The notes under the pieces were generated by a model, which worked only from the letters and a program-made list of their open reading frames with translations, was not told the origin of the DNA and made no database searches. This document shows positions 1 to 64,000 of a stretch of DNA of 64,000 nucleotides, one piece after another; position 1 is the stretch's first letter; each line of letters starts with the position of its first letter. The position numbers and the translations under genes are program-made. The stretch is taken from assembly GCA_002633005.1 (NCBI GenBank), contig NMRA01000055.1, forward strand, positions 800,282 through 864,281, read 5' to 3'. The DNA comes from Phoronis australis (taxonomy: Eukaryota > Animalia > Phoronida).

Positions 1-828
1 GACAGTACTTCAACCGAGGCAACAGTCAGGAAATTACGTCAGTGCTTTGCCACGCATGGACTGCCCGTAATGATTGTGTCTGACAACGGTTCTGGTTTCG
101 CCAGTGCTGATTTTGCCAAGTTCTGTCGGAACAATGGTATTAAACATACGTTTAGTGCGCCGTACCACCCTGCGAGTAATGGTGCGGCCGAGGCTGCGGT
201 TAAAATCGTCAAGACCGGAATGGCCAGGTTGGAAGGCGACATGGAAACCCGCCTTTACACATTCTTAGCGCGTCATCGCATTACACCACACTCTGCGACA
301 GGTAGACCACCCGCAGAATTATTAATGTCGAGGAGGCCGCGTTCACGTTTGGACTTAGCTGTGCCGGACCTCAGACAGCGTGTTCTACAGAAACAGTCAA
401 GTGCGCAACGCGCACATGACACACGTGACTTTTGCGCCGGAGATACGGTACTTGTGAGAAACTTCGCCGGCACACCTACCTGGGTCCCTGGTATGATCAT
501 AGAACAACGAGGACCCGTGTCATTTTCTGTGGAGTTGCCCGATAAACGGATTTGGAGGCGTCACGTAGACCACATAGTACGACGCACACCGGAAGACAAC
601 CCATCTTCAACCACGTTTGGCCCACCGCCAAGTAACTTACCGCCGCCACAAGCCTTCGTACCGCCAACTCGGTTGACGGAACAACCTTCTACGCCTGTGG
701 TCGATCCCACTGCGGATTCGAACGCTACTACCGTACGATTACCCGTAGAAAATCCACCAACGGATTCGTCTGTAGTTGTGACACGTTCCGGAAGGAAATC
801 AATCCAACCAGACAGGCTGAACTTTTAA
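1..828 (+). mobile_element. Ty3/Gypsy LTR retrotransposon pol, 3' part (integrase core and C-terminal domain), truncated by the window start
   Basis: Open frame from the window edge to TAA at 828. It contains IVSDNGSGF, SAPYHPASNGAAE (integrase DDE core), TPHSATGRPPAELL and WVPG..RGPVSF..WRRHVDHI, all typical of Gypsy integrases. Confidence 0.95.
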
Positions 829-1023
829 TTACTACTTATTATAACTAGCTTCAGTCATCAGTAGGATCACCTTACAGCAAACAGCAGTGTAATACATCGT
901 TTTAGTTATGACTGGACACTTAGTATCGTTTTACAAACAAGACTGCTGACAGTGTGTTACATGCATGTTTGTGTTTAGTTTGAAGTGTTCCTCCATGTTT
1001 ATTTACGTTTGCAGTAGTCAGCT

Positions 1024-1204
1024 AAGGGTAGAGGGATGTTGTGTATTGGTAATGCTACTTGTGGTTTTCCTTAGAATATAGTCACGTGGTATTTATGCCC
1101 ACAAGCCACGTGCTCATCCCCTTCTTGTATTAGTTCTCCAAGCGAATAGACGTATTATAATTTACTCTCATCTGTGTTGTTTTACTGGTTCTACGAACAC
1201 AACA
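1024..1204 (+). mobile_element. Polypurine tract (1024-1036) and 3' LTR (1037-1204, 168 bp) of the Gypsy element
   Basis: AAGGGTAGAGGGA is followed directly by TGTTGTGT (1037). The segment ends in the perfect inverted repeat ACACAACA (1197-1204), fitting the TG...CA rule. Confidence 0.85.
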
Positions 1205-1748
1205 GATTCCAAAGTACATTCATCGTGCATTGTCAATAGACAACTACAAGAACCGCTAGCACCAATAGCCCACACTGTCAAGATGGCTGAAAAATAATTG
1301 CTGAAGTCATCATTTTTTCTAGCTTTTAACCGATTCATGAAACACGCGTGACTTGCAGCATGTAAGATGTAGGGAAACAACATTTACTTAAGTTCCCATT
1401 GTATGTCAACATGTCAATCTCAATACGGCATGGAAATTATTTGCAAACATTTAATTCCCGTAAGCATGCCATCTGTTGGCCACATCACGTGGCCTAAGTG
1501 CTTATTGTTTGTACAAAAGTGATCAGACATTGAAAAATTGAAAAACGACCATTTTGGCAATTACCTTATGCAAAGTAAGCTCGGAATTACTGATAGGTGC
1601 AAAATTTATAGGCGTATAACAGGATTCAACAGGTAAGTATGCAGGCATTCAAGAGATTTGGCGTGAAATTGTCAAATGACTTTGACATGCCGTTATTGTG
1701 AACAAAATTTGCTTAACCCAATAGATGTGTCCTGTTTTTATATTTCAG

Positions 1749-4700
1749 GATGTGGCAGTAAGTGAATTACGTGACATATTTGAGAAACGCCAGAGCTGCA
1801 TCATGCCTATGCCAGACCGGGAGAAACCCGGAAAGTTGCCCCCTAAACCTATTGTTGGATTGAAGCCCGCTGTTGCTGCGAAACCTGCGGGGAAAGTCCC
1901 TCCAAGACTTGAAAAAGTCCTTTCACCGAGTGAGGAAGCACCTGAAATTCCTGCTCGCAATGAGGGAAATGTTGCTAAGCGACTTGGGTCTGTGAAGTCA
2001 CCCTTGTTTCCAGATGGACCACAAATAAATCTACAAGATATACGGCAAAACCTGAAGAAATTGAATCATGTGGAACGCAAGTCAGTGTCTGCGCTGACTG
2101 CAAACTTTGAGTGCAAAAATGAATCTGCTCAAGTGAAGACAACACCACCTTTCAAAAAACTCAGAAATATTGATGAAAACAAAAATGGCGGAGAAGAGAA
2201 CAAAAATGTTGCAAGTAATGACAGTAGTAAGGTGATTGATTCGAGTGCAGAAGATGCTGACGTTTGTTCACCACTACGTACCCCTCCACCACCGAAAACT
2301 AAACCCAAACCCGTACCACCTTCAAGAAAAGACAGCCTCAGTCACGAGGAAGCAGATGAAATAATAGAGATCAACAACATAAAATACAAGAAGTGTCATT
2401 TACCAGCTTCTTTGGGGGATGCTCCAGAAAAACCTGCAAAGCCACCGAATGCTGTTTTATCAAGAACAAACAGTGCTCATGTGCAGCGGCGACTGCCAAG
2501 TTTACCTCCTGGTGCGTTATTTTTTCTGTCATCACCCTCTTACTTACTTCAGCTCAGCATAACGAAAAATTCAGTGACTCTGAATAATTTATTTTTCACC
2601 TTTAGGTCAATTTATTTGGCTTCATGGTTTTTAACATCGTCAAAACTTGTTTTTCTACATGTTTCGTTAAATCTCGTACAACTGGGAGCCATTTTGTTTA
2701 GACTTAAGCTGTTCCAACAGTGCTTAACCGCCATGTATGTCTTTGATCCAGATTGTTTTACATGTTCCCATCTTTAATAAATTAATCAAAGTTAATGAGC
2801 AATTCTGCATTTTAAATTTTTTCCTGTAATGTGATAATCCTTTCATCAAAAAAGATTTGATTAGGTCAGAAGCATTGATGGTATGTGGGACCTCATAAAC
2901 ATGTCAGAGTTTTCAGCCAAATATCTGCAAAACTAATGAACATTGGTGTATTGTCCTAATAATGCTTTAGCGATCAAAGCAAAATGTTGAACATGAAAAT
3001 CTGCGTAGTTGCACTGATTTTTAAATTTCTTTCTTTGACTTGACCAAAGTCTTATATAATTTGCTGTCGACATACCTTTCTTTTTTTTGCTAAATTTTTA
3101 AAAGATTGTAAAAAGTTGACAAGGCTTTCTACTTTCAGAAAATACATTGTCGTGAGTTAAAATTAATACTTTTCTAGATATTGGGCCAAACGCAGACTTG
3201 TTGATAAGGTCCTAAGGTCCTACACAACCTTGACATAGCTTTTGGTGATAATTAAAAGTATGTTGAATCCAAAGTTTAGAAACCTAATTTAGAATTAATT
3301 TCTCGACAAATATTTTCAGGTGGGAGAAGTAACCAAGCTGTGTCGCTAATGTAAGTGATTGAATATTTTAACTGAACTGTCAGTGTATGAAAATTGACAA
3401 TTTTTGGACATATTCTGCAGCGTTTACTTGTATTTCCAAACTAGTGAGGTCACGTGCTTGATTTGTAATGATGCATGGCAATATTTTACGAAGATGTGCA
3501 TGATCCCACTAAACTCACAAAAGACTAGCCTTAGTGATTCAAGCTACTATAAGGTACTGGACATGCTCGCAAAGGGAGTGAGAACAACCATCACACAGTA
3601 TGTGATGCAGGGTGGAGAAACAATTCACTGTTGGGATCATCTTCTGAATGTAATGGGCAGACCTTTGAAACAATGGATGGATATCAAGTCACGACTTGAC
3701 TCCCATTATTAAAAAATAATCAAATTATGATTCATGTCACGTGTGTGGTTTTGTAGCTTGAAAAAGGTGGATGTCACGGCGATTTTTGTTGAGTTTAAAA
3801 TTAGAAATCACATCATGACATCACTATTGGTTGAGAGTTATGATTCTCTTGCATGGAATGCTCGCTATCAACTGCTTCTGTGATGACATAGCTCAGTTTT
3901 CACGGCCATCCCATTTCTGCACCACTCTAGAGAACCGACACCGGAATCTGAAGAAGAAGAAGAAGTTTATGATGACAATGTGGAACCTCCCCCTGACGTA
4001 CCCCAGCGGCCGTCTGAAAGAACGAGAATGCTACCTTCAGAGCCTGAAGAAGGTGATTAGCTAGAACTCGAGTGTCCTTTAGTTTGCACTTTTATCAATG
4101 ATAATTAGTCTTGCATGATGAGGAGATTGTGCAACTGATTAATATCAAACGAGTGTGGCACCATATGTAGGCTTTTGTACAATCATTTTATCACTCACGG
4201 TGTAGTTGCTGCATGAAAACTCTGGGACATGAATTTAGTTGACATAAAGATAGTAAGACTAAGGCCTTGGCCGGTATTTGCCAAAAGCTACATATATGCA
4301 CCGTTTGAAGACACGAATTTACTTTAAAAGGGGACTGTAGTCAAAATAATGTTGCAGTTAATCGGTTCTAACATAAAAATAAAACTCACATTTGCCTGAC
4401 TTGCGTGCCAAACAAAAGCCAATTCGTATTCATGGTCAAAACACTGAATTCTGAAAGCGATAGCTGATTGGCTGATGTGTCAGTGACGTGAACGGCGGGG
4501 TATCGGCTGCTTTGCACATTCATTGCTTATGTCATATTTGAAGAGTTTACATCGTAATTAATCATTGTATCAATCGTCCTTATTTTTTATTGTTTGCCAC
4601 AGTGCTGTAAAGGTTCGCTATGCCTTTTTGTATGGTACCTGGTTGCTCAAACTCTTCGAAAAAGGCGTCTTCTAAAGGGATGGTCATCGCATACCATCGC

Positions 4701-7700
4701 CGGGTTACCCAAGCCTTGGCCCAAAGCTCAGTGTATGCTAGATATAGGCCTACAGGTTTAAGCCGATATGGGTAAAAACTGTGCAAATAAAATCTGACTC
4801 AAATAAATGTCATTAAAACTAAGTCATCCTTGAGTAAACCTAGGAAACAGGTTCCTAGAGTAAACTAACTTCTGTATTTACCGGTGTTGGAAATGTTAGC
4901 GATCGTTCATCGGCTGGTGCTAGTAAAATTGTGATGTGTTTTCTTGAGTCGGCTTTTTGCGATTACGTCACCTGACCTTTACCAGTTTCTTTTCCCCCTG
5001 ATTCTTTTATCATGTGTTCGTCGCTGACGGTACCTAGATTGCGTACATGTTATAACAAATTATCGGAGCTTGTTTCATTTTGTTTCAAGTTTTTAGTATT
5101 TTTACACCAGCAAACCGAATTTTAGAACAACCTTGGTGCTGCGAAGCTGTTATGATGTCCCGAAAGACGTCTCAAATTTTTATGAAATGGCGCGTGCGCC
5201 GTGTCACGAGCGTGCTGTTCTTGAAACGGACAACACACTTCTTTGTTAAAAAGGCGGCAAATTATGCTACCAAAGGACGTTTATTTGATTGTTTTCCACT
5301 TAAACGGCTGCAACGAACAATGGAAGTGTCGGGTGACTATATCAGATTTTGCATGCGCCCCCGCCGGTCCGTTAGCTTTATATGTTGATGTAGCCTAAGT
5401 TTTACGACGAGGTGACGAGCATAACTGAGTCAACTATACCCGGGTAGTCAACGGCTGTCTGAAATTTCGGGGTTAACGGAGCTCAACACACAGTGGTACG
5501 ATAGTCTTCATACAGGTACAGTCGGTAACTTACCAACCCTTCAAGTTTACAGAGCTGCCGGAGTATTGGCTGACAACTGGCTGACTGGATGGCTAGAGTC
5601 CACATTGCCCTCGGCACAGTCACTGACACCAGTTACACCGGCAAATTTTCGTCTGACGATGACGATGACTAGGTATCACTTTGTGTTGCCTTGGCTCAAA
5701 CAGGTATCCCTTGTGACCCGAAATTTCACACTAAAATTTCTTATTCCGACAATATAAAAAACGCTACTTGATTGCACGCTAACACAGGACAGTGACCTTG
5801 CCCCCGCCAAATACGTCACGAGACTAAGCAGCGCTCCAAGCCGGTAATTTTTTGAGCTTCGTTAGAGAACATAAGTTTAATTTTTGGTGTTGAATTATTT
5901 GTGAAATTAATCACCAATTCATAGAAAACTATCCAGAATTTATTCAGAATAAAATACAGTTCCCTTTTAATGGTGTATCAACTTGGAAGCAATTTTGAGA
6001 ATTTGTGAGAAATAATACTAAAGAAGTTATTTATCTTCTCGTAAAGAAAACATTTTTTTATTATCTGAAATTGAGTACTTTTACCACGTTTTACTTGATT
6101 TTTGTTAACTTTTGATTTTGACATCAAAAAGTAAGTTTACCTTACCATTTTTGTGTGAACAAGAATTTAACCCATTAAACGGTAATGTGACTGCCATGAA
6201 AAAAGTGTGATGGTTTGAGATAGACATTGCTCTCATGCATTCACTCTTCTAGATTTCATGTTTTCACCATTTATTATGGCATTGTCAAGGAAACAGAACC
6301 TCATCAAGTGTTCATGTGACCATGTTATGATTCAGTAATGCATAAAAGTATCCCAGTTAACACCCAGAAAGTTGGATTTGACAGAATTAGAAAAAAAAAA
6401 TTAAAATTGGGTGAATCAGATAAGCTCAATGTAACCGTAACCAAACATAGACATTTAAAATGCCATTTTTTGTTTACTTAGTTGTCTTGATCTAATTAAA
6501 CGTTTAAGTGATTATACCTTTAGTATGGTCTCCGACGCTGGAATATTTTAAACAGATAATAAGGAGCAGCTGTAGACATATGGGGAATAATTTCAACTAA
6601 TAAAAAGCAATATTAGTATATCTGTTTTTTCTCCTAATTTCCATTAAGTTGAGAAAATGGACACATGTAAGAGTTCTGTATGAAATTCTTATTTAATAGA
6701 ATTTTTTGTCCTCTGGTAAGAAAAAAGTCACAAAATGGATGATTTAAGTAGTGGTTCACTGACGATAGTTCCAGAAAGTTGACTTAAATTTTGAATGTTA
6801 AAGGTGCATTAATTGTCTTTTGCAACCTGAAAAAGATATCTTTTAAGAGTTTAAAAAGTTGAAGCTCTCTCAAACTTGTCTTGGAGTTTCCCTTGCCATG
6901 GTAGCAATTGATATCTACCATGATTAAAAGGAATTGAAGGACCTCTTGACATTCTCTTGAAGTAACCCAGTTTTTAACAGGAAGGCACACCCCATAAATA
7001 CTGATTGCTTTATGATACTCATTGTATGTACTTGATGACATGTTTAGAGATGGAATTCATTTTATCATTTTGTGGGAAGTTTTTAAACACAATCGGTTTG
7101 TGCCTTGGACAAACCTGCTCCAGTGTAGCTGTCGAGTGAACAAGGACTTCCCCATTAAGAGGCCTGTTGAAGATTGTTTTCAATAGATCACGCAGTTACA
7201 ACTAGTCTTCATACCAATGTGAGCCTCTGAAAGGTGTCCTGAATGGTTTATTGACGTTTCAAATTTTAAGTCGTGTTTCTGAACCAGAAACCCGCATTGC
7301 TCTAATGTGTCTTTTTGCGAGTTTGTTTTCTGAATAATAACTCTTCATAAAACCATGTTCTCGCTCTGTAAGACAAAAATTCTTAAGTTGTATTTCGAAT
7401 TGTCAGGAATTTCTTACTGAACACATGATCCATGTATCAATATGTATTGTCCATGTTCTCAATTTCCTGGAAATTTGGCACGAAAAACAGATATTACATT
7501 TTTAGTGTTTCAGATACTAAGTACGAACTGTCATTCATTGAGTGAAGAAGATAAAAACTAAATATTTAACACAATTTTTGAAAAAGGGTTTTTAATTCTG
7601 AAAATGGAAAGCCTGTAGAATATGATTTTCGTTTTTTTACAATCTACCATTAGTTGGGTCAAATATCCATTTTTGATAAAATTTAGCAAAAAAAAAAAAC

Positions 7701-10700
7701 AACTATGCAGCAAAACAACAGCATCAATAACATGGGCAAATTTCATTTCACAATTATTCAAGATGATCTCAAACTGTGCTGTTATAGTTTTTTAAGTTAG
7801 CATTTCATTTTCGTTTTACGCAATTTTAGATTTCTTTTCTTGAAAATCATAAATTCCTGTTTTTTTGGGGTGGGGCATAATAAGATCTACTGTGTACATG
7901 GGATTGTCATCAATACTGAACCTTGTACCTCAGTAATATCACTAGATAATATTGATGTGCACACACAAAGTTGGTTCATAGATTTTAAGCATGTACAACC
8001 AACTGCAGGAATTAACAGGTTTTCTGTTTTTTTTTGTTCCAGAAGAGACCTATGATGATGTTGGAAATGAGGTAATATGATTGAAAAAATATTCTTGTCA
8101 AAGACAACGTAATTTTGTTGCACAACACTAACTCTTTTCCTACACTTTTCAATCCTGTTGCTAAAATGTCTTCAAGTGTTAACAATTAGTATAACTGCTT
8201 CATCGATGGATACAAATTATTAATGGCGAGCTCAACGGGCATTGAAAAATAGTGGTTGACATTGTTTAAAGTTGAATGAATGCACCGACAAAATGTGAGA
8301 TTGTGAAGGGAGTGATGTAGTGATTTTGTTTCAGCAGGTGCTATGAGAGATTGAATGAGTCAAACATTCGCTGTTCATTTCAGCCTGAAGACGGAATTGT
8401 TGAGGAAGACATCTACGAAGAGTTTGAGGGGGATCGGTAGGTAGTTACAGTATATGTAAAAAGTATCCACACACAAATCTGGTTCCCATGACGACAGGTA
8501 GTGTGCCACAGGACATTCAATGCCATGAGCTTGGCTGACACGATACGGAATTCCGCGTAATTGTGTCCATCAATTATTTTTGGTGTATATTTAGGAATCG
8601 TTTTCTATTTCTTAATTTGAAACACTCTTGGACCTTTGAAAGCAAATTTCGAATTCCTCTAAATGCTTTTTTCAAAAATAAAAATTAAATTTAAATTTAA
8701 AAGGTATGAGCACAGCCTCAAAAATCGCTTTGACATTATATTCATGTTCTCATTCATTCCCTTGCATGCATTGACAAGTAAGACTGAAGTCAGAGGAGTG
8801 GGACAACTTTGTGCAATGCTTGACTGTCAGCCAGTAAAGCCAGGATTCGAACCCGGATCTCCCAAACGGGAGTCCCGAGCTCACACCGCTGAGCTACACC
8901 GTCTCTTCAAATTGAAAATCGTTGTAAAAACCATTTTCTTGACTAATATTATGATAACACCAAGAATCTTTGCATTCCATTTAATCTTTCAATATGTATA
9001 GTAAGTGCTTGTTGGGCTCTGGCATGGAAAACTTGGAAACATGATATCTGACAAAAATCAGTTTCTATGCAGGAACTTGGAAAAAAACAAATGTAATAAG
9101 GTAAAAACTCATGGAAAATTGAAAATTCTTCGTGTTGCTAGTCATATCCTAAGTTCATGTATTCAGTTGTTTAGGCTGTCAACAAAAATGCTGTTTGCAA
9201 CTCAAAGGGGGTGGGGGTGGGGTGTCCATGGGTTTACTCCCTCCTCGGGGTGGTGACCAAAAATACCTTTGGTGCAATAAATCAACATTGGTGGCACAGT
9301 AAACCCATGTCACTAAAATCTAACCTTGCTTGCCAGTCTACGACCCCGCTTCGCTGAATATCATAGATCCACCTTCATTGAGAAGTTGCGTGGGTAAAAT
9401 CTTACCAATTTCGGACAAAAATAATTGCCAAAATTATCTTTTTTATTTTAATTTCTAACTCTGATCATGTTGAGAATGCCACACTTTCTCAAAACTGTCT
9501 GGTGGTAGCAGTGACATAGAGCTTCAGAGTAATAAAATATTTATTTAGTGCTACATAATCTTTAAAAAAAAATAAAAACAAAGTGTCACTTGTCTGCCAT
9601 TGGAGAGATATTACTGTAAAACTGGTATCTTATGATTAGTGGTATTCTGTACTTATGTAGTACGCAATACGGGCGACAAACGAAATTCTGTTTTTTGTAG
9701 AGTTTCTTCACAAAAGTAAAGATTAGGAAAATTTTAGTCCATTTCTAGCATGGTCTTTTCTGAGTTTAGAAGTCATAAAACTACTGTTAGTAAACTTTCC
9801 ACTGTTTGTAGTATTACTTTTAACCTTTTGGACAATTTTGGCAATTATTTTTGTGCAAAATATATGAAGAATTACCATAGATCAGGAATAATTGCATAAC
9901 ATTCTACTTTATTTTTCTGACTGTTTAGAAGTGAAATTTATGACGATACTGATCCAGCCATGCCTCAGGAAAGTGCCGAAGATAAGGAGAAACGGCTGAA
10001 AGAAGAGAAAGAACGAAAGGCTAAGGAAGAAAAGGAGAGGAAAGAGCGAGAAAAACAAGAAAGGGAAGAAAAGAAGAAAAAGGAAAAAGAAGAAAAGGTG
10101 GAAAATTGAAAATTGTTAAAACCCACATGCAGCTGTGGTTAACATTTTGGGCTTGGGAGGGGGGTTAGTGACTTAGCAATTTGAGATTGTTGTAAATCAC
10201 GAATGTCATTCACACACAATAGGCCCTTTGAAGTTGACATGCAAGGTCAATGAATGCAGTTGTTTATTACCCCTCATGAATTGGTGAATAGCCAAGCCCG
10301 TAATGAAAACGGTAGAAATGCCCGCATTCCGTTACTAACTTTAAATTTAGACCACTGAACGTTATGAAATAGGTCTCAAATGGTTCTCTAGTCAAAACAG
10401 GATGCGATTTTGGGACTTGGAAAGAACTAATAGTTGGTTATCGCCTAAGACATGGCTCTACAAGCTGACTTGTCATGGCGTGCCATTTCATTTGTCGAGC
10501 ATAGTCATGTGGTAGTAATGAACTGTTCATTCTGTGCAAGACCAAAAGTCTCATCTGAGTACGGAACAATTTGAGACCAATTTTACAGCGGTAAGAAGTC
10601 TAAATGGAAAGTGGTTTCTTTGAAGGAACATGGCTACATAGTTTATTTTGGTAACTTACTTTCATAGAGACTGTCCTCTATTCACTACTTGCACGAATTT

Positions 10701-13700
10701 GACATTATGCTTGAAAACGAGGCGTTGCGTCCAAGCTACAATGGGTTCTGCATGTTTGAAACATGGTGCTTTCACGTTTGCGTTGTTAAAATTGATGCTA
10801 AAATGAGGTATTGTGTCCTTAGCAACAATGCACAACAATCATTTTTGCATTGCCACCGAAGTTTGCAAATAGTGAATAGTGACCTTTTATCAAATTCAAT
10901 GTATGAATCATCAACAGTGTCTGAGTGAGTCAATGTTATTGGTTTGTTTGTCTGCTTTGTGGCAATGAAGTCAAATTTTTCATTATTCGCTGTGAGATGG
11001 AGTCGTTGTTTATCAATTTATTATATTATATTTTTATACGTTATTGACTTGGAAATTCGTAGAAGACAGTATTGCAGGCTCTCAGCAAATGCTTACTATT
11101 TGCTTGACTGTGTACTCATTGTGTTAATATATTGATTGTAATCAATTCTAGGAACGTTTAAAAAAACTGAAGGAAGATGAAAAAGAACGGAAGAAAAAAG
11201 CTGATGAAGAGAAGAAGATACTTGCCAAGTTTAAGGTAGTACTGGACGGATTTGACTTTTGTAATGGATTTTTGCTAATGCCATTGGAAATTTTCAAACG
11301 TGGCTTATGTCATTTCTGGTCACTACTGTTTTTGTTTCATGCTGTCGCAAATTCTTTTGAATCAGTTTCGTCAAAAGTTTAGTTTCTCAACATGTTGTGC
11401 AACTTTGTAGCTCAATGGAAATGAAGAGCCAATAGACACAGGAATTGTCAAGGAAACGTGTAAAGGAGGGAAATATGAGCTGATGGTCTCGGCGGGGGAG
11501 CAGCTTTTCATCATTCGCAAGACGGACACGCCGGCTGGGAAATGGCTGGTTAAAAATAAAGATGGAAAATGTGAGTGATGTGTTTAGGTTGCACTGTTTG
11601 AGACTTGCGAATAAGTACTAATTGGAAGATTTTGATTAAAGCGCTAGTTAAATTATTGTTCAATCATTTTTTGTTGATGACAAGGCTAAAAAATCCGTTC
11701 CCCATTTTGCATCTGTTTTTTGGTTCATTTTCAAGAAACAAAATTTGGTAATTACAGTTTCTGTACTGCATTATGATTTAGGAACAACTTCTATCCTTGA
11801 GAATGCACTGAAAGCAGTAAAAGCCTAATATCCAGAGTAGCCTGGTTTCCTGCCTTATAACAACTGTATCACTGGGGATTTGTTACTACATCACTGGAGC
11901 CGGGATCTAATCTTTTTACTCAAACTCGAAATTATTAACGGTATTTTCTGTTTTACTTTTGTGCAAACTCAAAATAAGTGTCTTGAGTACATAATGGCTT
12001 ACATGGACAACTTTCTACTCTCAGTTTCCACTTGATGACAGCATTTTAAAAGGTCAAAAGTTTGAGTTTGAACTCGAAATTTTGAGTATGTTCTCGAAGT
12101 CTCGAGTCTTTACATGTGTTTGTAGCACGAATATTGGTATAACCTAGTGCAAGCTTGGACTAGTAACTCATACATAAACTGTAACATACGCGAGCACAGA
12201 CTAATAGACACTTATCTTGAGTTTGCACGAAAATAGAATAGAAAATGCCAAAAATTATTTTGAGTTTGATGTCGAGTACAAAGATTAGACCCTCGGGCTC
12301 TGGTGTTCGGCTGTATCAATCAAGAACTCACAACAAAAAGGCACTGAGTTAATTAAAAGTACAATGCAGTGGTGGAGAAATTAATTTGTTTGCATTTTTT
12401 GATGAGGCAATAAGTGATCATTTTTTATACGAACTGAACATTTGCTTAATTTTAATTTTACAGATGGTTATGTCAATGCATCAATTGTCGAGGTAAGAAA
12501 TGCACTTTTTATTTTAATTGCTTGAACATGTTATGGTAGCTCTCCAACTACTTATCAGGCATTATAGCGGACAAGGGAAATTTTATTTTGTCAAAATTTC
12601 TTAACACAAGTAAAGGCTAAGAAAAATTTATAGGTAGACTTTACTGGCATAAAATATTTGCCAAAGTTTCCATTTTTCTAAAAAAGTAATCGTCCTTTGA
12701 AGAATATAAATTTCTCAATTTTTGGCCACAAAGCTTGCGATAGGTCAATTGAAAATCAGCGAGCTTCTTGGCCATTGATAACTGTAGGAGCATAGAACCA
12801 AACTTTATTCATAGTTTCATACTTTTCCCTTAAGGTGTCAGTGTGTGCGAATCAATGACATTTTCATAATTATGTTTTTCAGGACAATTCAAATAATGGC
12901 ATTGAAGAGGATGAGTAAGTTTCACTTCTTTAAAAATAAACATATAAATTGGTATGATACATTTTAGGCCAAAAAATAGCCTGATCTGTTCTAGTCTGTG
13001 CCGACTTATTTTGTAAGCTGCGAATCAAAGCTGACATGATGTGGCTTCAGTAAAAAAGGAAGCTGGCTCATTTCAACTGGCATAGGGTCATGCTGAGGGT
13101 AAAAAAGAGTAAACACTGATCCCAATCCATTTCAGATGGGGTTGAGTCATTTTCATTTTAAAATGATGGATAACTTAAAACATCACATTACCTACTCAAT
13201 TTTCAAACGACAGACCTGAACCATTTGTGCTATTTTTGGCCTTGAGAGACACTGATGTGTTGACATGGGTTACTGCACTGTTTAGTAACAAATGGGATGT
13301 AAATTCTCAAGGGTGAGGTAATGTACTCTCAGTTTCCACCACACGTGCACAATATGCTAATATGATGCTTCCACCTCTGGTAACCATTCGAAACTCAGCC
13401 TGTACTGGGACTGTGTGTACTTAGTCAATAGATCGGAGTAGACAAAATTCTTTGATATCAGGAACACTGATTTAGCTTCTTTTGTGTGGAGCAGGGCAGT
13501 TACGGCATTAGCGATGACTTCAGGGCAATAAAATGCTGGCTGAAATAAATTTAACTATCGTGGACTAAAAGTGGTGATTTTGCGATCTGTTTGATTTTTG
13601 AAATTGATTTCCCATTGAAAAGTTTTGTTGGTTTCGTTTTTCTACCAAAGAAATACGATAAATATCAGCCAAAAACGATGTCATTGTTTCAGTTTCTTTA

Positions 13701-15761
13701 ACCAATGGAGGTGGTAATTGACTTATGAGCTCTGACAATTAAGAGATCGCGAAAACATTTCACAATAGAACGGTTCTTGTTATCTGATCTTCAAAGCCAT
13801 TTTTTCTGGAGTTGAAACTGTATGCAGGATATTTGTAAGTTACCTCCCAGTTGCTTCCCCCTTATTCATAGGATAAATTGCCTCCTAAATATCTCTTGTG
13901 TATGACTGTTTGTAGTGGTGATACCTATGACGCGGTTGGACCAGAGATAGATGCTGAAGATGATGAACGTAAGTCTATTTCAGAATAGAGGCTCATACCA
14001 GTTTCTGACATCGGTACTGTACTGAATACAGCAAATGAATGCAAAACATTGGTAAAACATTGAAATGAGCATTACGCTGTGCTTCAATTGATACCATGAA
14101 ATTTTAATTTTATGTAATACTTGCAATTTTCACATTTGTTCAATTTTGTCAAGCATGTCCTGAAACAGACCTGCACGGTTGATCTCAATTACTGACTCCT
14201 GGCCAGGCTCTGTTTCATGAAAAGTGAGTTAAGATTCAAGTCAGAAATCTGGTCTGACCCTCCCACTTAACAATTAGTGAATAAACAACCAATGATTGTT
14301 AGCACATCAGAACCTAGAAATAAATTATGCAAATCATCTTGGTAACTAGAACATATGGGTATATTCTCTGTTACTCTGTACAGTTGCTAAAAGTGAGTTT
14401 TCAAACATTTTCCGAAATAGTTTTGTGGAGCATAAAACCAAATTTCTGACTTAAGTCTCCAGTCATAGATCCCTTATCCATTTGTGCAACAGCCTGGAAA
14501 TTAATTCCAGGATATGTGCCACACGACAGGCATATTAAGTAGGACAATTAACTAAAACTTCCAATGAAACTTAGTTTAGTTGTTTTTAGTATTCAGTAAC
14601 TGTATCGAAGTATCCAATACCTAAGTACACGTTCTGGGTTCGAGTGCCACTGGGCCACACGGCTAGATCCTTGAGTCAGGTTTCTAGCTCCTCAGCTCGG
14701 TTTTAACTATATATTAATAAAGAACAAAAATGGTTCCAGGTGATCAGTGTAATGGGCCCACATGCGCAGCCTGTGCACGTCTGGTACAAAGTGTACCAGA
14801 ACGCCTGTAATTACTTTTTCTATATTTCAAAATTAACACAAATTACCTTGTTCACACTGTAAATATCCCTTTTAAACGAGATAAGGGTCAAGGGTTGAGA
14901 TAAGGGTCAAGGGTTGATATAAGGGTCAAGGGTCGATTGGAAATTTTTTTTTACATTTCTCCAATGCCATGTGGTCAGCCCAACCTGAGGGTGGGGGTTG
15001 CATCAGCATTCCATTTAAATAGTCCACTTGTCATCAAAAGAGTGACTACTCACTAAGTTAGGTAGTGAGGATAATTACAGCTTCTTATCAGACCATATCT
15101 GGGAAGCCTTGAAAGTTATTCACTGGAAAGTAGCTCCCAGCATGGCTTATCAGCTAATAGGGCCATTCCGAATTATACAACGACACTCAAACCTTGCTGT
15201 ATTTACCCACAATGCCATAAACATCCATCAGGCATATTTGCTTCCTCATTGTCGTGCCACTATCTGAAATTCTTTGCCTTTCCGGCATCAGTGAGAGACA
15301 CGAAAATGTGCCTGATTTCCAAAACTAGGTCTCGCGCTTTCTTATCTACAGAACAAAGGAGAGTTTTATCACCATGTAATCTGGGACAGCCCTATTACAC
15401 AGCATCACTAGCTCACAATAGTAACTGGGCCTGGTAGAATGTGGTAATCCCCTCTTAGTTTGTGGTGAAGGAATCTGGTTTAAAGGGTATGTTCACCACA
15501 TGACAAAGAAACCCGAGCTGACCTTGCAGTGTTTGCACACACTGACATACTTTGCACTGATGACATAAGAGAACACTCCTGACATAATGAAGACATTGAT
15601 CATGTGTTTGAAGGTGTACTTAAGATGTTTAGTTAATGAGAGTCACTTGGTGCACATACATGGCTGCCATTGTTTAATGAACGTCTCTGAGACTGCATTG
15701 CTGCATTGTAAATCTTATATTTATGTGCTTTCCAGAAATTTATGAAGGCTTTGATGAGTAG
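1749..15761 (+). CDS. FYB1: FYN-binding protein (FYB/ADAP)-like adaptor; 5' coding exon(s) not resolved
   Basis: Frame-compatible GT-AG exons: 1749-2511, 3320-3350, 3931-4052, 8043-8071, 8384-8436, 9929-10097, 11152-11235, 11411-11570, 12464-12492, 12883-12914, 13916-13968, 15736-15761. The product has a Pro-rich N-terminus, acidic Tyr motifs (EVYDDN, ETYDDV, DIYEEF, EIYDDT, DTYDAV), a K/E coiled coil, and a helically extended SH3 (KFKLNGNEEPI...IIRKTDTPAGKWLVKNKDGKYGYV). This is the ADAP/FYB architecture; the symbol denotes the family, and orthology is not tested. Confidence 0.8.
4328..5966. mobile_element. Non-autonomous DNA transposon with TTAA target-site duplication (Kolobok-like), in a FYB intron
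   Basis: TTAA|AAGGGGACTGTA (4324-4339) ... TACAGTTCCCTT|TTAA (5955-5970): 12-bp terminal inverted repeats with one mismatch, TTAA on both sides and purine-purine termini. The interior is CpG-richer than the host intron and has no convincing transposase ORF. Confidence 0.65.
8780..8904 (-). mobile_element. tRNA-derived SINE head
   Basis: The minus strand shows A-box TAGCTCAGCGG, D-stem GCTC/GAGC and B-box GGTTCGAATCC with a T-stem. Acceptor and anticodon stems do not pair, so this is not a tRNA gene. Confidence 0.6.
14878..14934 (+). repeat. Tandem repeat, 3 x 19 bp (GAGATAAGGGTCAAGGGTT)
   Basis: Directly visible; the third unit has two substitutions. Confidence 0.9.
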
Positions 15762-17017
15762 TGACACTACTTGTCTAAGTGCCAACTGTGGGATCAATAT
15801 TTTAGCACAAGGCACAACTGCATCACCAGCACCATCTGGAGGATATTTTCTAAAACTGATCGCCATGGACAAGCAGCAACATCAAAGCCAAGGGTCTAAC
15901 CTCTAACCTCAGACTCTGCTCAAAAATTAACCAGTCACACTGCATTATTTGAGTACAAGTTGCAAGTTTACTCAAAAAGTTCCTTGTAATTGGTCAATTT
16001 TCATAACCACAAATGTTCATGAGAGCAAAAATGTGAAATGTGGGGTTAACTTAAATATCTCTCTCATGCGTATGACCTGCCCGTTGAACAAAATTGCTCT
16101 TGACTCAGACTAATCACCCATGGATTCATTGCAACTTAAAATAATTCTCTGGTAAAGTCGTGTATTTGTAAAATATACGAACACGACAGTTGAAAACAGT
16201 TTCAAAATTGTTTACTGGCAACGCTCGTAGGCGAGCTAGATCTTACCAATATTGTGGTTTGTGGTTTGTGTGGTAGGTCTATCATGGGGGCTCGTTGCCA
16301 ATGTTTAGCCGAGTAACGAGTTTACAGATTAGACCCTGGTGCCCTGGTCACAGACATTCATTGATAAGGTGAAATATGTTATCATATTTGAAGTAACCTA
16401 TTATTGCAATCTATTTAATCTCAGCACGAGACTGTCTGTAGAAGACGTAGAGGCTGTCTCGCTAAACAGATATAGCTTAGCAATCTTACTAACGTGCACT
16501 GAAGTTCAATTTTGAGTTAAGCTGTAAAAACTAGTCTATTGTTTTAAACTAACTTATTGTTAACTTTAAATAAAATTGTTCTTAATCTTAGAAAAACTGT
16601 GCAAGTTATATAGGTAGATTTAGAACCAGTCATAGGACCTTTAGTGAAACAGATGCCTGAACGAGCTGTTGCAATGTGTTAACTTTTGTAATCCAAATAC
16701 CTTTTGTTGGACATGGGATACATGACGGCGACATCCCGTTGCTACCAACTTGTTCGATTCTATAGTCCAACAACAAGTTGGGAAGTTTACCCCGCAGCCA
16801 ATATCTTACACAACTGATTAACTTCATTCTGGCATTTATGGTTGGAGGGCCTGCGCTCTTTTGTTCAATAATTACTCTAATCTCCCATCAGGTTGTATCT
16901 AGCCTGACTGTGCTGGGCTGATAAAAATGAAAGTTAAGTTATAAAATATTTGAGCTTAAACCAATAGCATTTCTGAATTCCTTGTCAAATGCTGATCATG
17001 TTCTGTTTTTGAATCAG

Positions 17018-17046
17018 CAAAATTGCCCAACTACGACGGACGTTAA
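17018..17046 (+). CDS. Candidate alternative terminal coding exon of the FYB-like gene (PKLPNYDGR*)
   Basis: Acceptor gttctgtttttgaatcag at 17017. It is phase-1 compatible with exon 13916-13968 and ends at TAA 17044-17046. Confidence 0.35.
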
Positions 17047-19143
17047 GACAATCTATTCTGTCCAAACGGATTACCAACGCACTGGGTTTGACTGTGTTCA
17101 TACGCGTTTGGTAATGGCGTGAAACCACCATACGTTTCCTTTGAAGCCTGGGAGATAATTGGCCTGCTTGTTATCATACGGGACAAAAGACTGAGCTGGG
17201 TACTTAACAAAAGAGCCAGATGTTATCGCACGTTCAGCACCCCTCACGTCTGGTAAAGTTACTGAACGACAGAATGCTGTAATGATATAGTTGGACTTCA
17301 TTGGACACTCTACAGTCAGATAATAAATTAAATTTATTTTTCTTCACTTATTAACCATTTGTACATTAATTATTGCTTTTCTAACGATTATTTAGAGATC
17401 TTCAGTTGGTTGTTCCTTGTTAGTTCATGTTATACCGTAATATTGACTTGTAAATGTATTCAGCCAAACTATAGATTATAATTTGGTAAAGGAATATATT
17501 TTCTGAAATTAGGAATTTCATTTTTGAATTTACACCAATCTGTCACATGACCATGTCTTTTTAGTAAAATTAACAAAAAAGAAATTAAGCTACATCTGTG
17601 ACAAAAAAACGACGTAACGTAACTAAATTCCACTCAATCTAAATGTTCAAGATGAAATGTCATAAAAGCTGCTATATTATCATTTCATTTTCATTTTATG
17701 AAACTTTTGAGTTTGTTTCATAAAAGCCCTATTTTTGATAGTACCTCATGCAAAAGTGGAATATTTTAAAAACATTTTCTAACAGTGTTATAGAGAACAG
17801 CCCGCAAAGCATGGTATCTGAAAGTTTCACGTTGATCCCATCAGCCGTTACTGGGATATGATGTTCTGAAGTTTGCCAAATTTAACCTTTTTTCGAGGGT
17901 CATATGTAATCTTAAGCTGCTCCAGTGGCCAGTCGAATGTAAACCTTTCACATGTTCTGAAGTATGAGCAATGGTCCAACTCAATTAAGATGGAAAAGAC
18001 TGAGCGAATTCGAAATGATGATCTACACGACGTATTCAAATAGCAAACCGATACAAAAAGCAACTACAAATCCAAAACTATGGTTTATGCCTGGACCGAT
18101 TATCGGAGATGTACTTTTTTAATATGGTGGATTCGGCTCCGAATTTTGGATAACGGGTAGTCATTGGTTATGTCTCAGGCTGGATTCACTTGCCATTTTG
18201 ATTTTGGCTATTTTGACTTGACCCAATGACTGTGGCTTCAACTCACGTACTGACTGCTTGCTCAATTCATATTTTAAATTGTTTGACAATGATTAGTTTG
18301 CAAATTTTTTTAGCTATGTCTTGCTGTTAAAGATCTCGGTGCTGCTATGTTTGAGAATGTTGCTTGTGAATGTGGTATTGTACTTAATCCATTTTTGGCC
18401 CAAAATGTGGGTGACTAGTGAAATTTTATTTCATCAAACTTATCAATAAAAATATGTGATTCACAGAATGTATATGGTTGTACAAAATAGTGGAGGTGTC
18501 AAAAATAAGTACACTTGAGCTAACATGTTCACTTTGCTAACTTTTTTGATATATTCCCAGTATTATAACAAGACAACAGCTATGACCATGAATTCCACTA
18601 ATGCATTCAATTTGTCGCAAGTAATTCTGGGTAGCAGTCACAAGAACCAGTTTTCTCCATTGAATAACAGGGGACAAACTGCTTCTCAGAATCCGGAACC
18701 TCTGATAGTGACTATTGCCGGATTCTGGATCACTCTGACAGATTACTTTGGTGTACCAAGCATTGAGGACGCTATGCCTTAAATATTTTTTTAAAGGAGA
18801 CTACAACAATTGCATGTGGACGTTGTGCTTGATGTGACAACAAGAAAAGCCAATTGCTGTTACTCGAATGATATACTTTGTATTTTATAAACTTTTTAAG
18901 ATGTGAATGTAATTTACATCATTTCTGATACAATATACAATTGTTTAAATGATTATTATACAACTGTTAAACATTGTTACTAACAGTAATTTTCTTGTTG
19001 CGCTCTTGTATGATATTGTATCAAAATGCTAATGAAATATATGCTTTGTATATAATATAATGTCAACTTTCTCATGGAATCTCTATCATTACTACGTGAA
19101 CTTTGAACTTGATCACAAAAGGACAGCAATCCATATAAAAATG

Positions 19144-22100
19144 CTACTTCCAAAATCCCATCTCTCTCAGCCACTTCAGGCCCTCAACTGTACCTCCTGC
19201 AATCAAAGAAACGACTAAAATTTAAAGCCTACCACGCACTTCAACATCTGTCAGTACATGTACATATCTTCATTTAAGTTCTACTGAGCTCTATTTTGGT
19301 AAAAAAAAAAAAAACTATTAAATTGGTACATCCCATTTTATACAATGGCAAGTGAAATGGTGCAAGTTAACACTTTGACTTCTCTTTTTACTGTGATCGG
19401 AATGGAGTTAGATACTTCACTTTTATTTCACCGTAGATCGAAATCAGCCATTTTGACCTAGCAAAAATGTAGCACTCAATAAAGCTGGAAATGCATGACT
19501 GCACTTTGAATTATTTCATTTACAACCTTTTCATGGAGTAAACCCAAACTGTAGACTTATAATCAGTGCTTGGATACTGAAAAAGGTGCGACGACTTTAG
19601 CTTAATATTCATATAAAGAGACAAGTCTACTCAATTTGCAGTCTGTGTCAACTGCACCTAAAACTTAAGGAACTAGTTCCTGAACTATAATAAATCACCA
19701 TGAAAACACAAGATAAAAATTAATTTTCACATAAATGGACTTCNTAAAAATTAATTTTCACATAAATGGACTTCCACTTGATTCAATACATTAATACGCA
19801 TATTCATGATACAAAAATCAGTACACATGCAAAAACAGCATCTCAGTCATGGTACAGTGCATTTTCCATGTCTCCTTCAATTCATACTCGGGGGGGGGGG
19901 AAGGAAGCAAAGTTAATTGTTATTTAAAACAAAATGAAGTGGCCTGTGGAGTCCAACAGCAGGTAAACTTCATGAACATTGCTTTCTTGTACAATCAGAA
20001 GGCAATGAAAAACCTTTACAATTAATCTTACCAAACAGCAATTTGTGATAATCAATTCGTCTCAAAAGCTAAATAGTGCAGCAGTTTTTGAGTATTCCAA
20101 ACACAGAATGACTGTATATTTTTTAATCTTCACTGGAGTGCAAAAGGTACTTTGCCAAAAAACAATAAAATAAAATTATTTTTCCATGACATTTAATACC
20201 AAATAGAAAATCCACGATATTGCAATTTAATGTTAAAACTTGGCTTTGTGTTGGATCCATTTGACAAGTGAGGCCCCAAAATAATGGTAAATTCAACTTA
20301 ACACATTACTTCTCGCACTGTTTTTACTACTGTGTTTGTCACAATAGAGAGTACACCGTTACCTGCTGGGCCGTATTCTAGTCCTATGTGACCTTTGTAA
20401 CCCATTTCTTCTAGAAGGTTGAAAATATAGGAATAATTTATCTCCCCTGGATAGTTGGGCTCATGCCTATTGGGAACTTGAGCAATCTGTATGTGGCCTG
20501 CAAATTAAAAGAAAATTAAATTAAATGATCAGCAGTTTGATAAATAGGCTTATAACTCTACATTGAATTATAGGAAATAAGACAGTTAAAATTCAAGTTA
20601 AACTCGCATTTTTCCGCGTTAAGCTGGCTAAAAATATGAGAATAAAATTGGACATTTACTCTAATTCATAATATTCATTTTATATTACCAGAAAGAACAT
20701 TCACTTTATTGGGATTGGCCAACCCTAAAATTGTGAATTCAAAAATGGCGCACGTACGCATTGCCTGTGGCTTGAGTAGGTATCAGAAAAAGAATCCTAT
20801 CGTAGCAAGGAATAATTATGAGACCAATTTGATGAGAGTAAAATGGCCTATTCTAAAAAGCCAGCAAAACAGGGCAAAATGTCTCTTTAAACCGGATACA
20901 TTAATCGTGAAAAAGTTGTGTTTGGCAGCTATTTTTAACGATTTTATGAACTGCCAAGTCTTCAGACTCCGGGAATAGAAAGCATAGTGTCTGAAATATT
21001 ATGAATGTCAAAATCGACCATGTCCCATTCTATAGAGTCAAGAAAATTCAATATCAGCCTAAATTTCTACATCACAAGGTTTAAAGACGGTCCCAAATTG
21101 GAGAACTTTTACCACAATATGGACTGCACGTTTTCCATTTTGACCTGGTATAATATTCCAGATGAGAAAGCACAGCTAAACCCCCTACCCTAAAAATCCT
21201 TCTCCCATGACTTGAGAGCGCAGAGTAAAATTGTGGTAAAGTCTCGCCAATTTAAGACACAATATGGCGGTCTCGTGAAATTTATTTTCTCATTTTTTTC
21301 AAAAATCATTAGTTGTACGAGACTGATGTTTTTTCATGTCCCAGTTCTCATAGCTACCAACAGAAAATATATTGAAAAATTGAGGGCATTCACAACAATG
21401 AAAAATGAAAAAAGTGGAATTTTGGAAATTGTTTTTGTCCGAAATTGGTGAGATTTTACTGTAGTGTTATGGCTCTAGGGCAAATCTTGGCTGTAATGCT
21501 CCAACATGAGAGTGAATGAATCAAATGTAGTGAAATAGTCGGATATAACATGCTTGTATTTTGAGAACCAGTTTTCTCCACTGAATAATGAGCATCAAGC
21601 TGGTTCTCAAAATGCAGGCACGTTATATCCGGCTGAAATACTAACCCACATAGGGCCAAAATTTCTTGATGGTATTTGTCAGATCTCCTTGCATGAACTG
21701 TATGTGGAAAATATCCTGAAAAAGATTTGAAGGCTTCATTAAACCTCTTCATGCCGACGAGACTTTTTGCCATGATTGAAGAATAGACTACCACGTAAAA
21801 CTATGCTCTGAACAATTTTTACTATAATAATTGTACTTTTAAGTGACATTTTTATTTATACAGCTATTGAGCTGAAATCCACAAGCAGCATTCGAGGATA
21901 CAGTATGCAATTATAAAACAAATTGGACAAAATGACCTGAAATTCCCCCAACACAAGTGGAACTCCCCCTCATGGTGACCGTGTGGATGACAGTGACCTT
22001 CGCCCAAATGACAATTTAACACAAACAAAACCGTCAGAATATGGTGAAATCCCACCAAGGTAGGACCCAATATGGCTGACAGGGGAAATTTTAAAACGGG

Positions 22101-25100
22101 CATGAGAAGCCAGTAATTCTGTCCAGCGAACACGAACACAAATACTTACCAATTGTAATTTCAGGTTTGGATGGTTAATCTTGTCAATATACGATGCACC
22201 TAAAAAGAGATTTATCAAAATTTCACTCTTCCAGCCACAGGAACGGTCCATTTTTGTCTTAGATTCAAATTGCTAATGGTCTTGGTACTACAAATGCCAT
22301 AGTGTTTGGTAATGATCAAATACACAGGAAAATGAAATGGCAGAGTCAACAGTTCAAAGACAAAGCACTGTAGATTGCAGTCCAAAATTTATGGCAAAAC
22401 TTTTCAATTTGAGACAAAAATAATTGCTAAAATTGCCATATTTCTATTTTTCAGAGGTTTACCACATTGTTGCAAATGCTCAAAATTTTACCAAATGTTC
22501 CTTGGTAATAGTTATGTCATCAAAACCATGCGAAAACCAAAAAACCAAAATTATTTTTGTTGAGAAATTTGATAACATGAAATTTCACCTGTCCACCATA
22601 TTGTGCCTCAAACTGAAGAAAGAATTTTTCCAGTATGAATCTCTAGCCAATGGTGTCCCTTAGAAAGTGTGGCATAAAATCAGTCCACTTATTGGTAAGA
22701 GCTTGAGCATGCATCACTTGAACATTTGAGTATCAGTTATACAAGATATTATTACAGTAAGTACTCTAACTTAATTTCATGTCTCTTTGTCTAATTTCAT
22801 CATCCTTCATCATTTATTTATTTATCATCTAAATTCTCACCCTGTTTTAATTGTTGCTTTGCTATATTGTACTGTACGATATCCTGTTGCTTTATTGTAT
22901 TATATTGTACTGTACTATATCCTGTTGTTGAAAACCCTCTTGGAAAGCAGTGCTGACACTGAAGAGGCCACCCTCATTTCAAATATTACAATAAAAACTA
23001 AAAAATAAATTCTAAGGTTTTCACTCAAAGCCATTTCAGGCTGGGCTAATTAATAATCCACAGGGGGTAATAAAACAATGATCTTCTCAACCAGGACCAT
23101 TAACCCTTTGTTAAGCTGTGCTTAGTTACATAGTCCAACTGGGACACTTGTATCACCAAGACCAGCGTTCACAAAGAATTGCTTTCAATGACCATGCATG
23201 TCAATTTCAAAAAGGCTATTGTGTGTGAATAACACACATGATTTACAACTATCTACAAAATTATAAGCCACTGCTAGACTAGTTACTCCAAGCCCAAAAT
23301 GGCCACAGTCAGACGGTGTTCAGCCATTTCAACATCACACTTTTGAACTAAATCACTTAGTAAGATTCATAACAATTAGATTATGTACTCAAATCCGACA
23401 TGACTGCAGGTGCTCGGAAACACTTCACCAATCATTGTTCCTGAAGACTGAACTAACACCAGCCATGGTGGAACTGACAAGTTTATAATTAAGAATCATC
23501 ATTAATTAAACATTAAATGTCTCAAAGTTATGTTGGAGAAGTTCGTGTATTTAACCGAACACCTACAAATTTTACTTGATATGAACATTCAAGTTGAAAT
23601 CTCACAAATGCTGTGAGTTTTCTAAATTATAATTTCATTTCACAGAACTTATGTTTTAAATAGTCTTAAAAGTCTCATTTTTTATAACCTCTCATACAAA
23701 GTCACCACATTTTCATTCACCTTGAGGTCAAGACCTGGGGTCAAGATGTCAAATTTCCAAATGGAGAACGTGCATCGTGTGTTGGAACAAAACCCGCATA
23801 GCGACGAGCATTTGACAGACTTAAAAATAAAAATACTCTGAACTGCATCAAGACTCCACATTTTCATAAAGAAGTCTTGCAAATAATGTCTTGAAATACT
23901 GGCATCCAATTCATTGTCACAGAAACACTCTGAAAGTCACAGATTTAAGCTGTTAACACAGTCCAACCCGAATTAAATACCTTGAGCTTGCGTTGTCAGA
24001 AAGTAATTGGGACACACAAATGTGTTTATAGGTTCGATCAGTGTCAAAATATTTTCCTGAAAAAAAGGACAAAACAACACGATCAGGCAGATGCAAAATA
24101 TCACCAAAACAATGAACAATGTGCTTATGGGAGTGAGAAAGAACACTGCAAAGACATTTACATACAATTAATTATGTACATAAACATGCTCAAGGCCATG
24201 TTTCTTGATGAGTCTCTAGGTGTTTGACTTTGGCTAAAAGCCAGAAATCACACTATGAATAGTCAAAACTTGACTTTATGTTTTTTGAGTTTCTTGGAAC
24301 ATTCTGCTTTCCGTCTACTCTGGCAGATTACGGATTTCTGTCTTGTGACTCCGAGTTGTTGACAGATTTTCTGACTTAACATGATCTAAGTGAAACATGT
24401 TAATTTCATATGTCATCCACAGTCTGATTTTTAGTAGAAAGTATGTTAACTGTTTTATCTTACGAATAATACAAGAAGTAATACAATTACTGCCAGCAAA
24501 TCTAAAACATTATATGCAGGCAGATTAACAAATATAATAATAATAAACATACAGAAGATCATTACTGACAGATATCAACATTAAAAACAACAATTTTTAT
24601 GATATAACAACGTAATACACATGATAATGAATGATCTAATAACAAATACACAGACCAACAATAACACAAAAACAGAATGAGACTGTTGAGTAATTAAATT
24701 CAAATTTATTATTAATGAAAATGGATGCTATACCTATTAGAAAATTATTCAGATCTAACTTAAGTTGTTTCGAAACATAAAGTAAAAATGAAACGCGTTG
24801 ATTAATAGGTAATAAAGGTGACATCAATATTTGAATCAAGGACCTGAAAGAGATGGACACGATCTACTTGGTTGACATGACAAAAATTACTATTGAATGA
24901 GCCACATTTATGCACATTTGATACGACTAGAAAATGATGTTGAAATTTTCGAGAATTGCCAAAGGTGCTTATAGCTCTACAAGCAATAATAGATTTTTTC
25001 ACCTTTCAATAAGTTTTTGAGCTTAAAGGAAAATACTATGAAATTACTTAGATGAAAGCAGACCATTCTTTTACGATAATTTTACCAAAATTGTCACAGT

Positions 25101-28100
25101 TCTTTTCTAGATGGGCTGTTCTGGTTCTTTTATTTTTTGATTAATAAGTCTTGTGAAGCCCCAGGCGTGAGTGAGTGCATGTTAGTGTTAAAGTTAACAA
25201 TTTAACTTGTATTATACCATGTACTTGTAACCACCAGATGTATGAAATGAATGTTAAAAAGAGAACATTTAACTTCGACCACTACGGCTGGGCTTGGAAA
25301 GAACTTACAGTTCATTGTTGCTTGAGAATAAGTTCATCAAGTTGACAACTGTCATGGTGCAGCACCGTTATATTGGCCAAGCAATAACCAGTGCTTCTAA
25401 TCCTAGTCCTAAATTCATATCACTTGTAATTAACGAGGTCTAAATGAAAAGTTAGTTTCTTTTACAGATGGTGTGTGTATAAAAACTTTAAATCCCTATG
25501 CTTAGTCATTGGACTGCAGCTTCAAATTGGAGCTTATGTGTGAATCAATAGCTCACTAAAGCAGCAGGTGAGTGTCAAAAAGAGTATTTTTGGTCAATGT
25601 TTTGTTGTGTGAATTAGCTACAAACTCACCTTTTCAAGCCTTTCAGCCGCATATTTAATGTTCTTCAGGTAAACCTCCTCATCGGTGTTTTGATGATTAA
25701 AGCCAGCCATGATGTGCATTCTGTAACATATGACAAGGCGATTATGAAATTGTATTCAACATCAAACGATTATAAAGACAAAAAGAAATCAAAAATTTAA
25801 TTTTATCACAACACTGATTACCAGTCCTGCAATGTGGTTAATGTTGAGAGGAAGTATTACTAGTCCCTTTCACGCCACCTGTTGGTGAAGTCAGTCATGT
25901 GACCTGCTATCATTTCAAGTCTGAAAAAAACTTGTGTCCAGACTGGGGCTCGAGTTTGAGTTTCTGAAATTCTTGCAGACATGCTTACAGGTCATATGAT
26001 GTGACCAACAGATGACGTGCAAGAGACCAGTTTATAATACTTTAATCATTCACACACTACACTCACACAAAGTCAGGTGCTGAGTGTTGGTTACATCCCA
26101 ACCATGACCCAACTATTTTCACCAGATATCACCAACATAAGACATGCCAAAGAGTATCAATTAAGAACACTTCTATGCTGGCATATTACAATAAATTATC
26201 GCACGTGGTCAATCTTCACCTTTTTAACACACAAAAATGGTTGAATTTTGGAATAATTTTCGCACATTTATTGATACTGAATAACTAAAGGAGGCTCTTA
26301 GTTGACTGTCATAAACAATACAAAATTTTGTATATTATACGATGCACAAAGCCTTGATTCCAGGTGAATTATGGCATTTTTAGCAATAATTTACTATTCA
26401 AGCACCACAATTACAATTTGCAAACACTGAGCTGCAGCTTATACGTTAGGAAAAAATAGGAGGCAATGTCGGGCAAAAATAATAACCAACAGAACCATTT
26501 TTTCTCTTTCAGTTGCTTCAAACAATGTTGAGACAGGTTACATTTTTAGTGGCAGCTATTGTACAGAACTTGAGCAAGGAAAAGCGTTCATCTGGTGCGA
26601 TATATCTAACATGGAAAAATGAGAAAATAAAATTTCAACTTTTACGCCACATTGTGTCCTAAATCGGTGAGAATTTATCATACTTTCAGAACAGGACTGA
26701 CATCTGCTTTAGACTATAATCACCATAGATACAGTATAGACACCAGTCCCACTCACTCAGCCTAAAAGTATTAAAACACTAAAAAATGTTGACAATTGGC
26801 CTTACTTGTTACATTTCAAAATTTTGGCATATTCAATGGACATTTCTAAAGTTTCTTTAAATTCTTGCTCTTTGCCTTTCACAGCAGCTATTCCAAGATC
26901 TCCATTTTTTACATTCCCTAAAAATAAAAAAAAATTGCAAACAGCAATAAAAACACATGACATAATAAAGATATACACAAAACATACCGAGAGTGGCGCA
27001 CATGAAGCAATATCCCATGAGACATTATTCCGCATATCGATCCCATACGCATCGAATTCTTAAGATTCTTTCATTTTTTCGGTACATTTTTAAATACTTC
27101 ACTCAGACTGTTCATGTGGCGGATCACATCCTATATGAATGTACTTGCGCGTTAGGTTGCAAGTTTTCTTTAGTAAAAGAAAAATTTTTAAATGTAACCA
27201 TTTGTTACTTGAAAAGAGATAACAAAGATGAAAGCAACGGTAACTGTGCACTGAACTTGTGACATCTCCTGAAAATAGTTAATAACAACAATATTTGATA
27301 TTGTAGTTACCAAGAATTCGGAGCCTGATTTGCAGACGACATATTAAGCAATTGAAAACTGAGACAGAACTGTCATATAATTTACAGTCCTGTTCTGGAT
27401 GTTACGAATGAGACCTGATTGCATGTTGAGTGTTACTCACACTCTTGCAATTGCATTACTTTAAACTATTTTCTGAAAGTTTGATGATCGAACCAGCTAT
27501 CGACGTAGAGTCAACATTGACCTATCTTTTGAACTTTCCATGTCAGAGTTCGCGGTTGAAGCAGTGCGGGAGGTGAATACGGAAAAAAGTATTACATGGC
27601 CGTATATCCCTCGACTGATTCAACGCGTATGGGATAAAACAAGTTATTTGCTTTCCAACATTCATGTGCACTGAGATATTTAAAATTCATTCACTGGGGC
27701 GCGGCTACAACATGCCATGAGATGGCAATACCAACTTAGCAATCTTTTAAGTCCTCTTAAGAGTTCCAAAAGTGTAGTCACTTACAGGGATCCTAGATTT
27801 TGAGAACTACTTTCTTCACTGCATACTAGTGTGGTATGATCAACTTCAAAGACAGATAACTCTAGATTAGGGGTACAAATTATCGATGAGGATGCATTCT
27901 AGCAGATAATAGCACTTGGACAGGCAACACACAACATATGTTTAAGGTAATTCACTTACAGGGGTCCCAGGTATCAAACTGATTCTCAAAAGTAATTATT
28001 GCCCATCCATCTACTAGGTCCCATTATCCACCTCACTTGTTTATTTGCCAAATAAATCTACTCATCTTTCAACTTTAGTGTGCCATTGTTTGAGAATGCC

Positions 28101-28967
28101 CTGTAGTCATGGTGATTACGATGCAATGAATGGGTTGTACTACTTGTGTTTAAGGGGTAATAAAAATGATGAGGAAGGCTCATATGGGATTGGGTGGTAC
28201 TGAGATGAAACATTTACGTCACCAACCCGTAATGAATGCACACAGCTCATAGGACATTGACAAACCAGTACAAAGGCAATACGATCACTCCAGCTGTCGG
28301 GTAATGGAGGGACCATATGTTCCCGATAAGGAATTGCTCAACAGTTTTTCTTTATCATTGCTAAAACAAAATCTACTCACGCTAAATGTGTCAGGATATA
28401 ATGCCTGTGAATAATTCTAGAATAGCTAGATTGAACACAAATACTCGAACAAAACTATAATTACTAAATTGCTTTTATTGTCATAAATATGTATGCAAAT
28501 TGTGTATTGTCATAAAAAGACACAGACAAAGGCTATAGCAGATGATTTTTTGCATTGTAATGGATTTAAGTTAAACCTGAATTTTGTCCCGGGGGGGGCA
28601 ACCATAATTTTATATCATTTTTGAAGAGAAAATGTTGAGCAAGGCCTGAAAGTCAGCATGTCAACGTCACTTATCTTGTGGTGTCCACAATAGCCGTTCC
28701 TAATCTACAGTGTCATTCGGTTACTTAAAACAACGTCAATCTACACTTGGCATTTTGAAAATTAAGGATACCTGACCAAGAATTCAACAAGACATTTTCC
28801 ACTTTGGCAGCTTCAAATTTCTGTTGAAGGGTTTCTTTAGGAATGTCGTATGGCCAGGCCAATTCCACGGCATCAAACCCGGCGTTCTTTGCAGCAGCAA
28901 ATCTATCTTCAAGTTGAGGTACCTCTAAGAACATCTTAGTAAGATTAGCTGCAAATTTGAGACTCAT
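19144..28967 (-). CDS. HYI: Hydroxypyruvate isomerase (xylose isomerase-like TIM barrel), 8 coding exons
   Basis: Exons 28967-28772, 26917-26806, 25720-25630, 24056-23981, 22199-22150, 21715-21646, 20497-20363, 19196-19144, all GT-AG and in frame. The protein reads [13 protein letters not shown]...MHIMAG...LIEPIN...[14 protein letters not shown]...[14 protein letters not shown]...GEINY...IGLEYGP...EGLKWL, the Hyi family signature. Confidence 0.95.
21535..21635. mobile_element. Palindromic ~100-bp MITE-like repeat (family A)
   Basis: Arms ATAGTCGGATATAAC...TTTTGAGAACCAG and CTGGTTCTCAAAA...GTTATATCCGGCT surround a conserved TTCTCCACTGAATAA core. Other copies are at 18612-18720, 40586-40687, 41176-41252 and 52774-52881. 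Confidence 0.8.
25868..26022. repeat. Inverted-repeat element (family B); arm-like copies also near 1465, 56146, 56390 and 60226
   Basis: CACGCCACCTGTTGGT...CATGTGACCTG pairs with CAGGTCATATGATGTGACCAACAGATGACGTG. Confidence 0.55.
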
Positions 28968-29026
28968 CTCGCAAGATGTTGACAACTTATTCACGGACAT
29001 ACGAACCAAAGCACCGGCCATATGAG

Positions 29027-29107
29027 AGGTCAAAGGTCATTAGTACAGAAATCACGCAAGATATCGCGGTTTTTGTTGTCAAATGACGTCATTGTTGTAA
29101 AATGGCG
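29027..29107. promoter_or_regulatory. Motif cluster in the divergent promoter between HYI and the membrane protein gene: DR1, CRE, YY1-like
   Basis: AGGTCAaAGGTCA at 29027-29039, palindromic aaTGACGTCAtt at 29082-29093 and AAAATGGCG at 29099-29107, all 60-140 bp upstream of the HYI ATG. Confidence 0.55.
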
Positions 29108-29529
29108 ACGAGTGTCAGGGAGAGGTAAATATCGCTTCTTCTTCTTTTCACGTCCTTCTTTGCTTAATTTCAACAACGCACGCCAAAATTTCACACACCT
29201 GGTGTAATTTGAGTTATGTGCTCACTTCCATATGAACAACTAATCTAGGTCCCGTGTCTGTGTAGACTGTCTATGACCACTGTAGAGCCCTAGAGGGCCC
29301 AGTGGCAGTACGGCAGCAGCAGAGTAGCTGAGTGGGGCAGCAGGCAGTACACTCCGAAACCCTATAGTCGTCCGCCTAAGCATAAAACCGGCTTGTTGTC
29401 TTACTCACCCAATTATTCCACTTCAAAGTTATGATCTGAATAGGACTTGATTTAACTCTCACAAATATATAGTATTCGTTGATTCAAACGTTTTCTTTTA
29501 CTTAAGCCGAGTTGTTCAACTGTGCATTG

Positions 29530-29668
29530 NNNNNNNNNNNNNNNNNNNNNNNNNNNNNNNNNNNNNNNNNNNNNNNNNNNNNNNNNNNNNNNNNNNNNNN
29601 NNNNNNNNNNNNNNNNNNNNNNNNNNNNNNNNNNNNNNNNNNNNNNNNNNNNNNNNNNNNNNNNNNNN
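29530..29668. other. Assembly gap (N run)
   Basis: Run of N bases. Confidence 1.
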
Positions 29669-30350
29669 NGAACAAAAAAGTGCATTAGTAAAATCAACAA
29701 GTTTTTAAGTGGTCTCAAAAAAACAGTCGGTAAATGCATTAATTTTAGTCTCAGTTCTTCCACGCGTGTTTCTCCCGAGAGGTTAGTACCTAACGTGCAG
29801 ACGAGCGTTCCAAATTGGAACGCTAAGTCCCGCGTGGCAGCGCTGCACGCGAAACAAGATGGCGGACGACCTTTGGAGACTGACGACGAGAGGTAATCGG
29901 ACTATACTATAGGAGCTTCATCCGCCGGACACTTTACCCCTATTATGTCTTACTCTGATTAAAACGTCAAAGTCACGTTGTTATAGGTACTTTTTCCGCA
30001 TAGAGAAATAACTGTAGGAGGCCTTTGTTGTCTTTCATTTCTTTCAACTCGAACAAATACTCCCATAATCAAACTTTTTCTCCGAGCAGTCTTTCATTAA
30101 GTTGTCCAATTCGACAACTGGCCATTTTTACACTGTGCACATTGCTATTTTTATCACGCCGGCCAGGTGTTTTTCATACACATATATCAAGCAGAGACTT
30201 CCAACGTAAATCTTAATCTCTGTACAAAAATATGTATGATCCAAACATTGAGATTTCTCGTGTAATGTTTAACCATATTGCTTGTTTAGTAACTTAAGAA
30301 AATCATTTGTTTCATTTTAGATATAAGAAAGAATGATCACGTAATTCAAT

Positions 30351-33300
30351 ATGGCGAAAGATACTAACAGTGGGCTGCGGGAGTCTTATCCACTCCTCCC
30401 GACCACATCCGGTGAACGCCATGATAAACATGGCTATGTCAACAGAGGTTTTGACTCAAAGATTAAGATCAGTCGGAACAAAGATTTCTGGGAAGACCGT
30501 GAATGGGATGATGACAAGACACTTTTTTCGTACGATAAGAGGAGAGGTACATCCATGATCGCTTACGATTGTTTCCTCGTTCTTCTCGACTACTTACATC
30601 TGTTCTCTCTGCTTCAGTCCCTGGGGCTGCGCTGGCCCTGGCCTCAGGGATGGATTCAGTACTCATCTTGGGTGTTCTTGTTCAACATTGATGTCTGGGA
30701 CTTCTCCAAAGTGTATAGCAATGGCACATACAAGAGTGTGAAAGATTATACCGTCCCCTCGGCTGAAATGCCTTATCACTATTGGCAACTGCTGGTTGGT
30801 TGGCTGGTAGTGCTAGTAATTGCTGCTCTTGTGTTCGCTATCCTTTACATTGTTCTGAACGTACACAAGCACCCATACATGATGGTTCACATTGCCCACC
30901 TGCAGAGGGCGTATGTGGTCATAGTCGAAATCCTCGCACTCCCTCTTGGACTGACGATAGCGCGCATATTCAATTGTAAACCCGACGCATCCGTAACGTC
31001 CGACAAGCAACTGGTTGACGTTAGCAATGGTGTGGAATGTTTCAGTGATATGCACTGGGCTTACATTGCACCTTCATCTGTGGTCGCCTTTCTACTTTTC
31101 CTCGCCTTACCAGTGTGGCTGATATTTAACATCAAACAAGAAATCCTGGCCGCCTCCTCGGACCAGCATGAAGGATTTTTACAACTGAAGGAGACAGAAT
31201 ACATACAGGGCTTGGACATGGTGTTTGTTGTCAAGGGTTACCCGTTGTTCTCCTCATTTAGACTATGGGGTGTCTACTACAGACCTACCATACTCCTCTT
31301 GAAGTTCGCAATCCTTGTGTTTTACGCGACGCTATTCCAACACACATTCGCGCAGTCGCTGATCATTAACTTGATCCTTTTTGTAACGCTTGTAGCGCTC
31401 ATTATTGTACGTCCATTCCGCGTGAAACCGTTCAACTTCATGCTGATTGTCAATTATCTATGTCTCATGGCCAATTGCCTTCTTGGAACGATGCTGACAT
31501 CCTTCGACAGTACCACTGTGCAGTCACCTTGGTTGACTCCAACTTATATGACCTACATTCTGCTCTTGATTAATGGCTTCTGGCTGCTATGCGTCATGGG
31601 TAAGTGATTGTGATCATGATAATTATGTAGAACGTAATATAAGCATCTTTGTATTCCGTCACGTAATGTTTTTGGTATAGTTTTATCATTCTAATTGTCT
31701 ATAGAGTGTGAATTTGGATTGCAATTGTTGATTTTGTTCGCTGTTCTTTAATGTCGGAAAATCATCTGACAAGGTTCAATTTGTTATGTTCCAGAAATGA
31801 ACGAATCGCAGGTGATACTTTATTAGTTTCATTCACTGCATTTTGTTCATGGTTCGTTGAGATCATGAAGAAATTTTGTAATCGCTGATTTGTCTGTATG
31901 TTAAAGAGGTGATGCTTTTGCTTGGTTGCTAAATCTCTGGCAACATTTCCTTATTTCTGAATTTGTACAAGACAATACAATATCCTTGGCATTTTTGTTA
32001 AAATCGGTTAAGAAACAATTTTGCATAATATGGTGTATTATAGCATTTGTATGGTTCTTGCATTGGTGGAGATGGGTTTGTTCAATAATACGGCTAAAGT
32101 GCAAATTAAACCAAATTTAGTGATTGCTTGATTTTCTTTCAGTGTTCCTTGTGTATATTCTCCTGCGTCATCTAAACCTTCTCAAACGTTGGATAAGGGA
32201 GCCTCTGTGGCCGTCCATGACTTCCAGGGGACTAAACAAACTGAGCCCAGAAACGAGAAAGTTCATGCGAGGAATACTCCGAGCTCGCCATCTTCTGGGT
32301 AATTAGGAAACTACTCTTGTCACGACCATTACTGACAATAATGTTCATTTGTTCAGAAATCCTCTTGGTGTTCTCCACAGCCTGTTTTAATTTATCTTGT
32401 GAAGGAATTTGAATTTCCCCCTCTCTAGCTTGACTTATGTGCATCAAGTTCGAAAACTGTATACAACGTGTTCGAACTTCTGTGAGACTAACTATTTCTT
32501 AAGCAGATAACAGGAAATTTTGGATTTTTGACGCCTGTTCAATGCATATTTTCTAATACTTATCTTACAAACTTTCCACAGTATGGACATGAATTTTTTA
32601 TTAAATTTTAGTTTCGTGTTGTGGAGAAAACTGCGTATTGTGTGTTGACAATTCTAAAACTTGAACGATCCTGAACAAAACATAAAAATACGACAATATG
32701 TTATTTTACCTTGTATTATTTAAAGTTAATCTGAGACAGATTGAGCAATTTGCCATTTTGCTCTGCAAGAGTTATGAGTAATCAGTCTCTTCATGTCCGC
32801 AATTTGTAAGTCTTAATTATCACGTTCTACAGAGCGATGCCTTGCGATGCCGCCGATATTTGCGCCAGTCCATGAGCTGTCGCGTCAGATCCAGATCATC
32901 AACGCTTACTGCCGAGAGGCGGAGCTACTCAAAGATCCCATTCACCCCACGCTGTGGGACCTGCTGGATGACATGATCGAGTCCTACTCTAAGATCGCTC
33001 CCAAGTCTTTATTTTCTGGTAAGGACTCCAGTGTCATGTCCAGTTATTTTGCTCATCTTTGATCAACTCCCAACACTGTAGGATGTTTGAGGTGATGTGA
33101 AATAAATACTAATTACTCTTGTGTTGCTCTCTAGTCCTTGTAATCTGACAATAGCTGTAGTAGACTATAACTCCTAAATTTCTGTTATTCATTAATACAC
33201 TGGATTGGTGTAATAAGGATACTCGACACAAAAATGCTCTGTTTTCAACGACTTTGAAAGTACGGTAAAATCTCACCAGTTTCGGACAAAAATAATTTCA

Positions 33301-36300
33301 ATCGGTGAAAGTGCTCTTTAATTTTTTTGAATGAATACAATTTCTCAGAGTCATTGCCTGATAGTAGTTATGGCATAAACCTTTGAAAATCATATAGCAC
33401 TTGTTTTGGTGATACTTATCGTTAATGAAAAAAAATTGACAGTAAAATGTCACTTGTTGGTCATGTTGTGTCTTATATTGGTGACATTTTACTATAAAAA
33501 TCCAAGCTCGAATTGTGAAATGTACGATTTCAAAATATGGAGTGTGTAAAAGTAACAAAGTGTAAAGTATTTAATTTGTCCATACATGGTCACTGGGGAT
33601 ACAAGTTTCGAGGAAGAGCTTCAGCGATTTGGTGCGCTCACAGGACGCGCGAGTCCTGTGAATTTTGCACAGGCCACAAGAAAACTGTCATTGCTGTACA
33701 AAGGCATTTAAATTTTAACACTAGATTAATAAGAAACATTCAACGTACACCTCTTTAGTGTTGTGGGAGCACAAAAGCAACTTCTGTTTGACCCAATTCT
33801 GGTGGTGAAGACGGCAAAGTTTCCGAAAATGAAACAAAATTTTTCTATAATTATTCAATTACATTTAGCAATGTTGGACTTTTTATGGAAATCATTGAAC
33901 ATTGCACTCTCAGTGCAACAATGGTGATTTGTTGATATGGCGTTACAAAGAATGTTAGAAAATGCTGTGTAATTCCATTGGTTCAATTGTAGGTGGCGTT
34001 GCACATTTGCACACAAAATAATCTATTGTCATTTAACAATATAGCAAATTTGAACTTGTTGCTGCATTACACAGCAGTTGGCCATTCTAAAGATTTATTA
34101 GACAGGTACCAGGTCCCAATAGGTAGACATGGGTGTTAACTTGCCTCGCATGTTAATTACGGAGATGTGGTTTTCATTGTCAGTTGTGTTTTCACGGATG
34201 TTGTAGTGAATCCCTTATGTTTGTGCTTTGCAGAAAGTGTGAAGGATACTATCCGTCAGACGGCTGCTGAACTTATGAAGGTTATGCCCATGTTTGTCCG
34301 ACGCCTGGCACAGCGCGAGTATGACTTCATTCTGATGAAGCCCGTCAAGAGGCGCTTACTGCTGAAGATGTACTGCATGGGTGAGATCTTGTTCTGTCGT
34401 CATAGCAACACACTAGCATACGAGAGGTCTGTATTCTAGTGATAACAGATGGAGATTTACAATTTTGAGGTGGTGAAATCACTTCTACATTTTTGTGAAG
34501 TGTTGTTACCAAAATAACATTGGAGTTTTTGGCCGTTTCCCTTTCATATGTAGGTAGTGCTGGTCTGGATGGGGAAGAAAAAAATTCTCAGCAATCAAAC
34601 ACAATTGATCATAAACATCAGCATGATAGAGTGGCAATGTTGTAATGAGTGGAGTCATTCACATTCATGTGTTTGCTTAAGAGGGTCACTTGTTATTAAA
34701 AACATTTGTGCTGGGGCTCATTTTTGCAAAAAGAAATATTTTAGATTGACCAGATTTTTATAGTGGTACCATCAATCTACAGATGAAATGAGTACCCCAT
34801 ATCTAAAGTGATTTTTGATAAGAAAGTGCATAGGCACACAGTGTTGTACCAGACGGCTGGCAAATAATTTTTTTTTACTGTTCGGTTTACATTTTTGCAT
34901 AAATGACATGCATCTTAACTTGGATGAATTAAAGATGTGTATGACCCTACAAATGAGTCCATATTTGGCTAAATTTGGAACATCGTATCTCAGAAATAGC
35001 CGATCGGATTTGTATGAACCTTTAAGATGGTATGCTTTCTACATTGGTCTTCGAAACACTGTTAGAAATAGTTTTAAAATGGTCCACTTTTGTATGAGGG
35101 TCTATTAAATACAGGACTTTTGTGGTTCTCATGAAAAAACCTAAAGTTGCATGAAACAGAAATTAAATGATATTTTAGAAAACTGTTGTTTTGATATCTC
35201 ATCTTGAACATCTACGTCAAATAAAATTTGATCATATTATTGATATCGTTGTTTTGCTGTGAATGTACCTTTCTTTTTGGTACATTTTACTAAAAGGACA
35301 CGGTCATGTGACCCAGTTAACGACAGATTGGTAAACAGTAAAAAATCAAAGGTTTTCTGCTTTCAGAAAATACCTACTTTAACCGACTTGTTAAAATCAT
35401 CGGTTTTGTCGATTTTTGTCTAAATACGCAGACTTGTCCATCAGGTCCAACATGACCTTAATTCAGGTGTGATTTCATTGTGAAAAAAAAATAAAAAAAA
35501 TAATTGCAGGCCGTCTGATACACATTGTANGGGATTGCACTACCTGTATTGAGATGTCATTCTCTGAGAAATCAAAGCTCTTGATTTTCCGTTAAGTTAC
35601 GGCTTTGTTGCATTTTAGGCTTGTTTCTAAATGGCCGGGCTGAGAAGGTGAGAAAGGCGCAGGTGAACGCTCCAGCAATCAGGAAGATTTGGCGTAAGAA
35701 CTCGATAGAAATTGAGGAAGAGGGTAGGTAGAATTACTTGGTGCTTTAAGCTTTAACTTCTTAATGAATTTGTTACCTTAAGGATGAGTAACAGAATAGA
35801 TTTGCTGCTAAAGAAAAAAATATTGAATTGAAATCTATTCCAAGATAATAGAATAGATTCTGCACTTAGAGTAAAAATTGTAAATTCATGCAAATAAGGT
35901 GAAGTCTGCTCAGCTTCGCGCAAGTTTTTGTTCGGTGTTAATGATTAAAAGGTTTTAAAAAGTCACACAAAGTCATCTCAGCTGCATGCAAATTTTTGTC
36001 TAGTAGTATAAGGTTGAGCCATCTGGGGTTTACTAGTGAAACAGAACATCCATATTTTAACTCGGTGTCGTTGTTTACAATAGTATCAACAATTCGTTTG
36101 TAAAGGTTTCCGATGAATCAATTCTGAATATTTTTCAATTCTTACCACAAGTTAGTTAATGGGCGTTTTAGTGCACACTCATTTCATTGGTTATATTGGT
36201 TAATGAGTTAGACCAGCGAGTTTTATTATGCACTTGTTATCTCCCTTGTCTACAGAGGATGATGGGTACTATGAGGACATGTACCCAGAGAAGATGCAGG

Positions 36301-39300
36301 GTCCAAACTTTCAGCACCCAGAGACCCTACTGGACATGGGTCTGGAGTCTGACTCGGACGACGAGTTCTTGGACAATTTGGACTCTTGGGCACAGGAGCA
36401 CCCCCGCTCCAGGGGAGTGAGTGTAAGTATGCAGAGGTGTAGCTGGGACACACAGGGGCCTCTGGAAGGAATATCAATGTCAAGAGCAAGGGATTCTCTC
36501 TGAGATGGGAAAATCACCATTTAGAGTTCTTGGACTGTAGAGTCTTGAACAGAGGAGTACCTTATAGGCCGGTTGTAGTGCAAAATACGTCTGGAGGGTT
36601 TCATAATGTGGTAGGCACAAGTATTGTTGGTTTCTGTGACTGTATGGTTGACCACCTCTTTGACACAGTAATGTCTGTACTACGTCGTACATTAAGTGCA
36701 GGAATTACAGTAAGATTTTTACAATTTGGGACAGTCTCTAAAATTAGGGTCACAAAAATTTCAACAAAAATTGAATTTTCTTGATTCTGTAAAGTGAGTC
36801 ATGGCCAATTTGGTGTTCATGGTATTTCTTAAATTTCGATCACTTCTGCATCAACTGAGCCTGAAAAGAGATTTCGCTGTCAGTTCATTAAATCAACAAA
36901 AATAGCTGCCAAGGCAACCTTTTCGTGCGTCCTATTGATATGTAATATCAAGATGAATGATGGTTTGTCGTTGATGGCAATTCTTGAATTTGGGATTACG
37001 AATATTGCGTAGTTCTAAAATTTGGTACAAGCTGTGACCTTGAGCAAAATAATTAATTTTTCACTTTCCCAAGCTGAAGAATTTTTACTTTAAGTTTTAA
37101 GAGCCATAATAGATGCAGGCAAATGCTCTCTTTTCACAGTGTCATTAGGTACTCGTGACTCTTAAAAGACATTATAATGTAGTCTTGTGGACATTGTCTC
37201 ATTGCTGAGATTAAACTGGATCTCTTTTAAGCATTAAAATTAGAGTGATTTTGTTGTGGAAAATTTAAGTCTGCCGAGTGTGCTAGTCAATTTGTCTTAA
37301 CGTCTGCGGAAAAATGAAATCGGTGAAGCCCAAAAAGTGTTCACCAGTCTTGAATTGGACTTTTCCTGTTCATCATAAACAACTCTCAGATTACATGAAT
37401 ATGAACCCATGGTACAGATGTTGTATTTCAGTTTGTAGGGAAATTCCAATTATTAATATTTGCATGCAGGTTAATCTTTGTTTTCTTTTTTGACAGAGGT
37501 TGAGTGATGACTTGTCAAGATTGTTGGGAGACGACATTTCACTGAACCTGTCGGAAATGATGGCTGGTATACCGAGTCTTCATGACTCATCGTCGGGAAG
37601 TTCAAGGTCAGTAAAGTAGTAGGGGAGGTATTGGTGCAAGATACAGGGTAACACACAGATATGTCTCGAATTGTTTTCCAAAATGTGGTGGAAACGGGAT
37701 GGGTGGAAGCAAAATTCATTGAGAATCATAGAAAATCTGCCTCTCAATGTAAGTCTGTCTTCAATCAATCCATCTTACATTTTATTTATAGGAAATGATG
37801 AGCGTATTTTAGGATGAAGAATGCACTCTAATAAAAGACAAATATCCATTCTTCATTATAGCGGCGGCGTAATGAAATTTCCTTTGTAGCTAGATGGCGA
37901 TTGTGTAATTAGTCGACAGTGCTCTGCATCCCCGTATGGATTTAACACTGTGGGATATTTTCATTTTCTTATAAATTCTTTGTGACTGTCGTGCTGTCAA
38001 ACTGCCAATGTTATGTGGTGAGATATGCAACAGATTCAGGCAAAGACGTCCAACGTCTCGGAATGTCCGTGAATGAAAGAAATTGTGTTTTACCCCTGTC
38101 AAGTCAGACCATCTTTCATACCTGAATTGGAAATTGGGTCAAACCTAAATTGGGTCAAACCTATGATGCTCTTGTGCTCTCACAATCTTAAGATAATTGT
38201 ATGTAGAAGGTCTCCTATAACAGTGATATGAAAGTCTTAGACTCGAACTTTTGTAGCCTTTCCTCATGATGGTTAATTTGGTTATCATCAAAAATGACTG
38301 GTAATATCTTATTAGGTCGGAAAAAATTCGAATTACAAAATGGCTAAGCCACCTTTCTAACTTAACTGTTATTTCTCGTTAATTCTTTGTCACAAGGAAA
38401 GACTACTCTACGATGAATTTGTCTTCTGCCCAATCATCATGACAGGGAACTCCGAGTTACTGTGTCTGAATACTTTTGGCTTGTACTGTATCTGATTTTG
38501 TTGATGCATTCTATCGTTTGCTGAATCCCAACGCGATACGTTGTACTGTGAGATTCTTGTAATCCTCCTTCCACACCAACAACTGCCTCGGTTGTTTTCA
38601 TTGTATCAAAGACAATAGACTCAGCTGTATAGTGGGTCTTCCTGTTGCCCTATTGTGGGCAATATTTCTTCCTGTCCTATTATGGCTCTTCAATTATTTT
38701 TGAAAACTTAAATTTTGAACGCTTAAAAGTATTCAGTGGTCATCCATGTCTATAGAGCTTTCACTCAGCCCCACCTTAAAAATTGTGAAAATTTTTTGTA
38801 GTAAACTAATGTCTCCCTGTTTCTACAGACCTGCCAGCAGCGCCTCTCGACTGGTGCGACCATTAACCTCTAACTCTCATAGAAGCAGTCAACGGTCGGC
38901 CAACTCCCTCAGTATGGATGGACGCATGTCCAGCACCCCGGTAGCTGACCATAAAGCAGGACTGAGACCAGCTTCATCTAAGTCATCACCCAACAGTTCC
39001 CATGGTGCAGATGAACAGCCTCCTCGACCTCGAAGTGTTCAGAGGGTACTCGACGAATCACTTGGAAGACCCAGCAGTAGTCAAGGAAGACCCGTGTCCC
39101 CTCAGGCACAGGAAAAGCGCGATAGTGGACAAAGAAGGCCTGATAGTGCACAGCAAAGGCCTGAGAGTGCTCGGCAAAGACCTGGAAGTGCACAAGAGAG
39201 GCCTGGTAGTGCACAGTCTAAACCCAGAAGTGCGCACTCTAGGCCTGACAGTGCACAACAAAGGGCTGATGATGCCCAGCAACAACCAGAGAGTGTGCAA

Positions 39301-39462
39301 GATAGGCCTGCGAGTGGACAGTCTAGACCTAGAAGTGCACAGTCCAGGCCTGGCAGTGCACAACTAAGACCTGAGAGTGCGCACTCCAGGGCTGGCAGTT
39401 CTAATGTCAAGTCTGGTCAACAGTTGATTCTAGGTACTGCAGAAGATGAATCTGTTGTGTAA
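30351..39462 (+). CDS. Uncharacterised multipass membrane protein (~915 aa, about 8-9 TM segments, helical/acidic cytoplasmic region, RPxSA-repeat tail)
   Basis: Frame-compatible exons 30351-31599, 32143-32298, 32833-33018, 34234-34380, 35619-35723, 36256-36416 (or 36422), 37497-37606, 38829-39462. An in-frame TAA lies just upstream of ATG 30351, the exon acceptor is at 30320, and AATAAA is at 40539-40544. Confidence 0.85.
35355..35461. repeat. Dispersed repeat end (family E); copies at about 3130-3235 and 49050-49145
   Basis: Shared CTTTCAGAAAAT...CCGACTT...CAGACTTGT..ATAAGGTCC...CCTT.A. Confidence 0.55.
36690..37080. repeat. Old dispersed repeat (family C); copies at about 62570-62950, 20880-21120 (reverse) and 57930-58060
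   Basis: Shared blocks such as AAATTGAATT.TC.TGATTCTG, ATAGCTGCCAA, CAATTCTTGAATTTG, AATATTGC.TA.TTCTAAAA and GACCTTGAGCAA. Boundaries are approximate. Confidence 0.65.
39135..39400 (+). repeat. Coding 21-bp tandem repeat (heptapeptide RPxSAxx, about 12-13 units)
   Basis: AGGCCTGA/GxAGTGCACAx units translate to RPDSAQQ RPESARQ RPGSAQE RPGSAQS KPRSAHS RPDSAQQ and so on. Confidence 0.9.
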
Positions 39463-40538
39463 CACCAAAGACTTGAGCTTGTTACATACATATACTGATA
39501 AAATTGAATTTGTTATGTTTAGTGCAGTTTTAGGTTCTTCTTTCCATTGTTGACCAAAACGAGTTTGGACCATGTCTATCCTCACACAACTCTCTTACAG
39601 TAACTATAAAATTTGATTTTGATTGTCAAAACAGCATGCTGTTGTTCAAATGTTTTTCTTTTCAAAGTCTTAAGTAAATTTTTTCAACTTTTTATATTGT
39701 AAACGTTATTAGTGAATTGTTCAACTTTAGGAAGGGCGTGCCTTGGTTACCAATCTTTCGTCGCTTTTTTGTTTACTTTCAGTTGTACGAAATTAATGTT
39801 TATACAATCTACCACACTTAACCCATTGCATATCTAAACAGACTTCATCATGTTTTGTTCGACTCAAATTACAAAATTGATCAGTTTTTGTTTTCGTTTT
39901 CATCACGATCTGTATGGTGATGAATTGAGTGAGGTAGCCTCTGTGATTAAACAGCTTGTAAGCCTCCATTCTATCCATGAAGCGAATTTTTGATTTAGAC
40001 CACTTGCAGCTATTAAGCTGGTTTCAACTTGTTTCCCCGAGATGAGAAATGATTTTTAATCTTTCAAAGAACTGGGTGTTTATTTCTTGAAACCGTGCTC
40101 AGAACATAAAGTGACACGCCACGAAAAGCCAACTTGTACAGCTCGTCTTGGGCAATAACGAACCATCAGTTCTTTTGAAACCATGAAATCACCTTGACTA
40201 AAAAACAGTTGGAGACAAATTTCGCAACGGTACGCGATCTAAATTGGATGTTTTTTTGTGATGGGAGGTATTTTTTGCCATTTTTATTTGAAATTGTTCT
40301 GTGCGCTCAGATTTTTCATAATTTTTAGTCATTCCATATTTTTATTATCTGTATAATTGTGCTTGCTAAGTCGTTTATTAGTTTTTTCATATCTTCTATT
40401 ATTAAGCATTCATCTCTGCAGTCGAGTACCGTTTTATTTGTGATTTTTAACAATAATCAATATTTGCTGGTATATGCTGGTCATATATGAAGAATCATCG
40501 TAATGTTTTAAATTTTGTACTTTGTTATATATATCTGG

Positions 40539-40544
40539 AATAAA
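40539..40544 (+). terminator. Candidate polyadenylation signal of the membrane protein gene
   Basis: AATAAA at the end of a U-rich 1.1-kb stretch after the stop codon. Confidence 0.5.
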
Positions 40545-40585
40545 CACATTTAACTTCAAACTATTGTGGCTATTGATAGCAGGCA

Positions 40586-40687
40586 ATAGTTCGATAGAAT
40601 GTGCTTACATTTTGAGAACCAGTTTGATGCCCGTTATTCAGAGGAGAAAAGTGGTTCTCAAAATGTGAGCACATTATATCCGACCAT
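40586..40687. mobile_element. MITE-like family A copy
   Basis: CATTTTGAGAACCAGTTT...TTATTCAGAGGAGAAAAGTGGTTCTCAAAATG with extended inverted arms. Confidence 0.8.
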
Positions 40688-41175
40688 TTACCTAGTAGTA
40701 CATGTAGACCCGGTGTTCTCAAATATGCAAACCACCATGGACCTAATGGAGTCCATCTGTAGACCTTTCTACAGGCCAAATCAAAGGAGGCTGCCATTCA
40801 GTGATTGCATAACTTGAGGTGCTGCTAACATCAGGTATCCCAATGGTGTTCAGCAAGGGGAGACAACTCTACTGCACAGAGCGAATGTTACAGCCTGCAA
40901 GTTCAAAGGGAAGATTCTCCTCCACTTTTTTCCAGTTTTGAAGTTTGCAATTCCAACTTAACCTAACTACCACTGCGCGTTACTTTCAAAGTGAAATAAG
41001 GAAGCTATATGGCAAAAAATTTTCAAGATAAAAAGCTTAACAAATGAACAAGCCCGAGATTAAACAAGCTTGAAGGCTGGGTGGTGTGGTTAGACAATAC
41101 CACCATTACTCGATCTCATCTTTCCTCGGCGGGAAATAAGCACAGTAGTGGAGACACCAAACGGAATGTTTTTAT

Positions 41176-41252
41176 TTTGAGAACCAGTTTGCCACTTGTT
41201 ATTCAGTGGAGAAAAAACTGGTTCTCAAAATGCGGGACACTATAAGTGACTT
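41176..41252. mobile_element. MITE-like family A copy
   Basis: TTTGAGAACCAGTTT...TTATTCAGTGGAGAAAAAACTGGTTCTCAAAATG. Confidence 0.75.
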
Positions 41253-41318
41253 TTACCAACAACAACACAGAATCGAGTTTGATAACAACAAATGCTTTCA
41301 ACCGAAGATTAATTTGTT

Positions 41319-41324
41319 TTTATT
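41319..41324 (-). terminator. Candidate Rab3 polyadenylation signal (AATAAA), implying a 3' UTR of about 1.85 kb
   Basis: TTTATT on the + strand, followed on the minus strand by GU/U-rich sequence (TTTGTTGTTA). Confidence 0.45.
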
Positions 41325-43168
41325 TGCAAGTACACTTCTCTAACGTTACATATCTTGATTGACAACATTCACTAGGGTTACCATGGTTACAGAATATTGG
41401 TGTTGAGCGCACACAAACCAAAACTGCAACCATTAATCACAGGAAAGATAAATTGTTCGAATGTCTACCATATCTGCATTTCTGATTGTTTCTGCCAGAA
41501 CACTTCTGCGCCAAAGCATCATTTGTAAAACACAATGCCAAACCACTCGGTGTCTAAACCTTATTAAATTATACTGGCGTACGTATATCTCTGTATGCAC
41601 CACATGTTGTTACAAGCGCTCAATAGCACAACCAAGTGCTCCGTCTCTAAGATAGTGAATCGATACCCTAAAAACCTCCCGCTCTCCCTAACAGGTTTAC
41701 GCTATTCAGTAATATTGCACACAAATTACCAAAAATCATGGTCTACAAATTCGGACAAGCCAGGCACAAAAACTTTCAATTGTTGCACAGAAAGGTGAAC
41801 ACTGACAAGAGCGCACTTCACTAGAAATGAGGTCTACGATTCTACATTTCATTCATCAATTTGACAAAACAACTCAAGAAAGCAAATACACACTGTGTGG
41901 TTTGAATGCAATTGCACCGAAACTGTAATCGGTGTACCAAGTTAGGATAGGTGAACTGCTCGCCAGAAGAGCCCAGTCAAATGCAAGATGACACGGATAC
42001 TTAGGAACTGTTGCAAAAATGCAAACATTTAGGTCTTCTAAATCTTTTAAGCCAAGAATTTAAGACTCTGTATGTAGTCAGATACAACAGATGTAAATCA
42101 GATTCCGCACCAAAAAGGAAGTGAAACGACCTCTGTTGACCAGAGTAAGAACCTGCTTGAAAACACGTCTGCTCAGATGTCTAAATGTTTTCATGACATA
42201 CCTCTGGATGTCACTGCGTGTCTCTAGATGTCATTGTAAGGTGTATTTTCAATTTCTTTCAGTACTGACGTACATCATGTGAAGCCATTGCAATAAAAAC
42301 GTGGGATAATATGCCAATTAGATGTAAAAACGTCACCCCCCATCCGTGAATTTATAACATCAGTATAAGTCTTAAAGAAATAAAAACTATGCGCAGAAGA
42401 AAAATTTTGCAAAACTCTTTAACACAACAGAGCAGTTGCAATGCGACAGGAATGCCTAAAAGCTTGCAAAAATTGAACACAAAAATATTTTTCAAGTTTC
42501 AAATCAGCAGGAATGTTCAAGACTCAAACTCACGATGCGCGAAAGAGCAAAAAACGAATGTGATACCTCGAGAATTTTTTAACGTCTCCAAGAGTCAACT
42601 GAACACAGATCTACGAAGCAAATAAAGCACACTTAGACAGTCATTTTGTACAATACGTACACACAAAACAATCTACCGCAAGACCACGGTTAGAGCTAAG
42701 ACATAAAATTAGTAAATGCACCAATTCCCGATCTAGTGAAAATACCACACGATTTAAACTACCGTACGTGTCACGCTTGCACTTTCCACTTCGAATTTTC
42801 GCCAGTTGGCAGCCATTTTCACTAAATTGCTATATACACCAATAAATTTGTATATTTCCTCTTTGTTAACGACATCAACATACTGGGTGTTTAGAAAACA
42901 AGCTGCTGACTGTAATGTATCTTTTCTTTCCCTGCCCATGACACTAGTCTGCTTATTTTGAAACACCCAGCGTCTTCCAGCCTATATCAGCAGCCTTTCA
43001 ACTATTGAGTCATCAAAGATGACAAGTTATACTCACATATACATACAAACACATACTTTGATTACCGAGATTTTTCACAGCTGCATGATGGGTAAATTAC
43101 ACATGTGAGGTCAAAGTTCATGAGATTATTTAACCTAGACCATTTGGCCAGTGCGCAGGTGGCGCCAT

Positions 43169-46100
43169 CTAGCAGCTACAGTTGTTTTCCTGTGGGTTGG
43201 TATTCTCGGTCAGTCTCGTGCCTTTGTGTTGGTTGTTGACGATCGTCGGGTCCGAGTCAAGACTTTCCGACATTTTATCGCATATGATGTCGACGAGTCG
43301 CTCAAACACAGCTTTGACGTTAATGTTTTCCTTCGCTGATGTCTCAAAGAATTCCAAACCTAAAATTGTTGACATGAAGAAAGTGTGACAGGATTCAAGA
43401 CTGTATAGAGTACAAAAGATAAGCAAGGCACTGTCATAGCAAACTTGTTCTCAGAATGTCTGAATCAGTCTTATTAGTTTTGAAACAGGCTAGGAATGGA
43501 CGGGGTCAGGTAACTTTGACCAAAGCATACCTCCAGTGCAACATGGAATGTTTCACATATTGTACACCTCTAGTTGGTTCCCACTCAGTAACTATGTACA
43601 GTAAAATTTCACCAGTATACGACACAATATGGCTGACAGATGACTTTTTATGTTCACATTTTTTCGTATAAAATAACGTATAGCACAATTAATGGTTTAC
43701 CATGTTCAACTTTTGTATATCTACCTTCCCACAAAATTTTAAAAACTTTGGAGAATTAACGATTCTAGAAGACCACGAAAAAAAGAAACGGGCAATTTTA
43801 GCTGTTATTTTTTCCAAAAGTGTTGATTTCACTACTATAAGACCACGCTGAGAATTGTCTTGGTGTGACCGCTTCCTTAGTAGCATGACCACTAAAAAGC
43901 TTCAAAAACCTTTCTCTTACCTGCATTTCACTGTCCTGTACTGACCATTGCTAGTGTATCTTATTTCACAACAGATCACAAAGAGAAATATTTCGTGACT
44001 GATCATTTAGAGTAATTCACACACATTTGAAATACTTCGATTGCAATGTTTAATTACAGAAAATGAGGCCAGAATAAAAATGTTAAAATTTCTGAATTGT
44101 GTAAGATATGATGAATGAAAATCTGCTTGCAACAATTCTGATTATGTCACAAATAATAAACCAAAACCTGAACTCAACATCTCACTAGATCATCATTGAA
44201 ATGAAAGAGCAACGGACTGTCTGCCTTTAAAATTTTGCAACCTAGAGGAAAGCCGAGTCTCGGTTGCCTAGGGAGGTTAGGTTCCATTGAGTGAACAGCG
44301 TGAGTCGTGCATTGAGGTGCAGTCTGGGTAATTTTATGGATTTACCATTATCCTATAGTCAACCCACATACATATTATGTGAATGGAATAGGTAATAATC
44401 AGGATTCCAAGCGATAACGCATAATTGAAGCCGGATAAGAAAAAGGATACTTTAAGAAAATTGAAGCATACCAGCATCCCCATAAATACTAGGAATGTTG
44501 GTTAAATCAACACAATGTTGAAACAGTTGCCAATTTAGGATACATGTCAACACGTAAATATTAGCATGCACATTCAAAATTTCCGTGAAGTTGCAGTTTT
44601 TTGATTATGAATTGTCATGCCTACACAATGACAAGTGACCAGGCGAAGGATACAACCATGTAAAACACACATCCAGGTTAGATATACTAAGTTTGCTAGG
44701 AAACTACAGACAAAATGCAACTACTTAATAATCTGCTCTCTGGTTATAAGGTTCCATGCCCAAAGCCAACTGTATCATGTATAAGTCGATTTGGTAGTGG
44801 TGAATTTCGCTAACTATGTTACCACTTTAGAACAGTTAAGCGGGTTCATGGTAATGCCGTTCAACTTAATTCAATTAATTGCTTCAAACCTGTCAACGAA
44901 CTTCTATTCATTTACAAATTTTTGGCCCGATTCATTTCTCAGCAGAGTGCGTTAACCAAGACCACTACAGCAATGACTACACTACACACATGTGTAACAG
45001 GACATAAAGAAACCTTAACTGCAGTGTACATAATGGCCGTATAAACATTCAGTTCACTGTCAAAGATTAGTATGAAATACAGTGTGGAGAGCTTTGCAAA
45101 TTTAAACACGTTTATTACTGCTTTAGAATCGGAGACCTCCACAAGAAGATCAAATCATGAAATCTGCATAGTCATGCGTGTGCAGAACGTTTGAAAGTGA
45201 ATTATCTCCCCTCAATCCTGCAGTCAGCCATTAATCCATCCGGAACACCTGGAGTATTTTCGTAGCCTCAAATTTCGCCTCTAGGGTGAACATTGTCTGC
45301 GAGTGTGCGAACTTCAGTCATATGTTAAGTCAAACGAGGGAATGACTGGCCATATGACTATAATTCGGAGAGACGCCGAAATCACTCAATTCCAACTGAA
45401 AGTTTTTGACGCATAGGAGTCGGTTCTGGATGCCATTAATCTAATGCTGGCAGTGGCAAAAGCAGAAAAAGTAAAATATTCAGAGTTACTTAAAGTCACT
45501 TGAAAAAAGATTCAAGGTGACAGTCTTTTACACAGACTTTGTTTAAAGTAGCAAGCCACGCACGGAAACAGTCAAATGCATGAGTTATAGTAGAAAGGCA
45601 ATTAATTCTACATGCAGATTAAAAACCTGTTGGCATTGCATTAGTTGATCAAGAGGAAAGAAATTCAAAGAAAAATTTTGCAATCTCAAATTGCTTACGG
45701 CAATTGCCTATATCCGTCACAAAGGATCCATTTTCTTAAAGTATTACTTATAGACATATAAAAACTAAATGTTTTTGAAACCCCTGAGGGTCACAGAAGC
45801 TTATGTCCACAAAATGATACTCAGAGATGTTCCTAACCGTGTGACTGCATTTTTTCTAAAAATCTTAATTTTTCACCGAGACCAACATAATTTCCCTAAG
45901 CAAAAATAGTTTTTGCATGAAACAAATTCTGTTCCATTATTCTATCAGCTACAAAAGGGATTTTAAGGCCTTATAGCTCAAGAACTCCACTGTAAAAATG
46001 TAAGACATCAAAACAGAAGTCTCACTTTTTGACAGATGAGCTCTCAGACTAAAAGACCTCAAAAAAAAATTTCAGACTTCCTTTCGGAGCCTATAGAATC

Positions 46101-49100
46101 AAAAAAAAAACAATTGCAATTTTCAAACCAAAGAATTCATATTTGTGGAAAATATGAAGATCTACAAAAATCATGATTTTTTAGATAAAAACACAATAAA
46201 GTGATTACAAACATCAAGGCATTGCTTTAGAACACAGAATCAGATTCCGTTATCATCAAGGACATGAAAAATGCAGTATAATGAGTCTGCTATTGATACG
46301 TAAAAGATTATTTAAGAAATTCAATCCTGAATAATGAAAGAGACCTATTAAGGCGTTCAGTCATAGAAGTGAAATTTCAAGTAGAGACGACTAATCCATT
46401 ATTCTAATTGCTCAGAGACTAAACTGAACAATTTTTAATAACGATATCAATTTTGCTGTAAGAAATTTATATAGATTACTGCATGTTAAAGTTATAACCA
46501 CCAGGTAAGCGCCGTCAATAAAGCCGACAACCACGGACAAAGCAAGCACTTCAGACACAAAGTGAGAGGACAGATATCACCCGCAGCACCATCACCATGA
46601 CTATGACCTCCACGGCCGTGACTCGCCTAGTTATTACCTAGCTGGTCAGCCAGATGCTTGCCCCGTTCCTTCGACACGACCCTCTCGTCCTCCAAATCGC
46701 ATTTGTTACCCACTAGCACCACCTGGGCATTGTCCCATGAGTACGTCCTAATCTGTGTGGACCTGGAAAAGACACGTCATCGACCGTCTACAGGGGACCT
46801 GTGTGTCATACCCTACCTAGACGATCCGCGAGTTGCTTCGCGCGCTCCGTCGAAATGACTCGCTCGTCCTCAAGGTCACACTTGTTGCCGACAAGCACGC
46901 AGCGGGCGTTGTCCCACGAGTACATCTTGATCTGCGTGCACCTGCAAAAGACACGTGACACCGGCCGTCTACAGGGGGTACGACGCTGCGTCCTGCCACC
47001 TAGTGTTGCCGGTGGATATCATGCCAAGGTGTTCTCGCACCCACCAGGGATCAACCTCATCAAAGAACAAATGACAATGTGACTCAACGAATTTTCTGTT
47101 TTGAATAGTCACTAACATTTAGCAACTGTACTTTCAAATCTGGCAGTATTCGAATTTTGAGAAAAATGTCTCCAAAGGTGAGCAGTTGGAGACAAAAGTA
47201 TGGGTTTAGGTTATCTATGAGGAACTGCCACAGGTTAGGTAGACTCCCACCTGGGCATGACTGACCACACGGCAGAGAGAAAGACGAGAGAGAGAAGAAA
47301 GCTCAGCGAAGGACAACAGATAACTAAAGAGCAGTGGCGCCAACATAAGTCACTCCCGAGGCCAGACCTACCTAACTCCTCGGCAAGCTTGCGGCCCGCC
47401 TTGGTCGAGACTACGCGCTTGTCTTCCATGTCGCACTTATTTCCAATGAGCGCAACGGTGGTGTTGGCCCAGGCATGGGTATTAATATTGGTCACCCTGG
47501 AGCAGACAACAGAGGGAGCAACTAAAACACGGTGGTGCGTGCGTAAGTGCACAACAAAGGAAAAGGAGGTAATTCAGTCTATGCTCACTAGGTGGTGCCA
47601 TCTTGCACAAGGATGAACAGTTCGGAATGGGAGGAACCCAAAAGCTGTCTACGTATGCTAGAGGCATCTGAGGGACTAAACATGCAATGGTGGAGAGAAG
47701 GGCAAACAAAAAGTTGTGTATCAAGGTGAGCCATTTTAGCTTGTGTTTACAATAGCAGGAGATGAGCTCAAATGAATGGAGTGGTCAGACCTTATTAGCA
47801 CAGGTAAAGAGTTGTATTACCAAGACTAAGGATAGGGGTCTCTGCAGGTACATATTTGGCCGTGTTTAAATCAGGGAGGCTAGAAATCACCAACAATTAA
47901 ATTTATGCGAAATCAGTGAGGGACAATAAATTATTTTTCCACATAAATTTTGGTGTACAAAATCACGCAGCTGTGCAAAATAAGTGGAGAATTACCGTAT
48001 TTCCACACAAGGTGGCAGCAGGGATCATGGTTCCACACAACTACCAGCAATCTTATACGTAGCATTTTACAAAATAATACACCATAATTATGTACTTGTC
48101 AAATGAATATAAACGTTTCAGTTTTAGACCTCCAAATGAGTTACGAGTTTCTGACTTTTCTTCCTCGTGAAGACTGAAATCAATCTCAGCGCGGAAAGAA
48201 CATCAACATAGTAATTCTCCACTTTTTGCCAAATTTGTCATTTTCCCCGTTTTCAAAGGCCAACTACTTTATTGCAATTAATGGAAAATTTACCAAAAGT
48301 TTGTTTTGTGACATCTACACAGTACAAACCATGCTAAGTAAATGACTAAAACTTTCCTAATCATTTAATTCTGTGGACAAATTTGACAAAACAGAATTTT
48401 ACCTGTTGGCCATTTCGTGTGTTTAACAAGTGAAAAATTACCGCAAATGAGGATATTTAAATCAGGCTCCATTTAGAACAAAATCTGGTCTGTGTACCTA
48501 GCACTACCTTCAACATTTCATTTTTGCCAATAATTTCATGAAACAAATTTTAAAGAAATAGTTTCAACTTATTCCGAAAACGATCCTCAATCACCAGGAT
48601 GTCAAACTGTTTTCAAAATAAATCAGAATTTAGTTTAGGAATTTTAAAGCCTAATGTCCAAATTTTGATGGTATATCACAAATTTAAAACTTTTGGATAT
48701 AACTGCACCGTTCTATAAAATGCTGTGAGCACTTGCTTTCAAAATGTTGAACTTTTGCATGATAGGGTATCAAAAATAGGACTTTTTAAGATTTTTATGA
48801 AAATAATTAAAAGCTACATAAAAGGAAAATGAAACCATAATTCAAATCTATTACAGAATTTTTGAGATTTCATTGTGAAAATAATAATTCAAAAAACTAT
48901 AACAGCCTTTTTGAGATTTCAATGAGAACATTAATTTTGTATAACAAGAAATACCATTGTTTTGCAAAAAATTGACAAAAATACATGGTTACGTGACCCA
49001 ACTAGTGGCAGACTGGTGCATAGTCAATATCAAATTCTACAGCCTTAGTTTGTGCTTTCAGAAAATTTATACTTTTTCCGACTTACAATCAATAGTTCTG

Positions 49101-52100
49101 GCTAAATATAGTCTACTCGATAAGGTCCTGCAATAGCCTTGATACGGATTAAGTTTCATGGTACAATTGGTCCACTTCATGCAAACAGCCATTCAGATAA
49201 AACGTATTTTTCTTACTTCAATTAAATCCCTTGGCCGTTCGGATCCGGATCCGACTTATGAGTTTTACTGTATATCAGTTAAGGGCTGAGATATTGTATG
49301 AGTACTTCCTGTCATACAATACTCTCCCATCTGCTACCAGCAGCAGAGAATGAACTACGGCCAGTTGTAAATACTACGCTGCTGTACTAAACCTGCATCA
49401 ACCGTCATGAATGGAGTTATTAAATAACAACTACAGCAATAGAATGCATGTCCATGAACCTGACATAGATAGTAATAGGTGCGGTAGGCGTAAGGTCAGC
49501 TTTAGTGCTTAAATATGATTCATAAATCTAACTATATGGGTAAATGTACGCACAAAAATTTGATTTTTTTCACTTTCTTGCGTTCCTAAAATGTACAAAT
49601 TTTGACTACCATGTTTAATTCTGATAACGGTAGTTCTGCACGTAATTAAAACACATTGCAGCAGACAAGCCAAAAGAATAATTCGCAAAATTTCACAAAA
49701 ATTAAGATTTAATTTTAGTCAAGTGTTGGCATGGTTTGTACTATGTTGATGATTTGAAAAAACACATGATAAGTTGATCATTTTTAGCAAAGTAATCAGC
49801 CTTCATGACAAAATGACATTTTTAACAATTCTGGTGACCACCTTTCTTCTAAATCAATAAAATTTATTGTATGGTGCTCAAATGTTGAGTCACCAAAGTC
49901 CCATTATTCAGAATCCTATCATGACACTAAACATTTACTAAGCTTTTGGTCAAGATCACATTTTGTTGTTTTCCCTGCTTCATCCAAATTCTGCACTAGG
50001 ATATGCCATAGTGAATGATACAAAAGTACAATAACCTGTCCAGATCAGTGGAATCGCATTATTACTGCGAAAAGACAGTGCAGCCACGGAATAAATTTAA
50101 CAATCCCATGCCGCAAGCAGATTTCCCCAACTCCAAGTGCAATGTTTGTCCTGTGGAAATAGTGACGAGGGGCCTGTTTCAGGAAAAGTGACTTCACAAG
50201 ACTAACGTCAGAAAGTTTGTCTTACTCTCCAGTTTCCACGTAACTATTTCAGAAAAATAATCAAATCTCACAAATGAGAACAAGTCCAAAGTCTAAAAAG
50301 ATCCACATAGTTACTGGGATAATCTCTAGAAATTATTTCTACAGTGTGATGCGCTCGTATTTTCTTGGCTAAACCTTTTTTCAGCAGTTGCGAAATGGAA
50401 GCCTAAGTTTTAAGCCACTTTTATGATACAAGACCTCAGGGTTTTCCTTTCATGACATCCTAGATCTGACATGCATTTATTTGTAGAGATTTTACTAGAG
50501 ATGGGGTCAGAAATGATGCAATACTTCAAAATTACATTATTAGCCCAAATGGGTATGGGACACCCTGTCTTAGCATAGACTGAATTACGGCAGGCTACGA
50601 ACTGAAAACAATTCAACTCAAACTTGACTTGTAAATGAAGACACCTGTGTGATTCTACAATAAAAAATAAAAACTGATATTAGGGAGTGTAAACAACAGC
50701 AAAAACAACAACAACAACAACAACATGAAACTTGAATTTTCGCGACCAGCAGTTGTATTTCTACGCCAGCCATGGAAACTTGTATATGTTACTTGCTTTG
50801 TTGGCTTGTTGCATACCACAAATGTATAACTTGGGATATGACAAACATTCAAAATGAGAATAACCCAAAAAAAAACAATAAAAATCAGGAATATAAATTA
50901 TTTTGTGGACGATGGACTCTAGAATTGGGGTACTGAAATTTGCAGGAAATGTACAACTTATATGTGGAAGAAAAGCATTTCTCTTTGGAGAAGCTTTTCC
51001 TAAATTTTAGACCATTTATCGAAAAATTATGGGCAAACCCATTAATTTTTAGGATAATACTTCTCTCTGTCCAGAACAATTTAGACTAGTTGCAAATACA
51101 ACTACCATAGGTATATATATACCTATGTAATTATCAGAGTGGTAAAAACAAATGCTGTTGATCATTTTGTCTTTTAAAATGCATTGCAGATTGACTCAAA
51201 TAACACCAATTCAATAAAATGGCTCGCATTTAACGCACCAGAAATTTTGTTCAAGTCCAAGTTGGTTTGTCAAACATCGCCTTTCTGGTGCCAGCAGAAT
51301 TATGAAGGAAAATTAAAATTAAAATTTTTTAAAAAACTAAGCCTTGGCTGTACTTTTGTGACAATGAGACAATGTGAAAAAACAAAACGTACTGACCACC
51401 TTGCACTAGTCCATGGGACGACCAAAAAAATTGAGCAGTTTGCTGTTATTGAGACAGTAAGGTAACAGTAATCTGTGCTTCCATAGTGCCGTTAGCATTA
51501 CAAAAGTTGACACGGATCAGCTGATATGGAACGAGATGATAAAGCGCCAGTATGTGTGTAGACAGGACTGACACGGAGCAAATTGACACCATGGTGGCAA
51601 CTTTTGTCACCCGTTTGTGAGGTAGAGCAACTTGTGCTCAATCATTTTGTTCCGTGTCAACTGTATGTCTAAACGCAAAACTGGGGCAAGGCGGAAGGGA
51701 TCATCTCTATTGCGCTTGCGCAAAAAATCACATGTATACAGGTGATCATTTTCGTGCAATTTTTATGACTTGCCAGTCAGCTGTTCAGTGCTTTGTCTTC
51801 TAACTTTACCCCGACCACCATTTACTTTGTTAGGAAAAAGTCAGAATATTACACACAGTTAACAGTCAAGACTGGGTTCAGTTCAAATGCTTGGTTATGT
51901 ACAGCAGGCCTACTGACGAAAGCGTTAATCAGCTGATCAAATAATCGTTGAAGCAAAAACTCAATGTCACAAATTGCGTACACTTGTGGGAATTACCATA
52001 ACAACGACAACAATAACAATAATAAAAATGAACTGCAACTGCAGCGATTTGCATCTTTGCGCACGAGCCCTCCACATTCCTGCCTACAACTTCCGCCTTG

Positions 52101-55100
52101 CCACCGTTTCTTAGTTGCGGGTGTGTAAACGGCCACTTGACACCAATCATCTTGCGTCAGGTCAGTTGCGCCTTGTGTCAAAAGCTAATGTCCATTTTTT
52201 GCATCAAGGGTAATAAGAATTTGAAAACTGTCAAACGGTAATATTGGCAATAATTTTTGTGCAAGAATTACTGGATGTTATGTCTGACTTGGTGAGCGAC
52301 TGAGCGACGGCGTCTAAAACCTTGCTCACAAGTGATTGAGGGGCTTTTAAAAAAAGTCTGATACCTTGGCTGAAATTGATGCTTTTCTTAACGTAGTAAG
52401 GTGCAACTTTCAAAATCATTCAGGTACAGGCCAATACCAAGTATATCTTTTACATGAACAGTGAATCCTATAATGCCAACTTTTGGAAGCATCAATACAA
52501 AAAAAAACATAACTGCAATGAAATTCACATCTAGTTTTGACACAAAATATGAACTCCGTTGTAAAAATATTGTCAATTCTTTTACATTAACACACTGTAC
52601 AAGAGAAAATGATTTTACAACGATCAGCGTCACTTCCTAGGATATCAAGCCACGATGTTAAACAGATACTTGTCTCACAAGTTTGGAGAATCCTTTGAAT
52701 ACACAAGCAAGCAAAATGAACTTACCACAAAGAACAAATGAGTGCAACACTACTCAATGAATAAACAATGGCAATAGTCAGTTACAGGGTCTCTCTTCTC
52801 CCCCCTGCATTTTGAGAACCAGTTTGATGCCTGTTACTCAGTGGAGAAAACTGGTTCTCAAAATGCACTGTAAGTGACTATAAAGCAATTAAGCAAATGA
52901 TAAAGCTTGCTAGACACTGAACAAAATTAATTTGTGTTTCTATGGCAACAACAAGAAGAAAAAGCGAAATGAATCTAAAGTATGTGTTCTAAGATGGCAA
53001 GTGAACGCCATACACAAAAAACAAAGATTCTCGAAAATTGTACAATCGAGCTATAAAACAAGAATGGTCTTGCATTGTATGTCTGAGACGCGATGGATTC
53101 GAATTAAAACACTATGTCAAAGCAAAAACATTGATTCCAAACCCACACTCATCATTGCGAAAATGATCAATTTAAGAACTTGTTAGTCAAAAATTTGGAT
53201 ACGATTTTGGTAATAGACACAGAAGTTGACATTTGATATCTCCCTGAATTACCATTAGAGGAAATACTTGAATGATTTAGGGAAATCTTCATCATATATG
53301 GGCAAAAGGTGGGCATTACATATGAGCCAGCATGTTTTCAAATGAACTGTTCACTTACAGTCAACAACAGTGTATTGATTTGCAATGAATGTATGTGTAC
53401 AGCTATGTAACTGTTATTGGCCTACTTGTCTGCAACAGAGCACCTTCCCTACAAGGACCCCGGGGAACTTAGCCTACAGATTCCCGGAAGCACCGATAGC
53501 TCAACCATGCCCTGCGACGTTGTTTACCATATTCCGGGAAAGCTCTATCACGTTTCAAGATTAGAGAGAGAGTGAATATTTTTTTCCGTGGTTTCATTAA
53601 AATAAAACTGCTGCCCAGATACCTCCCACATCACTGATTGATCATCTTCAACAAGGAATGAGGAGAGGAGAGTTGAACAGCCAAACATAACTTCAAAAAC
53701 ATCTCAACTTCGACTGGAATATGAATCGGCTGAATAATTTGTAGCAAAAAGCACTTGATCTCTTTGTAGTTTTACGCCATTGTGAATAATTCACCTTCAT
53801 CACTGACAGGGAAATATTTAAATCATCTATGTCTTCAAGTTCTGTGACAAGACGTAATATTTATTCCCTTTTCATTGCGAGTAGACTTGTCTAAGCATTA
53901 TTTGCGATTGCCTTACATGACGTGATCGATAAATTATAAGATTCTATTGATTTTCAACAAGCGTAAAGTGGCCACTGAGACAGTAACTGAGCGAGGGAAT
54001 ACCATCCCACGATTACACTTAGGGTACAATGCATCAAGCATCGTTGTACATAATACACATGCGCAAATGCCTTATAAATCAATAAACGTTCATTGGCTTG
54101 TTTCATAATCCTTTGAAAAATTATTCCGCACACTAATTGCCACCAACGCATCTGCAGGGAAGGCAACCAGAAACGTTAGGGACGCCGGATTCAATAGTTT
54201 TACAGGGAAATTAAAACATTAAGTCAGCGTGAAAATGAAACAAGAGCAGCACAGACGTCAGACAGGCGTCCACGTGTGCATCGGAAATGGCAAAGATATG
54301 AGGGATGCTCACTTTTTCAAACTTGCTCATCCACTGCAGTGAACATGACTATTGTGCGCAGCACTAGTCATGAGAAAATTGACCAATTCAATCTCGTTAG
54401 ATGTTGAAATCGCTGCAAAGAAAACTAAAATTACCACTAGGGGGCACTGTAGCAGTCGGATCAATCCAATAATTGACACCAGTCATGTTTACCTTAATAG
54501 AATCTCATGTCATGACGATTCTTGAGACAATGGTGTAACACAATTGCCACTAGGCGGAGCAGAAGTAGTAGACACTGTCCAAAATTTAATGTCAGCCAAG
54601 TTTCTGTTAAACGAAACACCTGCATCCAAGTTTACAGTTCTTAAAACTAATAGGCAAAAAGATGGACGGCAGAAACAAACACCAAAATATAAAAATTGAT
54701 AATAGGGGGCACAGCAGTATTCGGCCCAGTCTGAAAAATTATGGATAATATTGTCTTCTCACTAGAGACACATATGCCATTTATTTAGATCCAATACATT
54801 GAACTGATTGACTTGCTAGATGTAGAGGCAAACGGAAAATTTTAAAACTGCCACGCTAGTAATCAGATCTGTTCCAAAGTTTCTTGTCACCCGTCATCAA
54901 CACCATGGGAAAACATCTGCCAATTTTCATGAGGATCTTGCGAGGGGTTAAGGATATACAGCAAAAATGAAGGCAGTATGCTCCAAATGTGTACATGTGG
55001 GTACATATACGAATACTCACATTACATGGCACTCTTTACCCAAGAGAAAAACGACTGGCATTTTGCTCACGCAAGATTACTCCATGGGAGAAAAAGTCTG

Positions 55101-58100
55101 ACCAGTAAAATATTCTCCGGAGGGACCAATCACAATAGGTGACGTCTCAATACCAAAATGGATCAAAATGGATTATTTGAATCTAGTTTAAAGTCCACAT
55201 GACAAGCCCAGCGAATCAGCTTCTAAGAGGGTCGAGCCGTGTGTGTTACAGTAAAAAGTTGAGCATCGATAAACACGACAAGAGATCTATTTGGACGAAA
55301 TCAGTGGGCTCAAACACTCAAAATAATGTTAGATAGGAATACTGGCTTAATGCTAACGTGCTCCCCAAAAGTACAGACAAGCAGTCCAATTTGACATAAA
55401 AGGTAACCACGAACACTAATACCCTAATAGTTCCCAAAACAATGTCAAAACTGGTCAAGCGATTGGAAGCAGAATTTTCAAGTGTATAACCTCATAGTGA
55501 AGACCGCACACACAGGAATTGAGTTTCGTAAGCTTATGCGCCCGATGCAACTCAATGAAAAACTCGAAACACTTGAGGAGTTCAGCTGTCGGAATCATTG
55601 AAATCAATGTGTTTGTCTTGATCACTTTCGCACATGAATGACAAATGTTCCTACGTACCTCACATTAAAACGACATTCTACTATCATCTCCACACTGCTA
55701 ACTGACAGCTAATCAAATTTAAACTTATCACGTATTTATCAAGTTGTCAACATTTGAGACGAGCATTTTGCTGGACAACGCCTTGAACTAGTGTCTAGGC
55801 TTGCATTTTTAAGAGACCGAAAACGCCTACCAGTCTTGGACAGCTTGGAACGATTCTTCATTGGTGACGTCGTACATCAGTATGAAGCCCATGGCTCCTC
55901 TGTAGTAAGCGGTGGTGATGGTGCGGTACCTCTCCTGGCCAGCCGTGTCCTACAATACATTCATTAATAATGGCCATTAAAAATCTTATCGTTTTACAAG
56001 TATACTAGTAATTGTCAATGCATATATGTGTGTGTGTGTGTGCATGCGCGCGCGTGTGTGCGTGCGTGCGTCAAATAATACACCCCTTCATTTGTATTTG
56101 ACATCAGCGTTAATACATTATTCGTTCAAAAAGAATTACAAGTCTTCTTACACGCCATGTCGGTCACATCCCGTGATCTAAAGTTTAAGTCTGAAGATAT
56201 CTCTGCCCCCACCTGGGACTTTCTACAATCCATGTAGATGCTCTAGTCCACTGAGCTACTTGGACCACCAGTCGATTGTAAAAGATTTATAAGAGACATC
56301 TCATCCCAGCTAGAGAGTTTGCATACATGTATATAATTGTGCTGTTAAATCAGTGCATTCAAATGGTATAAGCAAGAATTATAAGTCCTCTAACACGCCC
56401 TCTGTTGGTCAAATTACATGACCTAGATCTAAGTTGTACTCCCTTCAGCTAAACCAAGTCATAATTTTTCCACAGACACCACTATGTCATTGTTACTGCT
56501 CACACCCAGAGTTACACCGCTAAAATCCAAGTTCTGGGTTTTAATCGCTAAAGGTCTGTCCCATTAAATTTGTTTCATATATTACACAAGGCTGTGACGT
56601 TCAAAACAACATTACCGATTCAGGGTGGGTTGTAGCCGTAAGGTCAAATCAGCTTAGTTGGTTCTGGCGTGTACCCCAACTCATTTAAAAACTCGCGCTC
56701 AACGACTAAAAAATTCGCCAGCCTGCTTCTATGTCTCGGTGTATTTGTACAAAGGTGTGTAATCACATAAGAGTAAGGTTTGAAACATCATGATTTCCCA
56801 GCTATTCTCCCTAGTTTCAGGATATCTTAAAAAGTTAGCAACTAAGAAAGAACCACACCGCCAACTCAGATTTTCAAGACACAGACCATAACCAACTATG
56901 ATTTTTTGGCCAAACCATACTAGAGTTAAAGCTTTTTATACTGTTGGACACCTTGAGTTATAAGCTTTAACACTGATTTGAAAGTCATGACTGCTTTTGC
57001 ACAAACAGTACACATTATAGTAACCAATAATCAATTGTTAACAGTAATCAGTTGCTGAAGGACACAGTTAGATGGTCAACATTAATAATCAACGGGGGGG
57101 GGGNGGGGGGGGGGGGGGCATGTGCCCCCAATAATTTTCACCTTAATACAGGTCTGGCTTTCGTAAGTTTTGAGACTTCTGCCCTGGAAGAACACACTAA
57201 TGGCATAATGAGAGGTTCTCAGGACAACATCCACGGATTATGACAAGTCAGGCCTAATAGACTGGAATTAGATTTCACATCTTGCTAAGGAATAGACCCT
57301 TATTTTTGTAGTTTGAGAAAAATGGTTCTCCAAATTCTAATTACTACAGCTCATGACACACTGTATCAGGGTTCTGGGATTGTAACAACAACTGTTTGCA
57401 CAAATGGCTGAACATGAAAGCACATCCTACACATGTGTACATTTACTCAGCTTTGTGAGCAGTGAGCTGGTTGCATCAGAACCACGTTTTCTCAGACAAG
57501 TATTGACACTATTGATGTTGACTGGGGTATTTTTCAGTCTGTCAAGGTCTATTGAAAGGTCTTCCTTTTGACTGTTCAGGGACCCGCTGTCTTGTATGCC
57601 TGTCTTGTATGCTGCCCACGATAATCAAAACAGACAAGCTCCAGACATCAGGGGTCATTGTTTCTTCACAGCCTGAATTCCCTTAAGTGAAAATTGATGT
57701 CAAAACAAAATCACTTTATGCCCATAAATTGACCAGTGTAACATAAACACAGACCTCTTCCCCAGCCCAGCTTGTCATTTCAAGCTCTGAGTTTGAAGTA
57801 AACAGCCTGCCTACAAAAGTGATAACAAAGCCGCCAGCAAAAGTGACTCTTGTAATCTGGACTTACTGCCTTTTTGATCCTAGCAAAAGNGGGTGCCGGA
57901 TAGGAATATCCTGACTGTGAGAGCAAGATGTAGGATTAGCATTCTAAAATTTGGGACATTGAAAATTTTATTATTTTACTCAAGGTCGACCTTGAACCAA
58001 AAATTTTACAAATAGACAATATTGGCCGTCCCAAATTCAAGAATTACGATCAATTTTTACCGTGAAATAACACTTTAACTGGTACTCTTTGCTGCGCCAT

Positions 58101-61100
58101 TGCTGTGTGACGAAGAAGGAAAAAAATCAATAATTGCAGGTAATTGACCATTGGTGTGAAGTGAACAAAATCATTGTTTCATTGTTTGGTAGAGTTACGC
58201 CACATCCTAATTAATAAATACCTCATTAACTAAAATAGCTTCAGGGCTATGAAAAGTTAATATGACATTAGGGAAGCTTTCGGAAATAGAGAATATCAGC
58301 TTATTTCCTGAAGTGGGGCTTTCGACTTCGGTTTAAATCCTAGGAAATCCTAAGCTAAATGTTCCTGCACCCATTTTAAAGTTAATCAATGACATGCATG
58401 CAGAAATGAACTAGTTTTCATGAACAATTGCATTGCATGCACTAGATGGCAGCACATGTATCCACTGTTACTTAACTGTTACATAACAATCACACTTTTT
58501 ACTAACTTATTCACAACGTGATGCTTGAGTAAGTAAGCTCTGAAAAATTCAACATTTCTGGCATGTCCTACTTGGAATGTTTTGTGAATCGAAATATGGA
58601 ATTTCTCAAATTCCTACTTATCACCAAGGTAGTGTGATGGCTTCTGAACAAAACATTAGGATAAGATAGTTTACAACTTAATCTTAATCGCTCAAATTTC
58701 AAATACAACAACTTTGCGTCGGCAAAACAATTCACTTTGCACACTTAGGTGGCGCAGCAAAAATGACTGTTGTGCATTGTTGTTTTAAGACACAATCCTT
58801 CATTTTATCATCAATTTTAACTAAATCGTGGTTTGAACATGCAAAAAACTTGCAGTTTGGACCCAACACAGTTTTCAAGAATGTCAAAGTAGTGCAACTA
58901 GTGAATAGTGCAGTAGTGCAGTTTTGAGTAAAAACGACTGGTCATGAGCAGATACATTGATTACTGGACATTCATTTCGATTCTTCGAAATATACGTCAC
59001 CATGCACCCTCCTCTTCAGGACAAGGGTTCCAAACATTACACACACCCAGAACATGCTGATAACCCACACTGCACCCATCCACAGTACCTCCAACATGTA
59101 TTTACATGTGCTGTAACCTCATAGACAATGTATGCACAGCTTATCTGACCACACCATCTGTGTTTACATTCTCAGCAACAGTTTTTGAAAAATCCACAAA
59201 TTCCAGAGTGTGAAGCAACACATCACCTCATTTTCAAATTGCTTGGGGCTACATTTCACATGTTTGCCTACTGGCTTTTTGCCACTATTTCAACAAAACT
59301 AGACAAATTTTTACGAGAAAACCATCACCATTTTTCATTTGAAGCCAGTAAAAACCTTACAGTTTAGACACATTATAGTGAACATATAAAGTTTTGTCAA
59401 ATTTCTCAAAAAATATAACAATCAGTTAAATTTTATTCCATTGTAAGTCAACGTGTATTTTATGCACCGTTTATTACACCGTTTCCCATTAATGATGAGA
59501 GTATTTGAAAATTTAAAAAGTCAATTTTTGGTGGATATTTCTTTCCAAACTTGAAGAATTTTTACCACATACCCAACTGACAGAGTGACAGAATGCACCA
59601 AACCTTCCTCTATCACACATTCCTTATCTTTCGTGGACCAATGATTGGGGGGGCACACAAACTTACATGGTACACAGATAAATCCGTTGTCCAGCTAAAC
59701 ACAACCTCCAGTCTCAAGCACACAAACCAAGGACGCCACAACTTCTACAGAAGCCACAAAACATATCAGGATTCAATTCAAATTTTCAATACTTATGGTA
59801 AAGTTTACTTAAATTTGAAAAAAACAATGGCCAAAATTGTCATTTTTTGATTTTTCAAACGCTCATTGTATTGCCAAAATGTTCAAAATTTAAATTAAAT
59901 CTTATGTTTGTTGATGGCAGCCATATTTTATAAAGTTGTCAAAATCAATCAAGTAAAACTGCTGAAAATTTTGACGAAATAAATTTTATAGTTCCGTCAC
60001 AATGTATTCTAATTTTAAGAAACTTTACGCACCGGTACCTTTCATTCCAAAATGAAGTTTCACACTCATGAAAAGTTTTCTTTTGTTTGAAATGTATGAA
60101 TATGATTTATATACAGTGCCCTGGTTCACCTGAGGGGAAAGGTTTGAACTCCTTTAAATATGCCCATGGTTTCTTAATTTGATCGGTGAAGATACAGATG
60201 AGTCGGTAATTCTTCACTTGTCTAGCATATGATGTGACCAACAAGAGAAATTCTATTTTGTCAAATTTCTCCATAAAAACAAATATTAATTAATTACTAG
60301 CATGGTGAATTTTCCATCACCTGCAGTAAAATAATCGGCCTTTGAAAAATGTAAAAATGGCAATTTGGGCAATTATTTTATGCAAATAGAGTAGAGAATT
60401 GCCATACTGTCCTGAGCAACCACCATCCTCTTAAATACAAACAGTTCATCGAAAGCAGGTTCAGTTTAAAAACAGAGGTCCGTGAAATCAAGATGAGGGA
60501 AACTACTACTCGACGTACTAAGCAAAAACTGTGATCACTGAACGACGACAAAAAATCAATAGAAATCATTTTATGCCTATCGGAGAAGCTTGAGAAAGTA
60601 ATCTCCGAAAGATTATCCCCACTAAAAGCAAAGAAGCTGTTTATATAAATCATTCAATGACAAAAAACTAAAACGTAAGGTTTCCTTGCAAAAATGAATT
60701 ATCCTAAAGCATGTCAAATTGAAGAGTATAAATGATAACACATTGATTAGGGTATCAGCTGAATTGTGTGGTAAGGGAAATGCGCTTTTAATTAATCGAC
60801 ACTGGGGTTAGAGAGTAACAATGCAAGGGTATGACAATGTGTCTGGCTGTGACAAACAGAAAACAAGTTGATAACAAGGAGATAACCACTCAGATGGTCA
60901 CCATGACGACAGTATGCCAGGGGAGAAAATTGATGCAGAGTGCAGTACCTGGGGTACAAGGCCTCTGTTGTACATATACCAAAACTAGGCACTGAGGCGC
61001 CTCAATAAGGGTCAGGCCCAAAGGAAAAGGGTAGCAGACGTTTTGATAGATAAGAAGCAAGGTGTATTTTTGTCCCATTTCCTCTATGTCATAGTAATAA

Positions 61101-63262
61101 CAGAAGTAATCGTCCGAGGACTGTAGGATCTCCCAATGGTTTTCCACGGGAGTGAAAGGTTATAGACCTTATGCAAGCTTATGCAAAGAGATGACAGTTT
61201 TCTTCCACTGCCCTTGTTCGGTTTGGAAACCCTCAAGAGGACTATTGGTTCTGGTCATGTGTGTTACGATTGCGGTGGTTAAAAAAGGACACCCAACCCA
61301 TTTCAGCTAACATCAGGTGATGTTGCGGTAAAAAAACTCCGAAACTCATAACACAGCTTAGTGAATTCTAGTACAGTGTTAATTTAGACGTAACTTTTAA
61401 TCAATTTTTATTGCCGTCACTCGACTGAACACAACAAAATCAATTAACGTCGCATTGTATGAATGCCAATGTTCGAGTTCCATGCAATTCACGAACCATT
61501 CTGCAAAGCAAAGGGAGCTAGCTGACATTAACCAGGCTATTGATTATGTCTAAATGGCAAAGAATATATTCACATGCGAAGAATGCTTCACTGATTCACC
61601 AGGGAAATCTAGACGAAGAATAACACGACACTGTGCCAATTAGAAAAGTGCATGAGTAGATAGCAGGTCGAGTGTTCGCGGCAAAATCGTAGGAGTGTCG
61701 TAGCTCGTCGACTCCACGTCTACAAATCAAATGCACGCGATTTGCAACATTAATGAAGTATCATGGCTAATTAGAGACTGATGAAAGGAAATGACTGAAT
61801 AGTTACGGTAAGAGATTTCCAGCGAATTTCCGGTCTACTGCGTCAAATTCAAAGTGTAGCAGGAGCACTTTCAAGGAACGGTGATTGCGTAATGTGACGT
61901 AACAGAAATAGCCAGGAAGAGAGATACGACTTATTCATGACACAAATTTTGGAAGATTATTCAGTGTTGTTAAATCACACGGAATACTCTTAGATCATAA
62001 GGCCACTTCATGCTAGTTTTTCTTTGCGGAATATTTTCCAGAACCTCTAAAACGTGTCGCATGAATGCAAAATCTGCGGGATTATTATTCGAGTTTGATC
62101 AAGAAAAACTTTTGCTGAAAAAAATTTACAAAACGGCTCGCATGGACAAGTTTAAAAGCATAACGCCTCAGTTACAGAGATCAAAGGAGATTAAAAACAT
62201 TAATAGATTCGTTTCTTTCATTTTTTAAAAAAAATTGTGCTAATTTCCTTTTACCCAAATGGATGTCCATTTTTGTTTCCATGTAAACGTTTGAAACCAT
62301 AAATGAACAAATGGAACAAAAAAAAAACGCATTTCTTGATAAGTAGATTTATAAAACCGTGCGTGGTACACACTGCAAGGGACAGGCAACATTATGGAGA
62401 GAACTGATATTAATTACGACAACGTTCCTGATTATTAGACACCATGACAGAAATTGTGAAAAATTAGCCTTACTAAATTATTAGTTCAGTGGAAGGAAAT
62501 AACATCATCATAAAAGTGTGAGTACAGCGGTACAAGTGTTCAATCATTATGACAAGTTTATTCCAACAAAACAATGTCAATGAGATTTAGAGCAAAAATT
62601 CTCCAGTTTGGGCAGTTTCTAAAATTTGAGACACTGAAATTAAAGCCCAAATTGAATTATCATGATTCTGAAGACTGGAACACACCTGATGTTGGTGGTT
62701 ATCATGTTTCTCAAACACTGGATGATGCGATTTGCATTAGAGTCTAAAAATAGACTTGGCAGTTCATCAAGTCACAAAAAGATAGCTGCCAACGCTACAT
62801 TTCAGGCATCCGCATAGAGTCTATCATCGAGATGAACGAATGTTTGTTGTTGCTTTCAATTCTTGAATTTGAAACCACCAATATTGCTTACTTCTAAAAC
62901 TCGATACAAGCAAAGACCTTGAGCAAGAAATTTAATTTTTGCAAAGCCTAACAAGAGACTTTTTGTCATAGTCACGCAGTTCACTTAAACTGTCAAAGTA
63001 CAAAGGAGATTTAAACCACCTGACAGACATCACTCACCCATATCTGTAGTTTGACCCGTTTATCCTGTCGGAACACCGTCTTGACTTTAAAGTCGATGCC
63101 GACTGTACTGACGAAGGCGGACGTAAACGAGTCGTCGGCGTAACGGAACAGGAATGATGTCTTGCCCACGCTGCTGTTGCCGATGATGAGTAGCTTGAAC
63201 ATGTAGTCAAAGTTCTGGTCGGCGGCATCTTTTTGGTAACGTGAGTCGTTTGCGGAAGCCAT
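43169..63262 (-). CDS. RAB3: Ras-related protein Rab3 (219 aa), with three alternative versions of coding exon 3
   Basis: Exon 1 63262-63038 (MASANDS...[42 protein letters not shown]...LQIW), exon 2 55949-55831 ([22 protein letters not shown]...), one of exons 3a/3b/3c, and exon 4 43359-43169 ([13 protein letters not shown]...NCSC*). It ends in a CxC prenylation motif. The ATG directly follows a splice acceptor, so a 5' exon lies further upstream, probably outside the window. Confidence 0.97.
46638..46762 (-). CDS. RAB3: Rab3 exon 3c (most canonical variant)
   Basis: 125 nt, cttttccag|...|gtaata; (W)[41 protein letters not shown](G). Confidence 0.92.
46817..46941 (-). CDS. RAB3: Rab3 exon 3b
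   Basis: 125 nt, cttttgcag|...|gtaggg; (W)[41 protein letters not shown](G). Confidence 0.9.
47372..47496 (-). CDS. RAB3: Rab3 exon 3a (divergent variant)
   Basis: 125 nt, tgctccag|...|gtaggt; (W)[41 protein letters not shown](G). Confidence 0.85.
52774..52881. mobile_element. MITE-like family A copy
   Basis: ATAGTCAGTTACAG...TGCATTTTGAGAACCAGTTT...AAACTGGTTCTCAAAATGCA CTGTAAGTGACTAT. Confidence 0.8.
56023..56071. repeat. Alternating purine-pyrimidine microsatellite (TA/TG/CG)
   Basis: atatatgtgtgtgtgtgtgtgcatgcgcgcgcgtgtgtgcgtgcgtgcgt, about 75 nt upstream of the Rab3 exon 2 acceptor. Confidence 0.9.
59800..60050. repeat. Old dispersed AT-rich repeat (family D); copies at about 63340-63590 and 22380-22590
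   Basis: Shared AAATTTGAA...AACAATGGCCAAAATT...TGTTTGTTGATG.CA.CCATA...TTCCGTCACA.TGT.TTCTAATTT. Boundaries are approximate. Confidence 0.65.
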
Positions 63263-64000
63263 CTGGAAAGGAAAGAAACCGAGAAGGCGTGAATGAGTGA
63301 AAAAACACACCAGCAGAATAACACCATAATGAAGACTACGATAAAGTTTCCTCAAATTTGAACAGAAACAATGGCCAAAATTAACATTTTTTAAAATTTT
63401 TTTTCTAATGCTCACTGTATTGACATAAATGTTCAAATTTCATTTTGTTTGTTGATGACATCCATAATACCATATACAAAGTTTAAAAAAATCAAGCAAA
63501 ATTGTCTTCTTGTTTACTCTCGTTGAAAATTTTGATAGTATAAAATTTTACTATTCCGTCACATTGTGTTCTAATTTGAATGAAGTATAACGCGCTTGTT
63601 TTGTTCCAGTAACCTTTCACTTATTTAGCACAGAATACGGCCGACGTGAAATTCAATTTTGTCAAATTTCTATCTACACAGATATAAAGATCAAGCAAAC
63701 TTTAGTTCGTAACAAGTCTGTTTCGCAGGGCGTAGATGTCATAAACCAACTTTTGGTACACTCTACACCATTTATAAGAAAGTTATAAGCTTTTGAAAAA
63801 TTAAAAACAACAATTTTGGTAATTATTTTCATGTAAAATAAATAGAGAATACCACAATAATTGAACATGATGTATTAGTTCATCGACATTCGGTACGCTA
63901 CTTCCTTCATTCTCCAACGGGAAGACTGCTACTATAGGACTGTGAATCAGTACATATGATCAAGCAATAAGGATTGTTATTTGTTGAGCAAGCCATTCTA

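Follow-up and report, generated by a model that had tools for sequence, protein, structure and literature searches.

Rab3, a switch protein in the release of neurotransmitters and hormones, is in invertebrates commonly regarded as a single protein, after fly and worm. The Rab3 gene on the minus strand of the DNA analysed here, a 64-kb stretch that we refer to as the window, carries three tandem copies of its third coding exon and raises the question whether one invertebrate gene supplies several Rab3 proteins by splicing, as a sequence-only reading had proposed. The reading that we favour, with a probability of roughly 0.8, is that exactly one of the three duplicated exons is spliced into each Rab3 mRNA, which would give three predicted 219-residue proteins likely to differ in the effectors they bind.

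The exons and the elements around them are collected in Table 1. The ATG of exon 1 directly follows a CAG, so that an upstream untranslated exon is likely. Membership in Rab3 is indicated by exon 1, which shares 97% identity with Rab-3 of molluscs and brachiopods, and the nearest relatives of the encoded protein are those of molluscs, brachiopods and nemerteans, as would be expected of a lophotrochozoan, the most likely source. In a PDB search with exon A the best nine matches were Rab3 chains (E 1e-11 to 4e-10), followed by Rab8 (3e-6); the idea that exon A is simply Rab27- or Rab8-like was ruled out, the Rab3 chains scoring far higher. Exon A alone was uninformative as a query for homologues, returning three fungal Rab8-like matches among six candidates.

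Table 1. Coordinates of the Rab3 exons and of the elements discussed in the text
Feature	Position in window	Strand	Remarks
Coding exon 1	63262-63038	-	75 aa; P-loop and switch I
Coding exon 2 (e2)	55949-55831	-	119 nt; switch II; donor 55831 common to A, B and C; 149 junction reads
Alternative exon 3A	47496-47372	-	H-type (THAW); residues 116-156; 19 upstream and 19 downstream junction reads
Alternative exon 3B	46941-46817	-	M-type (MYSW); 19 + 11 junction reads, 0 in run X6
Alternative exon 3C	46762-46638	-	Standard T-type (TYSW); major form; 111 + 111 junction reads
Last coding exon (e4)	43359-43169	-	Common acceptor, entered at 43359 by 141 junction reads; encodes G5, alpha5, the hypervariable tail and the CSC prenylation motif, with the stop
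13-nt element upstream of B acceptor	46965..46977	-	Identical to one upstream of C; candidate selector, from sequence
End of exon B with its own donor	46811..46827	-	Predicted pairing with either 13-nt element; post hoc; local fold z = -1.0
B-C intron	46763..46816	-	54 nt; acceptor AG aside, all adenosines ≤40 nt from donor
13-nt element within B-C intron	46784..46796	-	Best predicted partner of B donor region in 20-kb pre-mRNA

The description of A, B and C as tandem exons of equal length, phase and boundaries was verified throughout: each is 125 nt long, is preceded by CAG and followed by GT, is free of stops in the frame entered in phase 2 and left in phase 1, and carries GNKCD at an identical position. 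The introns measure 8334 (e2-A), 430 (A-B), 54 (B-C) and 3278 nt (C-e4), and in pairwise comparison the copies share 70-90 of 125 nucleotides (56-72%) and 19-31 of 41 amino acids. Translation of all eight inclusion patterns confirmed that only A, B or C alone leads to a 219-residue Rab3 with a CSC end; the other patterns yield 119, 172 or 197 residues. Every isoform keeps the P-loop, DTAGQ, GNKCD, ETSAK and the terminal CSC. A fourth copy was found neither by tblastn in the 64-kb window nor by an HMM applied to the e2-e4 interval, where 52 AG..GT/GC candidates and all three frames were scored.

RNA junctions across the exon cluster

Three raw-read runs from one study (X6-X8), chosen by species label and carrying no tissue label, were read to 18-19% and aligned to positions 42500-56200, an interval with exon 1 outside it; a contig set from 2015 (X5) was used in addition. 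The runs derive from 2026 samples distinct from the source of the DNA. All six single-exon joints occur at the exact bases, from 55831 to 47496, 46941 and 46762 and from 47372, 46817 and 46638 to 43359, on the expected strand and with canonical ends. The count of junctions leaving 55831 and entering 43359 had been set beforehand as the test of the predicted splicing, and it gave 38 reads for A, 30 for B and 222 for C (13, 10 and 77% of 290). By run (X6/X7/X8), the upstream joints have 6/2/11 (e2>A), 0/6/13 (e2>B) and 19/12/80 reads (e2>C), and the downstream joints 6/3/10 (A>e4), 0/2/9 (B>e4) and 17/29/65 (C>e4). Junctions of A and C are thus present in all three runs and those of B in two; the X5 contigs contained no Rab3 exon joint.

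Joints of the types A>B, A>C, B>C and e2>e4 are missing from the 15 of 19 joints listed for this steady-state RNA, against 290 single-inclusion reads, and together with the six predicted junctions this bears out the proposed production of three isoforms by splicing. The four joints outside these 15 are weaker, joints with fewer than three reads are never listed, and rare double inclusion or skipping is bounded at about four reads or fewer per run if the listing ranks by support. Exon B accounts for 0 of 48 junction reads in X6 and for 30 of 242 in the other runs (p 0.04 and 0.21 when each junction set is taken by itself, 0.007 when the two are pooled, mates not being independent), which hints at regulation.

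Within exon 2, three linked differences at 55922, 55926 and 55927, present in between roughly a third and three quarters of the RNA reads, produce an RFRS-type switch II motif. Most likely these are cross-mapped reads of another Rab gene, and RNA editing at 55922-55927 was set aside in favour of this explanation; a second exon 2 was not found by tblastn in the 64-kb window. The e2-A intron also contains, at 52804-52867, a roughly 60-nt high-copy element that RNA reads cover very deeply in both orientations, with bin means of 190-350 on each strand and with loose ends, a transcribed repeat.

Distribution, age and origin of the copies

Third exons were named by residues 121-124 as T (TYSW, the standard), M (MYSW, B-like) or H (THAW, A-like). 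Spiralian Rab-3 models in RefSeq and GenBank contain the same 41-residue swap between identical flanks (Haliotis rufescens XP_046338157/8/9, Lingula XP_013381632/3, Tubulanus XP_074644075/6), and in the abalone X1 is T-type, X2 M-type and X3 H-type, with identity outside the exon. The X-isoforms of RefSeq are automatic gene models. Compared with them, exon A of the window has diverged further, its closest match being Lingula with 26 of 41 residues, and here all three forms are documented by raw junction reads. The H-type is represented by isoforms in abalones, a limpet, periwinkle, apple snail, scallops, oysters, a freshwater mussel, a chiton, Lingula and Tubulanus, with more diverged H-like forms in heterobranch snails and bdelloid rotifers; M-type alternatives were seen in Haliotis rufescens X2, Lineus X3 and the genomic contigs L003 and L026. 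Ten of 12 same-cluster protein pairs differ inside exon 3 alone and one more at a single residue outside it, the pairs including Haliotis rufescens X1/X2/X3, Lingula, Tubulanus, two oysters, two pulmonate snails and Adineta ricciae; the remaining pair, P0064/P0243, differs upstream too and was left out of the count. The alternative exon is strongly diverged in Physella (P0014), Biomphalaria (P0262) and Elysia (P0009), and one residue shorter in the first two.

At the level of gene structure, the Nucella and Batillaria models place H before T, as in the window. Of 425 confirmed metagenome loci 80 were kept; the 40 best of these were inspected, an HMM scan covering 23, and five of the 40 contain tandem copies with AG/GT ends. 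One of them, L003, has M followed by T and no H between e2 and e4; the rotifer-like L033 (4000-4377), L035, L036 and L037 have two 125-nt copies, M-type and then H-like, separated by 110-133 nt. In rotifers the standard exon 3 has Met at the position of Thr in others, so that Met alone is no marker of B orthology, and the rotifer H-like exons evolve fast, with pN/pS of 0.33-1.41 among themselves. Six loci that span e2 to e4 contain a single exon 3 copy with introns on both sides (L004, L011, L012, L015, L031 and L038), which means that the cluster is absent in some animals; the first four represent one animal group, in which the alternatives are absent. No alternative type was present in small samples of 9 starfish, 14 arthropod-cluster and 12 full-length coral proteins. 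Arthropod-like and coral-like loci (L007, L016-L018, L020-L022, L027-L030) are without an intron at the 3' edge of exon 3, and the cassette in its present form is therefore impossible there. A search with the Lingula H region, which scored 42 candidates, is a poor census of H-type exons. Judged from these models and loci, alternative exon 3 copies are widespread in Spiralia and not species-specific.

The three copies are old and constrained. Pairwise pS is 0.73-0.83, near saturation, with pN of 0.15-0.33 and pN/pS of 0.20-0.40; the ratio is 0.14-0.27 between B and the M exons of L003 and L026, and 0.06 between C and the T exon of L003. For exon A, constraint is judged from protein conservation. 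In a substitution-only neutral simulation (d=1.0, 20,000 copies) an open frame with AG/GT ends was kept in 0.6% and 22 of 41 residues in none. Absence or decay of the copies in relatives, with dN/dS near 1, is not what was observed: many relatives have intact copies, and pN/pS among the window copies is 0.2-0.4.

From this distribution we infer an ancient exon duplication in spiralian animals as the origin of the cluster. In trees built on the 41 columns, one of which is in part set by the M label itself, one branch separates the H-type exons from the rest (88/85) and another the M-type exons (81/79), neither branch being starred. H is probably one old lineage, and exon A very likely represents the H-type exon of molluscs, Lingula and nemerteans, and probably that of rotifers. 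For exon B we lean towards orthology with the M-type exon of abalone and Lineus. A competing account, which we consider the less probable course of events though one to be reckoned with, is that only A is ancient, B being a lineage-specific duplicate of C with an independent Met121, so that the three-way state arose more than once. Local duplication is disfavoured by the trees, but neither a clade of B and C (p-AU 0.17) nor one of all three (0.105) is rejected, and exon B is equally close to T-type and M-type peptides. Moreover, on their acceptor sides B and C share an intronic stretch of roughly 36 nt with an identical 13-mer. The alignment score of the stretch, 53, compares with at most 24 in other acceptor-like windows of 600; gene conversion could be an alternative source of this stretch. 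Exons B and C are nevertheless synonymously saturated (pS 0.73), the best tree places 9.7 log-likelihood units between B and C, the order in L003 is M before T as in the window, and the abalone has H, M and T forms, all of which speak against a lineage-specific origin of B.

Tandem mutually exclusive exons are already known as a class, and the Rab3 isoforms are implicit in RefSeq. The sequence-only reading knew of no description for Rab3. In print this held, as no account of exon 3 alternatives was found in the titles and abstract starts of the top matches; it did not hold for databases, where RefSeq isoforms X1/X2/X3 exist (all three in abalone), and the arrangement is shared across spiralians. 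Genome-wide exon tables in subscription journals or bioRxiv supplements, which lie outside the scope of this search, could list the Rab3 cluster. New are the demonstration from RNA of all three forms within a single species and the wide occurrence of the alternatives in Spiralia: Rab3, a core regulator of vesicle release, comes in two or three splice forms in animals as far apart as molluscs, a brachiopod, nemerteans and rotifers, and as a consequence probes, antibodies and gene models in the neurobiology of snail, oyster and worm may mix isoforms.

Predicted consequences of the swap for the protein

Exon 3 comprises the end of alpha3, the alpha3-beta5 loop, beta5 with G4, the beta5-alpha4 loop and alpha4. 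According to the available text of the respective studies, W124-D125-N126 make up CDR2, a rabphilin contact that was mutated in fly for this reason (PMC4552854), and the beta5-alpha4 loop is CDR5, which adjoins the nucleotide pocket (PMC5902227). Relative to the standard sequence exon A introduces K120N, Y122H, S123A, D125A, A127T and Q128T, and exon B T121M, Q128R and V129C. Residues 120-129 are identical in Rab3A, 3B, 3C and fly Rab3, and exon A alters six of these ten. Switch I, switch II, CDR1, CDR3 and the tail are encoded by shared exons. The three predicted proteins would differ at residues 116-156 alone, keeping the switch regions, the prenylated tail and GNKCD while the CDR2 and CDR5 loops are rewritten. 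On this basis the isoforms may cycle and reach membranes alike and recruit rabphilin/RIM-type effectors differently, a proposal to which we give even chances.

The main evidence against effector binding as the point of difference comes from the fly, where, in the available text, Rab3 with WDN124-126AAA showed normal localisation and function at the NMJ depended on none of the CDR residues (PMC4552854). The chief rival, altered nucleotide cycling, accepts the splicing but holds that the isoforms differ in nucleotide handling, in GEF/GAP/GDI interaction or in stability, with A weaker or differently cycling. It is consistent with the intact NMJ function of the fly CDR2 alanine mutant (PMC4552854, as far as its text is available) and with the position of G4 and the beta5-alpha4 loop, both held by exon 3, beside the guanine pocket (PMC5902227, likewise). 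H-type exons, furthermore, retain W124 and in most cases N126, with the greatest variation beyond G4, and the pulmonate versions change G4 itself to GSKSD, GSKCD or GHKCD. In Physella, Biomphalaria and Elysia the G4 asparagine is replaced (GSK or GHK), which may weaken nucleotide binding there. GNKCD is, however, intact in A, B and C, and the H signature is centred in CDR2, with S125 and N126 at least 90% conserved among 21 peptides, a set in which positions 122-123 are fixed by the selection rule. We regard altered cycling as possible but doubtful, and a difference in effectors as the better account.

Two Rab GTPases provide human precedents for an internal tandem exon duplication. The sequence-only reading had cited RAB6A/RAB6A', which is indeed catalogued; RAB37 is a second case that it had missed. 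In the accessible portion of the catalogue (PMC8373072) both differ from Rab3 in having two copies. The RAB6A exon, dated to Vertebrata, encodes 35 aa over DTAGQ and switch II and not the region from CDR2 through G4 to CDR5; that of RAB37, a secretory-type Rab, encodes 37 aa over the P-loop and switch I and is dated to Bilateria, with a Drosophila orthologue. For the RAB37 swap the authors propose a surface patch altering partners, and the human tandem-exon table contains a C-terminal event in RAB28 and, in the portion available, no row for RAB3A or RAB3C (PMC8373072). Rab proteins are not mentioned in the accessible part of PMC9741552. Vertebrates likewise have several Rab3 proteins per animal (Rab3A-D), but by gene duplication, and the CDR2 segment that exon A rewrites is the standard one in Rab3A, 3B, 3C and fish Rab3D. 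The spliced Rab3 forms are natural variants of a single effector-contact region, long kept while the rest of the protein is identical among them, and they offer a clean test of whether Rab CDRs set effector specificity, an idea to which the fly alanine mutants gave no support.

Possible routes to exclusive splicing

The reading frame itself would act as a safeguard, as multi-exon and zero-exon products are truncated and frameshift together with decay would remove most leaks. In A+C, B+C and A+B+C the stop lies 75-125 nt upstream of the last junction, in A+B at the last junction, and in full skipping 16 nt into the last exon. Nonsense-mediated decay follows a 50-55 nt rule for the distance from stop to last junction. 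Splicing might accordingly be non-exclusive, with multi-exon products made and then lost to decay, and steady-state RNA would hide A+C, B+C and A+B+C. We consider this improbable: A+B and full skipping are no predicted decay targets and would escape, yet neither is among the 15 listed joints, which indicates exclusion at splicing, and the B-C intron measures 54 nt. An assembly artefact or dead duplicated exons, against which the sequence-only reading had argued from synonymous differences, is refuted by the junction reads, A, B and C being spliced to both neighbours in RNA of separate samples, and is further opposed by the excess of synonymous change between the 56-72% identical copies, by a second DNA sample that contains 0.92 of the region's sampled words and by equivalent exons across phyla.

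For B and C, exclusion at splicing could be steric. The 54-nt intron would place the branch point too near the donor, and we find it fairly probable that the two exons are unjoinable for this reason. A candidate model is the steric exclusion of OGDH 4a/4b, where the distance from donor to branch point is below about 50 nt according to the available text (PMC7969005); the B-C intron would fit this geometry, its adenosines other than that of the acceptor AG all being 40 nt or less from the donor. This threshold comes from vertebrate work and may not hold for the present organism, in which the branch point is represented by candidate adenosines. Some invertebrates splice very short introns. With 430 nt between A and B, steric distance is no explanation for the exclusion of A.

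A second route might involve the duplicated 13-nt element, which does not recur elsewhere in the 64-kb window within two mismatches. Its pairing over the B donor would set the choice between B and C. Among predicted partners of the B donor region in the 20-kb pre-mRNA the copy before C ranks first and the copy before B third; both pairing energies are reached by 0.24% of 5,000 shuffles, in a test that was post hoc, and the native codons rank fifth and seventh of 72. The local fold, a hairpin over the B donor, is not unusually stable, and the pairing has no counterpart in L003. The idea that the 13-mer by itself pairs with a docking site farther away found no support, as the best candidate (-16.1 kcal/mol) was equalled or surpassed in 13 of 20 shuffles. 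Repeated elements complementary to one site are described for the docking-site/selector systems of Dscam1 and ATE1 in the text available (PMC6071210); in Rab3 the proposed docking site differs in being, by prediction, exon B's own donor. Overall, we think it unlikely that the element sets the B/C choice.

A broader scenario, which we put forward tentatively, combines these elements. The cassette of H, M and T might date from early spiralian or lophotrochozoan time and provide cell-type-specific isoforms with differing effector preferences, as a splicing counterpart of vertebrate Rab3A-D that rewrites CDR2, a loop held constant in all the vertebrate paralogues, with the B/C choice made by two selector copies competing over the B donor.

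Other open reading frames in the window lie outside Rab3. The ORF at 28725-29036 (-) presumably resembles the N-terminus of hydroxypyruvate isomerase and gave no Pfam match, as did a proline-rich 350-aa ORF at 1725-2777 (+). A 420-aa multi-pass membrane ORF at 30345-31607 (+) matches Pfam PF06011 weakly (E 5e-4, under the cut-off); downstream of it, an ORF at 38719-39462 (+) contains repeated RPxSAQ units, and the two possibly form one gene.

Follow-up and report, generated by a model that had tools for sequence, protein, structure and literature searches.

The Rab3 gene of Phoronis australis, which encodes a switch controlling vesicle release, raises the question of whether an alternative internal exon can change the partners of an otherwise constant GTPase. 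The gene lies on the minus strand of the window, as we call the whole 64-kb stretch of DNA analyzed here, and its exon 3 is present in three tandem copies of 125 nt (3a, 3b, and 3c). A sequence-only reading of this DNA had proposed that 3a rewrites the surface on which effector specificity depends. We favor a milder reading, at a probability of roughly 0.6, in which each sampled mRNA carries one exon 3 copy and 3a, likely very old, is predicted to give a GTPase that still works, its SF3/CDR2 loop and the surface of helix 4 being retouched and its affinity for some partners likely shifted.

All coding exons are on the minus strand. Coding exon 1 (63038..63262, 225 nt) encodes the P-loop and switch I and matches Pfam Ras with an E value of 2.8e-15. 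Coding exon 2 (55831..55949, 119 nt) encodes DTAGQE, switch II, and the start of helix 3; it is common to all isoforms and is spliced in RNA to 3a, 3b, and 3c. The exon 3 copies follow at 47372..47496 (3a, THAW type), 46817..46941 (3b, MYSW type), and 46638..46762 (3c, the canonical TYSWDN type and the major exon), with introns of 430 nt between 3a and 3b and 54 nt between 3b and 3c (46763..46816). Exon 3a spans the end of helix 3, the SF3/CDR2 loop, strand 5, NKxD, and helix 4. The last coding exon, exon 4 (43169..43359), carries the SAK motif, helix 5/CDR3, the hypervariable tail, and CSC with the stop, and its RNA joints place it in all isoforms. The Rab3A switch regions, residues 49 to 61 and 76 to 96 (PMC9396396, in part), both fall in the common exons 1 and 2, and CSC is encoded by exon 4, which bears out the earlier statement that the isoforms have their switches and C-terminal tail in common. 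A pyrimidine-rich AG acceptor lies immediately upstream of the Rab3 ATG (63263-63270), and in the Rab3 of relatives the N-terminal extensions vary, coming from alternative upstream exons.

The three copies are homologous, equal in length, open, identical in phase, and flanked by canonical AG and GT splice sites, as tandem-duplicated exons are. Neither tblastn nor a scan for AG, 125 nt, and GT found a fourth copy between exons 2 and 4. Any one copy yields a 219-amino-acid open frame ending in CSC (the 3a, 3b, or 3c isoform), none or two shift the frame, and all three lead to an early stop. Amino acid identity among the copies spans 46 to 76%, with 19 of 41 residues matching between 3a and 3b, 22 of 41 between 3a and 3c (74/125 nt; 19 residues differ), and 31 of 41 between 3b and 3c. 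Third codon positions match in only 7 of the 22 codons shared by 3a and 3c, so that synonymous sites are saturated and the 3a frame must have survived a long divergence.

Several other features were seen in the window. In Rab3 intron 2, a 40-nt motif occurs three times with CACTAGGGGGC-like cores (54427-54731, repeat D2), and we take it to resemble a CTCF-type site. A short element with perfect 20-nt inverted arms and very high read depth (52805-52867) is probably a MITE-like repeat. On the plus strand, a 420-amino-acid single-exon stretch encodes a multipass membrane protein with a weak, below-cutoff match to PF06011 TRP (30345-31607), one exon contains about 10 seven-residue RPxSA repeats (38719-39462), and another is rich in proline and lysine (1725-2777), the latter two having no Pfam match. 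A minus-strand exon at 28725-29036 has no Pfam match at an E value of 0.001 and presumably resembles the N terminus of hydroxypyruvate isomerase.

Exon choice was assessed in X3, X4, and X5, three runs of stranded raw RNA reads that come from a single study; 18 to 19% of each was read. These match the last exon of the window without listed differences and cover introns too, and they are therefore from this species or a very close one. All six junctions that link each copy to exons 2 and 4 were present. In the order X3/X4/X5, reads joining exon 2 to the copies numbered 6/2/11 for 3a, 0/6/13 for 3b, and 19/12/80 for 3c, and reads joining the copies to exon 4 numbered 6/3/10, 0/2/9, and 17/29/65, respectively. 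The 290 junction reads, in which a single molecule may count at both junctions, divide into 38 for 3a (13%), 30 for 3b (10%), and 222 for 3c (77%). Against 141 copy-to-exon-4 reads, the full joint table for 43150-47700 listed no joint between 3a and 3b, 3a and 3c, or 3b and 3c at its threshold of at least 3 reads. Every copy thus joins exon 2 on one side and exon 4 on the other, with no listed joint from copy to copy. This makes 3a a genuine exon of minor use that is mutually exclusive with the others, and its inclusion, which the sequence-only reading had presumed, is seen at both flanking exons. A rare skip from exon 2 to exon 4 may exist beyond the joints listed, as five weaker joints lie outside the whole-gene list.

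The view of 3a as an artifact of assembly or as a dead exon is refuted by the spliced reads on both sides of it in all three raw runs, and a frame kept intact despite saturated synonymous sites and homologues in other phyla also speak against it; we regard this explanation as extremely improbable. Differences in usage among the same three runs are only suggestive (p of 0.013 on reads, and of 0.23 and 0.04 on distinct starts). Two further runs consisted of contigs, which are incapable of showing absence: X2, from a second organism, gave the 3c-exon 4 joint alone, and X1 gave no exon junction. Pieces of X2 at 45138-45476 were considered as conserved elements and rejected, being in or beside a high-depth repeat.

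How exclusion might be achieved was considered at the level of both product and precursor. Products containing 3a and 3c, or 3b and 3c, stop 75 nt upstream of the last junction, whereas the product containing 3a and 3b stops at the junction; nonsense-mediated decay (NMD) thus fits the first two and not the third, and it probably could hide 3a+3c and 3b+3c but not 3a+3b. The 54-nt intron probably hinders joining of 3b to 3c. Exclusion is likely enforced by that intron together with NMD of 3a+3c and 3b+3c, possibly aided by helices in which the donors of the minor exons are concealed.

The candidates for such helices involve a 13-nt element (repeat D8), of which one copy precedes the 3b acceptor and another the 3c acceptor. 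The stretch upstream of the 3b acceptor (46961..46985, minus strand), where the first copy lies with its flanks, is predicted to pair with the donor region of 3b in a candidate splicing silencer helix of -29.9 kcal/mol, a value equaled by 0 of 500 shuffles. The second element copy (46784-46796), within the 3b-3c intron, is complementary to the same donor region at -21.8 kcal/mol (26/500 shuffles as good). For 3a, an intronic stretch at 47225..47252 (minus strand) pairs as a candidate silencer helix with the donor region at -31.8 kcal/mol (4/500), and for the major exon 3c no comparable donor partner was found (best, 65/500). Exon 3b is flanked by two intronic element copies, and their common complementarity to the 3b donor region (46961-46985, 46781-46799, and 46805-46830 together, minus strand) suggests competing helices. 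These duplexes came from 15 tests on windows chosen after looking at the long-range scan, and whole-region RNA folds were no better than shuffles (z of -1.07 to 0.24; -0.58 for the 3a region), so the donor-hiding helices are a lead only. In Dscam1-type exclusive splicing, one common docking site pairs with a selector beside each exon. A docking/selector scan across the 12.5-kb pre-mRNA gave no common long-range partner that beat shuffled queries.

We then turn to the protein, for which residue numbering is that of Rab3A (W125, N135). On the minus strand, the three exon 3 sequences and the lysines in EDKR and KAGRK of 3a are as first read. Exon 3a aligns without gaps to the Rab3A chain of 1ZBD. 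Compared with 3c, it has the changes Q119N, R121N, Y123H, S124A, D126A, A128T, and Q129T, and further E142K, E148K, R149A, and an altered helix 4 end; Q152 is lost as well as D126, Q129, and E142. Retained are W125, N127, G134 to D138, E140, R143, G150, and L153-A154, and the G motifs (with NKCD), switch regions, and C-terminal CxC are all intact in the 3a isoform. The SF3 loop reads YSWDN in 3b and 3c and HAWAN in 3a, from which the canonical YSWDN is absent. The altered residues map to the helix 3-strand 5 loop in the 1ZBD alignment, in agreement with a low-confidence AlphaFold2 model (mean pLDDT, 46) for which a THAW isoform of Littorina (P0020) stood in for 3a, and which gives rough helix and strand limits only. 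This loop is the RabSF3/RabCDR segment (CDR2), as had been stated (PMC9308819 and PMC4552854, each in part). The description of the surface as rewritten went too far: Y123H, S124A, D126A, Q129T, and E142K are real, but W125, N127, and NKxD are kept, and the loop is retouched only.

Comparison with 28 distinct THAW segments separated general from local features. Because these were picked by motif, columns 122 to 125, including W125, are fixed by construction. Outside them, N127 was kept in 26 of 28, D126 and Q129 in 1 each, and E142 and Q152 in none, so that the acid was lost at 142 in 28/28 and at 126 in 27/28; N135, K136, D138, E140, R143, and L153 were invariant. The wider set of 29 distinct non-YS segments had His123 in 27, and the pocket aromatic W125, kept in 3a, was replaced only in a heterobranch-type exon (P0030, P0042). 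The sequence-only reading had called 3a more basic, and this is true of the window, in which 3a has a net charge of +1 and 3c of -1, a difference of two charges. As a feature of the exon type it does not carry over, since the EDKR lysine (K142) is not general and position 142 is serine in 17 of the 28. THAW exons are less acidic than their TYSW partners in 7 of 9 species pairs, mostly by 1 to 2 charges, and range in net charge from -3 to +3. What is conserved is therefore not a basic patch but His-Ala and the absence of two acids.

His-Ala stands in the same columns in fungal Sec4/Rab8, and it does so in Rab27A as well. With 3a alone as query, three fungal Sec4/Rab8 proteins were all that came out of 6 candidates. 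Against solved structures, nine Rab3 chains ranked at the top (41 to 46 bits), with Rab3A the closest at 46 bits and Rab8A at 29.5; an origin of 3a by transfer or conversion from Rab8 was rejected, as Rab3 chains score far higher. Judged by sequence, the gene is Rab3 and the 3a isoform is a variant of Rab3.

In the strongest form of the hypothesis, 3a brings an outright switch of effector specificity, with rabphilin-, RIM-, or Noc2-type partners lost or gained. The changes do lie within CDR2/SF3; the SGAWFF motif of rabphilin binds the RabCDRs, and RabSF3 overlaps CDR2 (PMC9308819, in part). By structure alignment, with two-residue tags allowed for, the W125 column corresponds to Y122 of Rab27A and S111 of Rab8A, and the D126 column to C123 of Rab27A. 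In Rab27A, Y122 stacks against the WF motif of the effector, binding is strongly inhibited when Y122 is mutated, and C123 flanks the WF pocket (PMC8864489, 10.64898/2026.10.13.758952). An outright switch could thus draw on the alignment of D126 with C123 and on the conservation of H123 and of D126 loss across phyla. However, W125 and N127 are retained in 3a, and CDR1, CDR3, and both switches are common to the isoforms. The fly Rab3 mutant WDN124-126AAA, altered in this same SF3/CDR2 loop, showed normal localization and full rescue of the rab3 active-zone phenotype, scored as Brp distribution (PMC4552854, in part), which indicates that Rab3 can carry out one of its main functions without this loop intact. 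Some Rab3 effectors bypass the CDRs altogether, as Rep15 does not touch them (PMC9308819, in part). We consider an outright switch unlikely.

Our preferred reading of a retouched loop asks for less. Exon 3a would retain the nucleotide motif (NKxD, E140, and R143) and the pocket tryptophan W125, place His-Ala where helix 3 ends (123-124), and lose D126, Q129, E142, and Q152. Rather than a new repertoire of effectors, the predicted outcome would be a quantitative change, either in the kinetics of GEF/GAP action or in the binding of rabphilin/Noc2-type effectors. Such a change is likely because the SF3 loop rims the SGAWFF pocket and adjoins switch II, and the keeping of aromatic W125 with altered neighbors suggests tuning. 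A shift in partner affinity of some kind seems somewhat better than an even bet, and GEF/GAP, not rabphilin, RIM, or Noc2, could be the partners whose binding changes.

The last possibility can be put in a narrower form, in which effector binding stays the same and 3a affects only the GDP/GTP cycle, by way of the loop after NKxD and of the contact between helix 3 and switch II, whether at the step of GEF, GAP, GDI, or intrinsic exchange. Phosphorylation of Rab8A S111, a charge change in the SF3 loop, impairs action by the GEF Rabin8 and by a GAP and leaves the binding of Mical-1, an effector, unimpaired, and the loop adjoins switch II and affects GEF/GAP action (10.1101/764019, in part). Within 3a, the most constant change, Y123H, ends helix 3 in the low-confidence model, and E142, lost in all 28 THAW segments, lies beside the G4 motif. 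Yet the Rab8A argument is an analogy between Rab subfamilies alone, and the same SF3 loop is a documented rabphilin contact. This explanation overlaps the preferred one; our judgment that it is improbable covers the case of regulation only.

The age of 3a was approached through its relatives. A query with the last exon, which is blind to exon 3, was followed through the best 120 of 403 matches; among the matches listed, the window's exon is closest to molluscan and nemertean Rab3 (84 to 85%). A noncanonical exon 3 was present in 18 of the 120 listed, always with His123 (16 H-A/G-W and 2 H-T/A-C), the named carriers being scallops, oyster, abalones, limpet, Gigantopelta, caenogastropods, chiton, Physella, and Lingula. 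Cluster look-ups added more oysters and the nemertean Tubulanus, and profile and HMMER searches added gene models from a rotifer (Adineta) and a flatworm (Macrostomum). The THAW-type exon, which the sequence-only reading had proposed to look for in relatives, is thus found in molluscs, Lingula, a nemertean, and others. Haliotis rufescens has TYSW, MYSW, and THAW isoforms all annotated (XP_046338157.1, XP_046338158.1, XP_046338159.1), Tubulanus polymorphus has an annotated Rab3 isoform set with a THAW type (XP_074644076.1), and Lineus has an annotated MYSW isoform. Models from Nucella and Batillaria fuse a THAW exon upstream of the TYSW exon, the same order as in the window.

More divergent arrangements were also seen. 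Rotifer-type models (Adineta steineri P0177, plus P0176, P0261, and P0262) have MYSW followed by a close TH(S/C)WEK exon, THSW in Adineta, which is the reverse of the window's order. A merged Macrostomum lignano model (P0263) has two tandem variant copies of exon 3, QAW and HAW, with the canonical one absent. Isoform X2 of Physella acuta (P0030) and P0042 have a far more diverged alternative exon 3 that keeps His123 and has Cys for W125, and Physella has GSKSD in place of GNKCD. Scorpion-type Rab3C-like models (Centruroides P0203, P0259, and P0260) have His123 in HSWDN, apparently a separate change. HAW was absent from the named arthropod, priapulid, and hemichordate matches listed in the last-exon search and from 13 of 13 members of an echinoderm/hemichordate cluster.

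The THAW exon is likely a very old alternative exon of spiralians, and a single origin would be the simplest reading, which the tree supports via the motif columns only. An all-column tree separates THAW from YSW exons (89/86) because of those columns; when they were removed, in a 36-column tree with the Sec4 and Physella rows left out, THAW exons were not one group (17% of 200 bootstrap trees). The trees do not settle monophyly of the 3b (MYSW) type. In nine species pairs, THAW exons averaged 63% identity and TYSW exons 94%, and faster evolution of this kind would also fit relaxed constraint. This is the ground for regarding 3a as a duplicate that is tolerated, mostly redundant, and without a biochemical role of its own, along with its minor usage (13%), the TYSW-only forms of Octopus and two annelids among the matches listed (15/58 cluster members), and the much changed, Trp-less version of heterobranch snails (P0030). 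A redundant copy, however, would be expected to decay or to retain canonical residues, and His123 is present in 27 of the 29 non-YS segments and the exon has been retained in molluscs, a brachiopod, and a nemertean. We think redundancy very unlikely. At the other extreme, spiralians may for more than 500 million years have drawn a second secretory-Rab identity from a single Rab3 gene, the SF3 loop being reset to the Rab8/Sec4 His-Ala state to engage different effectors or GEFs in particular cells and competing donor helices setting the choice; this is possible, but we consider it rather unlikely.

The closest counterparts are gene models named "ras-related protein Rab-3 isoform X2/X3" in molluscs, Lingula anatina (XP_013381633.1), and Tubulanus (XP_074644076.1), which have the same exon boundaries, the T-H-A-W motif, and common flanking exons. 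The window's 3a is more diverged than these, reaching at most 63% identity (to Lingula), with N for Q119 and N for K121. The isoforms of relatives are automatic annotations, and a literature search, with most subscription papers outside its reach, found no published description of an alternative Rab3 exon 3. Studies of mollusc neurobiology and secretion that treat Rab3 as a single protein may mix isoforms.

An internal, mutually exclusive duplicated Rab exon occurs in RAB6A/RAB6A', in two copies with three residue differences near switch II, and the partners are reported to differ. The portion of PMC3338420 available did not confirm that exon duplication. Relative to RAB6A/RAB6A' as so described, 3a and 3c differ at 19 of 41 residues, outside the switches. 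The human RAB37 substitution derived from a tandem exon duplication likewise involves old homologous alternative Rab exons whose differing residues form a surface patch proposed to change partners, and all three "RAB3" matches in the part of the human catalogue of such exons at hand are RAB37 (PMC8373072). Rab3 is a different Rab, in which the copies number three, are internal, and encode SF3/CDR2, NKxD, and helix 4. A literature search for loop 7 chimeras gave nothing. In the Rab3A-rabphilin-3A complex (PDB 1ZBD) and the RabCDR model, the exon-swapped loop is CDR2. TYSWDN is the reading in the listed Rab3B and Rab3C chains of vertebrates and in Rab3 from rat and fly, and the window's variation comes from splicing, not gene duplication. 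Few synaptic proteins are as invariant as Rab3. Its diversity in vertebrates arose through duplicated genes; in spiralians it appears to come from splicing, at the loop that the RabCDR model names a specificity determinant. As natural, long-selected chimeras with identical switches and tail, the isoforms would offer a clean test of whether CDR2 governs effector choice or GEF/GAP kinetics, which the fly alanine mutants left undecided.

What the first reader, a model, noticed from the sequence alone, without database searches (positions are those of the whole stretch)
46767..46977. Identical 13-nt intronic motif upstream of the 3b and 3c acceptors
Seen: on the + strand, AAAAGACACGTcatcgaCCGTCTACAGGGG (46767-46796) and AAAAGACACGTgacaccggCCGTCTACAGGGG (46946-46977). 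In transcript sense each acceptor is preceded by CCCCUGUAGACGG...ACGUGUCUUUUSCAG. These intronic blocks are identical although the neighbouring exons differ at many third-codon positions, and 3a lacks the motif. Inference: a selected cis-element, either selector sequences competing for one docking site (as in Dscam1 or 14-3-3 clusters) or a protein-binding or branch-point element. I could not find a convincing complementary docking site by eye.
Basis: partly seen in the sequence, partly recalled or inferred. Interest (0 to 1): 0.7.

Follow-up and report, generated by a model that had tools for sequence, protein, structure and literature searches.

The report
Twin intron arms in Rab3 splicing
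An invertebrate's Rab3 gene (a switch for neurotransmitter release) splices in one of three versions of an exon, and two identical 13-base intron pieces beside the middle version likely fold back onto neighbouring splice sites to hide them, a predicted RNA-folding control that is untested and not yet shown to be conserved.

Summary
The 13-mer occurs exactly twice in 64 kb, before exons 3b and 3c of a minus-strand lophotrochozoan Rab3 gene, although synonymous sites of the two exons match at only 14 of 31 codons. RNA reads show 3a, 3b and 3c joined one at a time (3c about three quarters). I found no intronic docking site beyond chance. Instead the 13-mer pairs over 12 of 13 bases with two splice sites of the cluster, the 3b donor and the 3a acceptor. 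Only 1 of 814 other GC-rich intronic 13-mers does as well, and the 3b donor's best partner in 12.5 kb is the b copy. Best reading (0.45): antisense arms that compete to hide splice sites and keep 3b rare. Against it: most single pairings do not beat shuffles, the motif is absent from 108 distant Rab3 loci, and its conservation in a close relative could not be read. Bdelloid rotifers loop out their first exon-3 variant with a different, well-conserved stem, so RNA pairing plausibly governs this cluster elsewhere. The scan earlier noted a three-exon Rab3 in another genome.

The parts
63038..63262 (-). Rab3 first coding exon (e1)
55831..55949 (-). Rab3 constitutive exon e2
   Evidence: junction reads
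47372..47496 (-). Exon 3a (THAW type), 125 nt
   Evidence: 19 e2-3a and 19 3a-e4 reads
47489..47511 (-). 3a acceptor region; predicted partner of both 13-mer copies (12 of 13 nt paired; c arm -24.6, b arm -21.2 kcal/mol)
   Evidence: prediction only
46965..46977 (-). 13-mer, copy b, 24-36 nt before the 3b acceptor; with 46978-46984 it forms the longer arm that pairs with the 3b donor
   Evidence: (inverted repeat I5)
46942..46956 (-). Second shared block before 3b: branch-like A at -15, pyrimidine tract, AG; unchanged in one contig of organism B
46817..46941 (-). Exon 3b (MYSW type), 125 nt, minor
   Evidence: 19 e2-3b and 11 3b-e4 reads
46805..46826 (-). End of exon 3b with its donor: best-supported common partner of both copies
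   Evidence: prediction only
46763..46816 (-). 54-nt intron between 3b and 3c; never seen spliced out
46784..46796 (-). 13-mer, copy c, 22-34 nt before the 3c acceptor; predicted hairpin with the 3b donor
46763..46777 (-). Second shared block before 3c (branch-like A at -15, tract, AG)
46638..46762 (-). Exon 3c (TYSW type), 125 nt, major
   Evidence: 111 e2-3c and 111 3c-e4 reads
46612..46628 (-). Intron stretch after 3c that can pair with 46787-46770 (16 bp, -23.7 kcal/mol) and would hide the 3c acceptor
   Evidence: not beyond shuffles (8 of 40)
43169..43359 (-). Rab3 last coding exon (e4)

Best explanation
The two 13-mers lie on either side of exon 3b in a three-way mutually exclusive Rab3 exon cluster and are likely antisense arms of the pre-mRNA, predicted to compete for the cluster's own splice sites, above all the 3b donor, and to hide them from the spliceosome. 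Shown: the cluster, one-at-a-time splicing, the isoform shares, the identity of the copies and their complementarity. Inferred: both copies stay identical because they pair with the same constrained target. In the predicted default fold, copy b closes the 3b acceptor and copy c closes the 3b donor, leaving the -15 branch-like A, tract and AG of 3c outside both hairpins, so 3c would dominate. Alternatively the long b arm pairs with the 3b donor and loops 3b out. 3b would be used only when copy b moves to the 3a acceptor and copy c is drawn off the donor. The 54-nt intron and the frameshift on double inclusion would back up exclusion of 3b plus 3c.
For: 13-mer against the 3b donor and the 3a acceptor: -14.7 and -14.0 kcal/mol, matched by 0.35% and 0.46% of all 25-nt windows of the 12.5-kb pre-mRNA; 46 of 3000 dinucleotide shuffles and 2 of 3000 mononucleotide shuffles reach both. 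Of 814 other intronic 13-mers with 8 or more G+C, 1 pairs as well with two cluster sites; 0 of 230 with 9 or more. The 3b donor's best partner in 12.5 kb is the b arm (-24.1), better than the best hit in 25 of 25 block-shuffled genes (mean -19.6, sd 1.3). The top partner of the b 20-mer is the 3b donor; of the c 20-mer, the 3a acceptor and then the 3b donor. In the fold of 46560-47560, copy b on its own acceptor has P 0.94 and copy c on the 3b donor P 0.95, in line with 3b being minor (11 of 141 reads into e4). A transcript ending at 46760 puts copy c on the 3a acceptor (15.4 expected pairs). In one organism-B contig 46894-46962 is unchanged while 4 of 8 third positions just beyond differ. Bdelloid rotifers flank their first exon-3 variant with a conserved stem (9 of 10 rows at p 0.01).
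Against: No covariation of the 13-mer was seen. In organism B it lies in the contig's end zone, where 4 of 8 differences are not listed. It is absent from 108 distant Rab3 loci. Only 1 of 10 queries beat all shuffles; the motif 20-mers themselves did not (10 and 13 of 25). Longer c arms did not either (13 and 8 of 40). The b arm's best hit (1 of 40) was a window next to and overlapping itself, not the donor, whose -31 is about the shuffled mean. Local folds have z of +0.55 to -1.5; the perfect-helix test around 3b gave p 0.07. The second-best statistic was one of four tried (others 48, 22 and 6 of 814). Splice-site consensus (CAG|G, AG|GU) favours any CCUG-bearing query. Removing both copies in silico raises unpaired fractions only from 0.20 to 0.40 (3b acceptor) and 0.26 to 0.35 (3b donor). 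The fold that would admit 3b, and the loop-out pairing, are not populated in the full-length equilibrium fold. None of 9 non-rotifer MYSW exons has a flanking stem.
Confidence: 0.45

Rival explanations
1. The 13-mer and the second block are sites read by proteins or snRNPs: a silencer or a decoy acceptor (CCCCUGUAG looks like a 3' splice site) sitting just before a branch point at -15. Complementarity to splice sites is a by-product.
For: Both acceptors have a UnAC adenosine at -15, exactly where the second block begins. All three variant acceptors have an upstream AG at -26 to -28, inside the 13-mer for 3b and 3c. UAG and GUAG cores resemble hnRNP A/B and Musashi sites (recalled, from no call). 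Protein control of a three-exon cluster is known: CELF/UNC-75 on unc-32 (PMC3585155, search listing only). Folding z-scores are ordinary.
Against: 13 identical bases exceed the usual 4-8-nt protein site (own knowledge). No other match with fewer than 3 mismatches occurs in the 64-kb window. No read uses the upstream AG among the 15 joints listed. It does not explain the rank of the pairings.
Confidence: 0.25
2. Classical Dscam-type selectors. One upstream docking site (the 3a acceptor region, or an intronic site I ranked lower) takes either copy and activates the exon just behind it; 3a needs no selector because it is nearest the docking site.
For: The layout fits: copies before 3b and 3c, none before 3a. 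In a joint scan with both extended copies the 3a acceptor ranks 2 of 4105 windows. Both copies extend the pairing with different flanking bases. The model is described in PMC6071210 (part 1 of 5 and passages) and PMC4691838 (abstract and discussion).
Against: The 3a acceptor's best partner in 12.5 kb is not a motif copy and is not beyond shuffles (14 of 25). The top joint window (49191-49162) was not tested for conservation. In the full-length fold neither copy sits on the 3a acceptor.
Confidence: 0.15
3. Neutral remnant of a local gene conversion or re-duplication between the 3b and 3c acceptors. Exclusion is done by the 54-nt intron and by decay of frameshifted messages.
For: Any branch point in a 54-nt intron is under 50 nt from the 3b donor, the steric limit used in PMC5740500 (passages). 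All double inclusions frameshift. The motif is missing from distant relatives. The tree does not resolve 3b with other MYSW exons.
Against: Two identical blocks are split by a spacer of different length and sequence, and the exon starts differ. 3b and 3c share 90 of 125 nt, no more than either shares with other animals' exons (83-101). The second block before 3b is unchanged in organism B.
Confidence: 0.15

Closest known systems
Docking-site/selector pairing in Dscam1 exon 6 (upstream docking) and 14-3-3zeta, Mhc, MRP1 (downstream docking); as summarised in PMC6071210 (passages) and PMC4691838 (discussion)
   Same: Tandem duplicated, mutually exclusive exons; repeated short intronic elements beside all but one variant; predicted competition for one partner.
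   Different: No dedicated intronic docking site found. The best partners are splice sites of the cluster, so pairing would hide sites rather than only bring them close. Here no conservation, covariation or mutant data exist.
Bidirectional pairing in Drosophila srp exon 4 and Dscam exon 4/9 (PMC4691838, abstract and discussion read)
   Same: Pairings on both sides of a variant exon that could loop out its neighbours.
   Different: The srp arms are intronic, conserved and tested; here the downstream pairing (after 3c) is not beyond chance.
Human ATE1 exons 7a/7b, R1 and R4 competing for R3 (PMC7797038, search listing with start of abstract)
   Same: Two elements competing for one partner close to the variant exons.
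   Different: Two exons rather than three; different gene and phylum; ATE1 elements are experimentally proven.
Annotated Rab3 isoforms of molluscs, Lingula and nemerteans; RAB37 tandem-exon substitution (PMC8373072, passages)
   Same: THAW-, MYSW- and TYSW-type exon 3; Haliotis rufescens has all three (P0011, P0156, P0160).
   Different: These are database annotations with no splicing mechanism. I did not check which RAB37 exon is duplicated.

Membership tests
Docking-site/selector mutually exclusive clusters (Dscam1, 14-3-3 type) | Tandem homologous exons included one at a time | tested here: met
   Six junction types, 290 reads, each with one variant; no variant-variant joint among 15 listed (4 not shown), none for 3b-3c
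Docking-site/selector mutually exclusive clusters (Dscam1, 14-3-3 type) | Similar selector sequences beside the variant exons | tested here: met
   Identical 13-mers before 3b and 3c, none before 3a
Docking-site/selector mutually exclusive clusters (Dscam1, 14-3-3 type) | One docking site in a flanking intron, complementary to all selectors | tested here: not met
   No intronic partner beyond shuffles in 43360-55830; top partners are the 3b donor and 3a acceptor
Docking-site/selector mutually exclusive clusters (Dscam1, 14-3-3 type) | Conservation and compensatory changes across species | tested here: inconclusive
   Absent from 108 distant loci; unreadable in the one near-relative contig
Docking-site/selector mutually exclusive clusters (Dscam1, 14-3-3 type) | Disruption and compensatory rescue in a minigene | not testable with these tools
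   bench test
Bidirectional pairing (srp type) | Two conserved pairings, one on each side, each favouring one exon | tested here: inconclusive
   Candidates exist but the downstream one is matched by 8 of 40 shuffles
Steric-hindrance pairs | Donor to branch point under 50 nt | tested here: met
   3b-3c intron is 54 nt; branch point inferred, not mapped; criterion from PMC5740500 passages
Rab3 GTPases | Closest sequence relatives are Rab3 | tested here: met
   Best named hits are Rab-3 of molluscs, a nemertean and a brachiopod; exon 3c matches solved Rab3 chains first

The most novel reading that the evidence does not exclude
A three-way exon switch with no docking site of its own. Duplicated antisense arms swap between splice sites of the cluster, so that hiding one site frees another. 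Spiralian Rab3 has kept RNA-pairing control of this exon while rebuilding the arms in each lineage: the 13-mers here, an intronic stem in bdelloid rotifers, a donor-to-donor helix in locus L028.
Probability: 0.25. Interest if true: 0.7.

Novelty: new variant of a known kind. Interest (0 to 1): 0.48.

Why it matters
Competing RNA pairings in mutually exclusive splicing are proven mostly in arthropods and a few vertebrate genes (papers listed). This is a compact case (about 1 kb, three exons, all expressed) in a lophotrochozoan neuronal gene, easy to put in a minigene. If the arms act on splice sites directly, it answers a gap the docking model leaves open, namely how the exons on the far side of the chosen one are silenced (PMC6071210, passages). 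The swapped exon carries the loop after helix 3, which I recall as part of Rab3's effector-binding surface, so exon choice may tune vesicle release. No listed title or abstract start in four searches described this cluster or its control: Rab3 + mutually exclusive exon (46 papers, 20 listed); Rab3 + alternative splicing + mollusc + isoform (11, 10 listed); Rab3 + exon duplication + lophotrochozoa (0); Rab3 + alternative exon + RNA secondary structure + invertebrate (1). Most subscription papers are not in that library.

Tried and rejected
Intronic docking candidates at 53520-53509, 52810-52801 (inside a stretch that reads show to be a high-copy repeat), 54459-54434 and 49191-49162: top or near-top by energy. 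The motif arms' best whole-gene hits did not beat shuffles; these four sites were not each tested. Element 47852-47838, which pairs 15 bp with the 3b acceptor (-22.4): matched by 8 of 25 shuffles, so dropped as evidence. A 10-bp stem around 3a (p 0.02 locally) is barely populated in the full fold. Mirtron: the 54-nt intron does not pair end to end and is not seen spliced. Tree of 36 exon-3 peptides: 41 columns, 17 of 30 branches open; it could not date the 3b/3c split. Splice-site-masking arms in 9 other loci: 3 of 36 queries beat all 30 shuffles against about 1.2 expected, so no general rule. No genome is held for this window, so genome-wide copy number of the 13-mer is unknown. The run search listed no RNA holder by index; the three raw-read runs came by species label, from one study, and 18-19% of each was read. 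Contigs of X5 did not cover the cluster. The X6 word share (0.07) cannot place its unlisted differences. The first protein search, with exon 3a, returned only three fungal Rabs. Look-ups of earlier findings by sequence and by relatives returned nothing. No supplements were read.

Full report
What the locus is. The finding lies in a Rab3 gene on the minus strand: e1 63262-63038, e2 55949-55831, three 125-nt versions of exon 3 (3a 47496-47372, 3b 46941-46817, 3c 46762-46638) and e4 from 43359. Each version alone gives a full Rab3 of about 220 residues; any two together, all three or none end early. The introns are 8334, 430, 54 and 3278 nt. The best named relatives of e4 are Rab3 proteins of molluscs, a nemertean and a brachiopod, so the animal is probably a lophotrochozoan.

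The exons are used one at a time. Three raw RNA runs with the same species label (one study, 18-19% of each read) gave e2-3a 6/2/11, e2-3b 0/6/13, e2-3c 19/12/80, 3a-e4 6/3/10, 3b-e4 0/2/9 and 3c-e4 17/29/65 reads. 3c takes 111 of 149 upstream and 111 of 141 downstream joints. None of the 15 listed joints links two variants or skips all three, though 4 weaker joints were not shown. A narrower lay of 182 reads from one run listed no 3b-3c joint.

The cluster is old. THAW-type (3a-like) isoforms are annotated in scallops, oysters, gastropods, a chiton, Lingula and Tubulanus; MYSW-type ones in Haliotis rufescens and Lineus; Haliotis rufescens has all three types. Loci L009 and L066 carry MYSW then TYSW in the window's order. 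A tree of 36 peptides groups 3a with the first exons of L028, L056 and L080 (97/83) but leaves 3b and 3c in an open fork, so orthology of 3b to other MYSW exons is not shown. An earlier scan note (e1-7275006) reported three tandem versions in another genome with only the standard one in RNA; here all three are seen.

The observation. The 13-mer is exact at 46784-46796 and 46965-46977 and nowhere else in the window with fewer than 3 mismatches. The second block is shared, the spacers are not. 3b and 3c match at 14 of 31 third positions of same-amino-acid codons and at 90 of 125 nt, within the 83-101 that either shares with TYSW and MYSW exons of other animals. A leftover of the exon duplication is therefore unlikely; selection, or a short patchy conversion, is needed.

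Search for partners. Scanning 43360-55830, two of the four best hits of the 13-mer are splice sites of the cluster: the end of 3b with its donor (-14.7 kcal/mol) and the 3a acceptor (-14.0), each pairing 12 of 13 bases around a 2-3-nt bulge; the other two are intronic, at 53520 and 52810. These sites are matched by 0.35% and 0.46% of windows. Singly they give p 0.036 and 0.10 against dinucleotide shuffles of the motif (only 168 distinct shuffles), jointly 46 of 3000. Turning the test round, 1 of 814 other GC-rich intronic 13-mers pairs as well with two of the six cluster sites; by best, third-best and summed energy the counts are 48, 22 and 6 of 814. Taking each splice site as query, only the 3b donor has a partner better than all 25 shuffled genes, and that partner is the b arm 46985-46964; this is 1 of 10 queries. 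The arms as queries do not beat shuffles, and local folds have ordinary z-scores. The signal lies in where the partners fall, not in their strength.

Predicted folds. In the ensemble of 46560-47560, copy b pairs with its own acceptor (P 0.94) and copy c with the 3b donor (P 0.95), closing 3b at both ends. The alternatives are b arm:3b donor (-31.1), c arm:3a acceptor (-24.6), b arm:3a acceptor (-21.2) and 3c-upstream:3c-downstream (-23.7), all unpopulated at full length. With growing transcripts, the b arm is split between its own acceptor and the 3a acceptor (3.7 and 3.3 expected pairs) just after the 3b acceptor is made, and the c arm sits on the 3a acceptor when the RNA ends at 46760. This agrees in kind with 3c major and 3b minor, but removing the copies changes accessibility only modestly, and the model has many free choices. 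Both acceptors have a UnAC adenosine at -15, where the second block starts, and an AG inside the 13-mer. I read the second block as branch point plus tract (inference).

Relatives. A pattern for the conserved exon fetched 108 metagenome loci (80 with flanks). None holds the motif core; the second block occurs twice, 2150 nt from the exon. None is a close relative, so this does not refute selection. One 151-nt contig of depth 4 from organism B covers 46842-46992 with 8 differences. The 4 listed are third codon positions at 46872-46893, and 46894-46962 is unchanged (4 of 8 against 0 of 16 third positions, p 0.007 with a boundary chosen afterwards). The other 4 are unlisted, presumably near the contig ends, where the 13-mer lies; its conservation is undetermined.

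An independent lineage. Ten distinct A+T-rich loci are bdelloid rotifers by their named hits (Adineta steineri, Rotaria sordida). They have two exon-3 variants 98-133 nt apart, and the first is flanked by GTACATCCA upstream and TGGATGTAC downstream. 9 of these 10 give p 0.01 in a helix test, against 0 of 9 other MYSW exons, 0 of 8 TYSW, 0 of 18 and 3 of 24 single-exon paralogues and 0 of 10 other variants. The 9-pair core is 98.9% paired, with one C-G to U-A change in two near-identical rows (one event; not beyond the shuffle control, 227 of 500). The sequence differs from the window's and both arms are intronic, so this supports the kind of mechanism, not the window's pairings.

Verdict. The motif is real and probably selected. 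It most likely works like a selector, by RNA pairing, but with the cluster's splice sites as partners (0.45); a classical docking model gets 0.15, a protein or decoy site 0.25 and a neutral remnant 0.15. It is not filed as a Dscam-type member, because no intronic docking site was found and covariation is untested. Exclusion of 3b plus 3c is also covered by the 54-nt intron and the frameshift, so the motif more likely sets the ratio than creates exclusivity (inference).

Papers seen: PMC6071210 (part 1 of 5 and passages), PMC4691838 (abstract, outline, discussion), PMC5740500 and PMC8373072 (passages); PMC7797038, PMC3585155 and others as search listings only. RNA-binding-protein motifs and the effector role of the Rab3 loop are recalled; one search shows only that exon 3c aligns with residues 103-143 of chain 1zbd_A.

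Noticed in passing
L003, L007, L021, L026, L036, L037, L040, L048, L050, L071, around the first exon-3 variant: Bdelloid rotifer Rab3 has two tandem exon-3 variants; the first is enclosed by a conserved intronic stem of 8-15 bp with one compensatory change. A cleaner case of pairing-controlled exon choice than the window's.
   Followed up: yes
L028, donor of the THAW exon and +2 to +14 after the MYSW exon: A 13-bp uninterrupted helix (12 Watson-Crick pairs) can join the two donors of the cluster; better than all 30 shuffles, 1 of 36 queries; not kept in L056 or L080.
   Followed up: partly
L009:2316-2537 and the matching stretch of L066: The 30 nt before the TYSW exon and about its first 90 nt are identical between two species whose MYSW exons differ at many synonymous sites; strong acceptor-side constraint of unknown cause.
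   Followed up: no
L035, L045, L057, about 150-250 nt before the TYSW exon: Conserved intronic hairpin GCCATGACAA...TTGTCATGGC.
   Followed up: no
window 47852-47838 (-): Element resembling the b arm, 340 nt before 3a, able to pair 15 bp with the 3b acceptor; not beyond shuffles.
   Followed up: yes
window 47244-47234 (-): GTCTACCTAAC can pair 11 bp with the 3a donor and also contains a CUAAC branch consensus; a similar 10-mer follows the MYSW exon of L056.
   Followed up: partly
window 47522, 46969, 46788 (-): All three variant acceptors have an extra AG 26-28 nt upstream; use of it before 3b would create a stop at the junction.
   Followed up: partly
window 52804-52867: A 60-nt stretch draws thousands of reads on both strands with loose ends: part of a high-copy expressed repeat in the e2-3a intron.
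   Followed up: no
L001, L011 and many like them: Many loci fall into two Rab3 paralogue types (STQVK and LEYERV) in which no second exon-3 variant was detected within the DNA held.
   Followed up: no
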